A stretch of DNA of 64,000 nt, from the IMG/VR virus record IMGVR_UViG_2837005551_000004; one strand, given 5' to 3'. Positions 1 through 64,000 of this stretch are shown here, piece after piece (within the stretch, counting starts at the first letter, position 1; every line of letters starts with the position of its first letter). The notes below the pieces were generated by a model that was given only the letters and a program-made list of their open reading frames with translations, was not told the DNA's origin and ran no database searches. Source of the stretch: an uncultured virus (IMG/VR IMGVR_UViG_2837005551_000004) (taxonomy: Duplodnaviria > Heunggongvirae > Uroviricota > Caudoviricetes). A program made the translations under genes and the position numbers.

Positions 1-202
1 TTATCCAGCCATAAACAGGGTTAATTCATTGCGCAGCTTCTTGCGCGCGATGTTGTGTCCCTCGAAAATCTCCAGCAGGTCACAAGGCGTTAAATGCAGC
101 TGCTCATTGAGCAAATACATTATGTCACCTTTTTTATTGCTCTGTCGTTTGCCGTGCTGCAAATATCTTGCCGAGCATGGCGTAATACTTGTTTGGTGTC
201 AT
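1..202 (-). CDS. Thymidylate synthase-like protein, N-terminal part (partial, one apparent indel)
   Basis: Manual translation MTPNKYYAMLGKI/LQHGKRQSNKKGDIMYLLNEQLHLTP...ARKKLRNELTLFM resembles a TS N-terminus; needs one base removed near 165. Confidence 0.55.
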
Positions 203-249
203 TCAATGCGAATATAGTCCATTTCTGTGAGTTCTGTGGCATATCTTCG

Positions 250-494
250 GCCGTTCGTAGTGAAACGCTTTTGCAGTCGCCCCAGACGCTTCACTATGTC
301 ATAAATATTGCGCTCGCTGACGTTGTAACGCTCGGCAAGATTGCGACAATATAACTGACCTTTTCGCCTCGTTTCCGCGCATTCTGGTAGTCCTCAAACA
401 GTCTTACATATTTGTGATCGCTCGGCTTTGCTCCGGCGTCCTCCAGCTTTTCAATTACTCCACCGCATAATTTTAATGCTTCGTACACTGTCAT
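250..494 (-). CDS. Small HTH (Mor-like) DNA-binding protein, frameshifted near 338
   Basis: GEKVSYIVAIL continues in another frame as AERYNVSERNIYDIVKR (HTH pattern); 3' end approximate. Confidence 0.55.
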
Positions 495-520
495 TCAGCA
501 TTTTTTTCGTAATTTTGCAA

Positions 521-643
521 CTCCTACCACATATCAGCAGAAGCACCGAAGCACGAGTCAAAGGCTTTTAGCCCCGGCTTATGTGCTTCGGTGCATTGTG
601 TTTGTATGTGGTAGGATACTGCAAACTAAGCCGGGGCTTTTTC
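521..643 (+). ncRNA. Putative structured ncRNA with pseudoknot (architecture recalls Bacteroides-1-type motifs)
   Basis: TAATTTTG at 510-517; stems 522-533/605-616 and 543-554/583-594; loop 570-581 complementary to 627-638, then T-tract. Confidence 0.55.
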
Positions 644-666
644 TATGCCTCCGCTTTGTAGGCGAG

Positions 667-1491
667 TCAGAGTCGCGTTATCATCATATCGTTAAATTTA
701 GCTTGATAGTTCAGCGTGTTTGTGCGCTGGCGTATTTTCGCGCCCCACATTGGTGCCGCTTCCCGTACTCATCAGCGAGCCACTGGCAGAGCTCGACAAT
801 CTGCGACTTGTCGCTTGTGAAATAAACGTATTTCGTACCTTTAAGCAGCCGCAACACGTTCAGATAGTCGGTCAGCTTCCAATAATTCTCATACATTCCG
901 CACTCTGTCGTAAGATACGGCGGGTCCATGAGGAACAACACACGTGGATTGTCACGGTGCAGGTCAAACAGATCCTGGTAATCAAGATGCACGACTTCCA
1001 GTCCGTCCAGATAGCCGTCGGTGCGGTAGTCACCGCTGTGGACGCGGTTATACATCGTGTGTCTGCGCAGTTCGTCCAGGCTCTTGGCCCACTTGCCGGA
1101 GAAAAGCACGGAGCGACCTATTGTAAGAATATCGGCATAGCCATTTTGTTTCTCATAGTCGTGCACTATATCCAGGACGTCGGCGCACTGCCGGTCTGAG
1201 AGGCGCTTGTTGGGTTCAACACCAGTTAAACACTCTTTAATTGCCCTTAAAATTCCATTGGTCTGCTCCACGGCCGCCAGTCTGTCGACATAGCGGTCGA
1301 AGTCGTTGTACACCACCCGGCACCGGGAGCACCCTTTTTGCCGTGTGCGACAGCAGCCCGGAACCGCCGAAAAGGTCCACCACCGTATCAATCTCACCTA
1401 CTGCCTGCTCCAGCACCTCGATAAAGGTCCGGAGGAAATAGCGCTTCTGCCCCATGAAGGGAAGCGGCGCGCATTTGTAGATCCTATCCAT
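667..1491 (-). CDS. DNA adenine methyltransferase (Dam/D12-like), split by indels
   Basis: PLPFMGQKR, VDLFGGSG and DPPY motifs spread over ORFs 1237-1491 and 711-1397. Confidence 0.85.
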
Positions 1492-1521
1492 TTACAAAAT
1501 CTGTTTGACCATATTAAGTTT

Positions 1522-2063
1522 TCATACAGTGAAACATGGCCTATCAGGATAGCGGTCTTGAAATCGTACGCCTCTATATCCTCCTTGGACCGGAGCCCCC
1601 TTATCGCTGCTGCATGCTCACGTGTGGCATTGTTGCAGTCTACAGTATAGATCTCAATCTGTCTCAGGATTCCTACAGCCTCTGTAATCGGCATGATAAA
1701 ACGATGATCGCCGAGCCATATGCTCGTCTCTGTCCTGCCGCTTGCCTGCTCCACCGATATGGAGTTCATCAGCCCCACACGCGTAGCCTTGTCAAGCCAT
1801 CCGGAGACACCTCCGATGCTGATCGTGTTTACAGCCGAAGAGCGGTCGTACTCCTCCAGCTCTTGGAGTTTGATAATCCTGAGTTCTTCGATAGACGGCT
1901 CATACATCCTGAGGACAGGGATCCCTGTCTCATCCTCCAAAATTAACAGCCCTCCATCCTGCCCTTCCAACAATTCTTTGTAATACTCCATGGAGATCTC
2001 TACACCTCCATCAACCGGTTTGCTATAGAAGCCATCCCTCCAATACATATTGTCGCCTTCCAT
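1522..2063 (-). CDS. DUF4376-like tail fibre assembly protein (indel near 1553)
   Basis: YDRSSAVN...GWLDKATRVGL...IEAYDFKT(GYP); follows tail fibre. Confidence 0.7.
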
Positions 2064-2083
2064 TTTTTGTAATATGTCTGTTA

Positions 2084-3664
2084 TTAACCTTTGCCGACAG
2101 CTATCCAAAAGAACCTTTCCTTGTTTTTTTGGTTGGCTGACACTTTAAAACTGCCTGCTGATTTGTTGCATATGGTTCTGCCGACATAATATGTCTGATA
2201 TGAACTGTCAGCAGTGGTCAGTATTGAATAAGAGGTGTCGACAAATGAGTGTGGGAAATATATGGTCTGTACACCATAGGTATCCTGATTATCAGACGGG
2301 TGCCCCCACTGTATTAAAAATCCGTCATGAAATCTGTAATAGCCGTTTTCAACAAGCCGTTTTGATAGAGCCTCGTGTTTATGGCTGTTTATCACTCCCG
2401 TCAGGACCGCCTCAATTGCCGCCTTTGTCACTGTGGCGTCACTACCTTTGGGCGCCCTTATATTAACAGCCGCGGGGTTTGTGAGCCCGCCGTTGTTGCT
2501 CCATGTCAGATTGCCGGACGAGTCCACCACAGGTGTGAACACAGCCCCCTTGTCTCCTTTATCCCCTTGTCTCCTTTGAGGTCCTGGAGCTGGGATGAGA
2601 GCAGATAGTCCCCCTTAGGCTGATAGACAGAATCATGGTTGTGGCTGCCTCCTGCCTTTGCTGTTCATGCAGACTTCTCGGCATCCGTCACAAACCTGTG
2701 TGACGCGTCCCGGTCACCTGTGCCGCCGTATGCGTGTGCGTTGCCGGCGCGTAATTACCTTTAGGCTGATAGGTGGAGTCATGGTTGTGGCTGCCACCTG
2801 CCTTGCTGTTCCATGCAGACTTCTCGGCATCCGTCACAAACCTGTGTGACGCGTCCTCATTCACCTGTGCCGCCGTATGCGTGTGCGTTGCCGGCGCGTA
2901 ATTACCTTTAGGCTGGTAGGTGGAGTCATGGTTATGTCCAGATGGCGATGCTCCTACCTGTGTGGCAGTCACCTGATGCGGATTGTCCCTGCTGCTGATA
3001 TGTGAGATTAGCGATGACACCGCCTTCATGAGTTTACCGAAAGCAGATGACAGCTTCTCTCCGCTTGACAGGTCTGTCAGAGACGGTGCCATCGTGTAGG
3101 TGGGGGTCTGGTCATTTGTCGCAACATTCGGGACATTGCCGAGCCCGACTTGCGATTTGTTGACACGGTGTGGATTATCGGTGTCCGAGACATGCATACG
3201 TATACCCAGCTCCAAAGTGTCTGCCCTTCCATCGAGCGAGTCAATGCTCATCTGCTGGTCCCTGTCCGTATCATGCAGTGCTGAGATCTCTTTGTCCTGT
3301 GACGAGTCCTTCGTATGGATGACCTCAACTTCGGCATTCAGTGAATCAATCTCCGTTTGTTGCCTCTCATTCTCGGTCTCCAGATCCTCGATACACCCGG
3401 ATATATTGTCAAAACGCTCATCCGATGTCTTCTTGTGCGTCTCATAATCTCCCTTTAGTTCAATGTGTTGCCGTTCCAGCTCATGCCCTTCCGAAGCGAC
3501 ATACTTGCTGTTGAGCTGCTCCGCTAGCCCCTCCACCTGTATTACGGGGATAATGCTTTCCTCCTTGTGCACGTAGCTATCGAGCCAGTCGGCGAACTGC
3601 TCCTCCGTCGGGTACTTCCACGACGGAACCACGCTTTTAGCTGTGCTATTGTCCTTATTGCCAT
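2084..3664 (-). CDS. Tail fibre protein with internal repeats and gp53-like tip (several indels)
   Basis: Start MAIRTIAQLKAWFRR/KYPTEEQFADWLDS; NPHRVNKSQVGLGNV, HNHD repeats, KGDKG collagen-like stretch, GYYRFHDGFLIQWG...FWIAVG. Confidence 0.8.
2617..2934. repeat. Tandem ~147-bp (49-codon) repeat in tail fibre, just over 2 copies
   Basis: Near-identical units starting TCATGGTTGTGGCTGCC at 2633 and 2779. Confidence 0.9.
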
Positions 3665-3686
3665 AATCTCGGGTATTTATTTATGT

Positions 3687-4643
3687 CTACTTAACGCGCA
3701 TTATGTATGCCAGCACATAATATGGGGGGCGGTTCTCGTGAGCTTCACCCTTGCCATAGTCCAGTGTGTTTATCCCATGAGGTGAACACTCGAATATTGT
3801 TGTGGCATTAGGCCAGGAATTGCTGCCGTGCCCTTTCCAGTCTCCGCTTCCCCCTTTCCACAGCATCTCCTCATGGCTGTGACGGGGTATTGTCTCCTCC
3901 GTGAGCGTCACTTTCTTCAGTCCGCCGCCGGTCCCGGGGCTCTCATAGTCCCGGTCACTGTCATGGAGACCGACAACGAAACGTCCCCTCAGGTCAGGTA
4001 CCCTGAAATAACCATCCTGGGTCGTGTACCTTACGCCGTTCGCGTTTACCGCAGTGTTGAATGTCGAGCCAATGGCATTGAACAGCTCCGGATGATCGGA
4101 CTTCCTTAATGGCTGTCCGTCACATAGCACATAGCCTTGTGGCACCCGGGAACCGGCCCACATCTGGACTATCCCCAACGGTGCCGGCTGAACGGTCGCC
4201 AGCTCATTGCGGAGCGACCGGTTCTCGTCCATCAGTCCCTTTATGCTCTTAATGTCTGTGAAGCTCTCCCAGGTGTAGTTTTCCTCTCCTATGCCGGGCG
4301 CAAGACTCCGGCGCGTGTAGGCTTTCGGGTAGTCCGTATTATTGGCACTTACCGGGATTGCTTCTTGTTTCACATACATGCCGCTTGTGGTCGGTCCGCC
4401 ATCCCAGGGCAGAACCTCACCCTCCGGCGCGTTCTTGGTCCTTACGAATACATAGCCAGCCCCCCTGCGGGTCCCCTCGCTGTTGGGCTCGCAACCCCAG
4501 AGAACCACACGGTCGCCTCCTATGTTGCCGGCAATGGCTGCAAGTGCCACCAGTTTTTGCAGATAGTCCAGCGTCTCGCAGTCCAGAGGAAAATCTTTGT
4601 TTGCCTGTGTCAGAAAATTACCTAATATTTTGTCCATTGTCAT
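3687..4643 (-). CDS. Tail collar-domain fibre protein
   Basis: PLGIVQMWAG...PQGYVLCDG...FRVPDLRGRFVVG...HENRPPYYVLAYIMR. Confidence 0.85.
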   Translation of the reverse strand: MTMDKILGNFLTQANKDFPLDCETLDYLQKLVALAAIAGNIGGDRVVLWGCEPNSEGTRRGAGYVFVRTKNAPEGEVLPWDGGPTTSGMYVKQEAIPVSANNTDYPKAYTRRSLAPGIGEENYTWESFTDIKSIKGLMDENRSLRNELATVQPAPLGIVQMWAGSRVPQGYVLCDGQPLRKSDHPELFNAIGSTFNTAVNANGVRYTTQDGYFRVPDLRGRFVVGLHDSDRDYESPGTGGGLKKVTLTEETIPRHSHEEMLWKGGSGDWKGHGSNSWPNATTIFECSPHGINTLDYGKGEAHENRPPYYVLAYIMRVK

Positions 4644-5149
4644 TTATGGTTTATAGCGTAGCGTTTGCCCGCCAGTTTATACATGTTCAATATTGCCCGT
4701 AGTCTCGTTTCCGTCTCGGCCGTCCACAGTTCCTCCGGCACCGTCACCCAGAAGTCATAACCGCTCGTGCCGTTGAATCCCTCCCGGTGTATGCTCACCG
4801 CGCCCGCGCCTCGCCGCGGCACCATCACCCACCGGTCCATATCGCGAAGCCATACCGCCGCAGCTTCCCGGTTTCCGACACTGTCGCTGTCCTCTATCTC
4901 TATGCGGCGCAGTCCCGGGTCAAACTCATCATTAAGTGCCCCGCACAGCTTGCACACCTGCCCGTTATGTCTCAGCCGGTAACTTGTTGCGCTCCTGTAT
5001 GCGCGCAGCTCCTGGAGCAAACGCCCCAGCGGGCTGACCCCGGCATATATCAGAGCCCCGGAAAGCGGGCGCCGTAGCCACGTCGGCAATGTCAGCAGCG
5101 CCAGCCGCTTGATATTTACATTATAGGTTCTGTCAGCCTTGTTCGTCAT
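4640..5149 (-). CDS. Baseplate wedge protein (gp48/P2 I-like position)
   Basis: HNGQVC.L..ALND.FD, YKLAGKRY; lies between J-like gene and fibre. Confidence 0.6.
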   Translation of the reverse strand: MTNKADRTYNVNIKRLALLTLPTWLRRPLSGALIYAGVSPLGRLLQELRAYRSATSYRLRHNGQVCKLCGALNDEFDPGLRRIEIEDSDSVGNREAAAVWLRDMDRWVMVPRRGAGAVSIHREGFNGTSGYDFWVTVPEELWTAETETRLRAILNMYKLAGKRYAINHK

Positions 5150-5979
5150 ACGCTTTCATGTTTACAGTTATCGCCCCTGGTCTGAAATAGCCCGCTGCGG
5201 GGGTCAGACGCGCGTTAATCTGTGTCGTTGTACTCTCGTTTACGGCCTGCGCGGTGCTACCCGCAACTCCACTATTTTCACCCCTCTACCTCTTGCAGGC
5301 GGTCAACGAGGGCCATATTCGTATATTCGCCGTTAAAAGGCAAATTCTCAATATAATCGCAGATCACATCACGGCATGCGGTTTGAACAACGGCAGGATC
5401 CAGCATAGCATTGTAGTAGATATCCACAGTACAGTCGAATGTATCCGCCTCCATATTCACAAGTGCGGTGCGCACGCCGGCATCCTTAATCTCGTTTATA
5501 TAGGCTTTCAGCTGCTTTTCCTGTTCCGCTGTTATCGGTTTGCGCACTCCGCCACTCTCTCCGGCTACTTTTATTGTCAGCAGACTGGCATCCTTGCTCT
5601 CCATAGCGACCGCATGTTTTACGACACACGCCGCCGCTATATCCCCCTCAGTCATTCCGGTAGTGTCGTATGTGTCGCTGTCCTGTTCAAGCTCGTGGCC
5701 TGCCATGAAGCGGAGCACCTTATCGCGGTACCATTTCGGGCGGTGGGCTATAAGTTCCTCCAGTTCCGCCGTTACCTCCGCTTTGTGCCTGCTTACAAGC
5801 TGCTCGACGCTCCAGGCACAGACCGCCCAGACATAAAGCAAAATATTTTCAACACTTGCCGCACCGAATATGTCGCCGAACTCTGAGCCCGGGGTAAACC
5901 CGTACAGTTCCGCCGCAGACTCATTGCGCATAAACTCGCGTGCGATCTCTGTTTTAATTTCGTTAATATTGCGTGCCAT
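5133..5979 (-). CDS. Baseplate J-like protein (indels near 5200-5300)
   Basis: ORF 5278-5991 plus out-of-frame tail INARLTPAAGYF...MKAYDEQG; NLPFNGEY motif. Confidence 0.7.
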
Positions 5980-6001
5980 TTTACTACTCATTTAATAGCT
6001 G

Positions 6002-6038
6002 TTTAATCGATTTTTAATCGCTCTGCCTAAGCAGAGAA
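6002..6038. repeat. Intergenic 37-bp repeat copy 1 with CTCTGC-CTAA-GCAGAG hairpin
   Basis: Near-identical to 10197-10233. Confidence 0.85.
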
Positions 6039-6045
6039 ATGCTGT

Positions 6046-6345
6046 TTAACTCACGATAAAATCTATTTCAATGCCCATAAAGCCAATACCGCCGTAAGGG
6101 CAAGCCGCCATATCTTCCGGGCTTATTTCGGTTGCCGGCTCCACCTTGTGCGCCTTGTAAAGTTCAACGGTTCGGGTGTCTCCACCCTCCACCGGTACCG
6201 GAACTATCAGCACACTCCCATCCTCCAGCCGGTCGGTTATGCTCATACCGTTAGCCTCTGCCAGTGCGAGCACCGTTTCAATGTGTCCGCCCGTTTGCAG
6301 GGCAATATCAAGCAGTGTTTGCCTCTCTTTCGCTGTCGTTCTCAT
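6046..6345 (-). CDS. LysM-like baseplate protein, copy A
   Basis: QTLLDIALQ..G..E....LA..N.MSITD.L; ends GIGFMGIEIDFIVS. Confidence 0.7.
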   Translation of the reverse strand: MRTTAKERQTLLDIALQTGGHIETVLALAEANGMSITDRLEDGSVLIVPVPVEGGDTRTVELYKAHKVEPATEISPEDMAACPYGGIGFMGIEIDFIVS

Positions 6346-6623
6346 CGTTCTATGCTGATAGTTCCGTCAGTCTCCATTACTACACGCTCACAATCGACCC
6401 CGCAACCGCGTAACATCTGGCGAACCTCACCGGGCCACATTACATCGGGCTGACCGGCGCGAAGTCTGCCGGCTTCACCGCCTAAAAGGGGGTGCTCCTT
6501 AATGTCTCCGCGCATGGTGGTGACAACCGCCTCGGCGGTTTGCCCCTCGGTGTCTCCAATCGCTATGCGGCCGTGTTCGGTCAGCAGGTCGCCGGTGATA
6601 CTGTCAATTAACATGCCTTTCAT
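6342..6623 (-). CDS. gp25/gp46-like baseplate protein, copy A
   Basis: GDIKEHPLLG motif. Confidence 0.65.
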   Translation of the reverse strand: MKGMLIDSITGDLLTEHGRIAIGDTEGQTAEAVVTTMRGDIKEHPLLGGEAGRLRAGQPDVMWPGEVRQMLRGCGVDCERVVMETDGTISIER

Positions 6624-6631
6624 CGCTGTTG

Positions 6632-7267
6632 TTATTTTTTCGGTTGCTCATAATCGGTGCTGAATATCTCGTAATCTTCATCGCTGACCGCGCTGATTTC
6701 AACTACCTGATAATTGGCTTCTGTCATTTGGCTGAGGGAATAACTTCTAATCACAAGCCGCCCGATATTCAAAGCGTCTAAAAATTCGCTGTGAACTCTC
6801 AGAGCCTCATTTGCTTCCAACAGCTTGCGAACTTCCCGCACCTCATTGGTCGGCCATTTATCGGCTATCTCTCCACCCTCGACACATTGCAAGCCCAGCA
6901 CGATATTAACCGCCCAATCGCCGGCGTTTATATACTCTTTCACCGTGCCGTCTCTACCGGTCAGAGCCGTGCTTATAATCCTATGTTCTCGGCTGGCTGC
7001 TGCCACTGCATCGGCAAATGTCAGCCCCACGCCGTTTTCTCGCTCCAGTCTGAGGGGGCAGAGTACCCAGCGCCCCTCCCAATATTCCGGGTCGGTGATA
7101 GGCTGCCCAATCTCGTGCACGGTTATGCCGTCACGCTCAGGACTTCCGCCCAGTTCCTTGAAGCGTATAAGTTTTTTAGCCATGTGCTGCCCCCAGCTCA
7201 TAGCTGCAAGATCTATGCTGACAGGTAATTTTTTACCTCCTAAGCTCGGTTGTGGAATTAGGCTCAT
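6632..7267 (-). CDS. Tail tube initiator-like protein (DUF6046-like)
   Basis: TALTGRDGTVKEYI..GDW.V, AVSDEDY; follows tape measure. Confidence 0.65.
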   Translation of the reverse strand: MSLIPQPSLGGKKLPVSIDLAAMSWGQHMAKKLIRFKELGGSPERDGITVHEIGQPITDPEYWEGRWVLCPLRLERENGVGLTFADAVAAASREHRIISTALTGRDGTVKEYINAGDWAVNIVLGLQCVEGGEIADKWPTNEVREVRKLLEANEALRVHSEFLDALNIGRLVIRSYSLSQMTEANYQVVEISAVSDEDYEIFSTDYEQPKK

Positions 7268-9432
7268 GACATTGCTAATTGTGTGTCGTTTAGCGCTCCC
7301 ATAAGGGTCTCCAAAATAACAGCCTTGACCTTTTCGGTACTTTCGCCGACGGTCGCGGTGTGTATCTCGAAGCGCTCGACAAGTTTGTCAATATTTACAG
7401 TTATGTTTCTTATTTTTCCGCCTCCGTCACTGCCGGATCCTTTGCCGCCTGTTCCACTCGCACCGCTCAGAGTGTTGCCGGTGGGGTTGACTTCCGGAAC
7501 AGTCACCCCCGGAACCGTCGCACCGCTTCCGTTGGTTGTTGGCTTGTTTCCTTTGGGACTCTTTTTGCCCTCTTTTTGGGCGGACTCTGCCATTTCGGCA
7601 TTGTAAGCCTCATTAAACGCCTGACCCACCTGTTTGCCGTAGTCACTGAAACCGGCTTTTAACTTTTTCAGGGCTGCATCTATTCCGGAGGGGGATAAAT
7701 TGAACGCTGCTTTTATCAGGTCGCCGATTGCTCCAAAAGTGTTTTTAGCAAGTTCGCCGATACCGGTAAAACAAGCCTTGAACGCCGCCCATGTCCCTTT
7801 GAGCACTGCCCGGAATTTAGCCGACGTGTTCCAGAAGTAAGCACCTATCGCTATCAATGCAGCAATGGCCGCAGCTATCCAGCCAACAATCGGAATGCTC
7901 ATAATTGCGACCGAAACGGCGCGACAAGCTGCCGAGGCAGTAGTGGCAAAAGTTCCGAAAGCTGTTGAAGCAATGCCGGAGAATGTGGCGGACGCTGTGC
8001 CACTCGTCACAAGTGACAATATGAGTGCGCCCAGACCTTTCAGAGCGTTAAAAACTCCTACGGTGGCAAATCGAATTAACCCTATTGTTGCGCGTCCCAT
8101 ATTACCGATAAAGCCCAGTGATACCATGTTGGTAGTTGAGAGTGTGCCGTTCATCAGCGCGAAGTTAACGCCGGCTGCACGAACCCAACCCACAACACTG
8201 CTCCACATACTTGCCCATTTGAGATTTTTAATTAACAGCATTAGTCTCCAGCCTGCTGTAAGTAATGGGGCAAGTTGAGCAATCGGCACAAGTGCAGAAG
8301 TCAGGACACCGCACCATAACGAAAAATCGCCGGTGGCTTGGAATATGGTAATTTTGAAGTCCTCAAATTGTTGGTTTACTCGTGCCTGTCGCTCGGCATA
8401 GCTGTCCATGACAATAGCGGCCTGCTCGGTCGCGCTGTTGGTTCCAGTTACGGCGGTCGTGAAGTCTTGCAGGCTTTCGGTGCCTTGTATAAGGGCACGG
8501 GCGGCGTTGGCATTTTCCACACCAAAGAATTTTGACAACAGCGCGGAGTCGTTAAGCATCGGTTTCAGCATCTCGAGGCGCTCTTTAAGGCTCTTGGAGT
8601 TGTCGCCCAGAGCCACAACATCAATGCCGGCCTTTTCAAGCTCCTCCCGTGCCTGCTTCTCGACGAAGCGGCCTTTGCTGAGCTGGCCCAGAACGTTTCG
8701 CAATGCGACACCTCCCTCGCTGGCTTTTTTGCCCGCCTTGTCAAGTACCTGGATTGCGGCGTTTGTTTCCTCGAAGCTCACATTTGCAGCCTTGGCAGCC
8801 ATACCGCACTGCTGGAGCGCCGCGCTTATCGCCGGAAGTTCCGCCGATCCTGCCTGTCCGGCTGCCGCCATTACGTTCATCATGCGCGCCATTTCCCCGG
8901 CTGCCGCCGTCGGGTCCTCCATGCTCACCCCGTACTGGTTCATCGCCGTGGTAAGCACCTGAGCCGCCGCCACGCCGTCCCCGCCCATCAGCTTGCTGGT
9001 CGTCTGTATGCAGTCGCCCATCTCCCTGAGCGCGTCCGGGTATTTGCCCAGCTCCGGCGTCAGCTGCGAGAGCAGCAGTTTGTAACCCTCAACCGCCACG
9101 GCGGCGTCAGTGCCGAACGCCTTTGCGCTCTGCCGCGCGAATGTCTCGATCTGTTTCAGACCCTCGCCCGTAACGCCAGCAACAGCGCTTAAATCGTGCA
9201 TCTGGCTGTCCAGCTTTATGCCCGCACTGCTCAGACCGCCTATTGCCTCGCTTAGGTTCCGCGCCATGTCCGTAGCGTATGAGAACGTGGCAAGCGACGC
9301 AGCAAAACTGCGCCCGCGACTTTCGGCGACCTCCGCCCTTGCGGAAAATTCGCCGGCCGCTGCGCTCATGCCGCTTATCTGCGCCACAAAATTGCCGCCT
9401 ATCCTAAAAATGTAGTCAAATACGCTTGCCAT
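7264..9432 (-). CDS. Tail tape measure protein
   Basis: 722 aa Ala-rich, TP901-type core, hydrophobic C-terminal half; follows chaperone. Confidence 0.9.
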   Translation of the reverse strand: MASVFDYIFRIGGNFVAQISGMSAAAGEFSARAEVAESRGRSFAASLATFSYATDMARNLSEAIGGLSSAGIKLDSQMHDLSAVAGVTGEGLKQIETFARQSAKAFGTDAAVAVEGYKLLLSQLTPELGKYPDALREMGDCIQTTSKLMGGDGVAAAQVLTTAMNQYGVSMEDPTAAAGEMARMMNVMAAAGQAGSAELPAISAALQQCGMAAKAANVSFEETNAAIQVLDKAGKKASEGGVALRNVLGQLSKGRFVEKQAREELEKAGIDVVALGDNSKSLKERLEMLKPMLNDSALLSKFFGVENANAARALIQGTESLQDFTTAVTGTNSATEQAAIVMDSYAERQARVNQQFEDFKITIFQATGDFSLWCGVLTSALVPIAQLAPLLTAGWRLMLLIKNLKWASMWSSVVGWVRAAGVNFALMNGTLSTTNMVSLGFIGNMGRATIGLIRFATVGVFNALKGLGALILSLVTSGTASATFSGIASTAFGTFATTASAACRAVSVAIMSIPIVGWIAAAIAALIAIGAYFWNTSAKFRAVLKGTWAAFKACFTGIGELAKNTFGAIGDLIKAAFNLSPSGIDAALKKLKAGFSDYGKQVGQAFNEAYNAEMAESAQKEGKKSPKGNKPTTNGSGATVPGVTVPEVNPTGNTLSGASGTGGKGSGSDGGGKIRNITVNIDKLVERFEIHTATVGESTEKVKAVILETLMGALNDTQLAMS

Positions 9433-9481
9433 GTCGTTTTTATTCGCTATATTTGTAGCACCTTACCAAAGTAACAAGACC

Positions 9482-9628
9482 ATGTTTACCAAAATAATCA
9501 TATCAGTTTTGGCCCTGCTGTGGAAACTCTTCGTAGTCCTTGGCTTTATCGGCTTGTTCATCTGGCTGTGGCGCGGGTTTCGGAGCATGGTTAAGGGCGA
9601 CGGCCCTGGCTCGCTGCCCTGGCTTTAG
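9482..9628 (+). CDS. 48-aa membrane peptide (moron), antisense to tail operon
   Basis: MFTKIIISVLALLWKLFVVLGFIGLFIWLWRG...; own TATATTTG at 9448-9455. Confidence 0.65.
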   Translation: MFTKIIISVLALLWKLFVVLGFIGLFIWLWRGFRSMVKGDGPGSLPWL

Positions 9629-9843
9629 GGCTTCTCTCCGAACAATGACGCGATAAGTTCTGCCCGGTTCCGGTTCCTCCATCGCTCCAGCCATAGTGCC
9701 TCGCAGTAGAGCCGCGCCCATTCCTCCTCCGTCTCAATCTTTTCAATATCAATGTGCAGGTTAGCCCGGATCAGGGCGCACCCCTTGGCGAAGCCGTCCT
9801 CCTCGTCAGACTCCGCCAGTGTGTGCGCCTCTACAAGTTTTTT
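9625..9843 (-). CDS. Tail chaperone -1 frameshift extension (GT-like)
   Basis: A-AAA-AAC at 9843-9837; -1 frame open to TAA at 9627-9625 (LVEAHTL...EEWARLYCEALWLE...). Confidence 0.8.
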   Translation of the reverse strand, partial: KKLVEAHTLAESDEEDGFAKGCALIRANLHIDIEKIETEEEWARLYCEALWLERWRNRNRAELIASLFGEKP

Positions 9844-10169
9844 ATTAGACCCTGGAAGCCGTTGAGCACTTCACCCAACTTCTTTTGAACAGCCATGAAG
9901 AGCAGCGCATCGGTGCGCAGTTCCTTACTACCGCCCAGCCAGCAGTTGTCGAACATCACTTTACCGGCTTCCACTTCGTCGCTTTTTGCAACCTTGGTTA
10001 CAGCCTTGAGAGTCTCCAGAGTGGGACGCTTGAAATAGCCGATATGCACCTCGTCGCCGTCCTGAATTTCAACTGCGAAACTTTTGCGGTGCTGAGCCTT
10101 GAAAGCGTCAACCTGTGCTTCGGTCAAATCGCCGTTAAATACTTTAGGGGTGTTGTTAACCTTTTCCAT
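9831..10169 (-). CDS. Tail assembly chaperone (G-like)
   Basis: Between tube and tape measure; ends in slippery site. Confidence 0.8.
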   Translation of the reverse strand: MEKVNNTPKVFNGDLTEAQVDAFKAQHRKSFAVEIQDGDEVHIGYFKRPTLETLKAVTKVAKSDEVEAGKVMFDNCWLGGSKELRTDALLFMAVQKKLGEVLNGFQGLIKNL

Positions 10170-10196
10170 GCTTTTTAATCGGGGGTTAAATGGTTT

Positions 10197-10233
10197 TTTA
10201 ATCGATTTTAAATCGCTCTGCCTAAGCAGAGAA
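10197..10233. repeat. Intergenic 37-bp repeat copy 2
   Basis: Near-identical to 6002-6038. Confidence 0.85.
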
Positions 10234-10310
10234 TAACTGTTTAAGTTTGATTATTAGTGACCGTTAAGGGGGTCAGCCCTTAACGGCCTTAAAAGGGTGC
10301 GAAATGGGGA

Positions 10311-10757
10311 TTATGCAGCTTTGCCCCATTCGATATGTGAGGGAACGAGCGGAAGTTCTACCTCCTGCCCGGTGTCTCCCTCTTTCCACTTGCGAGTATT
10401 GCTTGAAATATGGCAGTTGCGGATCTTGTCAGTTACCACGACCCCATTTTCAGGCAAATAACTCACCTGTATTTCAATGGGTGGGAGGTCTTGCAGTCGT
10501 CCGTTCACGCTCTGGGATTGAAGCGCCACAACTTCCTCGTGGTAGAGGGTAATTTTAGCGGAGGGGGTTATACGTCCTTTTGCACGTCCCACCGGGTGAC
10601 GCCCTGCGCCCCACTTGTTAACGATTTCCTGCTCATCGCCATACTCCACACCTGTAATGCCGGTAACAGGCACACCGCCGACAAGTACGACAATATCAGC
10701 CCACGCAACTAACATGCCGTTAACCATAGGCACGCCGTTTTTAATGCTTACGTTCAT
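10311..10757 (-). CDS. Tail tube protein
   Basis: 148 aa after sheath; WADI...GITGVEY...GAGRHPVGR. Confidence 0.8.
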   Translation of the reverse strand: MNVSIKNGVPMVNGMLVAWADIVVLVGGVPVTGITGVEYGDEQEIVNKWGAGRHPVGRAKGRITPSAKITLYHEEVVALQSQSVNGRLQDLPPIEIQVSYLPENGVVVTDKIRNCHISSNTRKWKEGDTGQEVELPLVPSHIEWGKAA

Positions 10758-10780
10758 TGCTTTTGCCTTTTGTGTTTAGG

Positions 10781-11959
10781 TTATACGGATTTAGCGAACC
10801 CGATTTTAATTCTCACATGTCGCATAACCGGGACTGCAACATTCTTGATTACGAACTCTACCAGGCTGGTGCTTGCGACATCCTGCTCCGGGTCTATCTC
10901 AACTTTGTAGCCGCTAAGTTCCCCGGCTCGTTCCATAGCCTCGAGGGCTTGGTTTGCCACAGTTTCCAAATGCGCCACGGTATAGCTTGCCAACTGTCCG
11001 GTGGAAGCGTCAACATATACGTTGCCGCCGAGTTCCGGCTTTACGTATGTGCGTATGCCGCGCACAGCCTTATCCATAGTTCGCACGCTCTCAATGGCTG
11101 CGTAGTCGCTGATTGCGGAGTCCATTGTGTGGCTGTCATTCATATAGCTTCCGGCTTGCCCGGTATGAGTGATAAAGAACAGATAACGCGCCGTGTCAAG
11201 TGTCTCGAGCAATGCTTTATCCACATCGCGCAACAGTGTACCGTCACCGAAAGCCGGGAGACTTACACCGGTGGGGAACTCTTTGATCCATGCAATACAC
11301 TGGTGAACCTTTGCGCTGCTAAGCAAGCCCATAACGACACCCAGACCGCTGACGCTTGCTTTCCCGGTGTTGGTCTTGTCGTTAAACAGGTCTGCTCCTT
11401 TGCCGCTTCCTGCCTGACCTATCACCACGCTGACGCGGCTTTTATTCTCACCCGCAAGGTTAACCGGCATTGTGTTGAGCGTGCCCACTTTCGGGGCGTA
11501 CACGACAGACAGTTCCGCCTCCTCCCCGGCAAGTGCGTCCGCGACACCCTGCAGGGCCGTGAGGTCGTCACCGCTAAGGGTGCGGTCGCCACACCATACG
11601 CCGATCTGACGGATACGGCCGGCCGCAAAGTTCTGCACTGTCTTAAGCTCGGCGAATGTCTGGGACTCACCCTGCGGCTTCTCGAAGATCGCCACATACA
11701 GGCTTACAGCCGGGTTAATTCGGTAAAGTTCGCTGAGCTGATAGTGAAGCACACGCACGCCCCAGCTTGCTGCATCCTCCTTAATACCCGCAGCCTCCGC
11801 CGCGTCAATGGTGCTGAGTGGCTGCACGTGGTCGGTTTTGAACGCGGCCGGAATATCTGCCGCCGGAAGATAGACCACAAAACCGGTTATATGGTCCTCA
11901 CCGGGCAGAGACTTGGGGACATTGCCGTTCTGTCTCTGTATATTCAGACTTGTTGCCAT
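10781..11959 (-). CDS. Tail sheath protein (DUF2586-like)
   Basis: SDYAAIESVRTMDKAVR, IDPEQDV; size and position. Confidence 0.85.
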   Translation of the reverse strand: MATSLNIQRQNGNVPKSLPGEDHITGFVVYLPAADIPAAFKTDHVQPLSTIDAAEAAGIKEDAASWGVRVLHYQLSELYRINPAVSLYVAIFEKPQGESQTFAELKTVQNFAAGRIRQIGVWCGDRTLSGDDLTALQGVADALAGEEAELSVVYAPKVGTLNTMPVNLAGENKSRVSVVIGQAGSGKGADLFNDKTNTGKASVSGLGVVMGLLSSAKVHQCIAWIKEFPTGVSLPAFGDGTLLRDVDKALLETLDTARYLFFITHTGQAGSYMNDSHTMDSAISDYAAIESVRTMDKAVRGIRTYVKPELGGNVYVDASTGQLASYTVAHLETVANQALEAMERAGELSGYKVEIDPEQDVASTSLVEFVIKNVAVPVMRHVRIKIGFAKSV

Positions 11960-12336
11960 TACGCTTCCACTTTTAAGGGTACTGCCGAAAATCCCAGACT
12001 TTTGCCGTGGTTTCGGGCGTCAGTTTCCTGTTTGAAACACTGGCCGTCGGCTGTCACCCATACTGCCGGGAGACTGTGACGCCGGCACGCTGCTTTACCC
12101 ACAGCAGTAAGGGCGTCAGTTTCCGCCTTTGCTTTGGCGCGGGCTGCTTTCAGTTTTGCGACCAGTTCCGGCTCGGGCTGGTTCTTGCCTTTGCCTGACT
12201 TTTTCGCCGAAGCTGTCTCTAAGGTTGCCGCGACGTGTGCCATCTCCTCCGCAGTGACGGCGCCGGCTTCATTAATCGTTGCCAGATTTTCCGCTGCGAT
12301 TTCGGCTGTGGTCTTTTCTTTTGTTTCGTTGCTCAT
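11959..12336 (-). CDS. Hypothetical phage protein
   Basis: Coupled ORF, WVTADGQCF motif. Confidence 0.6.
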   Translation of the reverse strand: MSNETKEKTTAEIAAENLATINEAGAVTAEEMAHVAATLETASAKKSGKGKNQPEPELVAKLKAARAKAKAETDALTAVGKAACRRHSLPAVWVTADGQCFKQETDARNHGKSLGFSAVPLKVEA

Positions 12337-12878
12337 ATCTTTTTACGTTTTAGATTATATATTTTCCACCCTGCTACTGACAGGATCAGAACTGCAGCCA
12401 ATATCAGGGTGGCGACTTTCAACCGTTCCCACAGGCTCGGGGCTTTGGTAGCTGTTACCGTCACTTCGTCAAGCGTGCCGCCGTCAATGGTCTGCACCGC
12501 TTCGGTTTCGGTCTCGGCTTTCTCCTCGGCGGTAATATCTGCCGCCTCATTACTCTGCTGCTCCTCGCCGTGGGTCTGCCGGATCTTGGCTTTTAACGGT
12601 CTTTGTCCGGTGTCCGGGTCGGGTTGCTTTTCAGTGTCGTAGACCTCAATCTCCGTAACCGTCAGCCCCCGGGTTTGGGTCTCCCTCGTCAGGGTCGCCT
12701 CTTGGTGTTGGGTGTGCACCTCGCAACCTTTGGCGCTCGTCGTCACATGCTCCGTTGTTTCCGTCCTGGTGTGCTCCGCGACCTTTCGGTGTGAGCAGCA
12801 GCTCGAATTTGACAGGGCAGCTATCAATATGACGACAGCCCCAAATGCGCTCCAGTGCGTTGTTGAGTCTTTGCACAT
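12333..12878 (-). CDS. Putative unimolecular spanin (lipoprotein with C-terminal TM)
   Basis: Hydrophobic signal ending SSC, Thr-rich middle, C-terminal TM plus basic tail; in lysis cassette. Confidence 0.6.
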   Translation of the reverse strand: MCKDSTTHWSAFGAVVILIAALSNSSCCSHRKVAEHTRTETTEHVTTSAKGCEVHTQHQEATLTRETQTRGLTVTEIEVYDTEKQPDPDTGQRPLKAKIRQTHGEEQQSNEAADITAEEKAETETEAVQTIDGGTLDEVTVTATKAPSLWERLKVATLILAAVLILSVAGWKIYNLKRKKI

Positions 12879-13131
12879 CTTTGCGTAAGTTAGTTATTTC
12901 GGCTTTGAGCGGCGGCACAATACTTTCCATCAGTATGTCCGCAGCCTTTCGCACGTTTTCAAGCTCATTGCTTTTGACCTCTGCGAGCTTATTATTCATT
13001 TCAGCCCTCAGCGTCTTAAGTTCAATGCGGTATTTAGTGCGCTCCAGTTTGCGGCCAACCCATGCCCCTACGGGACCAGATACCGCCGCAACAAGCGCCG
13101 ATACTATGATTGTTATTATTTCGCCGCTCAT
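12646..13131 (-). CDS. Holin-like / membrane-anchored coiled-coil lysis protein
   Basis: N-terminal TM, coiled coil, follows endolysin. Confidence 0.55.
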   Translation of the reverse strand: MSGEIITIIVSALVAAVSGPVGAWVGRKLERTKYRIELKTLRAEMNNKLAEVKSNELENVRKAADILMESIVPPLKAEITNLRKDVQRLNNALERIWGCRHIDSCPVKFELLLTPKGRGAHQDGNNGACDDERQRLRGAHPTPRGDPDEGDPNPGADGYGD

Positions 13132-13140
13132 TCATTGTTC

Positions 13141-13210
13141 CAATGCTTTGTCGGCTGCGCTCGGCATAGCCGGAGCAAGCTCCGCTCTGCTCTCACTGGC
13201 ACGACAATTC
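13141..13210 (-). repeat. ~70-bp structured intergenic element, copy 1
   Basis: Reverse complement aligns with 16358-16426. Confidence 0.75.
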
Positions 13211-13216
13211 ATATTG

Positions 13217-13846
13217 TTACTGTTTAATACCCACTTTTGTGAGCCATTTTTTTACATCGAAGCCGGGGCACGGTTTATTAGCAAATTCGTTATGACCGTG
13301 AACAGTAGCGCCGGGGTATTTCTTGAGAAGTTCTTTAACCAACTTTACAAGCGTAGCCTCTTGTGCCGGGGTTCGTGTGTCCTTCCCGATATTTTGCCAA
13401 TTCGGGGTCTTACGTGGCGGACATCCGCCAACGTAACACACACCGATTGACCGCGTATTATGTCCGGTGCAATGCGCTCCGGCCACTGCCTCGGACCGCC
13501 CGGGGCGGATTTCCCCGTTTAGTCCGATAACATAGTGGTAGCCTATATCAGAAAAGCCACGCGCCAAATGGCTTGCTTTTATCCGGGTATTTGAAAACTC
13601 CTCACCCTCCGGCGTTGCCGTATAGTGCAGAATGATTTCATCGACCTTGCGCTTTCCGGGTGTCGCGCCCATAGCTGCAAGTGTCTGCGCTCCGGCTATT
13701 CCGTCAGCCGTTAACCCCTTACGCTTCTGAAACTCTTTGACGGCTTCCTCGGTCAACGGTCCGAAAATACCGTCAGGTATGAGGTTTAACCGCTGTTGCA
13801 GGGCTTTTACCTCCGCGCCTCTGCTTCCTTGTTTCAGTGTAGCCAT
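13217..13846 (-). CDS. Endolysin: peptidoglycan-binding domain + Amidase_2
   Basis: DGIFGPLTEEAVKEFQ; IILHYTAT, DIGYHYVI, GAHC, HGHNEFANKPCP. Confidence 0.95.
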   Translation of the reverse strand: MATLKQGSRGAEVKALQQRLNLIPDGIFGPLTEEAVKEFQKRKGLTADGIAGAQTLAAMGATPGKRKVDEIILHYTATPEGEEFSNTRIKASHLARGFSDIGYHYVIGLNGEIRPGRSEAVAGAHCTGHNTRSIGVCYVGGCPPRKTPNWQNIGKDTRTPAQEATLVKLVKELLKKYPGATVHGHNEFANKPCPGFDVKKWLTKVGIKQ

Positions 13847-13853
13847 AGGTTTT

Positions 13854-14936
13854 TTACGCTTTTGCGCTGACTATTGCCATACGACAATTGGTCTCAGACA
13901 AAGGCAGACAAATGCCGTACTGGTCAAAGTTAACGAGGTTGCGGTGGTTCTGAGGGTCGTTCTCGGCTTTACTCCAGTAGAATGTTGTTGAGCCTGCGGC
14001 TTTCATCATTCTGCCGGCATAGAACGCAACGGAGCTCTGCGAGTCGGTCGCACCGGGAACAGCACCCCATGCAAGTTTTTTACCTGCCGAGTTGTAATAG
14101 GGTGTGCCGTCATATTCGTAAATGTCAAAACCATACAGGCGGCCGATTTTGCCCTCGGTCTGGTTAATGTTGTAATGGTCTTTGAAACGCTGCTCTGTCT
14201 GGAGCAGGTCGTTCACATGGTCGGAACAGAGCACCAGCACGCGATCCTGCTTGGGTATACCCATTTTGTCAAAGCTCCTTTTGACTGCCAAAAGGTCAGC
14301 CGAAGTCATGAGCTTGCGACCCTCTACAGCTTCGCCGGTAGTGAAAAGCACAGGCACGCCGGTTTTATTCTCATCCGGGGCAATGGCGTGTATTGCACGC
14401 TGACCGAACGCCTCGACCAATACATCGCGGTGGCGTTCCTGAACGCTTGCCATTTTGTCGTAACTGATAGCGTGCAGCTCATCATTGGTCACAGGGGTTG
14501 CCTCGGTTGTGAACTTGTCAAGACTCACAGGCTTGTCCGCATCCTCCAGAGCAGTAACAGGAATTGGGTAGGTGGTATTATTTACAAGCACCGTGGGGTC
14601 ACCGCCGATTTCAACGAAGTGGATAACGTCGTTATTTACATACTGGTTATAACTGCGGATTCTTGCAAGCCAGCCCCACGACTCCAGGGCGGTGCGGAAC
14701 TGTTTGATCTGCTCACCGGTCCATATCTCTTTGAGGACACCGGCACGGAATGAACCCGCGGGGGCTGCCTGACCTAATGCAAGTGCCAGAACATTGCCGG
14801 CGATTGCTCCGGTTTCAGGGGCGCAGCCGATTGCCACAGCACAGGTAGCGCCGGCGGCGGCATTGAACGCAACGGCCATAATCATGCAGCTGACTATGCC
14901 GAGCAGCTTCTTAAAAAAATTGCTTTTCGATTTCAT
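13854..14936 (-). CDS. Major capsid protein
   Basis: 360 aa directly after prohead protease; SYDKMASV, GRLYGFDIYE. Confidence 0.8.
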   Translation of the reverse strand: MKSKSNFFKKLLGIVSCMIMAVAFNAAAGATCAVAIGCAPETGAIAGNVLALALGQAAPAGSFRAGVLKEIWTGEQIKQFRTALESWGWLARIRSYNQYVNNDVIHFVEIGGDPTVLVNNTTYPIPVTALEDADKPVSLDKFTTEATPVTNDELHAISYDKMASVQERHRDVLVEAFGQRAIHAIAPDENKTGVPVLFTTGEAVEGRKLMTSADLLAVKRSFDKMGIPKQDRVLVLCSDHVNDLLQTEQRFKDHYNINQTEGKIGRLYGFDIYEYDGTPYYNSAGKKLAWGAVPGATDSQSSVAFYAGRMMKAAGSTTFYWSKAENDPQNHRNLVNFDQYGICLPLSETNCRMAIVSAKA

Positions 14937-14967
14937 TGCTGTTGTTGATTGTGTTTATAGGGTTTAT

Positions 14968-15978
14968 TTATTCGCTTAGGGGCGGGCAGTCTACGCCGTA
15001 CTCTTCTTTATACAGGCGCATATATTCCGCGGGCTGGTCTTTGCGGAGTGCAATGAGTTCGCTCTGCGGCACTTCGCTTAACTTGGTGTATTTCTTAGGC
15101 TGTTCACCTGCACCGGGGGCACTCTGTTTGTTCAGGTTCAGTGTGTCGGTGGGCTTCTGCTGTCCGGGCATAGCCTTGAATGTGTCTGCGAGCATTTCTG
15201 CGCCGGCGGCTTTACCGAGCTTAATGTAATGTTCACGCTGCGCCGCTAAAATCTTTCTGTCGGCAATAGCCTGATCCACGTACTGAGTTACGGACGCAAG
15301 CTGCAAAGTTTCGGCGCTGTCCGCCTTGGTTTTCATCAGCTGGAGCGCGGCTGTTACCTGCTCGTCGGACGCATCCTCGGGAAGTCCTAAGAGGATTAAC
15401 TGGTCTTTGTTCATCGCTGTTTTTATTATTTTATTATTGTTATTGATTTCCTCCCCCTCGCCGGGTTCATTCTCCGGCGCGGGCTTGGGTTCGTTCAGTT
15501 TCAAGAGCGGAAGTGTCGGGGCATCCTCACCGGCGGCGAGCTTCAACTGCTTGCCGTCTGCTCCACAGAGTTGCAGGGCTTCATCATTGCCGCCAATATC
15601 CACAATGCTAACCTCGATAAGTTTGCACCGTGTCACCGTTGCACGTGTCTGCCCTTCCAATGCTAAAGCCGGGTCTGGGTTCACTTCGGTAGGCTCCAGG
15701 GCTGCCGAAGCCATGCGCAAAAATCCGCTTTCCCATTTGCTCTCTATCTTCCGGGCAAATTCATCGTTTTGGTCAAATATCGGGGTGCCTATCAGCTTCC
15801 CCTCCTCAACTCTGAGGTTGTCAATTTTGCCGATAGGCATTGACTGACCGTCGAAAGCACGGCGGTGCATCCATAGCAAAACCGGGTTGCGCTTGAACTG
15901 CTCCAGGTCTATGCCCGAAGTCAGCACACGCGTGCCGTAGCTGTTTACTGCCTCAGTTGAGATTATTACTTCTTTCAT
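14968..15978 (-). CDS. Prohead protease / scaffold
   Basis: VNSYGTRVLT, NPVLLWMH, LIEVSIVDIGGN. Confidence 0.85.
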   Translation of the reverse strand: MKEVIISTEAVNSYGTRVLTSGIDLEQFKRNPVLLWMHRRAFDGQSMPIGKIDNLRVEEGKLIGTPIFDQNDEFARKIESKWESGFLRMASAALEPTEVNPDPALALEGQTRATVTRCKLIEVSIVDIGGNDEALQLCGADGKQLKLAAGEDAPTLPLLKLNEPKPAPENEPGEGEEINNNNKIIKTAMNKDQLILLGLPEDASDEQVTAALQLMKTKADSAETLQLASVTQYVDQAIADRKILAAQREHYIKLGKAAGAEMLADTFKAMPGQQKPTDTLNLNKQSAPGAGEQPKKYTKLSEVPQSELIALRKDQPAEYMRLYKEEYGVDCPPLSE

Positions 15979-16133
15979 TGTAGTTGTCTCGTTTCACTTA
16001 TCGTGCTTGCCACGCTTTGTATTTTAAAATATTAACTCTCGCAAAGAAAATGCCCGGGGCACTTAGGGGCTTGGTCCGGAGGTGGTGGGTGTGTCCCCTG
16101 TGCCCGGGGCGGTTGTCCTAATCTTTTTTACCT

Positions 16134-16209
16134 TGGTGGCGGAGGCAGGACTCGAACCTGCGACCTTTGGGGAATGAGCCCAATGAGCTACCGGCTGCTC
16201 TACTCCGCT
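16134..16209 (-). tRNA. tRNA-Met(CAT), initiator-type, encoded CCA, atypical U37-C38
   Basis: Full cloverleaf: A1xC72 mismatch, A11:U24, GGG/CCC anticodon stem, loop CTCATTC, T-loop TTCGAGT. Confidence 0.9.
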
Positions 16210-16260
16210 AATCGGCTTGCCGCTTTGCTATGCAAAGAATGTATTTAAGTCGTTCAGCGG

Positions 16261-16353
16261 TGCAAAGTTGAGCATTGTTCACAACCCTAACAAAAAGAGT
16301 GTAAAAGTTTTACACTCTTTTTTACCATAGCACTTTTTTACCCCAACTTTGCA
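16261..16353. promoter_or_regulatory. Symmetric bidirectional late promoter with central 31-bp palindrome
   Basis: TGCAAAGTTG (16261-70) and CAACTTTGCA (16344-53) each 37 bp from centre 16307 of AAAAAGAGTGTAAAA-G-TTTTACACTCTTTTT. Confidence 0.8.
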
Positions 16354-16357
16354 GTGT

Positions 16358-16426
16358 GAATTATCGTGCAAACCGAACGCAGAGCGGAGTTTACTCCTGC
16401 TATGCTGAGGTGCCGCCGATAATGCG
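16358..16426 (+). repeat. ~70-bp structured intergenic element, copy 2
   Basis: GAATTATCGTGC...GCAGAGCGGAG...GCTATGCTGAGG, homologous to 13141-13210. Confidence 0.75.
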
Positions 16427-16484
16427 AAATATCGAAAACGCCCCCGCAGTGTGGGTGTTAACTTAAATTCTCGGTTTATTATGA

Positions 16485-16961
16485 ATGGCAACTAAAACCA
16501 AAAAGGAACGCGAACAGCAACGCGAACACGCGCGCCTCCTATATATGCAGGGGGAGCCTCAGAAGTCTATTGCTGAAAAAGTCGGCGTATCTGCTCAGAC
16601 TGTCACAAAATGGGTTGCGGAGGGTGGCTGGGAACAGGCACGAGCCGCCGCCAACATTACGAGACAGGAACTGGTTAATAAAATTTTTAACTCCATAAAT
16701 GTGTTACTGGAGGATTTGGCAAATGACCCCAGCCCGGAGAAAACAGCCGCCAGCGCTGACAAACTTGTGAAGTTTGCCGCCACTGTTGAACGCCTCGACA
16801 AAAAAACTTCCGTGGTTGACATTATAGAGGTATTTATGGCTTTCAGCAAATGGCTGCAATATCGTATGAGCTTCGACCCGAATGTCACCCCGGAACTGCT
16901 CAAAACCATTAACCATTATCACGACCTTTTCATCTCTGAAAAATTAAAAGAGTCTTTCTAA
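16485..16961 (+). CDS. Terminase small subunit (HTH)
   Basis: QKSIAEKVGVSAQTVTKW...W; precedes large subunit. Confidence 0.8.
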   Translation: MATKTKKEREQQREHARLLYMQGEPQKSIAEKVGVSAQTVTKWVAEGGWEQARAAANITRQELVNKIFNSINVLLEDLANDPSPEKTAASADKLVKFAATVERLDKKTSVVDIIEVFMAFSKWLQYRMSFDPNVTPELLKTINHYHDLFISEKLKESF

Positions 16962-16964
16962 AGT

Positions 16965-18512
16965 ATGACAAAAGCGGAATTAAAAAAAGCGATTGAGGAA
17001 TGGAAACAGCACTGCGAAACGGTGCAGGCTGCCACTTCCATTAACATCATAGAATCGCCGGCACAGCGTCTCGCGCGCATTGCCCGGCTGCGCTCTGATT
17101 ATACCGCTTTCGTTGATTACTATTTCCCACACTGGACTATTAACCCCGAAACCGGGAAAGCTACCCCTTGCGCTAAATTCCACATTGACGCGGCCAATAA
17201 GATAAAAGCCAACCGAAACCTCAAAGCCGGTTTTGTCTGGCATCGTGGTGCGGCTAAGTCTACCAATATGGACGTATTTGTCCCTATGTGGCTAATGTGT
17301 CAGGAACGCCGCGAAATTAACGTTATGGTCATCGTCGGCAAGTCTGAGGATAACGCTAAAACTCTGTTGGGTGACATTCAGGCGGAGTTACAGTACAACC
17401 AGCGTTATATTGCCGATTTCGGGGAACAGTACAACGCCGGATCCTGGGAGGAGGGAGAATTTGTAACGCAGACGGAAGTCGCATTTTTTGCCCGTGGTCG
17501 CGGTCAGTCTCCGCGTGGTCTGCGCTACCGCTCACACCGTCCGGATTACATCGTTATTGACGACCTCGACGACGACGAACTGGTGGAAAGTCCGGCGCGT
17601 GTCTCTAAGCTGTTCGACTGGGTGCGCTCGGCTCTGTTCGGTACTCTCGACGGTGGGCGCGGCCGCTTCTTTATGGTCGGTAATATGATTGCCAAAAATT
17701 CAGTGCTGGCGAAGTGGTGCGATATTAAGAGCGTACACGTTACCCGTGTAAACATCTACGACAAAAACGGCGATATTTCCTGGGCTGCCAAATGGACCCC
17801 GGAGGAAGTGCAGGCAATTGCCGACGTCGCCGGTTATCGTGCATTTCAAAAAGAATACATGAATAACCCGATAATTGAGGGTGCAGTGTTCCGCAACGAG
17901 TGGATCCGCTGGGGTAAGCGCCCTGCCTGGTCTAAGTTCTCGGAAATTGTGCTTTATATCGACCCCAGTTTCAAAGGCTCAAACAAAAATGACTTTAAGG
18001 CGGCGAAACTCTGGGGGAAAGCCGGGACTCAGCTCTGGCACCTCCGTGCTTTTGTCCGTCAGTGCTCCGTTGCCGAAATGGTACGCTGGTGTTACGACCT
18101 TTACGAATGGGCGCGCGCTCAGGGTATCGCCGTGCGCTGGTACATGGAGGCGAATTTTATGCAGGACACCATCCTCGATGAATTTATGCGAGAGGGTGAA
18201 CTTCGCGGCTACCAGCTCCCAATGACCGGCGACAAGCGCAAAAAGCCTGACAAGTTCCAGCGCGTTGAAGCTGTTTCGCCACTGTGGGAGCGTGGGTTCG
18301 TCTATTACGACGAGAGCCAGCGAGACGACCCCGATATGCTCGCCGGCATCGACCAGACCCTCGCATTTGAAAAGGGTATGCGCGGACACGACGACGCACC
18401 GGACGCCGACGAGGGCGCTATATGGATTTTACAGAGAGATACCCGACAAAAGAAAATTGTTTCATCCACTTCAATAGGGTTGCGACCTAACGCAAAAAAT
18501 GTATCATGGTAA
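16965..18512 (+). CDS. Terminase large subunit
   Basis: RGAAKST, RPDYIVIDD, YIDPS, HDDAPDA. Confidence 0.95.
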   Translation: MTKAELKKAIEEWKQHCETVQAATSINIIESPAQRLARIARLRSDYTAFVDYYFPHWTINPETGKATPCAKFHIDAANKIKANRNLKAGFVWHRGAAKSTNMDVFVPMWLMCQERREINVMVIVGKSEDNAKTLLGDIQAELQYNQRYIADFGEQYNAGSWEEGEFVTQTEVAFFARGRGQSPRGLRYRSHRPDYIVIDDLDDDELVESPARVSKLFDWVRSALFGTLDGGRGRFFMVGNMIAKNSVLAKWCDIKSVHVTRVNIYDKNGDISWAAKWTPEEVQAIADVAGYRAFQKEYMNNPIIEGAVFRNEWIRWGKRPAWSKFSEIVLYIDPSFKGSNKNDFKAAKLWGKAGTQLWHLRAFVRQCSVAEMVRWCYDLYEWARAQGIAVRWYMEANFMQDTILDEFMREGELRGYQLPMTGDKRKKPDKFQRVEAVSPLWERGFVYYDESQRDDPDMLAGIDQTLAFEKGMRGHDDAPDADEGAIWILQRDTRQKKIVSSTSIGLRPNAKNVSW

Positions 18513-18763
18513 TATTTGAATACTTCCGCGCCCTCCTGTTCGACTGGCGCAAAAAACGCGCGATCCGTGAAGCTCAGCGCTCCGCTGACCTCCACCGTAA
18601 AAAATTCCTGGTGCTTGTGCTTCATGGGCGCCCGGTCTGCGTATCTATGCAGGGCGTTAAAAAAATGATCCGGCAAAAGCGCCTCCCCGGCCTGACTGCC
18701 GAAAAAGCCCGCGAAATTGCAATTTATGAAGCTATGCCCAAAACTTCCGGCCTATGTTCCTGA
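18506..18763 (+). CDS. Hypothetical basic phage protein
   Basis: Overlaps neighbours in operon. Confidence 0.6.
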   Translation: MVIFEYFRALLFDWRKKRAIREAQRSADLHRKKFLVLVLHGRPVCVSMQGVKKMIRQKRLPGLTAEKAREIAIYEAMPKTSGLCS

Positions 18764-19170
18764 CTCTTGACGACTACCGGGGCGTGTGCGACGAATACGA
18801 GCTCAAGCAGATAACACAGAACGAAGAAACACGCCTGACCGCCGAAGCCGCCGCCCTGGAGCAAATCGGTTCTTATCTGCGTTATCGCTACGATATGACC
18901 CGGGTATTTGCTTCTGAGGGCTCAGAGCGTAACGCTATGCTCGTACAGTGCGCCGTAAATATTTCCCTTTGGCTAATGGTTCACCGTCTCCCTCAGAATA
19001 TGGGACACGAACGCCGGGAATGTCTCTATAACGACGCTATCAAATGGCTTCGCGATATTCAAGCCGGCAAAGCCTCCCCCGACTTACCTCTCTATGAGAG
19101 TGAGGACGGGGACGACGCACGCAACCCGGTGCGCTACGGCTCTATGAAACCAAACAGATACGACTATTAA
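18754..19170 (+). CDS. Mu gp36-like head-tail adaptor (DUF1320)
   Basis: SYLRYRYD, YNDAIKWLRDIQAG. Confidence 0.8.
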   Translation: MFLTLDDYRGVCDEYELKQITQNEETRLTAEAAALEQIGSYLRYRYDMTRVFASEGSERNAMLVQCAVNISLWLMVHRLPQNMGHERRECLYNDAIKWLRDIQAGKASPDLPLYESEDGDDARNPVRYGSMKPNRYDY

Positions 19171-19195
19171 ACACCCGTTAAATACCGTTTAACCC

Positions 19196-20152
19196 ATGTT
19201 TAAGCTGTGTGCTAAAATTGAGATAACCGGCGAGCGCTGCTGGGACATCGGCTTTGTCTCGGCGGTGGAGATTGTACGCGACACTGAGAAGCTCACAGCC
19301 GAAGCCAAAATAACACTCCCTAAAAAAATGAAGTGGAACGGCTCGGCTGAAATTCCTGTGCATCGTGGCGACTCCGTGCGTATTTATCTGGGATATAACG
19401 GTAATTTACAGCTTGCTTTTGTGGGTTATGTCCGTGACGTAGGCTTCAAAACTCCGGTTGTCATTACCTGCGAGGATGATATGTTCAAACTCAAACAAAT
19501 GCCGGCACAGAAAAAAGCCTACCGCTCTGTTACTATTGAAACGCTTCTTAAGGATCAGGGCATAACTTACCGGCTCAATGTTATGGGCGAACAGTCGCTC
19601 GGTGCTTATCGTGTCACCGCTGACACTGTGGCCGCTTTGCTCGGAAGATTATCAGAACAGGGCATCCGCTCATTTTTCCGATATGAGAACGGCGAGCCGG
19701 TTCTTTACTGTGGCGTGCTCTTTGACCGCGACAGTACTCCCTCGCAAGTGTTCCGCTCCGGGCTTAACATCATTTCAGACCAGAGCCTCCAGCAGCAAAA
19801 GGCTGAAAATATGCGCCTGCGCGTTAAGGCGGTCAGCCTTATGCCGGATAATAAAAAAATCAAAGTTGAGGTCGGCGACGCCGACGGCGAACACCGCACG
19901 CTCCACACCTACAACAAAACCGAAAGCGAGTTAAAGGCGTGGGCCGAACAGGAAATTAAACGCCTTAAACGCGACGGCCTCACCGGCTCTTTTACGACTT
20001 TCGGGGCTTCGCTTGTTGACTGCCTCGACGCTATCGGGCTAATTATCGACGGCAAAAAAGCCGGAGTCTATCAGGTCAAAAAGAATGTAATTAAATACGG
20101 CACGTCCGGCTACCGTCAGGAAATAACGCTCGGGCTGCGTGTCGGCGACTAA
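19196..20152 (+). CDS. Baseplate hub (gpD/gp44-like)
   Basis: LGYNG.L...FVGYV, CEDDMF.LK, GYRQEITLG. Confidence 0.75.
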   Translation: MFKLCAKIEITGERCWDIGFVSAVEIVRDTEKLTAEAKITLPKKMKWNGSAEIPVHRGDSVRIYLGYNGNLQLAFVGYVRDVGFKTPVVITCEDDMFKLKQMPAQKKAYRSVTIETLLKDQGITYRLNVMGEQSLGAYRVTADTVAALLGRLSEQGIRSFFRYENGEPVLYCGVLFDRDSTPSQVFRSGLNIISDQSLQQQKAENMRLRVKAVSLMPDNKKIKVEVGDADGEHRTLHTYNKTESELKAWAEQEIKRLKRDGLTGSFTTFGASLVDCLDAIGLIIDGKKAGVYQVKKNVIKYGTSGYRQEITLGLRVGD

Positions 20153-20162
20153 ATAAACAGTT

Positions 20163-20765
20163 ATGGCAGATTTACGAAATATCATCAGAGAACTGGCAAA
20201 GACCGACGGCGAGACTGTCGCGCTGGTCTGCACCGTGGACGCCGTGGACGAAAAAGCCCGCACAATCGACTGCACCCCGCTTAATGAGGGCGCCCCGTTG
20301 CTCGGTGTCAATCTACAAGCAAATCAGGGCGCGAATTACGGCTTTTGGCTTTATCCGGAAGTTGGCAGTTTTGTTATTGTCGGCTTCGTCGCAGACGGTG
20401 CCGCCGGGGTGGTTCTGAGCACTGAGAAAATAAAACAGGCCGAAGTCGTCATCGGTGACACCTCCGCCGTCATGGACGCTGACGGCTGCCGTATTAAAAC
20501 CGCCAATATGTCCGCCAACATCAACGCCGACAATATAATTTTTAACGGTGGCAAACTCAACGGCCTTGTTAAAATCGACGACCTCACAAAGCGGCTTAAC
20601 ACAATCGAAAACGAGATTAACAAGTTAAAGGGTATTATGGCCGGTTGGGTCCCTGTTGCTCAGGACGGCGGCGCAGCTCTTAAAACTGCCGCTGCCGACT
20701 GGAGCGCCGACACCCTTTTGCTGACAAAGCGCAGTGATTACGAAAACGAAAAAATTAAGCAATGA
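20163..20765 (+). CDS. Baseplate spike (gpV/gp45-like)
   Basis: OB-fold-like N-terminus, PEVGSFV, FNGG...GLVKI. Confidence 0.7.
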   Translation: MADLRNIIRELAKTDGETVALVCTVDAVDEKARTIDCTPLNEGAPLLGVNLQANQGANYGFWLYPEVGSFVIVGFVADGAAGVVLSTEKIKQAEVVIGDTSAVMDADGCRIKTANMSANINADNIIFNGGKLNGLVKIDDLTKRLNTIENEINKLKGIMAGWVPVAQDGGAALKTAAADWSADTLLLTKRSDYENEKIKQ

Positions 20766-21040
20766 ACGGACTGCAAATAGACACAACAACCGGCGACCTC
20801 CTTGTCGCACCCTCCGGCGCGCTCATCGCCCCGGCTGACTCTTTCATTGCTGAATTTGTCATCCGCTCCCTCCGCGGCGACATCAAGGAACACCCCCTCC
20901 TCGGTGCAGAAGCGCCCCTAATGCTCGCCGGCACTCCCGACCCGTTCTGGCCGGGCAACACTAAAAAAATGCTGCAAGCCTGCGGCCTCCCTGTCTCTAA
21001 CCTCACACTATCCCCCGACGGGGTGGTTATAATCTCTTAG
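20762..21040 (+). CDS. gp25/gp46-like baseplate protein, copy B
   Basis: RGDIKEHPLLG shared with 6342-6623. Confidence 0.65.
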   Translation: MNGLQIDTTTGDLLVAPSGALIAPADSFIAEFVIRSLRGDIKEHPLLGAEAPLMLAGTPDPFWPGNTKKMLQACGLPVSNLTLSPDGVVIIS

Positions 21041-21043
21041 CCT

Positions 21044-21472
21044 ATGCAGTTTATTGTTTCAGACCGTCAAACACTCCTCGACGCCGCAGTTATCGCGCTT
21101 GGCTCGGTCGCCGGTGTGTTCGCCCTCGCTCAGCGCAACGACATCAGTATAACGGCCACACTCGCCGACGGCCTCCCGCTCATCTTTGAGCTCGAGGACG
21201 TTGTGGCCCCGGCTGTCCGCTCGGCCTATGCCGTGCAACACATCAGCCCTGCCACCGACATACCCCGCGCCGATTATCTGGAGTTGCTCTACCAGACCGG
21301 AACACGCCGCCCGCCTGTCGCCCAGAAGTTCGACCCCGATAACGTCGGCATTGTGGTTGACAAAATCGACGAAGTGATCGCCGACCTTAACGCCGGCCGA
21401 CCGCTCAACATTCAGAGCAAAAACGAACTTACACGAATTTTTCAGGACCCTTTCGACGAGGTGTTCTCTTAA
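21044..21472 (+). CDS. LysM-like baseplate protein, copy B
   Basis: RQTLLD...ALA..N.ISIT.L.DG shared with 6046-6345. Confidence 0.65.
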   Translation: MQFIVSDRQTLLDAAVIALGSVAGVFALAQRNDISITATLADGLPLIFELEDVVAPAVRSAYAVQHISPATDIPRADYLELLYQTGTRRPPVAQKFDPDNVGIVVDKIDEVIADLNAGRPLNIQSKNELTRIFQDPFDEVFS

Positions 21473-21490
21473 CTCTTTTAATCCCTCAAA

Positions 21491-22147
21491 ATGGAACCAC
21501 TCACCCAAAACGACCTCAAGCAGCTTGACACGGCCGCGCTGCTGCTTCAAGCTCAGGCCATACGCGACGCGGTGGCCGCTAAAACCGTGTCGGCCCGTCA
21601 GGTTGGCGAGCTGTTCTGCGGCCTCATTGAAGCCTGCGACGACATCAACGCTGCCGTCAGCCTCTTTTTATCGGTCAACCTCCCGGAGATTTTGGCCGAC
21701 ATCGACAAACGGCTCGCCGGGGCTGACACTGCCGCAGCCGACACACGCGCGGAGCTCCAAAAGTCCGAAGCCGCCCGCGCCCGTATCGACTCGCTCATCT
21801 CCCAGCTATCCGGCCAGAGCCTCGCGGCTCCGCTCCGTGTTGACATCATCAGCGCGCCCCGTACTGTAACGCTCGCCAATCCCGTGCGCCAGCAGATACG
21901 CGCCCGCCTGTTCCCCAGCTTCGGCCTCGGCTCTGTCCTCTGCATGGGCGACCACCAAGCCCTCGACGTTTCGCCCGACGGCTTCATCACCCCGCTGCGT
22001 CTCGGCCGCTCTTATGTCAATGCCGTGGCTACCTCCGACACATCGGTTTACAAAACACTTTGCATCGATGTTGTGCCACCGCGTTGCCGTCTCACGGCCT
22101 CCGGCGCGCTACGTCTCGACGGCAAAGGTAATTTAAGACTCACATAA
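21491..22147 (+). CDS. Coiled-coil protein with C-terminal Ig-like domain
   Basis: C-terminus homologous to next gene (V.PDG, GALRLD..GN.RLT). Confidence 0.55.
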   Translation: MEPLTQNDLKQLDTAALLLQAQAIRDAVAAKTVSARQVGELFCGLIEACDDINAAVSLFLSVNLPEILADIDKRLAGADTAAADTRAELQKSEAARARIDSLISQLSGQSLAAPLRVDIISAPRTVTLANPVRQQIRARLFPSFGLGSVLCMGDHQALDVSPDGFITPLRLGRSYVNAVATSDTSVYKTLCIDVVPPRCRLTASGALRLDGKGNLRLT

Positions 22148-23268
22148 TGGCAACCGAAACACGACATATAAACTACAAAAGCGACTTTGTCCTCCGTGAG
22201 CGCTTCCGCGACGCTGCCGGCAAAATCGTGCCACTCCCCGACGGGGTGGACTTTGTGCTGACATATACAGTTAAGCACGGCCATACTTTCACGGCCTCGC
22301 GCTCCGGTGACGCTTATAAAAATTGCCTGCCCGACGGTGACGCCCTGCTTGTCATTTTCAAGGATCACGGCTTATGTGAGGGCACGCTGCGCCGTGAACT
22401 GCATTTGCAGCTAATTAACGACCTTATGCCCGACGGCCTGCAAAATGTATATTACCCCGCCGACCCCGGCGTAGAGCTCTGGCAGTTCGCCACCGACTCC
22501 CCGGGCGTCGTGGAGTGCGACCTGTTGGCGGCATACACCCGCGGCCTGCCGTTCACTTATGAGGATTTCACGCCGGAGCAGTTGGCCGCCCTCAAAGGCG
22601 ACAAGGGCGACCCGTTCACATGGGCCGACTTTACCCCCACACAGATTGAGATCCTGAAAAAGCCGGCGACCGAAGCCGCCGACCTCGCCAACACAGCAGC
22701 CAAAAAAGCAGACACCGCCGCAAATGAGGTGCGCGAACAGGCGCAAAAACTTGCCGACACATCGTCCGAAGCGGTCAAGACTTGCAATGCTGCCACCCAA
22801 GCCTCAAAAGCCGCCACAGGGGCCGCAGAAACAGCCACAGAGAACGCCCGCAACGCTGCCACGGCAACCAATGCCGAGCGTGAGCTTACAGAACAGAGCC
22901 GCCAACGCCTCGAAGCCGTGCCCGACCGTGCCGAACAGGTAGCCGCGCCAATTCCCGACGGGCTGCGCGTCATCAGCCCGGGCGTTGTCACTCTTGGCAA
23001 CGACGTGCCCCAATATATCCGCGCCCGGGTGCTTCCCGCCGGTGCGCTTCAAAATGTAATTTTTCAGGCTTTCGGCGGAGCTGCCGGAGTGGAGCCCGAC
23101 GGGCGTGTGCTGCCATTCCGCCCGGGTGTCGCCCAGGTGCATGTTATCCCCACGCTCGGCACTCGCTTTTACCAGACTGTTGAGCTGCGCGTTGTCGCTC
23201 CCTCCCTGCGTCTGGCCGCCCCGGGCGCGCTCCGCCTCGACTCTGCCGGCAATATTCGTTTAACTTGA
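22147..23268 (+). CDS. BppU-like upper baseplate / coiled-coil protein with C-terminal Ig-like domain
   Basis: INYKSDF N-terminus, FTYEDFTPEQLAALKGDKG, Ala-rich coil. Confidence 0.55.
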   Translation: MATETRHINYKSDFVLRERFRDAAGKIVPLPDGVDFVLTYTVKHGHTFTASRSGDAYKNCLPDGDALLVIFKDHGLCEGTLRRELHLQLINDLMPDGLQNVYYPADPGVELWQFATDSPGVVECDLLAAYTRGLPFTYEDFTPEQLAALKGDKGDPFTWADFTPTQIEILKKPATEAADLANTAAKKADTAANEVREQAQKLADTSSEAVKTCNAATQASKAATGAAETATENARNAATATNAERELTEQSRQRLEAVPDRAEQVAAPIPDGLRVISPGVVTLGNDVPQYIRARVLPAGALQNVIFQAFGGAAGVEPDGRVLPFRPGVAQVHVIPTLGTRFYQTVELRVVAPSLRLAAPGALRLDSAGNIRLT

Positions 23269-23280
23269 CATTTCACCGCA

Positions 23281-24525
23281 ATGGCTAATTTTTTAGATAA
23301 CATCCGCGACTATTTCAGCCGCCCCACACGCTCCCAGCTTCAGACGCTGGCGCGCGCCGTCGCCTCCAAAAAGGGGGTGCAGATTTCGGCAATGCTCCAG
23401 CAGCAGTCCGACTCCCTGACAAAAAAGGACATTGCCGACTGGCGAGCCGCTAACCAAATGGCTATCGACTACGAAAACCCAAACCGTTGCCGCCTTTATG
23501 ATATTTACGCCGATTGCGTCCTCGACGCCCACCTCTCCGGCTGTATCGCCCAGCGCAAGGGCAAAGTGTTGCAGAAAGATTTCCGCCTCGTGGACCAGAA
23601 CGGCAAGGAAAACACCGCCGCCACCGAACTGCTGCAAAGTGAGTGGTTCGCCGATTTCCTCAGCCTGTGTCTGGATTCTATCTACTGGGGGCCGACCCTC
23701 ATACAGTTGGGCGACATCATACGCGACGGCGGCCCGCTCCGTTTCAATAATGTGGAGCTTGTGCCGCGTAAGCATGTCATCCCTGAATATGGGGTTGTCG
23801 TGCGCTCCCCCGGCGACGACTGGCGCGGCGGCATTTCCTACCGTGAGGGCGACGTGGCTAACTGGTGCGTGGAAGTGGGCAAGCCGCGAGACCTCGGCCT
23901 GCTACTGAAGTGCGCCCCCTCATGTATCAGCAAAAAAAATATGCTGGCCTACTGGGACGTATTCGGCGAGATCTTCGGTATGCCTATGCGCATAGCCCGC
24001 GTTAACTCTCTCGACGAAGCGGAGCGCGCAAAGGTGGAGGCGTCTCTGCGCGACATGGGCGCGGCTCAGTACATCGTGGCGAGCGACGGCACCGAAATTG
24101 AAATTAAGGAAAGCAGCCGCGGCGACGCTTACAACGTCTATGACCGCCGCGTGGACCGCTGTAACTCCGAACTGTCTAAGGTGGTGTTAAATCAAACAAT
24201 GACTATTGACTCCGGCTCCTCGCTCTCGCAGTCAGAAGTGCACCTTGAAATTTTTGAGCGCACCACCGAAAGCGACGCCACAATGTGCGCCCACATCATC
24301 AACGGCCGGCTCCTCCCGCTCATGGTCCTGCACGGCTTCCCGGTCAAGGGCCTGCGCTTCCAGTGGAACAATGCCGCCGCGTTCTCTCCGGCTGAAAACC
24401 GCGAAAACCTGCGCCTCGTACTTGAATATTTCAACGTGCCGGGCGAACACATCACCGAAACACTCGGCATCCCGGTGGAGTCTCCGCGCGAAGCCAAAAC
24501 ACAGCCCGACCGTTTTTTCGACTGA
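23281..24525 (+). CDS. Portal protein (Mu gp29/DUF935)
   Basis: DAHLSGCI..RK, WDVFGEIFGMP, GSSLSQSEVH. Confidence 0.92.
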   Translation: MANFLDNIRDYFSRPTRSQLQTLARAVASKKGVQISAMLQQQSDSLTKKDIADWRAANQMAIDYENPNRCRLYDIYADCVLDAHLSGCIAQRKGKVLQKDFRLVDQNGKENTAATELLQSEWFADFLSLCLDSIYWGPTLIQLGDIIRDGGPLRFNNVELVPRKHVIPEYGVVVRSPGDDWRGGISYREGDVANWCVEVGKPRDLGLLLKCAPSCISKKNMLAYWDVFGEIFGMPMRIARVNSLDEAERAKVEASLRDMGAAQYIVASDGTEIEIKESSRGDAYNVYDRRVDRCNSELSKVVLNQTMTIDSGSSLSQSEVHLEIFERTTESDATMCAHIINGRLLPLMVLHGFPVKGLRFQWNNAAAFSPAENRENLRLVLEYFNVPGEHITETLGIPVESPREAKTQPDRFFD

Positions 24526-24568
24526 GCCGCACCCGGTCGCTTCTGGGAGTGGCCGGGCTGCGGCGCTC
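24513..24568 (+). other. Predicted -1 programmed frameshift signal (portal to MuF)
   Basis: T-TTT-TTC at 24513-24519, 6-nt spacer, hairpin from 24526; -1 frame continuous with MuF ORF. Confidence 0.75.
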
Positions 24569-26150
24569 ATATCTCGCGTTTAACGCCGCTTTGGGCGATT
24601 TGTATAGCGACGACCTCCTGCGACTCGCAGACGCGCCAGACAAGCCCGATTTTGACGACACGGCATTTTTTGACGCTGCCGGCATGGTCTATAATGCCGG
24701 TGGCTTCGACGCGTCGCAACTTTCCACCCCCGAAGCGCGCCGCCTCATCGCAGAGACTCTCAAGCAGATTAACCGCGCCATTTCCTCCGGCGTCTCCTAT
24801 GAGGTGCCGGAAACGGTGCGCCATGCCCTCGAAAACAATGCTTTTATTTTCTCCGGCTTCAAGGCTTACCACACGCTCCGCGAGGTGGGCTTGTCGCTCA
24901 CTACCGACACCGGCGAAATAAAGCCCTTTGAGCAGTTCCGCCGCGACGTGGAAAAAGTCAACAACCAATATAACCACAATTACCTTTATGCGGAATATAA
25001 CCACGCGGTCGGGGCTTCTCTTATGGCTGAACGCTGGCAAAAGATTGAAGCCGACGGCGACAAATACGACCTGCAATACCGCACGGCCATGGACGACCGT
25101 GTGCGTGAGGATCACGCCATTCTACATAACACGACGCTGCCACCCTCTGACCCGTTCTGGGAAATGTATCTGCCGCCCAATGGCTGGAATTGTCGCTGTA
25201 CGGCGGTACAGGTCCGCAAGGGCAAATATCCCCAGAGCGACCCGGCCCTCTCCATGCTCCGGGGCAACAACTGCACCGAAGCGGCCAAACAGCAGATTTT
25301 CCGCTTCAATCCCGGCAAAACATTAGAACTGTTTCCAGCCAAGCACCCATATTTCAAAGGGCCGAAGCCGCAGCAGGTAAAGCAGGCCATTGAGGGCTAC
25401 ACACCTGCGGAGTGGACCCCTAAAACAGTGGCCGAAGCTGAGCAATTTTTCCGCGACAAACTCGGCGTTAACTGCTCCCTAAAAGGCTTTACTAAAACCA
25501 ATATGGCACAAATTGAGTCTATTTTCCGAAGCGTGGAGCGCCATTTTCAATGTTGGCCGGAACTAAAAAAAGAAACGTTGTTTGTCGGTACCATTCGCGG
25601 TCGTACTGAGTTAATGACCTCCGCGCTGTTTGAGGAATACAAACGACTATACCCGGGACAACGTGAAAGCCTCCTGCTGGATATGGCTAAAAAATACGCC
25701 CGCAAAGCCTGTGCAAGTCCCGGTTGTTATGCCTATTCTCACGGATATGGCAAGCAGTACGGTTTAAGCGGTATTTGTTTTAACACCTCATGGGCTGGCG
25801 AAAAAATAGATAAGTCACTCGCCAGCGATGTTAAAAGCAAGTGGCACCCGCCCGGCTGCGGTACTCTTAAAGCGGTTTTTGACCATGAGCTGGGCCATGA
25901 GATTGACCGCCTGCTGGGCCTCCGCTCAAATGCAGACTTTCTCAAGCTGTTCAATCAGGAACACAGCAAGGGCAAAGCGCACATTACCGAGGTACTCTCA
26001 ACCTATGGCAATAAAAATGCCGCTGAGTTCATCGCTGAGGCGTGGTCCGAATATCTTAACAACGAAAAACCGCGGCCAATAGCGGTCGCGGTGGGTAATA
26101 TCATTAAAAAACTATATGAAGAAAAACATCAATCTTCATCAAGCAAATAA
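24549..26150 (+). CDS. MuF (gp30) head morphogenesis protein with C-terminal HEXXH metallopeptidase domain
   Basis: YRTAMDDRVREDH, PPNGWNCRC; C-terminal HELGH and STYG..NAAEFIAEAW. Confidence 0.88.
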   Translation: MAGLRRSYLAFNAALGDLYSDDLLRLADAPDKPDFDDTAFFDAAGMVYNAGGFDASQLSTPEARRLIAETLKQINRAISSGVSYEVPETVRHALENNAFIFSGFKAYHTLREVGLSLTTDTGEIKPFEQFRRDVEKVNNQYNHNYLYAEYNHAVGASLMAERWQKIEADGDKYDLQYRTAMDDRVREDHAILHNTTLPPSDPFWEMYLPPNGWNCRCTAVQVRKGKYPQSDPALSMLRGNNCTEAAKQQIFRFNPGKTLELFPAKHPYFKGPKPQQVKQAIEGYTPAEWTPKTVAEAEQFFRDKLGVNCSLKGFTKTNMAQIESIFRSVERHFQCWPELKKETLFVGTIRGRTELMTSALFEEYKRLYPGQRESLLLDMAKKYARKACASPGCYAYSHGYGKQYGLSGICFNTSWAGEKIDKSLASDVKSKWHPPGCGTLKAVFDHELGHEIDRLLGLRSNADFLKLFNQEHSKGKAHITEVLSTYGNKNAAEFIAEAWSEYLNNEKPRPIAVAVGNIIKKLYEEKHQSSSSK

Positions 26151-26356
26151 ACGCGCATTTTCTCGCGCTCCCCCTTGGGTTCAAATACAAAATTGCCCTT
26201 TTGTCCGGGCAATATATGGTCGTGACTCTCTGCCCCGTCCTCTATGATTTCAGACGGGATAAAGTCAAAAGCGGCACAGGTAAGCCCACGCCGAAAATGC
26301 TTGCAGTCCTCACACATGTAAGGTTGCGTTATTTCCTTATCGATAATATGTCCCAT
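26129..26356 (-). CDS. Small Cys/His protein, candidate immunity protein
   Basis: CEDCKH...C.AF..IP.EI.....H; convergent with MuF; TAAATTTG at 26372-26365. Confidence 0.65.
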   Translation of the reverse strand: MGHIIDKEITQPYMCEDCKHFRRGLTCAAFDFIPSEIIEDGAESHDHILPGQKGNFVFEPKGEREKMRVYLLDED

Positions 26357-26412
26357 TGTAGCCGCAAATTTAATAATTTATTCTGGTATAACAACACTTA
26401 AACACCAATTAA

Positions 26413-26895
26413 ATGCTCGACCCCAAGCAATTAAAGGCCGATATTCTCGAAGATATGCGCGTGGAGCTCTCCGACGAGTTCGACCGCAACTTTGAACGTA
26501 AGGGCTTTTTCTCCGACAAGTGGAAGCCTCGCGCACACGATTACGCGCGTGGCTCGCTCCTCATGCAGTCCAAGGCAATGCGCCGCTCCACACAGGGCGA
26601 AGTGTCCGGCGACGGCGTGCGCTTTACCTCCTCGGAGCCTTACACGGCCCTGCACAATGAGGGCGGGACAATCACCGTTACCGGCAAAATGAAACGCTTC
26701 TTTTGGGCGAAGTTCAAGGAAACAGGCGAGGTCGGCTGGAAATATATGGCCCTTATGAAAGTGGGGCAGGTTATCAAAATCCCGCAACGCCAGTTTATCG
26801 GCGACGGCCCGGAAACGCAAAAATTGATCCGCGACGTTATCCAGAGCAACCTCGACAAATTCAATTTACAACTAACTGAATTTTTAAGACAATGA
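26413..26895 (+). CDS. Virion morphogenesis protein (Mu gpG-like)
   Basis: HNEGG, IPQRQFIG. Confidence 0.85.
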   Translation: MLDPKQLKADILEDMRVELSDEFDRNFERKGFFSDKWKPRAHDYARGSLLMQSKAMRRSTQGEVSGDGVRFTSSEPYTALHNEGGTITVTGKMKRFFWAKFKETGEVGWKYMALMKVGQVIKIPQRQFIGDGPETQKLIRDVIQSNLDKFNLQLTEFLRQ

Positions 26896-27377
26896 GAAAA
26901 GCAATTTTTTACGCTGTGGCCGAAGCCGTGGCCGCTGTTCCGGGCGTGGAGTTCGTGGACCTCTGGAACGACGACGGCTCGCACTTTTCCGGCGGTGCCG
27001 TCTATCCGCTCCCGGCGGTGTTCGTGGAGTTTGAAGCTGTGGAGTGGAAGCAGCAGGGAATGGGCGCCCGCCGTGGCTCGCTCGCCCTCCGGCTTCATGT
27101 CCTCACCCGTGCCGTGCTGACACACGGCCACAACGACCCCCACATTCCTGAAGCCTTTGAGGTGTTCGACCTCCTCGACCATATCAACGCCGCAATGCAA
27201 GGACTGCGCGGCCCCCATTTCTCCGGCTTCATGCTCACCACCTCGGCGACAAACCACGCACACACCGAAATATGGGAAAATGTGGAGCGTTACATCTGCG
27301 GGGTGCAGGACATCACCGCTATGCGGCCGCCCTCGCGCGTTCTCGGCCTCTCTGCGGCCATTAAACAGACCGACTAA
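26892..27377 (+). CDS. Tail terminator-like protein (Mu gp37-like)
   Basis: VDLWN, PAVFVEF. Confidence 0.65.
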   Translation: MRKAIFYAVAEAVAAVPGVEFVDLWNDDGSHFSGGAVYPLPAVFVEFEAVEWKQQGMGARRGSLALRLHVLTRAVLTHGHNDPHIPEAFEVFDLLDHINAAMQGLRGPHFSGFMLTTSATNHAHTEIWENVERYICGVQDITAMRPPSRVLGLSAAIKQTD

Positions 27378-27383
27378 TACAAC

Positions 27384-27420
27384 AACACCCCCGGCGGCTC
27401 TTGCGTCCGTCAGGGGTGTT
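27384..27420. terminator. Hairpin between convergent late and early operons
   Basis: AACACCCC...GGGGTGTT followed by T-rich run. Confidence 0.7.
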
Positions 27421-27425
27421 TATTT

Positions 27426-27668
27426 TCACCAATCATCAAACAGGGAGGGGGCGGTGTCGCGGTTTCGTTCCTCTTTGTCCGGGTCAACGCCCAGCAAATT
27501 TAGATAAGTGCGGTAACAAATGCCAAACTCGGGCTCGATATAGCGCCGCCACACTGCCGCGTAACATTTGGCTTGGTTGCCTGCTTCGTAATGCAAGGCC
27601 GTGACAGCCTTGATTTTTGCAGCTCGCGCCAGCGTGCTTTTATGTCGCTTTTTGCTTGTCATTCTCAC
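27426..27668 (-). CDS. Small DNA-binding protein, candidate late activator
   Basis: Last early gene (Mu C/Mor position); VWRRYIEPEFGICYRTY. Confidence 0.5.
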   Translation of the reverse strand: MRMTSKKRHKSTLARAAKIKAVTALHYEAGNQAKCYAAVWRRYIEPEFGICYRTYLNLLGVDPDKEERNRDTAPSLFDDW

Positions 27669-27757
27669 CGATTTTTACTAACTTTGCACTGTCCTTTTAC
27701 ATCAGGCTCAGCGCTGGCGGTTAGCGGCTTCGGTTCGCACGCTGGCGCGGCGTCTTT

Positions 27758-28495
27758 TTAAGGCTCTGCCTTTGCCTCGGTCTCGTCCGCCTCTGCGGTC
27801 GCTTCCGGGGCTTTTTCTTCCTCGGTCAGAAGATCCACGTCTGTAATGCCAAGCGGTATGTTACGCCAAGCGCCGGTCCCTTTGTCGCGGTACTGGGCGC
27901 GGATATAGCGCCGTGTGGCCGTCGGCTGGTAACTCTCGCGAATAATTTTCACACCCTCTTTGAACTGGTCGTCGTCGCTCTCGTCGGCAAGTTTCTGCAA
28001 CTGGAGCACACGGCTGGCGTTGAGGTTGCCCTGCTTGTCAGTGCTCAGCAGCCGGAGAACGGTCTGCACAAGCGTTTTGGTTTTCGCGTCGGTCGCAAGG
28101 CTTTCAATGTACTTGCGTACCATTGCAATGCCGGCCGTTACCATGTCGCCCCAGCCGTCAACGGTGTTAACGCCTAATGTCAGGCGCATGGTGCTGTCTT
28201 GGTTGGTGAATGTGTGCGACCATTGCCCATCCTCCTTGAAGCCCACGACCTCGGCTTTCATTTTGAGCACAGTGTCAAAATTGCCGAATACGGTATCTTT
28301 TACCGTCTTAATCTGTTCGCTCAGGCTGCGGAGCTCGGGGAGCGCGGTCTCCAGCTCTTGGTCCACTAATTGCGCGTAAGTCTCGCGCTGCTGTTTGCGG
28401 CGCTCTGCCGCTTCCTTTTTCTTTTCGGCTTCCTGAAAAGCCTCCCACTTGGCGAGCTGTTCCGCCGTCATGGTAACTTGGGTCTTTTCACTCAT
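27758..28495 (-). CDS. DUF3164-like Mu-type early protein
   Basis: GNLNASRVLQL, F.EGVKIIRESY. Confidence 0.75.
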   Translation of the reverse strand: MSEKTQVTMTAEQLAKWEAFQEAEKKKEAAERRKQQRETYAQLVDQELETALPELRSLSEQIKTVKDTVFGNFDTVLKMKAEVVGFKEDGQWSHTFTNQDSTMRLTLGVNTVDGWGDMVTAGIAMVRKYIESLATDAKTKTLVQTVLRLLSTDKQGNLNASRVLQLQKLADESDDDQFKEGVKIIRESYQPTATRRYIRAQYRDKGTGAWRNIPLGITDVDLLTEEEKAPEATAEADETEAKAEP

Positions 28496-28572
28496 CGGTA
28501 AATGGTGTTTAAGTGGTTATTAAATTGTGTTTAACTGTTTCGGTGTTTGTCCTTTTACACCGGCCCAGCTCC

Positions 28573-28734
28573 TTAGTTGTCGTAGTCCTCGGCGTCGGGA
28601 CTCTCGAAGTTGAGCGACCCGGCCTCTTGCGAAGCCCACCACGCCAGATCATCCAGCAGCTCGGCCCGGGCGTTCTCGCTCATGTGCGCCGTCTGCTCTT
28701 TAATCATCTCTTTAATCTTTTCAAGTTCTTTCAT
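28573..28734 (-). CDS. 53-aa acidic hypothetical protein (not in ORF track)
   Basis: MKELEKIKEMIKEQTAHMSENARAELLDDLAWWASQEAGSLNFESPDAEDYDN. Confidence 0.6.
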   Translation of the reverse strand: MKELEKIKEMIKEQTAHMSENARAELLDDLAWWASQEAGSLNFESPDAEDYDN

Positions 28735-28939
28735 TGTTTCGCTTTTTGAATTGCGCTTTTATTAGTTTGCCGGCTTCTCCGGGCTTGCCTACCAGCAGCC
28801 ACGCCACCATCTCCAGCAACAGACCGCCCATGAGCACCGCAACGGCTATTGCTATCCATGCCCACCAGAATGGGAGGCATACTTTGCGCAGGTTCTTTTT
28901 AGTTTTCTCTTTCATTCTCTTAATTGTTTGAGGGGTCAA
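28721..28939 (-). CDS. Small membrane protein
   Basis: One long hydrophobic segment, coupled in operon. Confidence 0.55.
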   Translation of the reverse strand: MTPQTIKRMKEKTKKNLRKVCLPFWWAWIAIAVAVLMGGLLLEMVAWLLVGKPGEAGKLIKAQFKKRNNERT

Positions 28940-29414
28940 AACTGCCGGGGGTCGTGTAGTGCTGCATGAGCAGCGCGTCGGTCAAAGCGTCAACCGCCCG
29001 GGCGTCTTTTACCTTGTTGTTAAATGTCGCTATGAGGTTGCGCAGCCTCTCGCGGGGTATTTTGTTGAAGTCGCTGTAACCACTCGCACGCTCTGCAATA
29101 CCTTTGATCTTCGCCACGTTCTCGGGCTGCCCGGTCTGCCGAAGCCAGCCGCCAATCGCGGCAATTACCTGCTTGCGCAGTTTGTCAAGTCTGGCCGTGC
29201 CCTGCTTCTCGTCCACCTGCTCGCTCAGCTTGGCGCAAATGTCTATGAGCTGGTGTTGGCTCAGGTCGCGGCTGCTCTCAACGCCCCAGCTTGTCAGGAT
29301 CGCGCGCTTGGCTTCATCATCAAGCCCCAGCACCGTGCAAAGGGTGTGATAACGCTTTAATAGCCCTTTGTGGATTTGGTCCATTGTTTTATTTTCCTTT
29401 TTCGCCATTGTCAT
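28920..29414 (-). CDS. GemA/gp16-like early protein
   Basis: GVESSRDLS, position in early operon. Confidence 0.55.
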   Translation of the reverse strand: MTMAKKENKTMDQIHKGLLKRYHTLCTVLGLDDEAKRAILTSWGVESSRDLSQHQLIDICAKLSEQVDEKQGTARLDKLRKQVIAAIGGWLRQTGQPENVAKIKGIAERASGYSDFNKIPRERLRNLIATFNNKVKDARAVDALTDALLMQHYTTPGSFDPSNN

Positions 29415-30062
29415 TTACTTTAATTGTTCTGCCCAATACTCTGCCGCGCCCTGCTCCCAGATTATGAAGTCCGCGCCGCCCTCGCCCCGCTCTGCGTCCT
29501 CGTAGCGTGTCGTAACAAATGCCTTGAAGCCCTCAACCTTGATTTTTATCTCGGCGTCATAGCGGATTTTTCCGGCCAACTTGCCGTCCGGATCCTTGCC
29601 TGCCCGGTCGGCCTGACTTATGAAAATAAACAGTTTATCGGGGTACTCTCTTTTGAGCTTCTTAAAGCTGGCCCAGTTGAAGCCGTCCAGATATTGCACG
29701 CTGTCAATTATGATTATTTCAGGGCTTTTGCGCTTGTTCAGACGCGCCCGGAGCTCGGGGAGTTCCTCTTTGTTCAGCAGGATCACACTGTTGCCGGCTT
29801 CGCCCATTCCGACGCGCTCCCATGCCTTTTGCAGTGATAGGCTCAACCCCTGCTCGAGGCTGTTGTAGGCCACGCGCCCAAAGTTCGCCAGATACTTGCA
29901 GAGCATGAGCGTAAACGTGGTTTTGCCGGAGCCGGAGCCGCCCCATATTATCCACGTTCCGCGAAGCTCGGGACGGCCGAAGCTCGCCAGCCATTCACCG
30001 GCAAACTCCACCGTCTCAAACCGCGCTGCAAGCACATTTTGATTGCTTATCGCTCTGCTCAT
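29415..30062 (-). CDS. RecA/KaiC-fold ATPase
   Basis: GGSGSGKTT, SLEQG, IIIDS. Confidence 0.85.
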   Translation of the reverse strand: MSRAISNQNVLAARFETVEFAGEWLASFGRPELRGTWIIWGGSGSGKTTFTLMLCKYLANFGRVAYNSLEQGLSLSLQKAWERVGMGEAGNSVILLNKEELPELRARLNKRKSPEIIIIDSVQYLDGFNWASFKKLKREYPDKLFIFISQADRAGKDPDGKLAGKIRYDAEIKIKVEGFKAFVTTRYEDAERGEGGADFIIWEQGAAEYWAEQLK

Positions 30063-30069
30063 TCTCTCG

Positions 30070-30348
30070 TTATTTCATCTTTGGCCGAAGTCTCAGCACA
30101 TTGGGACCGTACCCCTTGGCCTCAATCATCTTGTTTAATGCTTTTCGTTTTGCCGCCAAATCCTCGGAAGTGCTGGCGGTAATTTTCACTACAAGCACCC
30201 GGCGACCTGTAAGCGGCTGCGTTGTCCGTTTAACTGTTATGTCGCACGTCCAGCCCTCCTCGAGCCATGTCTGCAACACCTCGGGCACCCACCCGGGCAT
30301 TAGCTCGAAAGTGCTGCTATATTTCAGTGTTACGGGGTAAGGTTTCAT
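30070..30348 (-). CDS. Hypothetical protein
   Basis: Coupled early ORF. Confidence 0.55.
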   Translation of the reverse strand: MKPYPVTLKYSSTFELMPGWVPEVLQTWLEEGWTCDITVKRTTQPLTGRRVLVVKITASTSEDLAAKRKALNKMIEAKGYGPNVLRLRPKMK

Positions 30349-30554
30349 TTTTGAATTTGTTTTTTATATTCTCTTAGTCGCCGTATGCAAGCGCCCATTA
30401 TGAGCGCTTGGTCGGTCTTGCCTTTGATGTTTCCGGCAATGGTTGCCACGATTGTGTCGGTTAGCACCTCCAGAGCCTGCCCCATGTCGTCACACTCGCA
30501 AATAGTGTTATAGACCTTGTAGCTTATCTCCGTGCTTTTGTTCTGCTTGCTCAT
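30345..30554 (-). CDS. Hypothetical protein
   Basis: ATG overlapping MuB stop. Confidence 0.55.
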   Translation of the reverse strand: MSKQNKSTEISYKVYNTICECDDMGQALEVLTDTIVATIAGNIKGKTDQALIMGACIRRLREYKKQIQK

Positions 30555-31402
30555 TTTGCACCTCCTTTCACCTTGGCCCATACGGAGCGTTTAACGCGCC
30601 GCAGGTCGCCGTCGGCCTCGTCTATAATGCTGTTAATTGTCTTGGTGTCTGTCACACCGTTGGCGACGCATACGGCGGCCACGTCCTCACTGTTGTGGAG
30701 GGGCAGTTCCACAAACTTGCGACCCAAGCGGCTGAAGATCTCCGCATAGCCTTTGCGGTTCAGGCGCAGCCCCTTTTCAATCCGGGCGCGCAAGTAGCTG
30801 GTCGCGGTCAGGATAATGCCGCAGTGGTCCTCAAGCTGGTTGTAAAGGCTTATGAAAAAGTAAAGCACTTGGTCGCTCAGCTTGTCGGCCTCGTCCAGAA
30901 CTATGAGCGGCGTTTCTTTGCGCTTCAACGTGTCTACAATAGCGTCCATCATGTCGGCCACGGTGTTGCCGCTGTATGCCACGCCCATTGTCTGGAGCAC
31001 CTTTGCCATGAACGTGCGCCGGTTCCAGTACTCGGAGCAAACAAGGTGGTACACGTTGCGCCCGGCTGCCGTGTAGTTCTTTACGGCCTCGGTCTTGCCG
31101 CTCCCGGCTTCACCGATTACAGCCATCACCAGGGCGTCGCGCTGCGCGTTCTCCAGGGCAAAGGTCATGGCGTTGTAGGCACGGGTCGGCACCAACTGCC
31201 ACCCCTCGGCGCCGCGCCCGTTTATCTGCCCGGCTATGCTGCGCCACATCTCGTCGGCTATGGTCTCCCAGTTGCCGGCCAATATCTTGCTCACGGTCGC
31301 GCTGCTCACCTTTAACGCGGTGGCCGCTTTGTTCTGGCTCCCTTTTTGCTCGCAGTAGGCGCGGAGCTGGTCGCTGATCTGTTGTTTCTCTTGTGTTGTC
31401 AT
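30551..31402 (-). CDS. MuB-like transposition AAA+ ATPase
   Basis: N-terminal HTH, GEAGSGKT, LIVLDEADKL, DLRR. Confidence 0.92.
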   Translation of the reverse strand: MTTQEKQQISDQLRAYCEQKGSQNKAATALKVSSATVSKILAGNWETIADEMWRSIAGQINGRGAEGWQLVPTRAYNAMTFALENAQRDALVMAVIGEAGSGKTEAVKNYTAAGRNVYHLVCSEYWNRRTFMAKVLQTMGVAYSGNTVADMMDAIVDTLKRKETPLIVLDEADKLSDQVLYFFISLYNQLEDHCGIILTATSYLRARIEKGLRLNRKGYAEIFSRLGRKFVELPLHNSEDVAAVCVANGVTDTKTINSIIDEADGDLRRVKRSVWAKVKGGAK

Positions 31403-31415
31403 ATCCTTTTACGTC

Positions 31416-33434
31416 TTAAAAATTACTGTAATTAAATTCTTCTGTATCACTGTCGCCGTGCGCCGTTATCGGCACTTCTATTGCCTCGACCTCCAGCGCG
31501 TCAATGTCGGCGGCGGTCAGCCGTTTGCGGCTCCGGTTATCTTTGTGCTGTCCCCGGCTGTCGGTTATCAGCAGCCGGTCCTCTATGCTGCCGCGAAGCG
31601 CCGGGGTGCCGGCTATGATTTGCTCGGTGGCGGTGTAGGCCAGTGCCATGCGCTCGGCTGTCCGGGTCTCCAGTTGCTTGTTATAGTCGCGCACTCTCTG
31701 CAACTGCTCGGCATCCCCGGGCTGCCGGTCGGCTAAGGCCATCGGCTGCACATACTTTTCCTCAAGCATGTAGCGGCGTTGCCCGTTCTCGCTCACTGCA
31801 AGCACCTCCCGCAGGTCGTCGGGGTCATACTTCACGGTCCACCGCTCGGCGGCATGGTCGCGGAAACTCAGGTCAAAGCAGTCATAATCACGCTTAACGC
31901 CCAATATTGTGGGGCGGAGTCCGCAACCCTCGAGCACGTTCTTAAAGCCGGTTTCTACTCCGAAGTTAAGCAGGTAGGTTTCACGGCTCAGCGGTAAGCG
32001 GTTTTCAGTCTTCAACTTGCCATATCCGGCCATAAACTCCTCATATTTCGCCATGCGCTCCAGTCTCATCATTTCGTTAATCTGGGTGCGGAGGCCTGCT
32101 TCGTCGGGGAAGTGGTGGCGCATACGGTTCAGCGCGTCGCTGTTCGGCTGTCGCTTCGGGTTGCTGGTAATACCGAAGCCCGACCAGTTGTTACACCTAA
32201 TGCAATAGCGCGTATTTAGATAGTTGAAGTAAGGCTCTACGGGCTTGGCCTTGGCGTTGTGCGCCTGTGCCGGTGTCACCTTGCCGCCCATTACGGCGTA
32301 AAGATCGTGCATGGTCTTAATCGCGTAGCGGTCGCTCTGCACTTGCGTGGCCCGGAGCATTTCGCCGGTCAGTTCTCGGCTGTGGCGGGCTGCGTCTCTC
32401 AAAGCCTCTTTAATCAGCGCCGGGCTCTCGTGCGTGCCTATCGCGTAGCCTATCGGGTAGTTATTGAATACGTCAAGCACTACAACCATAGTCAGGCGGT
32501 TGGTGTAGGTTGTCACATTGTGCCCCTTTTTGTCGGTCTTGGTAGTCTGGTAGAGCAGCTCCACAGTCCAGCCGTCAAGCGACCACATCAGGAACGGGGT
32601 TGTCGGGCGGCTGCGCTTCACCTGCATTGTCACATTGTTGCGGAAGTTCGACACTCCCAAACGGCCGGCCCTTATCACGGTGCCCAGCTTCTCACGCCAC
32701 ACGGCTACCGCTCCAGCGGTTATGGATTTCCACCCCTTGGCTGCTGCAAAGCGGTTGTAACCCTCGCAGACCAATGTGTCGGGGAGGTTGTTGTGGTGAG
32801 CCAGTAGAGCGGTCAGCACTTGCTCCTGTTCCTCGTCGGCTACCTTGGCGGCGTTGCCGTTCAGATACTTGCCGGAGATAAAGCACACATAACCCTGCTG
32901 CAAATACTCCTGAAATTTCATTTGCAGACGGCGCGCGCTCCTGGGCAATGAATGGGGGAAACTGTCGGCCAATCTCGGGAGCGCTGCCGCGGCTCGCGCC
33001 CAAAATTCTTTAGCGGCCACGGCCTTTTTACCTGTGCGCTGCCGCTTGCTTACATGAGCCTCCCAGCAACGCCGGAAAGCGTTCATAACTGCCGCGTTGC
33101 TCGCATACTCCAGCACTTTGTCCTCGGGCAAATTTCGCCCGTCGGCCAGTTTGTAGGTCTGGAAATAGTCAAGCGCCTTTGCGTCCGGCTCGATAGTGTC
33201 GACAAACTCTTTGCTTTCGGCCCGCTCCTGCAAGTCAGGATAACGGCGGTAAACCTCCGTGCGCCATTTCAGGGGCAAACTGTCAACGGCATACAACGCC
33301 GTGCGCCCATTGCCGCCCTTGCGCACTTGGTTGACCTGACCCTTACGCACTAATGCGTTAAGATTGGAGGTCGTGATAATGCGCCCTGTCAGCTCCGCGT
33401 GGCTTATACAAATTTTTCCGTTAACTGTCTCCAT
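31416..33434 (-). CDS. MuA-like DDE transposase
   Basis: WSLDG, QSD, KAKPVEPYF, VKYDPDDL. Confidence 0.92.
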   Translation of the reverse strand: METVNGKICISHAELTGRIITTSNLNALVRKGQVNQVRKGGNGRTALYAVDSLPLKWRTEVYRRYPDLQERAESKEFVDTIEPDAKALDYFQTYKLADGRNLPEDKVLEYASNAAVMNAFRRCWEAHVSKRQRTGKKAVAAKEFWARAAAALPRLADSFPHSLPRSARRLQMKFQEYLQQGYVCFISGKYLNGNAAKVADEEQEQVLTALLAHHNNLPDTLVCEGYNRFAAAKGWKSITAGAVAVWREKLGTVIRAGRLGVSNFRNNVTMQVKRSRPTTPFLMWSLDGWTVELLYQTTKTDKKGHNVTTYTNRLTMVVVLDVFNNYPIGYAIGTHESPALIKEALRDAARHSRELTGEMLRATQVQSDRYAIKTMHDLYAVMGGKVTPAQAHNAKAKPVEPYFNYLNTRYCIRCNNWSGFGITSNPKRQPNSDALNRMRHHFPDEAGLRTQINEMMRLERMAKYEEFMAGYGKLKTENRLPLSRETYLLNFGVETGFKNVLEGCGLRPTILGVKRDYDCFDLSFRDHAAERWTVKYDPDDLREVLAVSENGQRRYMLEEKYVQPMALADRQPGDAEQLQRVRDYNKQLETRTAERMALAYTATEQIIAGTPALRGSIEDRLLITDSRGQHKDNRSRKRLTAADIDALEVEAIEVPITAHGDSDTEEFNYSNF

Positions 33435-33437
33435 AGG

Positions 33438-33812
33438 TCACGCGTTTTTTGCCTTGTTTTGGAGTTCTCCGATTTGGTTGATTGCTACGTTATGTTGTTC
33501 AGCGACGACCTCCCCGTTGCGGTCGTAAATTGTTACGACACCAGTTGCCTTGTCAGCCTCCAGCATTGCACCATTAGGGAAATACTGACGCATATAACCG
33601 TCAGCGTCGTGCATGGTCTCCATTTGCGGAGCCGTCACCATGATAATGCCGCCTCTATTCAGCGCCATTTTACGGATTCTGCGTTCTGTGGCTGTGCCTT
33701 TGTTTATGTCATCAAACCGAAGCGCACGCCAAAGGGTCTGTCGGGAAATACCGCGAAAAGCCTTTGTTATAAATTCGCGGGTTTCCTTGGTAGCTGTTAT
33801 AAAATGCTCCAT
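33438..33812 (-). CDS. Ner/Cro-like regulator
   Basis: ISRQTLWRAL HTH, divergent from repressor. Confidence 0.7.
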   Translation of the reverse strand: MEHFITATKETREFITKAFRGISRQTLWRALRFDDINKGTATERRIRKMALNRGGIIMVTAPQMETMHDADGYMRQYFPNGAMLEADKATGVVTIYDRNGEVVAEQHNVAINQIGELQNKAKNA

Positions 33813-33860
33813 GTCCTTTTACTTTATAGGGTTCTACATTCGTGGAAAATCACGATTTTT

Positions 33861-33949
33861 TCGTAACTTTACCGCGGCGTTACAAGTAACACGCTGCAAA
33901 GTTCGTAATTTCCTACGACATATAAAAATATTTTCGTAACTTTTTACGA
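33861..33949. promoter_or_regulatory. Immunity region with TCGTAA-N4-(T)TACGA operators
   Basis: Palindromes at 33903-33918 and 33934-33949, half site at 33861. Confidence 0.75.
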
Positions 33950-33951
33950 GC

Positions 33952-34428
33952 ATGAATGAAAATTTAGACAATCATAGCAATACAATTCACCAGAGAATTG
34001 CCCAAATAGTTAAGCATTTCGCCGCCGACAACAACTCATTAGCGGCTAAAAATCTTGGTGTTAGCGAGGGGACTATACGGTCTTACCGCAATGGAACGAC
34101 CCCAAAAGCCGACGTCTTAGAAAAAATCGTAAGAACTTACGACGTTAACGCTATGTGGCTTCTGACCGGAGTAGGGGAGATGTGCGCCCCTAACCAGTCC
34201 ATGGCCGATAATGTCAGAATTTCCGGGGATACCTCACTCGTTGAATTTTTTAAGCAATTTGACCCCTTGCTTCAACAACGGGACGACAAGCTACTCCGAC
34301 AAGCTGAGGAAATCGGGCGACTCCGCGAACAACTGGAACAAGCACGCCACACCATTGAACGCCTTGAAGCCGGAAAAAACGTCTCTACTACCCACCACGC
34401 CCCGAAGCCTGCGCCTGTTGTTCCTTAG
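33952..34428 (+). CDS. Prophage 1 repressor (HTH + coiled coil)
   Basis: AAKNLGVSEGTIRSY, WLLTGVGEM. Confidence 0.85.
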   Translation: MNENLDNHSNTIHQRIAQIVKHFAADNNSLAAKNLGVSEGTIRSYRNGTTPKADVLEKIVRTYDVNAMWLLTGVGEMCAPNQSMADNVRISGDTSLVEFFKQFDPLLQQRDDKLLRQAEEIGRLREQLEQARHTIERLEAGKNVSTTHHAPKPAPVVP

Positions 34429-35143
34429 CGTCATGGTGTGCACGTTATGGGATCACCTCGTGCATACTCAACTGACCCCACCCAAGCCCCCAAAAAGGCC
34501 GTTTTTCGTGTTTTTCACGCCTTTTTTGAGCCGCTTGATACATTAGACACCTTAAATCAGCAAGTTAACCACTCCAAAACGGCATATTTTAACGGTGAAA
34601 TTTTGGTATTAAAGGGGTGTTAAACCCTCAAAAATCGCCCTTTTCGTTCCCAATTTTGACACTATGGGGGTCGGTAGGGGGGTGCGTAGGTGTACCCAAG
34701 TGTATGTCCAACTGTGTATCCAACCCAATTTAAGGGAACGAAACGAGCACAATCTCGACCACTCCCCCACCCCGGTTTTACCCCTCCCGGAGCAGGGCAC
34801 AGCAGCAACCATTTAAGGGGTCGTTAAACGCCATTAAACACCTGTGCCACTCCGTCGGTCATTCGCCCACATGGGCGCGCTGCGTTGCTCTCTCCCCTAC
34901 CCCGCTGCCGTGGCGGCAGAATGAGCCACAAACGCGCCAAACGCTTGAATTTAGCCGCTTTTGAGCCTCCGGCGGCCACTCGTCAGGGCACGACGCAGCG
35001 ACGGCCACACAGCCGGTTAAATCCAGCCATGCAGCCGCTCAAAATTAAAGCCGGTTAAAGCCCGGTTAAACCTCGATTAAAGATATATTAAACGCTCGCG
35101 CCCCAAAATTCAACCCGGATTAAAGCAATTTCAACTTTTTGCA

Positions 35144-35258
35144 CGTTTCGTTTTTCCGGCGCGCCCGACCACTCAACCCCTCATCACGCTTGCAGTCAAC
35201 CAATTAAGCCACCGACCGACATTCACACCGTTGCTCGCTTCGTTTTTATGCCCGTACT
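35144..35258. repeat. Prophage 1 terminal transposase-binding repeats
   Basis: CGTTTCGTTTTT at 35144 and CGCTTCGTTTTT at 35236; parallels 37250/37341. Confidence 0.75.
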
Positions 35259-35496
35259 CTATATTCTTTTCTCTCATATCTATCAGCTCATGACGGCATT
35301 CACCCAGCATTTCATTCAATGATGTTGCAGTGTCGGCAAGAGCCATTGTCAAAGGATTCTTGCCGGTCTGCCGCCAACGCTTGCAGAATTCATCCTTGCC
35401 CATGCTCCCGGCCGACATATACATTCTTTCAATGGCAGCATACTCTTCTGCGTCAGTCTTCAGGCCTGTGCGCTCCTCAAATTCTTTCTGTGTCAT
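35259..35496 (-). pseudogene. Early gene of prophage 2 truncated by prophage 1 end
   Basis: MTQKEFEERTG... ORF reads into the prophage 1 terminal motif. Confidence 0.7.
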
Positions 35497-35503
35497 GATG
35501 TCT

Positions 35504-35716
35504 TTATTTTATTTCGTTAATAATCGGTTTCTGAGAACAGCCGTAGGCATACATCAGCCGGTCTTTCAACTTCTCTACATAGAATTCCGGGGCTGTGAAC
35601 ATGATGCCGCTCTCCTCATTGTAACTGAAGGGTACGCCGTCTAAAATCAGCACCGTGGCTACCTTGTGCTTGACGCTCTGCGTCTGCCATTTCTTGGTTT
35701 CGTCTGTCTCGCTCAT
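35504..35716 (-). CDS. Small early protein of prophage 2
   Basis: MSETDETKKWQ...; divergent from repressor. Confidence 0.6.
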   Translation of the reverse strand: MSETDETKKWQTQSVKHKVATVLILDGVPFSYNEESGIMFTAPEFYVEKLKDRLMYAYGCSQKPIINEIK

Positions 35717-35840
35717 AATGCTAAATTTTATCAACTCGCGGTTTTTTCGTATATTTGACCGCTCGTTCATTACTGAATACGCTGCAAAGTTAAGCGATAA
35801 TTTTCGCGAATCCAAATTTATCAACGATATTTTTCGCATT

Positions 35841-36320
35841 ATGTGTAAAATTTTATCTCGCATAAAAATTTTAGCGGATGCCGAGGGGGTTTCCATTGGC
35901 ACCATTGAGCGTGTAATAGGTGCAAGTAGAGGGGTTATATCCAAGGCAATATCCAAAGGCACCGATATACAGTCTAAATGGTTGGAACTCATTTGCGAAA
36001 GATATCCTAAGTATTCTCCCTTATGGCTATTAACAGGCGAAGGGGATATGCTGAGAGAATCCGCATGTGGTACAACAATGCACCAGGAGTCGCACCCCGA
36101 AGAAGCATCTGAGAAAAATATCGCAGGTTGTACTCAAAAATTTTCACAGCAAGATCCAAACGCCATACTCATCGAGCGTTTCATGACTACCATAAGGGAA
36201 CAAGCAGAAGAGATAGGCCGACTCAAGGAACGTATAACACAGCTTGAACGCGAAAAAAACGAACCCACGGTATCCTGTCAAACTGCACCAAGGGAGCTTT
36301 CAACATCCCAAGTGGACTAA
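35841..36320 (+). CDS. Prophage 2 repressor (HTH + coiled coil)
   Basis: IERVIGASRGVISKA, WLLTGEGDM, QAEEIGRL shared with repressor 1; GCGA-N6-TCGC operators at 35794 and 35824. Confidence 0.85.
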   Translation: MCKILSRIKILADAEGVSIGTIERVIGASRGVISKAISKGTDIQSKWLELICERYPKYSPLWLLTGEGDMLRESACGTTMHQESHPEEASEKNIAGCTQKFSQQDPNAILIERFMTTIREQAEEIGRLKERITQLEREKNEPTVSCQTAPRELSTSQVD

Positions 36321-36592
36321 TCAGTATATGGAATGAATTTGGGATATGCCCAAACTGAACGAAAAGGATACCAAAGGGAACCCCGGAACGCCCCCGAATC
36401 ATCTCTTTTCTGTGTGTTACCCCCTCAAATTAGGGTATAAAACAGCGTAAATAGCTGACTCCCCCTTATTTAATAATGTGTATATTGGCAAAGCCATGGT
36501 TTTTTCTTCATAGTGAAATGCAAAAATCGGGGGTCTATTTTGAAAAAACGGTATTTTCCCTCCCCTCTATTGCACCCCCCGATTACCCCAAA

Positions 36593-36652
36593 TGTGAATA
36601 TCCACTTTTCACAAAGTGAATATCCACTTTGAATATCCACCTGAATATCCAC
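36593..36652 (+). repeat. Four TGAATATCCAC direct repeats
   Basis: Seen directly. Confidence 0.85.
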
Positions 36653-36788
36653 CTCTCAAAATTGACCGTTCTAACATCAAAAAGGTGGAGCTGTGAGGCT
36701 CCACCCGGAAGGTCATCGATCTAACAGCACTCCGAGGCTGTTATAACGTTGTTATTATGTCATTCTCATCGTCCTGTGGACGCTTGTC

Positions 36789-37031
36789 TTAGCAAGAATC
36801 ATCTGCGCCATCACCGGCTCCACGAGGGGCTGTGAGCAGCGTAGTTTGCTGTATTATCGCACGTTTAGTGACAACTGAGCCTCTTCCGCTCAACCCGGCG
36901 CGGCGCAGATAATCATACCCACAACCCACCTGTTCGGGGGTCAAATGATGGAAAATGGCTGCAATAGAGCCAAAAGCGAGGGTTTTGCGCTTGCCTGTCA
37001 AGTGGACGATGATACATTTGGTCTGTCTCAT
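36789..37031 (-). CDS. Small hypothetical protein near phage end
   Basis: AFGSIAAIF; TATATTTG and TATTTG-type promoter motifs upstream. Confidence 0.6.
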   Translation of the reverse strand: MRQTKCIIVHLTGKRKTLAFGSIAAIFHHLTPEQVGCGYDYLRRAGLSGRGSVVTKRAIIQQTTLLTAPRGAGDGADDSC

Positions 37032-37363
37032 ACTCGTAGAATTTTCCGCAAATATACACAAATAACCGCTATTTGCAACCTTTTGAATAATCAAATTATC
37101 AGAACCGGCACAAAAAAATCGGTGCAAAGCCGACTTTTAAAATGAAAATGTAAGGACATCCATCCTAAGACACAATCTTATGTAAACGCCATGTAAACCT
37201 TTACCCCCTCTTATGTAAACGCCACGTAAACCTATGTAAACTTTTTATACGCTTCGTTTTTTTGACCACCAAATCTAGTAATCTCGTAACTCTCGCAAAT
37301 TCAACGCATTTCATAAAATTCGCTTGACCTCAGTATCAAACGCTTCGTTTTATGCCCCCCACA

Positions 37364-37960
37364 CGGCTTAAAGAGGTCAATGGAATCATCAGCGGTTATG
37401 ACGGTGGTATGATGCCTTTTGAACAGGCGTTTGCGCTTGCACGGTTCTACTATGACTTTCAGGATACCAACGCGCTTATAGCCGATGCGGAGGTTATGGC
37501 CGGTGAGAATCCAGAACAGCTGAAAGAGACAGCACTTTCCCTCAAAGCAGAGACCGCGACACTCCTTAATAATATAGGACGGCTGGACGGTGTTGATTTC
37601 CGGGGGATTGCAAACACGCACTCCCGATATTATCATGCCATATTCCAAGAGGATTCGGACGAGCTTAACCCATACTGGAAGCGGTATTGCGAGCTGAACA
37701 ACCGTCTTGACTATCTACCTATCGACTCAAAGGAGTATGCCGAGGCCGAAAAGGAGTGCGATGCGGCAAAGGCGGAGCATGACAGACGGCAGACCGATGT
37801 CAGGAGGATATATGCGGAATATGAGCGTGAGAACCGGCGCGCCGGGGATGTCTTTTCCCTAAAAGCCCCATATCTGTACGCTCTCGCGGCTAAACTTAAT
37901 GGCATTGCCGGAAGCATACTCAACGACCTTGACCGTATGGAGAAAGGAGAAGGCCAATGA
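37364..37960 (+). pseudogene. 5'-truncated hypothetical gene (interrupted by prophage 2)
   Basis: ORF start lies inside phage end motif. Confidence 0.6.
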
Positions 37961-38367
37961 GCGGAAGCCAGCTGCTTGAAACCGCCAAGTGGCGGGATGT
38001 GGTTGAATTAGGGCTGTGCATGGCGATCCACGACGTATGCAACGACAGCCAGTTTGAAAACTGCACACCTCTCGACTTTGCCAATTTCCTTAACGTAAGG
38101 GAAGTGACAAAATCCATAGCCGTGTTGCCGAAAGAGAAACTACGGGTATGCTACATGGTCTTTGCCGTGGCGCGGAATATCAGTCCGAGGAACGAGGCGG
38201 AGACATGGACGCGGTTGTTCCTTCAACGCTGCGGCATCGCCAGGTCTTACTACGACAAGCACCGCTCCGACATCTGCGCCGATTATGCCACAGAGGACAA
38301 CCAAAACTACCGCAAATCCATAGACGGAGCCATCGAGGGATGGCGTTCAAGGCGGAAAACCCCGTAA
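37957..38367 (+). CDS. Hypothetical protein
   Basis: ATGA overlap with upstream gene. Confidence 0.7.
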   Translation: MSGSQLLETAKWRDVVELGLCMAIHDVCNDSQFENCTPLDFANFLNVREVTKSIAVLPKEKLRVCYMVFAVARNISPRNEAETWTRLFLQRCGIARSYYDKHRSDICADYATEDNQNYRKSIDGAIEGWRSRRKTP

Positions 38368-38408
38368 AAATCCGGCTTCTCCCCATTTGTAACATATTAA
38401 GAAACTTT

Positions 38409-38452
38409 GCAAACGCACTATGCGACTGAAATTCAGCGTATAGTGCGTTTGC
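38409..38452. promoter_or_regulatory. Long inverted repeat upstream of excisionase
   Basis: GCAAACGCACTATGCG...CGTATAGTGCGTTTGC; TAATTTTG downstream. Confidence 0.6.
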
Positions 38453-38592
38453 CATTTTTAACCTTTCCCCGCGGCCGCCACATTGAGCCACATGGGAACG
38501 GCTGTAATTTTGCATCGGAACACAAAGGCTGACAAGTCTATCAATCAGCACATTCCAAAATCAAAAATATCAACTAAAACATCTCATTGTCG

Positions 38593-38832
38593 ATGCAGAC
38601 AAAACGAAAATTACTCAACTCGCAGGAAGCCGCCGACTATCTCGGCTTCTCCCTGTCCTACTTCCGCAAGATGATGATGCGGCGCGTAATCCCCATGTAT
38701 AAGCCGAGCGGCAAACTCTGCTTTTTCGATCCCGACGACCTTGACGCATATCTCAAGAGCGTCCGCATATCGTCGCATGACGAGATTGAAGCCGAAGCAG
38801 CCCGCTATCTCGCGAACAAGAAACCTCTTTAA
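38593..38832 (+). CDS. Excisionase-family HTH protein
   Basis: LLNSQEAADYLGFSLSY...IPMYKPSGK. Confidence 0.88.
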   Translation: MQTKRKLLNSQEAADYLGFSLSYFRKMMMRRVIPMYKPSGKLCFFDPDDLDAYLKSVRISSHDEIEAEAARYLANKKPL

Positions 38833-38871
38833 CCACCTACAAATCACCTACAAATCCAATCGTTCAAGACT

Positions 38872-39363
38872 ATGCCTACAGACATTACAATCGTACCGGG
38901 TACCAAGTCCGGCAAATCAACGGACACCAAATCCAAGGACTCAAGAACCGCAAATCCAAAGAAAACCCAAATTATCATGGAGTTCCTTCACGAATGTACG
39001 CCATACGAGGCCGACGCACTCCGCGCCATGCTCTCGATTGCCGCAGGGAAAAGCACGGTGGAGACCATGCCGCAGTATGACCGCTCCGCGCTCAACCGCT
39101 ATCTCAACTTCGGATGCGACAAGGAAGCCACCGGAACCGACAGTGTACGGGCGCATCGACAGACCCGGGCACTGGAGCTGATGAAATCCGTGTCACAATA
39201 TGTGGGGAAGGAGGAGATTATTGACATCACCACCGCGCTGCTCACCGTATCTTCCGACAGGCAGGACATACAGACGGTGTTGAACAATCTTCCGAAATTG
39301 CAGACATCGGGCACCAGTCATAATATCGGAAACGTGCCGTCTAATGCGTCGATGCCGAAATAG
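38872..39363 (+). CDS. Hypothetical protein
   Basis: Long ORF in operon orientation. Confidence 0.65.
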   Translation: MPTDITIVPGTKSGKSTDTKSKDSRTANPKKTQIIMEFLHECTPYEADALRAMLSIAAGKSTVETMPQYDRSALNRYLNFGCDKEATGTDSVRAHRQTRALELMKSVSQYVGKEEIIDITTALLTVSSDRQDIQTVLNNLPKLQTSGTSHNIGNVPSNASMPK

Positions 39364-39615
39364 AGAATCATCGTCAGTCCTCTTTTCCCCTCCGTTTTCG
39401 TTGTTTCTCTATCCTTAATTATAAAAAGTCGGAACTGATGTTTGAAGGATATTTGAAAACGCAATCTTATATGAATTGAATATCATAGATATACTGACTG
39501 ACGAGCAGAGGGGACAAGGAGAACCGCCGAGAAATTTTCATACACAAATTTTCTGTTTTGAAATTTCCAATCTTTGGCATTTCGCCAATAAACCATCTAT
39601 CAGAAAACAAGGAAC

Positions 39616-40023
39616 ATGGAACCACAAAATCAATATCCATTTTCATCTGTAAACATCCGGCTGACATCGGAAGCCGTCGAATGGCTGTCGGGAACAACCA
39701 CCGACAACGACGGCAACGAAGTTCGCAACATTGCCATCTTCAGCAGACTGCTGAAAGACATGAGAACAACGCCCGGATATGACGATACATTCCGCAGGCC
39801 GCTCAACCTGAAGCCCGGTCAGGCTCAATTCTCGGAAATCGGTATCGCCGACAAATGGAATTTTGGACGGAAGAAGATGCACAATATCCTTGCAAAAATG
39901 GAGGCCGCAGGACTGGTCGGCATATACAACTCCCGTGTCGGCTCGGCAGTCTCGTTCTCCTGCATAATGGGCTGGAAGAACTCCGTCGGAGAGCTGGTAT
40001 CTAACGGATTCTTTGCAGATTGA
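39616..40023 (+). CDS. Winged-helix-like protein
   Basis: GQAQFSEIGIADKWNFGRKKMHNIL. Confidence 0.6.
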   Translation: MEPQNQYPFSSVNIRLTSEAVEWLSGTTTDNDGNEVRNIAIFSRLLKDMRTTPGYDDTFRRPLNLKPGQAQFSEIGIADKWNFGRKKMHNILAKMEAAGLVGIYNSRVGSAVSFSCIMGWKNSVGELVSNGFFAD

Positions 40024-40084
40024 GAGCCGAATCAGATGTGCCATGAATATCCAGAAGTCCAGGTTTGAAGACCGCGTTTTTTGA

Positions 40085-40200
40085 GAAGTGTTGCGAGATA
40101 TGTTTTGGTGTTACACCCGGCTCCGCCCGGTTGCACCAAAACGCCTCGCCCTCCCTGCGGTCAGGGTCATGGCCGCTCGCAGGCTCGCACCCGATAATCA
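40085..40200. other. Putative oriT
   Basis: GCGAG..GTTTTGGTG / CACCAAAAC..CTCGC inverted repeat directly upstream of mob genes. Confidence 0.6.
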
Positions 40201-40229
40201 GTTTTACATATCACCGAATATCCGCTTAT

Positions 40230-40685
40230 ATGAATCATACAGATAACAGCCCCGACAAGAACGCCGGAAAGACAAAGCGAAAGAAGCTGCCGCCAGAGGC
40301 CGTGCGCTCCTGCACAGTCACCACAAAGATGACAGCCGCCGAGCGTCGGAAGATACACGAAATGGCCGGAGGATGCGGACTGACTCCAAGCGACTACATG
40401 AGGCATAGGGCACTCGGCTATGAGCCGCCGTCGGCACTGACGACCGAGGAAAAGGCATTGCTGCGCAACCTTGACGGATGCCGCTTGGACATTCTCAACT
40501 TCGCCAATGCACTCGCCGGAATGGGGCATGACGAGAGAATACGGCTTTTCCAAAAGGTGTCGTTCATGCTCGACTGGTACAAGCAGGTAGTGCCTATTAC
40601 CAATGCCGTCACCGAGTTTATTAACGTCGTTACGAGCAGCGGCAGAATCAGGATAAGGACAACCAGAAAGAATAAAGACAACTGA
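40230..40685 (+). CDS. Relaxosome accessory RHH protein (MobC/MobA-like)
   Basis: TTKMTAAER..I...A...GLTPSDYMR. Confidence 0.8.
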   Translation: MNHTDNSPDKNAGKTKRKKLPPEAVRSCTVTTKMTAAERRKIHEMAGGCGLTPSDYMRHRALGYEPPSALTTEEKALLRNLDGCRLDILNFANALAGMGHDERIRLFQKVSFMLDWYKQVVPITNAVTEFINVVTSSGRIRIRTTRKNKDN

Positions 40686-40689
40686 AAAC

Positions 40690-41886
40690 ATGATAGCGAA
40701 AGCCAAATCAATATCGCACGGCATAAACGCGCTGAACTACATAACAGGCGTGTCGGCGAACAAGAAGCACCTGGAGAATATATTTCACATCTGCGACAGC
40801 CTTCTCCCTCCCGGCATAGACCCTTTGGGGATATGGAACTCGGTAAAGCTGGACTCCTTGTGCCGTCCACGAATGAAGAACAACCTCATAAGGATAGAGA
40901 TAAGCCCGGCGGTGGAACATACACGTGATTTCACGCCGGAGGACTGGAAACAGCTCTGGCAGGATTTCGTCACGGAGTTTGACCGTCAGGAGATGAAAGA
41001 CAGGAAAGGCCGCTTGCTCTCTCCAAGAACCAATCTCGCAGGAAGCAAGTCAACCGTGTGGCTGCACCTTGAATCCGACAGCGGGACTCCGCACCTCCAC
41101 GCGATAGTGAGCCGTCTTGACGAAGACGGAAACATCAACAACGACAGCAACATCCATTTGCGGGCACAACGGGCGGCGGAACGTGTCGCGAGAAAACGGG
41201 GCTGGCAGACAGCGGCCAATATCCACGACATAAACCGTCAGTCTGTCAGCCGCGACTGTCTCGATGTCCTGTACAGAATGAGTGAATGGTCGATTGACGA
41301 TTATTTCGCCCGGCTTGAGGCGAAAGGATATAGTTTCAAGGTAAGGACTGATGAGAAAGGCGTAATCCGAGGATATATACTGAAAAAAGGAAATGCGAAG
41401 TTCAAGGCATCCGAGTTAGGCAAGGGTCGCAACCTCATGGCATCCAAACTTGAAGCAACATGGAATAAACTGCACCCGACGCATGGACAGCAGACAAAAG
41501 CCGACAGCGAGGAATACTATAATCGACCCGACTATACCGCTTACAGACCTGATACCCGGCGAGTCAATTTCGAGCATGAAGGCAATTCCTACACCCGTTT
41601 TATCCCCGAACAGGTCATGCAGATGTTTGATAACGAGTTCGACAGCAACGAGGTGGACAACTGGGTCGACCTTATCAACGAAGCGTGCTACCATTTCGCC
41701 GTGGCTATGGGCTATATGGCGTTTCTCAACGCACCGGCCCACGTTTCAGGTGGCGGTGGGTCATCGGGCAACGACCTTCCGAGGAAGCGCGACGACCTGG
41801 AGGAAGAGATCGCCCGTGCCCGTCGTTGTGCCGAGGCAGCCCGCTCCAAGATAGGAATTGTAAGAAAACGAGGATTCAGAAGATAA
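40690..41886 (+). CDS. Relaxase (MOBP-like)
   Basis: MIAK...Y, IEISP, HLESDSGTPHLHAI. Confidence 0.9.
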   Translation: MIAKAKSISHGINALNYITGVSANKKHLENIFHICDSLLPPGIDPLGIWNSVKLDSLCRPRMKNNLIRIEISPAVEHTRDFTPEDWKQLWQDFVTEFDRQEMKDRKGRLLSPRTNLAGSKSTVWLHLESDSGTPHLHAIVSRLDEDGNINNDSNIHLRAQRAAERVARKRGWQTAANIHDINRQSVSRDCLDVLYRMSEWSIDDYFARLEAKGYSFKVRTDEKGVIRGYILKKGNAKFKASELGKGRNLMASKLEATWNKLHPTHGQQTKADSEEYYNRPDYTAYRPDTRRVNFEHEGNSYTRFIPEQVMQMFDNEFDSNEVDNWVDLINEACYHFAVAMGYMAFLNAPAHVSGGGGSSGNDLPRKRDDLEEEIARARRCAEAARSKIGIVRKRGFRR

Positions 41887-41895
41887 GCACGAATT

Positions 41896-42390
41896 ATGGC
41901 ACTCAAAAAATTCGACATATCGGAGGTCAACAAAGCCGGGGCTGACGAAAGGAACGATGAACTGCGACAGAACGAAATCGCCGCGCAAAACAATCTTGCC
42001 GGACAGATCCGAATCTTCGTAAAGGAGGCTCCAAACATTATAGAAGCATTGGATAATGCACTGTTGAAACTGGACGCTCAAAAATTCTCATCTTCGGTAA
42101 ACGACGGCATGAAGAAGACCGTCAGCGAAATGACGAGATCTTTCATCGCCGGGGTCAAGCCCACGGTTGACCGGATTGACAACAGGCAACGAGTTTCCCT
42201 TCCAAGTATTGTGTTCTATGTGGCATTTGACACGCTGATATGGCTGCTCATATTCTTTGCATTGGTAGTCTATGCCTCCTGTCAGCCCAATGTATCGGAA
42301 ACACTGCCAGGCATAATCGGGACGACTTTCTTCTTCTGGCTTGTCTCCACTGCAGCCATCGTTTACCTCTCACGCAAATTCAAATGGTAA
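41896..42390 (+). CDS. Membrane protein downstream of relaxase
   Basis: Two C-terminal TM segments. Confidence 0.7.
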   Translation: MALKKFDISEVNKAGADERNDELRQNEIAAQNNLAGQIRIFVKEAPNIIEALDNALLKLDAQKFSSSVNDGMKKTVSEMTRSFIAGVKPTVDRIDNRQRVSLPSIVFYVAFDTLIWLLIFFALVVYASCQPNVSETLPGIIGTTFFFWLVSTAAIVYLSRKFKW

Positions 42391-42555
42391 TGATTGTACA
42401 AGTAACAAAAACAATGATCAGCCTAAATATGCTCTGTTCCGATACATTCCCAACAATGCCGATAAAACACCTCCGTCGGGGCTGTTTTGTTACCCACTCA
42501 AAAATAACAATTTGTTACCCGTTGATAATCAATGCTAAGCATGGATATATCGAAA

Positions 42556-42926
42556 ATTTCCACCAGTATTTTTTCAATCTCCCTCCCGACAACGACTATA
42601 TCAAGTGGACTGTCGGCAAGGCGATGTATATGGCTGACGGCACCGCCCTGAAGCAGAAGCAGGCCCTTGATGAGAACGGCTTTTATTCCGACATCATATC
42701 ATCTTCGGCTGTCTGCACCATAATCTGTGACTCTATCCAGTTCGACGAGCATACACGCAAGTTCAGCTACTACGGGACGCAGATTATCAAGAGGCGCACG
42801 CGCGATCTCAAACGCACCATGCTCACCACCGGCTATGTGGAGAATGTGCCACGTACCCAGAACAATCCCCACGGACTGATGATAACCAACTGGCGTACTC
42901 TTGAAAACAAAGACCTTGACTATTAA
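42556..42926 (+). pseudogene. traK: traK C-terminal fragment
   Basis: FHQYFFNLPPD...RTQNNPHGLMITNWRTLENKDL with no credible start; precedes traM. Confidence 0.85.
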
Positions 42927-42936
42927 AACCTGACTT

Positions 42937-43434
42937 ATGAAATCCCTAAGACAAACTTTCAGAGACAACCGGAGGAAAGCACATGGCGCGATACGCTCAT
43001 GGCTCCGGCCAAAGATGGGTGCCATAGGCACACGCTACCGTCTGGCCGCCCGGATAAGGAAGGCCAATTCATGGGCCATGCGACACCCTCGCCGGACTTT
43101 CGGCTATGTCGTCGGCTCCCTGCTGATGATACTATTGTGCGATATCATAGTGACCGGGGCGCGGATGGAATCTCAGGAGCCGGAACTGCAATCCATCGCC
43201 AAGGTCGAGCCTATCTTCAGCGGCTTCCGCACCATTCAGGCCAACAAGGAGGCGCAACGCCGACGGCTCATTGAGATAACAGGTGACGGTCAGGCGGTCA
43301 AGCATGAACTTGACTCCCTTATCGCCATTCCACACAAGAGCCATGACGACTCAATAGGCATAATACGCCGGTACAGGCAGCTTGAACAGATTGTAAAATC
43401 CCTCAAACATAACGATAACAATGAAAAAGATTAA
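42937..43434 (+). CDS. TraL-position membrane protein
   Basis: Single TM, between traK and traM. Confidence 0.65.
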   Translation: MKSLRQTFRDNRRKAHGAIRSWLRPKMGAIGTRYRLAARIRKANSWAMRHPRRTFGYVVGSLLMILLCDIIVTGARMESQEPELQSIAKVEPIFSGFRTIQANKEAQRRRLIEITGDGQAVKHELDSLIAIPHKSHDDSIGIIRRYRQLEQIVKSLKHNDNNEKD

Positions 43435-44620
43435 TTTCAGACAACCGAAGTATATCTTCCCTGCGGTGATTTTCGTGCCGCTGTGTGCGCTGATATATTT
43501 CGCAATGGAGACTTTCGGCGGTGGTGGCGATGACCCTCAGGCCGTGGCGACAGACCGTATCAACTCCACTCTGCCGGAGGCCAACGCCGAGGCTCCCGGT
43601 GACAAGATGTTCGAGATGTCACGCCGCTTCGGTGACGAGGACGCCTTTACCGCCGTGGGTGCGCTCGGCGAGGAACAGGAGGAACGCGAGGCTCTTGAAC
43701 ACGGCTACACCGAAGACGAGCTGAACCGTCTCGACGCGGCCGAGGCCGAGCGTATCCGTCAGCAGCAGGAGCTGGAGGAACTGGAGCGTTCCCTTGCTGA
43801 ATCGCGCCGGCATATCAACTCATACGCTTACGGCGACGGCTATAATCCTGCCGACTATGAACCTGCCGTTGACCCCCGTAGCGAATATGCACGCGACCTT
43901 GAGGCGATACAGCAGCGCAGCTACGAGCGTCAGAAAGCTATTGAGGCCGGACTTGGCATAGGACAGCCCGACCCGGAGGAAGCCATGCGCAAGCACCGGG
44001 CCGACTCCATAGCAAGAGTGCGTGAGATCGAGCGTGAGAAGAACCGCCCCCTGCTGGTGCTTAAATCACGGGAGACCAATGCCGACAAGTTCAATACCGT
44101 GGGGAGTTCGGCCGATAATGTCGATGCTCCGCTTATCCGTGCCATGATCGACAAGACAACAAAGGCGCACGAGGGCACGAGGCTACGTTTCAAGTTGCTC
44201 GATGATGTGACCATACATGATGTGAGGCTTGCAAAGGGCACATACCTGTACGGCACCGTCACCGGCTTCGGCCAACAGCGTGTCCGCGCCGCCATCACTT
44301 CCATTCTTGTAGGCGGAAAGTTCCTGAAAGTGAACCTGTCGGTGTTCGACAACGACGGCATGGAGGGCTTCTATGTCCCGGAGTCCGCTTTCCGCGACTT
44401 TATGAAAGAGGCGGGTACCAGCACAGTGCAGCAGAATATCAGCTTTGAGTCGGAGAGCGGCTACGGCTCCGGAATATCAGGCGAGGCCATCGCTTTGCAG
44501 GCTCTCCAGAATATGTATAACTCCGCGACTTCCGCTGTGTCGGCCAATATCCGCAAGAACAAGGCGAAAATCAAATACAACACTATCGTTTACCTTATCA
44601 ATTCAGAGGAAGCATATTAA
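43421..44620 (+). CDS. traM: Conjugative transposon TraM
   Basis: RLRFKLLDD, LSVFDNDGMEGFYVP. Confidence 0.9.
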   Translation: MKKINFRQPKYIFPAVIFVPLCALIYFAMETFGGGGDDPQAVATDRINSTLPEANAEAPGDKMFEMSRRFGDEDAFTAVGALGEEQEEREALEHGYTEDELNRLDAAEAERIRQQQELEELERSLAESRRHINSYAYGDGYNPADYEPAVDPRSEYARDLEAIQQRSYERQKAIEAGLGIGQPDPEEAMRKHRADSIARVREIEREKNRPLLVLKSRETNADKFNTVGSSADNVDAPLIRAMIDKTTKAHEGTRLRFKLLDDVTIHDVRLAKGTYLYGTVTGFGQQRVRAAITSILVGGKFLKVNLSVFDNDGMEGFYVPESAFRDFMKEAGTSTVQQNISFESESGYGSGISGEAIALQALQNMYNSATSAVSANIRKNKAKIKYNTIVYLINSEEAY

Positions 44621-44641
44621 CCGGTAATCAACCAACCCATT

Positions 44642-45514
44642 ATGAAAGATAAAATTATTGCAGCGACCCTCGCGCTATGCGCCGTCGCAATCCCGGCGAC
44701 AGCCAAAGAGAAGATCCTTGTCAACTCGGAAGTGACAACACATATCGTCATGCCTGAGAATATCAAGATGGTGGACTTATCCACCACTAAGATTATCGGC
44801 AACCAGTGTGCCGACAACATAGTGCGTATCAAGCCGTTCATCGAGGCTGACTCTGTACCCGCCCACTACCGCGAGGGTGAGCTGATGGGTACTCTCACAC
44901 TCATCGGCGAGCGGCATCTGGCACAGTACGATGTGGTATATACCGCCGCCCCTTCGCGTGCCGCCTCTATCCACCGTGTGCCATACGCCGGATTGGACTC
45001 ATACATCAATCCGGAGGTATCCATGCCTCAGTCGGAAATGGCACGTTATGCCTGGGCCGTATATGGCAGCGGTCGAAAATACAATCAGGTGGTCTCCAAA
45101 GCCAACGGCATGAAGGCGATTGTCAACAACATCTATTCGATAGGCAACTATTTCTTCATCGACTACTCCCTTCAGAACAGCACGAAGATAGCATACGACA
45201 TCGCCGAGGTGCGAGTGAAGCTCACTGACAAGAAGGAGGTCAAGGCCACAAACTCGCAGACGGTGGAATTGTCGCCGGTATATTCGCTGAACCTTGCCAG
45301 GAAGTTCAAAAAGAACTACCGCAACGTGCTTGTGCTCGACAAGCTGACTTTCCCAGACGAGAAGGTGCTCCGCATCGAAATATCCGAGAACCAGATAAGC
45401 GGACGTGTCATAACCCTTACCGTGGAGTATGACGACATTCTCAACGCCGACGGCTTCGACTCCGACATACTCAAAAATCTGCCGTTCAACTATTCACCCC
45501 ATATTTACAAATAA
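44642..45514 (+). CDS. traN: Conjugative transposon TraN
   Basis: TTHIVMPENIKMVDLS, KLTFPDEKVL. Confidence 0.88.
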   Translation: MKDKIIAATLALCAVAIPATAKEKILVNSEVTTHIVMPENIKMVDLSTTKIIGNQCADNIVRIKPFIEADSVPAHYREGELMGTLTLIGERHLAQYDVVYTAAPSRAASIHRVPYAGLDSYINPEVSMPQSEMARYAWAVYGSGRKYNQVVSKANGMKAIVNNIYSIGNYFFIDYSLQNSTKIAYDIAEVRVKLTDKKEVKATNSQTVELSPVYSLNLARKFKKNYRNVLVLDKLTFPDEKVLRIEISENQISGRVITLTVEYDDILNADGFDSDILKNLPFNYSPHIYK

Positions 45515-45523
45515 TCCGGCACT

Positions 45524-45994
45524 ATGAAAAAGACACTATTCGCAATCATCTGTGCGGTGGCTTCTCTCACGGCCACCGCGCAGGAAAACAAGATAGCCGT
45601 CAACGCAGGCTTCCTGTTCCCGTCAACTCTCAACGCCACCGTTGGCTACGAGAGGTCGTTCACCTACGGCAACGCCGTGGAGGTCTATGGCGAGATTGGC
45701 AATCATTGGAAATCGGGCGAGGGTCAGTTCTGGAAAGGTTATTACTGGGACGGGGGCATAATCTACAAACACCGTTTGCACCGTTACAAGAACGGCAGCT
45801 TCCGTGTCCGCTTCGGCCCTCAGTTCGGAGCGGTGGAGAGAAAGTTTTTCATCGGTATCGAGGGAGGCTTTGAATACAACTATGTGTTTCAGAACGGATG
45901 CGAGTTCTCGATCATACAGAAGAATAATGTGAATTTCCTGCATGGCGACACGTTCCGCAACGGCCTCATGCTCGGATTCAAGATACCTTTCTGA
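45524..45994 (+). CDS. TraO-like outer-membrane beta-barrel
   Basis: Signal peptide, alternating strands, C-terminal F. Confidence 0.7.
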   Translation: MKKTLFAIICAVASLTATAQENKIAVNAGFLFPSTLNATVGYERSFTYGNAVEVYGEIGNHWKSGEGQFWKGYYWDGGIIYKHRLHRYKNGSFRVRFGPQFGAVERKFFIGIEGGFEYNYVFQNGCEFSIIQKNNVNFLHGDTFRNGLMLGFKIPF

Positions 45995-45996
45995 AA

Positions 45997-46269
45997 TCAG
46001 CCGAACAATTCCGAATGGGAGCCGAGACGCACAAGATTGATCTCATCTGTGTCCGGGTCAAACCATATCAAAAGGAAATCACCTTCTATATGGCACTCCA
46101 TGTGGCCGGCATAATTCCCCGTCAGAGGGTGAGGACGGTTTTCTTCCGGTATCGGCTCCTCATTTTGTAGCAACTCCAGAATCCTGAACAGTTTTTCAAC
46201 CTTTTTCGGATTATTGCGGAAACGCTTGTAGTCTTTCTTGTATTGACTGCCGGGTTTTAGTTTTTTCAT
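45997..46269 (-). CDS. yafQ: YafQ-family mRNA interferase toxin
   Basis: HPLTGNY...ECHIEGDFLLI...RLGSHSELF. Confidence 0.92.
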   Translation of the reverse strand: MKKLKPGSQYKKDYKRFRNNPKKVEKLFRILELLQNEEPIPEENRPHPLTGNYAGHMECHIEGDFLLIWFDPDTDEINLVRLGSHSELFG

Positions 46270-46526
46270 AATCCCATGGATTTTTCCATCGCCTCAACCG
46301 AGGAAAGATTCAGGGCAGGCTCGTTGCGGAGACGACCGCTTGCCGCCTCTTCCATTGCCTCAAGTGTGACAGCATTAGGTTCGTGGTATGCGGCATCAAG
46401 GAGAACAGTCTCAACATAATTGTTAAGGCTGCGGTTCTGCCGTTTTGCAAGCTGCTTCAATCTGTCAATGAGTTCCACGGAAAGGCGGAAGCTCTGGTTC
46501 TTTTTCAGTGCTATTTCCATATCCAT
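46266..46526 (-). CDS. RHH antitoxin
   Basis: SFRL...NRSLNNYVE, PNAVTLEAMEE; overlaps toxin start. Confidence 0.85.
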   Translation of the reverse strand: MDMEIALKKNQSFRLSVELIDRLKQLAKRQNRSLNNYVETVLLDAAYHEPNAVTLEAMEEAASGRLRNEPALNLSSVEAMEKSMGL

Positions 46527-46598
46527 ATTATTTTATACTGCAAAGTTAGTGTAAATGTATTACAAAAACAATAATTCTACCATATAAGTTCCCAGACT

Positions 46599-48908
46599 AT
46601 GGCTTTTGAAGAAACAAAGGAACAGCAACAGATGTATAACTACTTCCGTAGCTGTATCTACATATTCCTGATTATCGAGATCGTGATGAACCTGCCTATC
46701 ACGGCTGACAACCGCGTGACGCAGTTCATACTCGACCTGCTCGGACGCTTCAAGGTGTTCAACTCCGTGGCCGGGTGCAAGGTTGTCGAACTTGTTTGCA
46801 TATGTGTGGTATGTATCGGCACCAAAGCGAAAAAGGCATTGAAGTTCAATCTGAAGACTATGGTGGTATATCCGGTGCTTGCAGGTCTCACTCTCGTAGG
46901 ACTGTGCTTCATCTTCCATCACGGCACATGGGGTATGTCGCTCTTCGGCTTCCCGGCAAGCCGTGTCCTGTATGCCTTCTGCTCGGTGGTCGGCACCATG
47001 CTCGTTCACCAGGGACTCGACGGTATCGCCAAGTATTACAACCACAAGGTCGGTGAGGACAGGTTTAATTTTGAGAATGAATCTTTTGAACAGTCCCGTC
47101 AGGAGGCCAATACCCCTTATTCAGTGAATATCCCGATGATATTCTACTGGAAAAAGCGTATGCACAACGGCTACATCAACATTATCAATCCGTTCCGAGG
47201 AACGATTGTGTTGGGTACTCCCGGCTCCGGCAAGTCTTTCGGCATCATAGATCCGTTCATTAGGCAGCACGCAAGAAAGGGCTTCGCCATGATGGTATAT
47301 GACTATAAGTTCCCGACGCTTGCCAAGACGCTTTTCTATCAGTATTGCAAGAACTTACACTACGGTAATCTGCCGAATGGCTGCGGTTTCCGCATAGTCA
47401 ATTTTACCGATGTGGAGTATTCCAACCGTATCAATCCAATCCAGCGTAAATACATTCCCGACCTCGCGGCGGCTTCGGAGACGGCAGCCACGCTTCTTGC
47501 CTCGCTCAACAAGGGCGGTGGTGAGAAAAAGGGCGGCTCGGAGGCTTTCTTCACCAACTCGGCCGAGAATTTTCTCGCGGCGATCATCTATTTCTTTGTG
47601 AATTTCCACCCGACAGGTTTTCTGAAAGGGAAAAAACTGAAACGCTATATATCGCATGAGGGCAAGAAATTGGAGCTTGTGATACGCAACTGGGACGATT
47701 TCAACGCTCTGGACGAGAACGGCGAGGTCATGCTTGACTTCGTGAACGAGAACGGACGCGACGTATCCACCGACGAGGACAAGATGTTCGTTGACCTTAA
47801 CGGCTTCTCCTATATCGACCGCATGGGTAAGCTGATACTGATTGACCGCTGTTGGTATGAGGACGAGAACGGAAACGAGGTTGAGCCGGACACTATCACA
47901 GGTGAGTTTTCGGATATGCCCCATGTGCTGTCGTTCCTTGGACGCAAGTATTCCGAGGTGTTCGACATTCTGATGATGGACGATAAGATAGCCTCGCTGA
48001 TGGCTCCCTTCAAGTCCGCATACGAAAACAAAGCCAACGACCAGCTTGAAGGTATGGTGGGTACTCTCCGCGTAAATGCCGCACGCCTTGTATCTCCTGA
48101 AGCCTATTGGGTGTTCACCGGCGATGATTTTGACTTGAAGATTTCCGACCCGGTGAGTCCGAGCTATCTTGTGATTGCCAACGACCCCGAAAAGGAACAG
48201 GTCATCGGCTCTCTGAACGCTCTTGTGCTTAACCGTCTGATAACCCGTGTCAATTCCAAAGGCAACATCCCTGTCAGTATCATCGTTGACGAGCTTCCCA
48301 CGCTGTACTTCCACAAGATTGACCGACTGATCGGCACGGCGCGAAGCAACAAGGTTGCCGTGACCCTCGGTTTTCAGGAGCTTCCGCAGTTGGAGGCTGA
48401 CTATGGCAAGGTGGGTATGCAGAAGATTATCACGACCTGCGGTAACATATTCATGGGTGCGGCACGAAACAAGGAGACTCTTGAATGGGCGCAGAATGAT
48501 GTTTTCGGTAAAGCAAAGCAGACATCGACATCAATCACCATAAACGACCAGAAAATCTCAACCTCCATTTCCGAGAAGATGGACTATCTCGTTCCGGCGG
48601 CGAAAATCGCTGACATGGCTACGGGCTGGCTTGCAGGTCAGGCGGCACGTGACTTCACGGCCACCGATGAAAAAATGCTGTCGCATTTCGACATCGAGGA
48701 CTCCGAGGAGTTCAAGACAACCAAGTATTTCTGCAAGACGCACTTCGATATGGCACGTATCAAGGAGGAGGAATCCAACTATGTGGAGTTGCCTAAAATC
48801 TATTCTTTCGACAGTGAGCGAGAGAAGGAGATTATGCTCAACCGCAATTTCAAGCGTGTTAACCAGGAGGTGGCCGATATGGTTAAGGAACTTCTTGGCA
48901 CTGAATAA
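46599..48908 (+). CDS. Type IV coupling protein (TraG/TraD/VirD4 family)
   Basis: N-terminal TMs, GTPGSGKS, IIVDELPT, TARSNKVAV. Confidence 0.92.
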   Translation: MAFEETKEQQQMYNYFRSCIYIFLIIEIVMNLPITADNRVTQFILDLLGRFKVFNSVAGCKVVELVCICVVCIGTKAKKALKFNLKTMVVYPVLAGLTLVGLCFIFHHGTWGMSLFGFPASRVLYAFCSVVGTMLVHQGLDGIAKYYNHKVGEDRFNFENESFEQSRQEANTPYSVNIPMIFYWKKRMHNGYINIINPFRGTIVLGTPGSGKSFGIIDPFIRQHARKGFAMMVYDYKFPTLAKTLFYQYCKNLHYGNLPNGCGFRIVNFTDVEYSNRINPIQRKYIPDLAAASETAATLLASLNKGGGEKKGGSEAFFTNSAENFLAAIIYFFVNFHPTGFLKGKKLKRYISHEGKKLELVIRNWDDFNALDENGEVMLDFVNENGRDVSTDEDKMFVDLNGFSYIDRMGKLILIDRCWYEDENGNEVEPDTITGEFSDMPHVLSFLGRKYSEVFDILMMDDKIASLMAPFKSAYENKANDQLEGMVGTLRVNAARLVSPEAYWVFTGDDFDLKISDPVSPSYLVIANDPEKEQVIGSLNALVLNRLITRVNSKGNIPVSIIVDELPTLYFHKIDRLIGTARSNKVAVTLGFQELPQLEADYGKVGMQKIITTCGNIFMGAARNKETLEWAQNDVFGKAKQTSTSITINDQKISTSISEKMDYLVPAAKIADMATGWLAGQAARDFTATDEKMLSHFDIEDSEEFKTTKYFCKTHFDMARIKEEESNYVELPKIYSFDSEREKEIMLNRNFKRVNQEVADMVKELLGTE

Positions 48909-48921
48909 CACATTTTTTATC

Positions 48922-49641
48922 ATGGAAACCACCGCCAAAATATCCGTTCCCCTCTCGCTCCGCTTATCCGGAAGTGCGTTGAAGATTATCGCCATTCTCT
49001 CGATGGTGGCCGACCATTGCGCCTACTTCCTTATGGAGCCGGGCACTCCGATGTACGACTGTCTGCGATGCTTCGGCAGGATAGCGTTCCCTGTGTTCGC
49101 TTTCCTTGTCGCCGAGGGGTTCGCGCATAGCCGCGACCGCATGAGATATTTTCTGATACTATTGCTTGCCGGTGCAGTCAGTGAATTGCCGTGGTATCTG
49201 CTCAACGGAGCGGACGATACGCATAATGTCATGTTCACTCTCTCCCTCGGAGTTGTGGCACTCGCCATATTCGACCGTATGTGTGAACATGGGCCGCTGT
49301 CTTTCATCGGTATTGCAGGTATCGCTGTTCTGGCATGGTGGCTCGGAACGGATTATGACTGGCGCGGTGTTCTGATGATAGCAGTGTTCTACATCCTCCG
49401 GCACCAGACCATACGCCCGTGGTTGGAGCGTTCATCGACACATTTTCCCTCTCAGGCTATTCTTCAGATTATATTCACGTTTCCTTTGATGGCTCACTAC
49501 GGCATAGCCGGTGCGTTGCTCGCCTCCGGAATAATTTTCCTATATGACGGCACCCGCGGCTTCATAAGAAGCAAACCGGCCAAATACAGTTTCTACGCCA
49601 TATACCCGGCACATCTGATGTTAATTTGGTTATTGTATTGA
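48922..49641 (+). CDS. traX: TraX-family membrane acyltransferase
   Basis: LKIIAILSMVADH, GRIAFPVFAF..AEGF, FYAIYPAHL. Confidence 0.88.
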   Translation: METTAKISVPLSLRLSGSALKIIAILSMVADHCAYFLMEPGTPMYDCLRCFGRIAFPVFAFLVAEGFAHSRDRMRYFLILLLAGAVSELPWYLLNGADDTHNVMFTLSLGVVALAIFDRMCEHGPLSFIGIAGIAVLAWWLGTDYDWRGVLMIAVFYILRHQTIRPWLERSSTHFPSQAILQIIFTFPLMAHYGIAGALLASGIIFLYDGTRGFIRSKPAKYSFYAIYPAHLMLIWLLY

Positions 49642-49789
49642 TTAACTTATAGTAATTGTTAATATTATTAAGTGTTCTGACGGTAATTATGCAAAATTAC
49701 CATCATAACGCTATTGTCTTTATTTATATTATACCATGCAATCAATGAATAACGAGGATTATTATTTTGTACACGTCAAATAAAATCAT

Positions 49790-49890
49790 TACATTTGCAA
49801 CAAAAACGAGTAACTCTAACTCAGCAAAAAACGAGCAACACTAACTCAATAATCACGAGTAACAGTTACTCCATAAAAACGAGAATATCT
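49790..49890 (+). promoter_or_regulatory. fic promoter followed by four 24-25-bp repeats
   Basis: TACATTTG 49790-97; ACGAG units at 49806, 49831, 49855, 49879. Confidence 0.7.
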
Positions 49891-49914
49891 CCCAATCATA
49901 TAAATAATATCGTT

Positions 49915-51435
49915 ATGGCGACTATTGAACAGCTTATGGCTGACTCACTTGAACAGCTACATATTCTGCAACAACAGAATCCTAACCTTGTACTAAAAGG
50001 TACAGAACAGTTATCTCGCGTTCATCTTAAGCGATTATTGGATAATGGATGGTTGCAGGAGGTTATGAAAGGTTGGTACATACCTTCTCGTCCGGGCAGC
50101 GAGGGAGATACGACTGTATGGTACACATCATATTGGCATTTTATAAAAGCCTATCTCAATTCAAGATTTGATGATGATTGGATTCTGATGCCGGATCAAT
50201 CCCTTGATATTCTTTCAGGAAAGACTACTGTTCCAATACAATTGGTTATAAAGGCCCCCCAAGCATCTAACAATACAGTAAATTTACCTTATGGTCATTC
50301 CATCCTGTCTATCAAAAGTGAAATTCCTGCCGTTTCTTATGTTGAACCTCAATACGAATTAAGGCTTTATTCATTAGAGGAAGCCTTAATCTATGCTTCA
50401 CCGGCATATTTCGAGCGAGACGAGATTTCTGCCAGAACTTGTCTCTCGATGGTTAAAGATACGTCAGATGTTTTACGTTATCTTGTAGAGATTGGAGCGA
50501 CTACCCGCGCCGGTCGGCTGGCCGGAGCTTTCCGAAATAATGGTCAGGCTGATTTTGCAGATGAAATACTCAGGACAATGAAAGAATTTGGGTATAAGGT
50601 CATGGAGACAGACCCATTTATCTCAGTTCGCACAACTCCATATAGACCTGAAATATCGCCTTATGCAGCGAGAATACGGCAGATGTGGGCAAATATGCGT
50701 GAGCAGGTTATTGAAAATTTCCCTTTTAAGCCTGAAAATTCAGTTGATATGCAGAACTATATTCGCAATGTTGACGAAAAGTATCTGGAAGATGCATACC
50801 ATTCTCTTTCAATAGAAGGGTATCAGGTATCAAAGGAACTTATAGAGAAAGTACGTTCCGGGAACTGGCAACCGGATAAAGAAGATAAGGAGCATAAGCG
50901 TGCACTTGTAGCGCGTGGATATTATCAAGCGTTCAATGCTGTAAAGGAATCAATAAAGAAAATTCTTGAAGGCAACCACGCCGGTGATGTTGTCAGCAAT
51001 GATCATAGCCATTGGTATAGACAGATGTGGATGCCGTTTGTAACCACCGGTATTTTGAAAGCCTCGGACCTTATAGGCTATCGCAGGAGTCAAGTATATA
51101 TCAGAGGGTCTAAACATATTCCGCTAAACCCTGAGGCTGTCGCTGATACAATGCCGGTACTTTTTAATCTAATGTCTGAAGAACCGGACGCACGTGTTCG
51201 TGCAATACTTGGTCATTTCATATTTGTTTTCATACACCCTTATATGGATGGAAACGGGAGAATGGGCCGTTTTATACTTAATGCCATGCTCGCATCCGGT
51301 GGCTATCCCTGGACTATCGTCCCTGTGGAATTAAGAGCCGATTATATGAAGGCTCTTGAAAATGCCAGCGTTAACGGAGACATTTCACAATTCTCACAAG
51401 TTATCGCAAACCTTGTAAAAGCACAACTTAAATAA
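49915..51435 (+). CDS. Fic-domain protein
   Basis: HPYMDGNGRMGR; SLSIEG. Confidence 0.92.
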   Translation: MATIEQLMADSLEQLHILQQQNPNLVLKGTEQLSRVHLKRLLDNGWLQEVMKGWYIPSRPGSEGDTTVWYTSYWHFIKAYLNSRFDDDWILMPDQSLDILSGKTTVPIQLVIKAPQASNNTVNLPYGHSILSIKSEIPAVSYVEPQYELRLYSLEEALIYASPAYFERDEISARTCLSMVKDTSDVLRYLVEIGATTRAGRLAGAFRNNGQADFADEILRTMKEFGYKVMETDPFISVRTTPYRPEISPYAARIRQMWANMREQVIENFPFKPENSVDMQNYIRNVDEKYLEDAYHSLSIEGYQVSKELIEKVRSGNWQPDKEDKEHKRALVARGYYQAFNAVKESIKKILEGNHAGDVVSNDHSHWYRQMWMPFVTTGILKASDLIGYRRSQVYIRGSKHIPLNPEAVADTMPVLFNLMSEEPDARVRAILGHFIFVFIHPYMDGNGRMGRFILNAMLASGGYPWTIVPVELRADYMKALENASVNGDISQFSQVIANLVKAQLK

Positions 51436-51454
51436 CAGGTTATCAGAATAACTC

Positions 51455-51484
51455 ACAAAGGCAACCAAAAGTGGTTGCCTTTGT
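51455..51484. terminator. Bidirectional terminator hairpin, intron target
   Basis: ACAAAGGCAACCA-AAAG-TGGTTGCCTTTGT. Confidence 0.85.
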
Positions 51485-51491
51485 CATTTTA

Positions 51492-52153
51492 GTTCGCCCG
51501 ACATGGGCATAATCTAACGGGTGCAAGTCCCTAACGCGGCCTAATAGCGGCAAGCGTACAGCCAAAGACAAGCTGCCAATGGCGACATTGGGTGTGAAGG
51601 AAGTCAGCGGCAAAGCACTGGCCTGACGTACAGAAACTTGATATCAAGGCGTTTGCTCGTGGGTAAGACTGCTAAAGAAGTCAAAGCCCGATAGCTATTC
51701 GGAACGAGTGGCGTAAATCAAGCAGGTATAAGTGTCAAAGATTATGCTCTTAATCGGGGAGGTCTCACGGACGCAGTTGCGACCCAATTACTCAAAACTG
51801 CGGAGTAAAGCTTGCCGTGAGAAGTCAGCAGAGGTCATAGTACCGAACCACGGGTTGGTTTGGGAAGGACTGAACCGTGCAGTCAAGCAGTAACTGATGG
51901 TTTGGTTAAAGGTCTTTAGTAGTCAGATGTCCGAAGAGGAGCTAACTGCCGGACGATAGGTCGGAAACCGACAATAGGCAGAAGTGACGATACCTTAATT
52001 GCGCCAAAGACAACGCGAGACACCGAGTCGAGAATAAACAAAGTCGGTAAAGCACGGAACCGCCGTATGCGGAACCGCTTGTACGGTGGTGTGAGAGGAC
52101 AAGTGAACACGAAAGAGGTGAACACCTCAATTAGTGTTCACCTCCTACTCGAT
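51492..52153 (+). mobile_element. ORF-less group IIC intron
   Basis: 5' GTTCGCCCGACATGGG; GAGAAGTCAGCAGAGGTCATAGTA; domain V GAACCGCCGTATGCG..CGCTTGTACGGTGGTGTGAGAGG; 3' CCTACTCGAT; no RT ORF. Confidence 0.9.
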
Positions 52154-52771
52154 TAGTTGTCGAAGCACCCTAATCACGGCACGGATATAGCCCGGATCTT
52201 CAGCGTAGCCAATCTTTTTCAGCCACAGCAGATAATTTCCTCCCTTATATTGGTACTGTACTTTTGTGTAGTATGCTTTGACAGATTCAGTCCAGTGGTT
52301 AAACTCATAGTATTTGCCTGTGCGTGGATTGGTAAGCCCGAAAAGGTTGTGCTTGTTTCGGCAGACCGGGGATTTGAACCAACCTGTTTCAAGTATTGCC
52401 TGTGCCAATACTATCTTTGGATATTTTATGCCGTTCTTTTCAATCTCGGCAATCAGGTTTGGAATGGTCAGATCCGGTAGTCCGGAACTGACGGGTGCTT
52501 GCTGGAAATGTGACTTTGATGTGGTGACAATGCTTGCAGATAGCGTTTGTGGCATATTTTTTACGCCAATAACCGTCTCCGGGATTGATGATATTTGAGG
52601 CGTTGCGCTATCACTCTTATTGTCAGTGCTATATACTTCTCTCTTGTGCATTTCAACCGTCACAGGAGAATCTTTTGTGACGGTGTAAAACTGGGCTGCG
52701 GCATACTGTGAACAGAAAACTGCACAAGCCATCGCAACAAAAATGTTCGGAATTTCAAATTTAGCAATCAT
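52145..52771 (-). CDS. Glucosaminidase (GH73) peptidoglycan hydrolase
   Basis: AQAILETGW, HNLFG, GYAEDPGY. Confidence 0.88.
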   Translation of the reverse strand: MIAKFEIPNIFVAMACAVFCSQYAAAQFYTVTKDSPVTVEMHKREVYSTDNKSDSATPQISSIPETVIGVKNMPQTLSASIVTTSKSHFQQAPVSSGLPDLTIPNLIAEIEKNGIKYPKIVLAQAILETGWFKSPVCRNKHNLFGLTNPRTGKYYEFNHWTESVKAYYTKVQYQYKGGNYLLWLKKIGYAEDPGYIRAVIRVLRQLIE

Positions 52772-52835
52772 GTGGGGATAATTTTGAGGCCGACAAGCGG
52801 TTACGCCGCAAATTTATAACCTCTAATTCATTGAC

Positions 52836-53621
52836 ATGGAAATTCCGAACAAAAATCAGCAGGACACGCTCCCTTATGAAAAACTCGCCCTTTTGGGTAT
52901 CGACAGGGAGAAAGCTGATATGCTTCCGCAGGACGTGAAGCAAAAACTGATGCAGGGGGAGGTCACGCCTCTTTTGCAGGTGTCTATCGACACCGGGAAT
53001 GGCATGGTTATCTCATTACCCCTCAAACTCCAGCTCGCCGCCGACAAGGACGGCAACCCCACGCTGATCGCATATCCCGTGCAGCGTGAACTGTCTGTTG
53101 ACAGAAACAACGAGCTTCGCCTGTCGCAACAGGAACTTGACGCACTGCGCCGTGGCGACGTGTTGCAGAAAGCCATCGACATCAACGGCGAGAAGACTCA
53201 GCAGTATCTCCAGCTCGACCCGGAAACGAAGTCAATCATCCACCGCCGCATAACCGAGGTGCAGATTGAGCAAAAGTTGAAGGACATGGAAAAGGTCAAC
53301 GACATCGAGCTTGGCTCCCAACAGAAACAGCAGGCACGCGAAGGCAAACCGGTGGAACTGTCGGTAGGCGGCGAAAAGGTATCGGTTGGCATCGACCTCA
53401 AGGAACCTCAGGGCTTCAAGATCGTAAAAGGCGACCTCAAGGAGTGGGAGCGTCAGCAGAAATTCCGTTATGACGAGCAGCACCCCGAATATCTCGGTCT
53501 GGTAATGACCGACAAGAACCGCTGGGAGTACCGGAAAGTTGTCGAGCATGACTCTAAGGAACGTGCCATCAGCCTCGACCCCACGCAGAAAGAGGAACGC
53601 AAATCCGGTCTCAAACGCTGA
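52836..53621 (+). CDS. DUF4099-like ICE protein
   Basis: LPYEKLALLGID...L..G.VTPLL. Confidence 0.7.
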   Translation: MEIPNKNQQDTLPYEKLALLGIDREKADMLPQDVKQKLMQGEVTPLLQVSIDTGNGMVISLPLKLQLAADKDGNPTLIAYPVQRELSVDRNNELRLSQQELDALRRGDVLQKAIDINGEKTQQYLQLDPETKSIIHRRITEVQIEQKLKDMEKVNDIELGSQQKQQAREGKPVELSVGGEKVSVGIDLKEPQGFKIVKGDLKEWERQQKFRYDEQHPEYLGLVMTDKNRWEYRKVVEHDSKERAISLDPTQKEERKSGLKR

Positions 53622-53626
53622 CGCAC

Positions 53627-54898
53627 ATGGCAGCTTCAAGAAAAAAAGAGCCGGGCCAACTCTCCGTAATGGATCAGTTCGACCGCATGAAAGAGAAACA
53701 CCCCGACGCCTTGCTACTTTTCCGCACCGGCAGCACATACGAAATCTACCGTCAGGACGCGAAAAAGGTGTCGGAAATTCTCGGTACACCAGTCTCCACG
53801 CGTACAGTCGGCAAAGAAAAGAATGTCGATGTGGCATCTTTCCCACATGAAGCACTCGACACTTATCTGCCACGGCTTGTAAGAGCCGGAATGAGAGTGG
53901 CTATATGCGAGCAGCTTGAAGAACCCAAGCAGAAGAAAAAGGAGCAGGAGGCGAAGCACGGGGAGACTACATCACAACAACCCATTAACAAAGAATCCGA
54001 TATGCCAAGAAAAAAGAAAGAGAAGACTCCCCAGGAGGAGCCTGTAAAGACCACAAAGAGCGCGGTCGATGAAACGACCCCGAAAGAGAAGAAATCAGAA
54101 TCCCAATCCGCCACCCAGGGCGAAGCCGCCGAGCGCAAGCCCCGTGAGCCTCAGATGGTGACGGTCAACGGCGACAAGGTGACACACGGCCATGCCTACC
54201 AGAGCAAGACCAACCCGGAGGACTGGTATTTCACAGCCAAAATCAACGGCGAACAACTGAAGCCTCAGAAGATGGATCCGGCCGACCTCGCCGCCTATCA
54301 GCAGAAAGAACTCACGGTGCCGCAGCTCATGGAACGCTACTATCCCACCAAACTCATGCCGAGGGTGCCCGATGTCTCCTATCAGGTGGCGAATGTGCTG
54401 CCCGGCCCCGAGGGCAACCTGACTATCGACAAGTTCAATGTCTATAAGGAGACCGACGAGACCCGCGCTGACTACGGCAAATATAAGTTCTACGCACAGG
54501 TTGGAGACAAGAAGATGTCAACAACCGCCTCACGCGAGGACCTGAACGCATACTTTGACCGTGTGGCAACTCCCGGACAGCTTGTGGAGCGCAACTTCGG
54601 CGACCGTCTTCACCTGCAATCCCACTACGAGCAGTTCAGGCTCCCGGAGGGCATCGACCCCAAGGGTATCCGTGTCGCAAAGGATAAGGAGGACAACAAG
54701 TGGAAAGTGTCGGTTGACCTCGGCGAAGGGCGCGGACGCTCTTCCCGTCAGGAAATCTCCTTCGATGATGGCTACTCGCTCTTCAAGACCAAGACCGCCA
54801 CACGCGAGCAGATAGCCGCGAAATACCTTAACGATGAGATAGGCACAAAACTCGCCGCTCCGCTCTCTATGGAGAAATCAGCCTCCATGAAAATGTAA
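53627..54898 (+). CDS. MutS domain-I fusion protein
   Basis: KEKHPDALLLFR.G..YE...DA...FP..ALDTYLPRLVRAGMRVAICEQ. Confidence 0.8.
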   Translation: MAASRKKEPGQLSVMDQFDRMKEKHPDALLLFRTGSTYEIYRQDAKKVSEILGTPVSTRTVGKEKNVDVASFPHEALDTYLPRLVRAGMRVAICEQLEEPKQKKKEQEAKHGETTSQQPINKESDMPRKKKEKTPQEEPVKTTKSAVDETTPKEKKSESQSATQGEAAERKPREPQMVTVNGDKVTHGHAYQSKTNPEDWYFTAKINGEQLKPQKMDPADLAAYQQKELTVPQLMERYYPTKLMPRVPDVSYQVANVLPGPEGNLTIDKFNVYKETDETRADYGKYKFYAQVGDKKMSTTASREDLNAYFDRVATPGQLVERNFGDRLHLQSHYEQFRLPEGIDPKGIRVAKDKEDNKWKVSVDLGEGRGRSSRQEISFDDGYSLFKTKTATREQIAAKYLNDEIGTKLAAPLSMEKSASMKM

Positions 54899-54933
54899 AA
54901 CCGTTTCCCAACAACACTTAAAAGAATACCACT

Positions 54934-55161
54934 ATGGCAAAATTAGAATATGACGAGCTTGTGCAGCTCCTTCAGGACGGCAACATCGGCTTCCTCCGCT
55001 TCATGCTTGAAAGCGACAACGCGGAGTCCTACCTCGAATGGTGCGGGCTTCACGGCATCGAACCCTCGGAGGAATCCGCCGAGTTCTATTACGATGAGAC
55101 CGAGATCGACATGCTGGAACGTCAGCTGATAGACGACGAGGATTATGGCATCTGGAACTAA
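54934..55161 (+). CDS. Small acidic protein
   Basis: Very Asp/Glu-rich 75 aa, overlaps ardC start. Confidence 0.65.
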   Translation: MAKLEYDELVQLLQDGNIGFLRFMLESDNAESYLEWCGLHGIEPSEESAEFYYDETEIDMLERQLIDDEDYGIWN

Positions 55162-56467
55162 CGGCGCGTCCAACAGTTCAGGCCAGCAGGCTCTCGACCG
55201 CTTCGCCCAGATGATGATCGAGCGTATGGAGCGGATGAAGGGCTCAGACTGGGAGAAGGGCTGGATTGGCGGAGCCTCCTCCGCCGGACTGCCCCAGAAC
55301 ATCATGGGCCGCAACTACTCCGGCTCAAACTCCTTTTTCCTCCAGCTGCACACGGCGGCGCAAGGCTACGAGCTTCCCGTGTTCCTCACATTCAAGCAGG
55401 CACACAACTTCAAGGCCCATGTCCTCAAAGGAGAGAAAGCCTTTCCGGTGATTTACTGGGACATGATGGTGCGGGACAAGGACGGCAAGAGAATATCCTC
55501 CGACGAGTACCGCGCCATGAGCCGTGACGAGCGGAAAAATCTTGACGTGATACCCTTTGTCAAGGCGTTCCCTGTTTACAACATCGACCAGACCAATTTC
55601 CGTGAGGCACAGCCTGAGAGGGTGCAGAAACTTCTCGACCGCTTCAAGGTGCCTGAAATGCGCGACACACAGGGTATGTACGCCCACGGCGCACTCGACC
55701 GCATGGTTGCCGAACAGACATGGCTCTGTCCCATACAGGCCGACCGCAAGGAGAAAGGCGCGTACTATTCCCCCTCGCGTGATATTGTCGTGCTTCCCAT
55801 GAAGCAGCAGTTCAACAAGGGCGCGACTCCAGAGGACATATACCGCGACGGCATGGAGTTCTACTCGACAATGCTACACGAAATGACGCACTCCACCATG
55901 ACACCCGAAAGACTCAACCGCGAGGCGGGCGCAAAGTTCGGTGACCCGAAATATGCGAAAGAGGAACTGGTGGCCGAGCTTACAGCGGCCATGATAAGCC
56001 ACTCCATGGGCTTCGACTCCAAAGTCACCGACAACTCGGCGGCCTACCTCGATTCATGGATTGGGGCACTCCGGCAGGAGCCGAAGTTCATCGTGTCCGT
56101 GATGGCCGATGTCAACAAGGCTTCGGAAATGATACTCGACCGGGTGGACGCTCAGCGCATATCGCTCGGCGAACAGCCTTATCTGGCTAAGAACGACCCT
56201 CTGATGGCTCCTTTGGAGGACGAGATATGCCCGTTCAGGAACGCCGCCATAATCAAGACCCGCTCAGGCGACTTCGCCCTGCGTGCCTCATACAACGGCG
56301 TCGATCTCGGCATGAAGCCCATCGAGCGTTCAACCGCGAGAATGTATTTCCAGCTTACCGACCAACGCGAGAAAGATATATTCCTCGGAAGCGCGATACG
56401 CAAGAATTATGAATCGGAGATAGCCGGCATCGACCGCCGCGCCTCCAAGTCACTCTCAATCGTCTGA
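55145..56467 (+). CDS. ardC: ArdC-like ssDNA-binding protein with zincin domain
   Basis: GRNYSGSN, FLTFKQA, VLKGEK, HEMTHST, YAKEELVAEL. Confidence 0.88.
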   Translation: MASGTNGASNSSGQQALDRFAQMMIERMERMKGSDWEKGWIGGASSAGLPQNIMGRNYSGSNSFFLQLHTAAQGYELPVFLTFKQAHNFKAHVLKGEKAFPVIYWDMMVRDKDGKRISSDEYRAMSRDERKNLDVIPFVKAFPVYNIDQTNFREAQPERVQKLLDRFKVPEMRDTQGMYAHGALDRMVAEQTWLCPIQADRKEKGAYYSPSRDIVVLPMKQQFNKGATPEDIYRDGMEFYSTMLHEMTHSTMTPERLNREAGAKFGDPKYAKEELVAELTAAMISHSMGFDSKVTDNSAAYLDSWIGALRQEPKFIVSVMADVNKASEMILDRVDAQRISLGEQPYLAKNDPLMAPLEDEICPFRNAAIIKTRSGDFALRASYNGVDLGMKPIERSTARMYFQLTDQREKDIFLGSAIRKNYESEIAGIDRRASKSLSIV

Positions 56468-56471
56468 AGCT

Positions 56472-57662
56472 ATGGCACCGGCTGACTATAAGATCAAGTT
56501 CAAGGAACTTAAATCGCGTGTGGGTATTGATGATGTCGCCTATTCGCTCGGCTACCGCCTCGACCGCAAGGCAGGTGTGGGCCGGTACATCGAGCTTGTG
56601 CTGGGCGAGGGACGCGACAAGCGCGACACCATCATCGTCAGCAACCGCCGCGACAAGGCTTCGCAGACTTTCTTCCGGCGGGACGGCTCAAAGGGTGACG
56701 TGGTGTCGTTCATACGCGAGAATCTTTCGTCGTTCAATGTCATCGGGCTTACCGAATGGCAGAAGATAGCGAAAGTGATGGCGCAGTTCGCCAATATGCC
56801 GGAGCCGGATTATGACCGCGACCGGGATTATGTACGCTCGGCATCCGCGCCTCAGGTGTTCGACCCTTCGCGTTACCGTGTCAAGGATCTGGACGCGGCC
56901 AATATCCCCCGGCTGTTCGCACAGCGTGGATTGTCGGCAGATACGGTCAAGGCTCTCGCCCCGTTTATTTCCCTTGTGTCCGACAGGCGCAACGAGAATT
57001 TCAACGGCTACAACATCGGCTTCCCCTACACGGAAGCCGGGAGCGACAAGACTGTGGGATATGAGATCCGCGGCATGGGCGGCTACAAATCAAAGGCCGC
57101 CGGCACCAATTCTTCCACGGCGGCATGGGTTGCCGACCTGTCGCACGGCAACAACGGCCTCGTGCGTCATGTGTTCTTCTGTGAATCCGCCTTTGACGCT
57201 ATGGCTTTCTTCCAGATGAACCGTCCACGGTTAGGCGAGGACTTCGCCCTTGTCTCCCTCGGCGGCACGTTCTCCGACCGTCAGGTACTGGGCGTGATGG
57301 AGCGTTTTCCAAACGCCCGTGCATACGACTGCTTCGACAACGACCTTGCCGGACGCATCAACGGACTCCGCCTCATGGCTCTTGTCGAGGATATTCCGCT
57401 GAAAATCACCAAGACGCCGGAGGGCTTAATGGTGGAGGCCAAAGGCAAGAGTTTTCCGGTGTCGCCCGACCGCTCCGCCTACACCCAGTTTGAACCGCAT
57501 ATCTCCGTACGTTACCGCATGGGGCAGTGGCAGCCGCCTAAGGACTTCAAGGACTGGAACGACTGCCTGCTGGGTAAACGCTCCTCAATCAAGATACTCC
57601 CTACCAAACATGACCGTGACGATAACCTCGCCGAGCAACGCGCCTCCGGCTTAAAAATATGA
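56472..57662 (+). CDS. Toprim/primase-like protein
   Basis: FCESAFDAMAF, CFDNDLAG, KDWND. Confidence 0.85.
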   Translation: MAPADYKIKFKELKSRVGIDDVAYSLGYRLDRKAGVGRYIELVLGEGRDKRDTIIVSNRRDKASQTFFRRDGSKGDVVSFIRENLSSFNVIGLTEWQKIAKVMAQFANMPEPDYDRDRDYVRSASAPQVFDPSRYRVKDLDAANIPRLFAQRGLSADTVKALAPFISLVSDRRNENFNGYNIGFPYTEAGSDKTVGYEIRGMGGYKSKAAGTNSSTAAWVADLSHGNNGLVRHVFFCESAFDAMAFFQMNRPRLGEDFALVSLGGTFSDRQVLGVMERFPNARAYDCFDNDLAGRINGLRLMALVEDIPLKITKTPEGLMVEAKGKSFPVSPDRSAYTQFEPHISVRYRMGQWQPPKDFKDWNDCLLGKRSSIKILPTKHDRDDNLAEQRASGLKI

Positions 57663-57669
57663 CTGACCG

Positions 57670-58404
57670 ATGAAGACTATCAAACTGAAAACAGCCCTGC
57701 TCGCACTATCCCTCCTTGTCATTCCGGGAGCGGACATGATGGCGCAACAGACCGACCCGACGCTCACGGCGGCGGTGATAGCGCAGACTGTGGAGCTTAA
57801 CAATATCCACAAGAAGCGCAAGTCAACCCAGGAGAAGATCATCGCGGCTGAAGCCGCCGTGACAGTAGCCCTCGACCGCGTTCACTCCGTCGAGAACAAG
57901 ATGCTTGAGTATCTTTCCAACGCCCAGGGTGCCATGCAGAATCTCTACCAGATAAAGCGTGCCGGTGAACTGGTGCTTACGGAGATACCCAAGAACTGCG
58001 ACCTGTTGCGTAAATCAGTGCCGGGACACCTTAAAGGTACGGCCATAGCGGTGCTGGTGTCCGACGAGCTTACTGACGCGGCCGCACAGATGGCGGCTCT
58101 ATATCCCTTCATGCAACAGCTTGTCACGTCGGGTAGCTACACTGTCACAGGCTCAGATGGCAAAAAGGAGAAGCACAAGGTCAATCTGCTCAACTCCGCC
58201 GAGCGGTACTATGTGGCAAACGAGGTGGTGACACGTCTGGAGACAATCAACACCGACCTGTGGCTGCTGGCGTGGCAGATACGCACTCTCTCATGGAACG
58301 ACCTGTGGTTCTCGCTCGACCCCGACGGCTGGGCCTCGGTAATGTCGGGAAAGGCTATCGCGGAGACTCTTGTGTGGGAGTGGAACACGATAAATTACAG
58401 ATAA
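57670..58404 (+). CDS. Secreted helical conjugation protein
   Basis: Signal peptide, coiled coil. Confidence 0.55.
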   Translation: MKTIKLKTALLALSLLVIPGADMMAQQTDPTLTAAVIAQTVELNNIHKKRKSTQEKIIAAEAAVTVALDRVHSVENKMLEYLSNAQGAMQNLYQIKRAGELVLTEIPKNCDLLRKSVPGHLKGTAIAVLVSDELTDAAAQMAALYPFMQQLVTSGSYTVTGSDGKKEKHKVNLLNSAERYYVANEVVTRLETINTDLWLLAWQIRTLSWNDLWFSLDPDGWASVMSGKAIAETLVWEWNTINYR

Positions 58405-58428
58405 AGAACTATCAACAACATTTTCTAC

Positions 58429-58974
58429 ATGGATACAGAAACAAAGATTATCGGCCGTTGCCCTGTGTGCGGCGGCAATGTGGTGAAGACCTGCAAGGGT
58501 TACCGCTGTGAGAACAACACCGGGGAGGACGGCAAGTGCGGACTCTTCATCAACGGGGTTATCGGCAACCGCAAGATGGCAGATGCCGAGGTCGCGGAAC
58601 TGCTGGAGAAGCGTAGCATACTGCTCGATGGCTTCGCCACGAAGGAGTGGAAGACTTTTCCGACCGTGCTTGTCATGTCGGCTGACGGATCTATCACAAT
58701 GGAGTCGGTGGTGGCACGCTGCCCCCGTTGCGGCGGCGAGATCCGCGTGGGCGCAAAGGCGTTCAACTGCTCCAACTACCGGCAGGAGGGAAGCCCCTGC
58801 GACTTCGTGATATGGCGAAATATCGCCGGCCACCTCATGACGCTCGATGAAGTACGCGAGATATGTGCCGATGGTGTCACATCCCACGAGGTCGAGATGT
58901 TCGGCGAGAATGGCTCTGTCTATCGCCGCAAACTCGGCTTATCTCCCGACAAACTAAAAGTCATAAAGGTATGA
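58429..58974 (+). CDS. Stand-alone topoisomerase III C-terminal zinc-ribbon repeats
   Basis: Two CPxCGG...C units, CDFVIW. Confidence 0.8.
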   Translation: MDTETKIIGRCPVCGGNVVKTCKGYRCENNTGEDGKCGLFINGVIGNRKMADAEVAELLEKRSILLDGFATKEWKTFPTVLVMSADGSITMESVVARCPRCGGEIRVGAKAFNCSNYRQEGSPCDFVIWRNIAGHLMTLDEVREICADGVTSHEVEMFGENGSVYRRKLGLSPDKLKVIKV

Positions 58975-59510
58975 AGCCGGGAACGAAACTTGCCATACTG
59001 CTCATAAGCTGTGTGGCTATGTGGGGCGGCATAGGATATGCGTTCCATTACTTCGGCCAGCCGTCGAAACGGGCGCAGTCGGTGGCGGAGAAGGCACTGA
59101 TGGCTTCGGTGGATAATCCGGAATCGGTAAAGGTCATAGCGGTCAGCAAGCCTGACAGTGTGTTCGGCCGCAACTACATCAACAACGACGAGAAAATGGC
59201 GATAGCCATGTCGATGATGAAAGTCAACGAACAGGTCATGTCCCGGACAGACGGCCTTCAGAACCTCGATTTTGAGGACAACGCCGTTTCCGAGCTTGTC
59301 AGCCGCCAGATGTCGGCGATGTCCGCTCTCCGCTCGATGGTAGGCTTCGAGACACCAGACGCTCCACGCAAGCCGTTCTCCGGCTGGAAAGTGAAGATAG
59401 AGTATGAGGCTATTTCGGAAAGCGGCTCTCCCTATCGCTCGGAATACTGGTTTATCCTCGACCACGACGCACAGTGTGTCGTCAACTCTTTTGAAATACC
59501 TCTTTTATAA
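58971..59510 (+). CDS. Membrane-anchored hypothetical protein
   Basis: N-terminal TM. Confidence 0.65.
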   Translation: MKPGTKLAILLISCVAMWGGIGYAFHYFGQPSKRAQSVAEKALMASVDNPESVKVIAVSKPDSVFGRNYINNDEKMAIAMSMMKVNEQVMSRTDGLQNLDFEDNAVSELVSRQMSAMSALRSMVGFETPDAPRKPFSGWKVKIEYEAISESGSPYRSEYWFILDHDAQCVVNSFEIPLL

Positions 59511-59531
59511 ATCCCTAAACTGAATACATCG

Positions 59532-59711
59532 ATGAAAGAACTACTTGATCAGATCGAAAAACTCACTGCATCTTTCCAGAGAGATGCCTGCTCTCAGCTC
59601 GACAAGGGCAACAAGGCCGCGGGACTCCGCGCACGTCGCGCATCCCTTGAACTGGAGCCGTTGCTAAAACGCTTCCGCAAACTCTCGCTGGATGCCGCCA
59701 ATACAAAATGA
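59532..59711 (+). CDS. Histone H1-like (Hc1) protein, 59 aa (not in ORF track)
   Basis: KGNKAAGLRARRASLEL...KRFRKLS. Confidence 0.85.
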   Translation: MKELLDQIEKLTASFQRDACSQLDKGNKAAGLRARRASLELEPLLKRFRKLSLDAANTK

Positions 59712-59718
59712 TGCAAAT

Positions 59719-60366
59719 ATGAAACATACCCCTTTTCAGGAAATTGTAATACGGATTAACAAATCACTTCCACAAAAAGATAACGAGATTGCACATATGG
59801 CTATGAGCAGAACTCGGCCATTACTTGCTGTCCGTCAAAGAAATGGCATTACAACATGTCTCTTTTGTGGGAACACAATGGTTTATCGAGAAACAAATCG
59901 TTATGCCAAGTGTCATGAATGTGAAAAAAACGTTGAGATTATCGAAGAAGATGATTGGTTGGCTTATAAAAGATGTGTTCCGCTATACTTTGCCTCCCTT
60001 GAAGTGATCGATAATATCCAGTTGATGCGAACCTATGAGACCATTTTTCGTTACTCAGTTATCAATCAACTGAACGATGTTTCAGTCCATGAACTTTGTC
60101 GGCATTGGATGACTTCTGAAGGATACTGTGAAGTAACGTCTTTGCGTCGCTTTTGTGGAGCTTATTTAACACCGTTCAGGTCTATGGTATTACGTAATTC
60201 TTCAACCGATAATGAGGATTATATCGCAAACCATGCCATTGTGCTTCCGAATATGACATTATTATCGGAACTTGATGGCAAACTTGATATGTACGAAAAA
60301 CTGATACAGGGTAATATACTTGCTACAATAAAGAAGATACTTAAACCTAACAATTCACATATATAG
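59719..60366 (+). CDS. Zinc-ribbon protein (PcfJ N-terminal-like)
   Basis: CLFCG...CHEC; E..RHW. Confidence 0.5.
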   Translation: MKHTPFQEIVIRINKSLPQKDNEIAHMAMSRTRPLLAVRQRNGITTCLFCGNTMVYRETNRYAKCHECEKNVEIIEEDDWLAYKRCVPLYFASLEVIDNIQLMRTYETIFRYSVINQLNDVSVHELCRHWMTSEGYCEVTSLRRFCGAYLTPFRSMVLRNSSTDNEDYIANHAIVLPNMTLLSELDGKLDMYEKLIQGNILATIKKILKPNNSHI

Positions 60367-60407
60367 ATTCTGCGTCCTTAAAGTATCATTTAGGACGATT
60401 CATGGTC

Positions 60408-60439
60408 ATCAACCTCGACTCGTGAGAGCCGAGGTTGAT
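60408..60439 (+). terminator. Terminator-like hairpin
   Basis: ATCAACCTCG...CGAGGTTGAT. Confidence 0.65.
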
Positions 60440-60521
60440 TATATTATCTTGACATTGTGTGGAGATGTACTTTACATGCTTGGTTCCAAGACATAAAAAT
60501 TTCCGTTTATAATGTTCACCA

Positions 60522-60740
60522 TGGCTTCTGCGGCCGTTGGTTTTTCGCTACGAAGTAACGGCGGCCGGTGACGCCGGCAAGCGACCGCCTCCGGCTTGGC
60601 TGTATGAAAAAATCCGGCAGCCTTCCACGATTTGTGCCAAATCGGGTATTCCGTATTTTTTCACTTGCCACACTTGCCTTGCGCCACCTGTGCCCTCCGT
60701 CTTGATTGTATCGAAAAAATCCCCCGGACGCGAGAAGCCA
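60522..60740. promoter_or_regulatory. Long imperfect hairpin upstream of parB (candidate ssDNA promoter)
   Basis: Nested complementary segments TGGCTTCT/AGAAGCCA, TTTTTCG/CGAAAAA, GGCAAG/CTTGCC, TGAAAAAAT/ATTTTTTCA, CGATTTG/CAAATCG. Confidence 0.6.
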
Positions 60741-60798
60741 CAAGGCTTCAAACAAAAGGGAAAAAACAAAAAACTCAAACATCTAAAACCCTCAAATT

Positions 60799-62640
60799 AT
60801 GGAAGCAACAGCAATTCAGACCAACACCGCAAACGTACAGGAAGCCACAATCTCCCTCGCTCTCATTCAGCCGAGCAACTACACCCCCCGTAAGAATTTC
60901 GACGAGCAGAGCCTCACCGAACTCGCTGACTCTATCAGCCGTCAAGGTATTCTCCACGCGATAGGTGTGCGACCAATCGCCGGCACCGACCGCTACGAAA
61001 TCGTGTATGGCGAGCGAAGATACCGCGCCTCCCTCATTGCAGGGAAAGAGGACATCAAGGCAACTGTCTATACTGACCTTTCTGATGATGAAGCCGAACA
61101 AAAGGCTATTGCGGAGAACCTGCACCGCCAGGACATCACGCCTATGGAAGAAGCCGAGACGTTAAAGGCTGCAATCGCCAGCGGACGCTACGACTATGCC
61201 ACACTCGCCACGCAGATAGGCAAGAGCGAGAACTATATCCGCACCCGAATAAAGCTCACAACCCTCATACCCGAAATCGCACGGCTGATTGACACCGAAG
61301 AAATCACGGTAGCAGTGGCAACCGAAATAAGCCGTTACGGAAAGGACGTACAGACTGATGTTTACAACTCTCACCTCAAAGACGGTGTGGTACACAATAA
61401 TTGGCGAACTATGAACGCCTCAAATGTGGCACGGCTCATTGAGCGGAACTACACAACTGACTTAAGCCGTTACAAATTCGACAAATCGGCATGTGCCTCA
61501 TGCCCCCACAACACCCGAAACCTCCTGCTGTTCTGCGAGGGCAGTTGCGATGGCAACTGCGCCAATACCGCTTGCCTCAGAGAAAAGCAGACCACTTATC
61601 TTCTTGACAAAGCTTTTTACGGCTCTGAGTTATTTCCGATGGCAAAATTTGGCCAGACAGAGTACGATTCCAACGATATGGTTGTTGAACGTCTTGTAAA
61701 CTTCGGCTATGACGTTGAAAAAATAGGGAATAATTCAATCCCATTTCCAATGTGGCCAATGCAACCGGAACAAGACTGCTTCAGTTCCGATGTTGAATAT
61801 TCCATAGCCGTTGAAGAATACGAACAGAATAAAGAAAAATGCAAAAATGATCGAGCGACAATCGAGAATATGGCAAGAGAGGGGAAAGCATCGCTTTATG
61901 TATGTATTGGCCGATACGATATTACATTATGCTACATTCCCACTGCTGAGGGTAATTTGGGGGATGTTGATAGCGAGATCGCCAATTTGGAGGCAAAGGA
62001 CAAACGCAATAAAGAGATAGCCGTGGAGCGTACTATCGAGGACACAAAGAAGATAATTCTCGAAGCCGACATCACCGAGACAAAGTTCTCGCAGGACGAG
62101 GACAAGATGATATATTTCTTCCTGCTCTCATCGCTCCGCAAAGAGCATTACGAGGCCGTCGGACTTACAGACCGCAAATCTCAATTCGCACTCAGCGACA
62201 GCGAGAAAATGACAATCATCGCCAATCTTAACGCCAAAACAAAGGCGATAATCTGCAGGGATTTTCTGATTGACAATTTCAAGGGCGCTTATCGTGACAA
62301 TGCGATCGCCGACCTACTGCTCTCATTTGCCAAGAAGCACATGCCGGAAGAACTCGCTAACATCGAAACCAAGTACAAGGATGTTTATGAGAAGCGACAC
62401 CAACGCATAGAGGAACGCAAGGCTCTACTAGCCAAAGATGCCGAACCCAAAGCAACCAAGCCGGAAGCCATGGACGCACCCCAAGAAGAACCTATGCCGG
62501 AAGCTGAACCAACCACGGAAGATACCACTCCCGACACTTCCGAGGCAGAGACCGAGGCTATCCAATACGAGCCAACGGAAGAAGAAGCCGAAGCGATACT
62601 GACCGAAGAAGAAAGGTACTGCGAAGAAGCTGTTGCATAA
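60799..62640 (+). CDS. parB: ParB-family protein
   Basis: PRKNFDE.SL.ELA.SI...G, YEIVYGERRYRA, ENLHRQDI. Confidence 0.9.
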   Translation: MEATAIQTNTANVQEATISLALIQPSNYTPRKNFDEQSLTELADSISRQGILHAIGVRPIAGTDRYEIVYGERRYRASLIAGKEDIKATVYTDLSDDEAEQKAIAENLHRQDITPMEEAETLKAAIASGRYDYATLATQIGKSENYIRTRIKLTTLIPEIARLIDTEEITVAVATEISRYGKDVQTDVYNSHLKDGVVHNNWRTMNASNVARLIERNYTTDLSRYKFDKSACASCPHNTRNLLLFCEGSCDGNCANTACLREKQTTYLLDKAFYGSELFPMAKFGQTEYDSNDMVVERLVNFGYDVEKIGNNSIPFPMWPMQPEQDCFSSDVEYSIAVEEYEQNKEKCKNDRATIENMAREGKASLYVCIGRYDITLCYIPTAEGNLGDVDSEIANLEAKDKRNKEIAVERTIEDTKKIILEADITETKFSQDEDKMIYFFLLSSLRKEHYEAVGLTDRKSQFALSDSEKMTIIANLNAKTKAIICRDFLIDNFKGAYRDNAIADLLLSFAKKHMPEELANIETKYKDVYEKRHQRIEERKALLAKDAEPKATKPEAMDAPQEEPMPEAEPTTEDTTPDTSEAETEAIQYEPTEEEAEAILTEEERYCEEAVA

Positions 62641-62664
62641 AGCGACAAGCCCCTATGTTTGAGC

Positions 62665-62696
62665 AAGCCACCCCATACCGAAGCGTGGGGTGGCTT
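62665..62696 (+). terminator. Terminator-like hairpin after parB
   Basis: AAGCCACCCCA...TGGGGTGGCTT. Confidence 0.7.
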
Positions 62697-63121
62697 ATAC
62701 TCATAGGTTCCCAAAGTATCTTCTTCAGGAAACCCTATATATCGAACGCGATACTTGGAAAATTAAGGGCTTGTCGCCACCGCTTGCTTCCAAATCATAT
62801 GAAAAATTAGGCGATAAGCCGTGTCAGTGGCTCGCGGATCCACAGGCACGGCACATCGCCTTGTGGTGTTTACCGTTTGCCCGACTGATTCCATGTCTCA
62901 CACCGAGTCAGCTTCGGGCAGTTCTGATTTTGGATGTGATGTCCGGCTGAAGCCGGAGGCGGCGACAACGCCAGAGCAAAGCGAGGGCAGGCCTTCGCCC
63001 GACTCTCGCGTTGTCGCCTTTCTTTGGAATACCAATCTGCAAACGATGACTTCGGCCGCTTCAAGGCTGGCACATTGAAACGGCAAGAGTCAAAGGTAGC
63101 CGGTTCTTTCCCTTGAAGATT

Positions 63122-63360
63122 TTGAGCCTCGGCAGGGACAGGCGTTTGGGCGTGCGAAGTTACTGCGTCCGGGAGGAACGTCAAGTGACGCTGCGCTTGT
63201 GGTCGGCGTCCGCACTCGTGAGCCTCCACAAATTCTTCTCGTGCCTCGAACAATTTGGGTATCCCTCGCTTGCCGCTGACTACACACTTGCCTTATCCTA
63301 CCTTTTGGCCGCAGTTGTGGAACTGCACGAAAAACGGCCAGCCCTGCCGGAGAAGCTCAA
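63122..63360. promoter_or_regulatory. Second long imperfect hairpin (candidate ssDNA promoter)
   Basis: TTGAGC/GCTCAA, CGGCAGGG/CCCTGCCG, ACTGCG/CGCAGT, CAAGTG/CACTTG. Confidence 0.6.
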
Positions 63361-63408
63361 AGAGCTTCAAACAAAAAGGGAGAAAATTAACTTAAACATC
63401 AAAAAACA

Positions 63409-63624
63409 ATGGCAAAATTCAGAGTCAGAACAAAGTACATATTCAGTGGCTTCTTCGACATAGAGGCTGAAAACGAGGCACAGGCAAAGGAGTATGTTGA
63501 AAAACACTGCGGATTGGTTATAGGCAGTGACATACATTCCTCTCTACCTGATGATGAAGTGAACTGGGAGTTCCCAGTTCACCCTGACACAAAAATTGGC
63601 AAGACCACAAGAATTAAACCGTAG
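63409..63624 (+). CDS. Small hypothetical protein
   Basis: A-rich leader, 71 aa ORF. Confidence 0.7.
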   Translation: MAKFRVRTKYIFSGFFDIEAENEAQAKEYVEKHCGLVIGSDIHSSLPDDEVNWEFPVHPDTKIGKTTRIKP

Positions 63625-63659
63625 TATAAAATACACAACCGCTCAAACCCCAAAAGACT

Positions 63660-64000
63660 ATGCACAGCACTATTTATCAAATCAGCACCGAGCCGATAGC
63701 CGAGAACGACTATCTGAACAGCGACCGTATAGTGGCAGGAGAAAACGCCTCTATATCCTATTTGTACGAAAACTCCGAGGACGGACGCAAGTTCGACATC
63801 CGTTTTCTTCTTGAACATATACTGCCGAAAGGTATGTTTACGCCCATCGAAGAAAGCACCCTTACCTACAATGGTGGCTTCGCAATATGGCGAAAATCCC
63901 ATTTCGACAACATCAAGGCTATCTCTGCCGAACTTACCCCTGCAAACGTGATGAAATGGAACGGACCAATAGGGCAACTGAAAAAAGCCATTATCAATCC
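63660..64000 (+). CDS. Hypothetical protein, runs off window
   Basis: MHSTIYQIS... open to the end. Confidence 0.65.
   Translation, partial: MHSTIYQISTEPIAENDYLNSDRIVAGENASISYLYENSEDGRKFDIRFLLEHILPKGMFTPIEESTLTYNGGFAIWRKSHFDNIKAISAELTPANVMKWNGPIGQLKKAIIN

Follow-up and report, generated by a model that had tools for sequence, protein, structure and literature searches.

How the head protein MuF is translated is the question raised by this locus, in which the MuF reading frame lies in the -1 frame relative to the portal gene placed immediately upstream, and its annotated GTG start falls inside a predicted RNA hairpin. In the window, as the whole stretch of 64,000 nucleotides analysed here is called, the zero-frame TGA at 24523-25 splits the portal from MuF, and no single ORF spans both domains. 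We consider it probable (about 85%), from the organization of the junction and its conservation, that a programmed -1 ribosomal frameshift at the end of the portal gene makes a portal-linker-MuF fusion. The features involved are the following.

23281..24525, + strand: portal gene (Mu gp29/DUF935 type), 414 aa, zero frame; Pfam PF06074, E 1.2e-71; phrog_113 portal, E 2.7e-56
24513..24519, + strand: slippery heptamer T_TTT_TTC, X_XXY_YYZ in zero-frame phase, read from the sequence
24519..24548, + strand: -1 frame linker codons RLSRTRSLLG, from the slip site to the annotated MuF start, by -1 frame reading
24520..24525, + strand: 6-nt spacer GACTGA, including the zero-frame stop TGA, read from the sequence
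24526..24564, + strand: predicted stimulatory RNA hairpin of 17 bp, with loop CTGG and one bulge; folding z -4.08, covarying counterpart in relatives
24549..26150, + strand: MuF ORF (SPP1 gp7 / Mu gpF family), -1 frame, 533 aa counted from the GTG; PF04233, phrog_324
25416..26138, + strand: zincin-like C-terminal domain of MuF, residues ~290-530, with HELGH at 25884-25898; assignment suggestive only

The portal-MuF junction in the window

In profile searches, the portal matched PF06074 (Portal_Mu) with 242.3 bits against a cut-off of 23.9, covering profile positions 1-336 of 336, and MuF matched both PF04233 (Phage_Mu_F; E 2.6e-14, 54.4 bits against a cut-off of 29.6) and phrog_324 (head morphogenesis; E 1.2e-109). 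The 3′ end of the portal gene reads CGT (24511-13) TTT TTC GAC TGA, which gives the phased U-UUU-UUC heptamer proposed in the preliminary description of this DNA, with coordinates and phase read directly from the sequence. In this geometry, UUU/UUC would re-pair as UUU/UUU. The -1 frame, open from ~24426, translates as FF-RLSRTRSLLG-VAGL..., and the passage from this linker into the MuF ORF described earlier was likewise seen in the translation. The predicted portal-linker-MuF fusion amounts to 956 aa, the size estimated at the outset, and about 108 kDa (computed).

The GC-rich hairpin that had been noticed after the 6-nt spacer was recovered as a 17-bp stem, composed of a 5′ arm (24526-42), the loop CTGG (24543-46) and a 3′ arm (24547-64), with a bulged C at 24558. 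The segment 24513-24570 folded at -32.7 kcal/mol (z -4.08), and 0/200 shuffled sequences folded as well. The first ATG, GTG or TTG of the -1 frame is the annotated GTG at 24549, which is indeed buried in the structure, inside the 3′ arm. An intrinsic terminator was ruled out at this place, no T run being found after the stem on either strand.

Conservation of the predicted slip site in relatives

The window was compared with related loci in a set of 162, comprising Bacteroidales prophages and hankyphage, in which portal identity ranged from 100% down to 29%; 118 distinct junctions were used for codon and hairpin counts, and 112 for linker and start counts. The heptamer and its phase, first noticed in the window, were found throughout the relatives. 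An in-phase TTTTTTN was kept in 162/162 loci, and MuF was placed in the -1 frame in 78/78 viral loci with both genes and in 76/76 genome loci having at least 400 nt downstream, these being counts of loci that share descent and not of independent events. Since the signal is conserved in relatives, it is, by this comparison, more than a product of chance.

The heptamer was TTTTTTC in 116 of the 118 distinct junctions and TTTTTTT in the other two, and a zero-frame stop was found one codon past it in 113. The codon bearing the first T of the heptamer was CGT in 34 junctions, GGT in 27, CCT in 25, GAT in 13, AGT in 10, TCT in seven, and CAT and AAT in one each; that is, eight codons for seven amino acids always ended in T, whereas a third-position T was found in 16.7% of codons elsewhere in the compared portals. 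Moreover, the slip site carried TTT-TTC in 116/118 junctions, while phenylalanine elsewhere in the portals was encoded by TTC 1285 times versus 441 for TTT, and only 10 of the 26 FF pairs found elsewhere were TTT-TTC. Judging from these codon counts, synonymous positions of the heptamer are more conserved than the protein would require.

The FF dipeptide was also kept in in-frame fused homologues known as protein only. For this reason, part of the FF conservation could act at the protein level.

The -1 linker and the start of MuF

From the heptamer to the conserved N-terminal helix of MuF, the -1 frame was free of stops in 112/112 junctions, whereas the same stretch contained a stop in 112/112 zero frames and in 88/112 +1 frames. 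The linker varied in length, with a conserved LY placed 19-46 residues after FF. In two junctions (L129 and L135), a -1-frame stop immediately precedes the heptamer, so that a shift would have to take place within the heptamer itself.

The alternative in which the frameshift is real but minor, the fusion being a small side product and most MuF arising on its own, through initiation at the GTG (24549) or termination-reinitiation coupling at the portal stop, is considered unlikely, and the start codons of the relatives bear on it in both directions. A GTG is present 24 nt past the portal stop in the window and its nearest relatives, and in 46/112 junctions some ATG, GTG or TTG precedes the conserved helix within the open -1 frame, the GTG of the window included. 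An ATG overlaps the zero-frame stop in hankyphage p00 (ATGGTGA) and in L156, and BcepMu and FP_Mushu, Mu-like phages of Proteobacteria and Firmicutes, make MuF from an overlapping ATG. Because of this overlap with the portal stop, MuF initiation in hankyphage p00 may be independent or coupled. Against a general separate start, however, 66/112 junctions offered no canonical start ahead of the conserved helix within the open -1 frame, 97/112 had no ATG there, and the GTG of the window was absent from L003, a relative 94% identical, so that an independent MuF start is, on these counts, not conserved. The GTG also lies within the hairpin of -32.7 kcal/mol. Initiation in Bacteroidota makes no use of Shine-Dalgarno sequences and prefers unstructured, A-rich leaders, and a GC-rich stem is unlike the leaders favoured in this phylum.

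It was also observed that current MuF starts in annotated records are guessed, some gene calls truncating conserved sequence or opening gaps as long as 276 nt.

The hairpin in relatives

For each of the 118 junctions, the best single hairpin beginning 4-8 nt past the heptamer was taken, and 708 random coding positions served as controls, the two sets being compared by a Mann-Whitney test whose p value carries no correction for phylogeny. The median was -15.8 kcal/mol at the junctions versus -8.6 kcal/mol at the controls; 113/118 junction hairpins were below the control median, and only 37/118 were at or below the control 5th percentile. Weak hairpins were found in L099, L100, L112, L150 and L155, and also in hankyphage (z -0.6). 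The spacer measured 5-6 nt in 91/118 junctions by the single-hairpin definition, and the stem sequence varied between clades while this spacing was fixed.

Covariation was examined in 40 sequences, a subset preselected to have no fewer than 6 of 7 pairs and hence biased towards the structure: compensatory, two-sided changes were found in 7/7 stem pairs, 96.9% of cells paired, 0/500 shuffles reached the score, and slid controls gave 30-60%. Many of the stem-pair changes were non-synonymous on both arms. The stem noticed in the window therefore has, within this preselected subset, a covarying counterpart in relatives.

The spacing and covariation of the hairpin also bear on whether the change of frame could occur in transcription. 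RNA polymerase slippage on the T6 run would add one U to some transcripts, and the fusion would then follow by ordinary translation; we regard this as highly improbable. In its favour, the slip would fall on a homopolymer of T, T7 variants occur naturally (L168 and L169), and passages of PMC4066793 present T runs as known slippage sites. Nevertheless, the run was never lengthened in 116/118 junctions, always beginning at codon position 3 and being followed by C, and the covarying hairpin follows at a distance of 5-6 nt, as a ribosomal stimulator would. With six T, the run is moreover rather short, since efficient slippage by the polymerase as a rule takes about nine. A contig of a relative, obtained from an RNA library and covering 24484-24631, carried no indel, with the reservation that contigs drop rare variants and that the library may hold DNA.

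Natural in-frame fusions

In two relatives (L168 and L169), T7 replaces T6, and the sequence reads ..DDFFRLSPA.. in frame, which equals the predicted trans-frame sequence. Three P. gingivalis phages encode an in-frame portal-MuF of 852-853 aa in which the heptamer, the 6-nt spacer and the hairpin are retained. The join occupies the homologous position in the P. gingivalis phages and in L168 and L169. In addition, PF06074 and PF04233 were found together in 57/58 of the 'longer' homologues, and phrog_35074 covers both portal and MuF.

These fusions also weigh on the simplest alternative, in which portal and MuF are simply neighbouring genes without recoding, and other needs, such as the portal C-terminus or mRNA stability or processing, keep the FF codons and the hairpin in place. 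Annotators of hankyphage and of other records do call two genes here. Such an arrangement, however, leaves unexplained the invariant third-position T across seven amino acids, the universal -1 relation, the stop-free -1 linker of variable length, the missing MuF starts, and the in-frame fusions at exactly the portal-MuF slip point, and we regard it as extremely improbable. The programmed -1 frameshift proposed for the window is consistent with the conservation of heptamer, phase and covarying stem, with the lack of a conserved MuF start, and with the in-frame fusions at the homologous point.

The C-terminal domain of MuF

The C-terminal part of MuF contains an HExxH zinc-binding motif (HELGH, MuF residues 446-450). 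The Pfam ATLF profile matched it at 19.4 bits, under the cut-off of 27.4. In structural comparison with VIA-align, the lethal-factor catalytic domain gave Z 8.8 (rmsd 3.7, 174 aligned), a middling Z for a helical domain, and PPEP/Zmp1 gave Z 5.5-6.5. Foldseek with the whole MuF model returned nothing at E <= 0.001, and a PDB sequence search with MuF returned 0 matches at E <= 1. The model comparisons are suggestive only of an M34-like zincin with the lethal factor / PPEP fold.

This peptidase-like end is one among several alternative MuF C-termini in the relatives, and because these ends vary, the predicted frameshift is a portal-MuF feature and not one specific to the peptidase. The preliminary description had predicted a frameshift fusing the portal to a MuF-metallopeptidase; the comparison supports the portal-MuF part of this claim.

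Comparison with known systems

The tail assembly chaperones G/GT are reportedly produced by a -1 frameshift in lambda and most long-tailed phages (Xu, Hendrix and Duda are said to have described this in 2004). As in G/GT, the upstream structural gene would be extended into the next ORF by a conserved -1 slip close to its 3′ end, the downstream ORF lacks a start of its own or, in the case of MuF, a conserved one, and a single mRNA yields two assembly proteins, one short and one long, at a set ratio, known for G/GT and predicted for portal-MuF; by this analogy, the portal-MuF site would work like G/GT. The two differ in that portal and MuF are head proteins instead of tail chaperones, in the heptamer (U_UUU_UUC here versus G_GGA_AAG), and in the strong covarying hairpin of the portal-MuF signal; moreover, both portal-MuF products are presumably virion components and not chaperones. 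Membership of the locus in G/GT itself was ruled out, since the genes are portal and MuF, and the tape measure gene is placed at 7264-9432 on the other strand.

In E. coli dnaX, a heptamer and a downstream stem-loop give two products, tau and gamma, from one mRNA, and the slip shortens the protein. The portal-MuF site shares the heptamer and the downstream stem-loop, with two products predicted per mRNA, but here the slip would lengthen the protein. The dnaX-like orientation is confined to the T7 variants and the P. gingivalis phages; in the latter the fusion is made by default, and ribosomes slipping by -1 would produce a truncated portal.

The insertion sequences IS3 and IS911 offer another comparison, as passages of PMC4066793 describe for OrfA-OrfAB a heptamer near the end of the upstream ORF, a downstream hairpin that stimulates the slip and a longer fusion product. 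According to the same passages, U_UU.U_UU.C belongs to a class (H_HH.U_UU.Y) listed with the most efficient ones in E. coli, and it is itself one of the heptamers found in IS elements. Unlike these elements, the present locus involves phage head genes and no transposase, and a Shine-Dalgarno-like upstream stimulator is not expected in Bacteroidota.

In-frame portal-MuF fusion genes are described for Microbacterium phage clusters EA3/EA5/EA8/EB in passages of PMC7302621. These, together with the fusions of the P. gingivalis phages and phrog_35074, show the same two domains in the same order as the polypeptide predicted for the window. In contrast to the fusion genes, the join in the window needs a frame change, and the portal alone is thus the default product.

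In SPP1, the portal gp6 binds gp7 (MuF) strongly and brings few copies into the procapsid, as stated in parts of PMC6316719, in which C-terminal cargo domains on MuF are also thought to be delivered to the host. MuF of the window is similarly predicted to reach the procapsid interior via the portal and in low copy. Unlike in SPP1, the tether would be covalent, set by translation rather than by binding affinity.

Proposed mechanism

A ribosome translating the portal mRNA would reach U_UUU_UUC with tRNA-Phe on UUU in the P site and on UUC in the A site, and the hairpin starting 6 nt downstream would stall it there. A fraction of ribosomes would slip back one base, both tRNAs re-pairing on UUU UUU, and would continue via the short flexible linker into MuF. 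The products would be a 414-aa portal when no slip occurs, the stop being reached one codon later, and the 956-aa portal-linker-MuF. The fused subunits may co-assemble in the portal ring, and MuF with its variable C-terminal cargo, here the zincin-like domain, would be brought into the capsid interior in a dose equal to the slip efficiency. In this way, a covalent tether may take the place of, or add to, the non-covalent binding between portal and MuF seen in SPP1. The slip and its efficiency, the fusion product and its fraction, a fixed stoichiometry, incorporation into the virion, any later cleavage and placement of the enzyme at the exit channel are parts of the scheme that we infer.

Published capsid mass spectrometry of hankyphage (PMC12135933, S6 table) placed MuF in the 250-85, 85-30 and 30-10 kDa slices, a spread also seen for many small proteins. 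In the 250-85 kDa slice, MuF (3 peptides) was found alongside Gam and the adaptor, and smearing of the gel makes the slices uninformative about the fusion.

A broader view is offered tentatively, and we hold it to be somewhat doubtful. Bacteroidota Mu-like phages, including the globally common hankyphage, might make MuF only as a frameshift-dosed extension of the portal, without expression of its own. The ring would then be a built-in carrier in which a few of the twelve subunits hold MuF and an exchangeable enzyme, here a zincin, within the capsid near the DNA channel, first to leave at infection. Lineages might retune the dose by switching which frame is read by default; the T7 variants and the P. 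gingivalis phages would be examples, a slip there giving the plain portal.

Novelty and significance

Among the papers listed by the literature search, no description of a portal-MuF frameshift was found; the supplementary cluster tables of PMC4066793 (five prophage clusters), outside its scope, could bear on priority. No paper was found for DUF935 with frameshift, and the lone paper matching MuF, portal protein and frameshifting dealt with the tail chaperone frameshift. None of the terms 'portal', 'head morphogenesis', 'Mu-like' and 'minor capsid' occurs within the opening 300,000 characters of a review on recoding (PMC5009743). The portal-MuF signal would be an addition to the known -1 frameshift events, comparable to that of the tail-chaperone G/GT.

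For annotation, the gene calls for MuF starts would change, and the locus provides a clean comparative training case for frameshift-prediction tools in a phylum without Shine-Dalgarno-based initiation. A cultivable system also exists, hankyphage in Bacteroides thetaiotaomicron, with capsid mass-spectrometry data published. For the phages themselves, the head-assembly module of a large group of Bacteroidota phages from gut, oral and environmental sources would gain a recoding event that is conserved but unannotated, and the signal offers a mechanism for dosing and targeting a low-copy internal head protein with variable enzymatic cargo. If MuF were indeed made only via the frameshift, tailed-phage assembly would have, next to G/GT, a second recoding rule of wide occurrence.

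Probable frameshift signal at the portal-MuF junction

The signal found at the junction between the portal gene and the gene of MuF (the SPP1 gp7/Mu gpF family head protein) is judged to be real and strongly conserved, and it very probably functions as a -1 frameshift (probability of about 0.85, as judged from sequence). In the window, the portal gene ended in CGT TTT TTC GAC TGA, which places the slippery heptamer T_TTT_TTC at 24513-24519 in the X_XXY_YYZ phase of the portal (zero) frame. All the elements of the preliminary description, which had proposed a programmed fusion of the portal to MuF, were present: the heptamer, the spacer, the hairpin, the -1 frame of MuF and a GTG buried in the hairpin.

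Elements of the portal-MuF junction in the window
23281-24525: portal ORF (Pfam Portal_Mu, E 1.2e-71)
24513-24519: heptamer T_TTT_TTC, phased X_XXY_YYZ in the zero frame
Between heptamer and hairpin: 6-nt spacer GACTGA, containing the zero-frame stop
24526-24564: 17-bp hairpin, interrupted by a single bulge
24549-26150: MuF ORF of 533 aa in the -1 frame (Pfam Phage_Mu_F, 54.4 bits)

The fold of 24513-24570 reached -32.7 kcal/mol (z -4.08) and was equalled by none of 200 shuffles. After the slip site, the -1 frame read FF RLSRTRSLLG and ran continuously into the MuF ORF, whose earliest candidate start was the GTG at 24549, within the 3' arm of the hairpin. In the proposed mechanism, the ribosome would slip by -1 on U_UUU_UUC with stimulation by the downstream hairpin, and the predicted fusion would comprise 956 residues (~108 kDa). 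The portal-MuF case belongs to an already known type of recoding. Passages of PMC4066793 rank U_UU.Y tetramers second in E. coli, behind A_AA.G, list H_HH.U_UU.Y heptamers among the most efficient in this species, and report that U_UU.U_UU.C is employed by IS elements.

Conservation of the heptamer and its phase

Among viral contigs, the best 80 of 126 confirmed stretches from a portal search were used; both genes were contained in 78 of them (the remaining two, L006 and L076, end too early), and MuF lay in the -1 frame in all 78. The best 80 of 117 relatives recovered by a profile search of one-genome-per-species contigs bore for the most part Bacteroidales labels (Muribaculaceae, Alistipes, Odoribacter, Porphyromonas, Bacteroides, Parabacteroides, Prevotella, Paludibacteraceae), the few MAGs labelled as other taxa being probably mis-binned, and a long downstream ORF in the -1 frame was found at all 76 loci having at least 400 nt downstream. 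When the window, the relative loci L001-L160 and the hankyphage jmh72_hp were taken together, an in-phase TTTTTTN occurred within the final 25 portal codons at 162 of 162 loci.

Codon usage was examined in 118 distinct 190-nt junctions, which are related sequences and not independent events. The heptamer was TTTTTTC in 116 and TTTTTTT in two. The codon supplying X, the first heptamer base, was CGT, GGT, CCT, GAT, AGT, TCT, CAT or AAT, so that seven amino acids were encoded with T as the third base without exception; elsewhere in the same portals, third-position T amounted to 16.7%. Phe codons elsewhere in these portals were TTC in 1285 cases vs TTT in 441, TTT-TTC accounted for just 10 of the 26 other FF pairs, and the portal tail 5' of FF was otherwise little conserved. 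Despite the kinship of the junctions, the eight different X codons show repeated change with T retained.

Hairpin conservation and covariation

Every clade carried a GC-rich stem beginning 5-6 nt past the heptamer, of clade-specific sequence (GCCCCGC/GCGGGGC, GGGCTG/CAGCCC, GGGACTG/CAGTCCC, GGGGGCAGGG/CCCTGCCCCC and CGGGCGT/ACGCCCG). For the best single hairpin with a start 4-8 nt past the heptamer, the median energy was -15.8 kcal/mol at the 118 junctions vs -8.6 at 708 control positions drawn at random from the coding sequence of these loci; 113 junctions were more stable than the control median, 37 reached the control 5th percentile or fell below it, and the hairpin was weak in five.

Covariation was assessed in a gapless alignment of 40 junctions having a 21-nt hairpin at a fixed offset, a set biased by preselection of junctions with six or more of the 7 pairs, in which 96.9% of cells were paired (slid controls, 30-60%). 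All seven stem pairs presented two-sided changes, and the covariation score was reached by none of 500 shuffles. Since many of these changes alter the -1-frame amino acids on both arms (SPA..AGL, SPT..VGL, SPS..EGL), it is the pairing that is kept. The junction alignment by which the preliminary description was to be checked thus bore out the heptamer, its phase and the covarying stem. Transcriptional slippage on the T6 run, which would also join the two frames, is unlikely given that the phase and the run length are fixed and the hairpin is positioned.

Predicted translation of the -1 linker and MuF start codons

From the heptamer, the -1 frame encoded FFR(L/V), a Gly/Asp/Lys/Pro/Ser-rich linker of varying length, a conserved helix ending in LY and the remaining MuF, with 19-46 residues from FF to LY. 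Among 112 distinct junctions, a stop between the heptamer and LY was found in none in the -1 frame, in all 112 in the zero frame and in 88 in the +1 frame. The absence of any recoding would leave most of these observations unexplained.

Separate initiation of MuF may occur alongside frameshifting, especially where a start is present, as with the GTG of the window and the ATG of hankyphages. In 66 of the 112 junctions, the stretch of open -1 frame that precedes the helix contained no ATG, GTG or TTG, and in 97 it contained no ATG; the remaining 46 had a candidate start, several of them far upstream within the portal gene or within the stem. The GTG of the window was absent from the relative L003, whose portal is 94% identical. 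In the relatives L129 and L135, a -1-frame stop lies immediately 5' of the heptamer, which is therefore the only place for the frame change.

Natural in-frame portal-MuF fusions

The profile phrog_35074 spans both proteins, its positions 12-367 matching the portal and 496-672 MuF. A search for longer homologues retrieved 58 proteins of 732-984 residues, 26-51% identical to the portal, of which 57 combined PF06074 and PF04233. One of them, P0015, had DNA relatives in two IMG/VR contigs, L168 (1507-1560) and L169, which carry T7 where relatives have T6; their in-frame reading, ..DDFFRLSPA.., is exactly the predicted trans-frame sequence, and their +1 frame reads FFD-stop. Besides these two contigs, a protein cluster with 10 members shows the same hard-wired form.

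In three P. gingivalis phages that are 94-98% alike (PP754929, L161:3751-3800; BK068094, L165; BK068090, L166), the annotated 852-853-aa 'portal' is an in-frame portal-MuF protein whose join retains CGT TTT TTC, the 6-nt spacer and a GCCCCG..CGGGGC hairpin. Their -1 frame ends after about 20-26 codons, and a slip would yield a truncated portal-only protein. This dnaX-like inversion, with fusion by default and a shortened slip product, is the opposite of the layout of the window. In-frame portal-MuF genes are also reported for Microbacterium phages (PMC7302621). Many in-frame fused homologues (junctions of P0005-P0028) had KKK at the join, which hints that other lineages may use A-run signals.

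Range across Mu-like phages

In hankyphages (Bacteroides phage p00 and jmh72_hp; portal identity 29%), AAA CGT TTT TTC GGG AAA was followed by a 6-bp hairpin, with MuF in the -1 frame; the annotated MuF start is, in p00, an ATG that overlaps the portal stop and, in jmh72_hp, an ATG that cuts into the conserved helix. The zero-frame stop lay 12-13 codons past the heptamer in p00 (BK010646, L170:3400-3480) and in the relatives L156, L159 and L160, the last three having both heptamer and hairpin in place. An ATG overlaps this stop in p00 and L156 (ATGGTGA/ATGGTAG), whereas CTGGTAG is found in L159 and L160, so that only some of the hankyphage-like relatives have a coupled start.

The Flavobacteriales phage TCUEAP3 of Elizabethkingia (OK632026, L171:3448-3748; portal identity 27%) probably uses the same recoding, with AAT TTT TTC, an 8-bp-based hairpin (z -3.3) and, upstream of the minor head protein as annotated, a stretch of 276 nt that lacks annotation and is open in the -1 frame. 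In the Winogradskyella phage Peternella_1 (L164:3640-3815), the portal ends in CTA AAA AAA GTG GTC TAA with MuF open in -1, which suggests A_AAA_AAA as slip site. Inspection of the junctions of Flavobacterium phages FPSV-S1 and lotta8-2, BcepMu and Faecalibacterium phage Mushu revealed no such site, and their MuF has an ATG start of its own, in the +1 frame. Of the phages examined, only Bacteroidota Mu-like phages showed the signal, which is not general to Mu-type portals.

Prophage layout of the window

The window contains a Mu-like transposable prophage, with gene identities assigned by PHROG matches.

Prophage genes of the window
7264-15978, minus: protease/scaffold, major head, sheath and tape measure genes
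16485-18512: small and large terminase
18754-19170: adaptor
30551-31402, minus: transposition protein B
31416-33434, minus: transposase
33952-34428: repressor-like gene

The packaging/portal block (TerS to neck, 16485-27377, plus strand) was inverted relative to two minus-strand blocks, protease/capsid/sheath/tape-measure (7264-15978) and early/transposase (27758-33434). The late region of Mu is colinear, and the arrangement in the window (7264-34428) differs from it. Two neighbouring ORFs at 21491-23268 (218 and 373 aa) both matched phrog_20680, of unknown function, in their C-terminal parts and look like paralogues; they occupy an unusual position between a baseplate-hub-like gene and the portal.

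MuF cargo and the possible role of the predicted fusion

The C-terminal region of the window MuF (residues ~290-530) contained an HELGH motif and a sub-threshold match to Pfam ATLF. An AlphaFold model (mean pLDDT 78.3) aligned with the lethal-factor catalytic domain (Z 8.8, rmsd 3.7, 174 aligned) and with Pro-Pro endopeptidases (Z 5.5-6.5), and a Foldseek search with it gave no match at E <= 0.001. The metallopeptidase of the preliminary description is thus a plausible but not established zincin-like peptidase. Among 102 relatives listed (within L004-L162), the MuF C-terminus had HELGH in 7, a WHEITH type in 18 and no HExxH in 77, most of the last having a MuF of about 440 aa. This domain is exchangeable among close relatives; since relatives have other C-termini, the frameshift is a feature of portal-MuF rather than of the peptidase.

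No earlier description of a portal-MuF frameshift was found in the literature searched; the supplements of PMC4066793 may list such a prophage cluster. Portal genes are not mentioned in the accessible portion of the 2016 recoding review, and the words 'frameshift' and 'portal' are both absent from the main text of the hankyphage paper.

The C-terminal crown of the portal is oriented toward the capsid interior, and therefore any extension at its C-terminus would lie within the head. In SPP1, according to PMC6316719, gp7 (MuF) is bound strongly by the portal gp6, which takes a few copies of it into the procapsid; the cargo at the C-terminus of MuF proteins is presumably delivered to the host. 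This portal/MuF biology fits a frameshift fusion, in which slippage would set the dose of MuF placed within the head and the linker may be cleaved.
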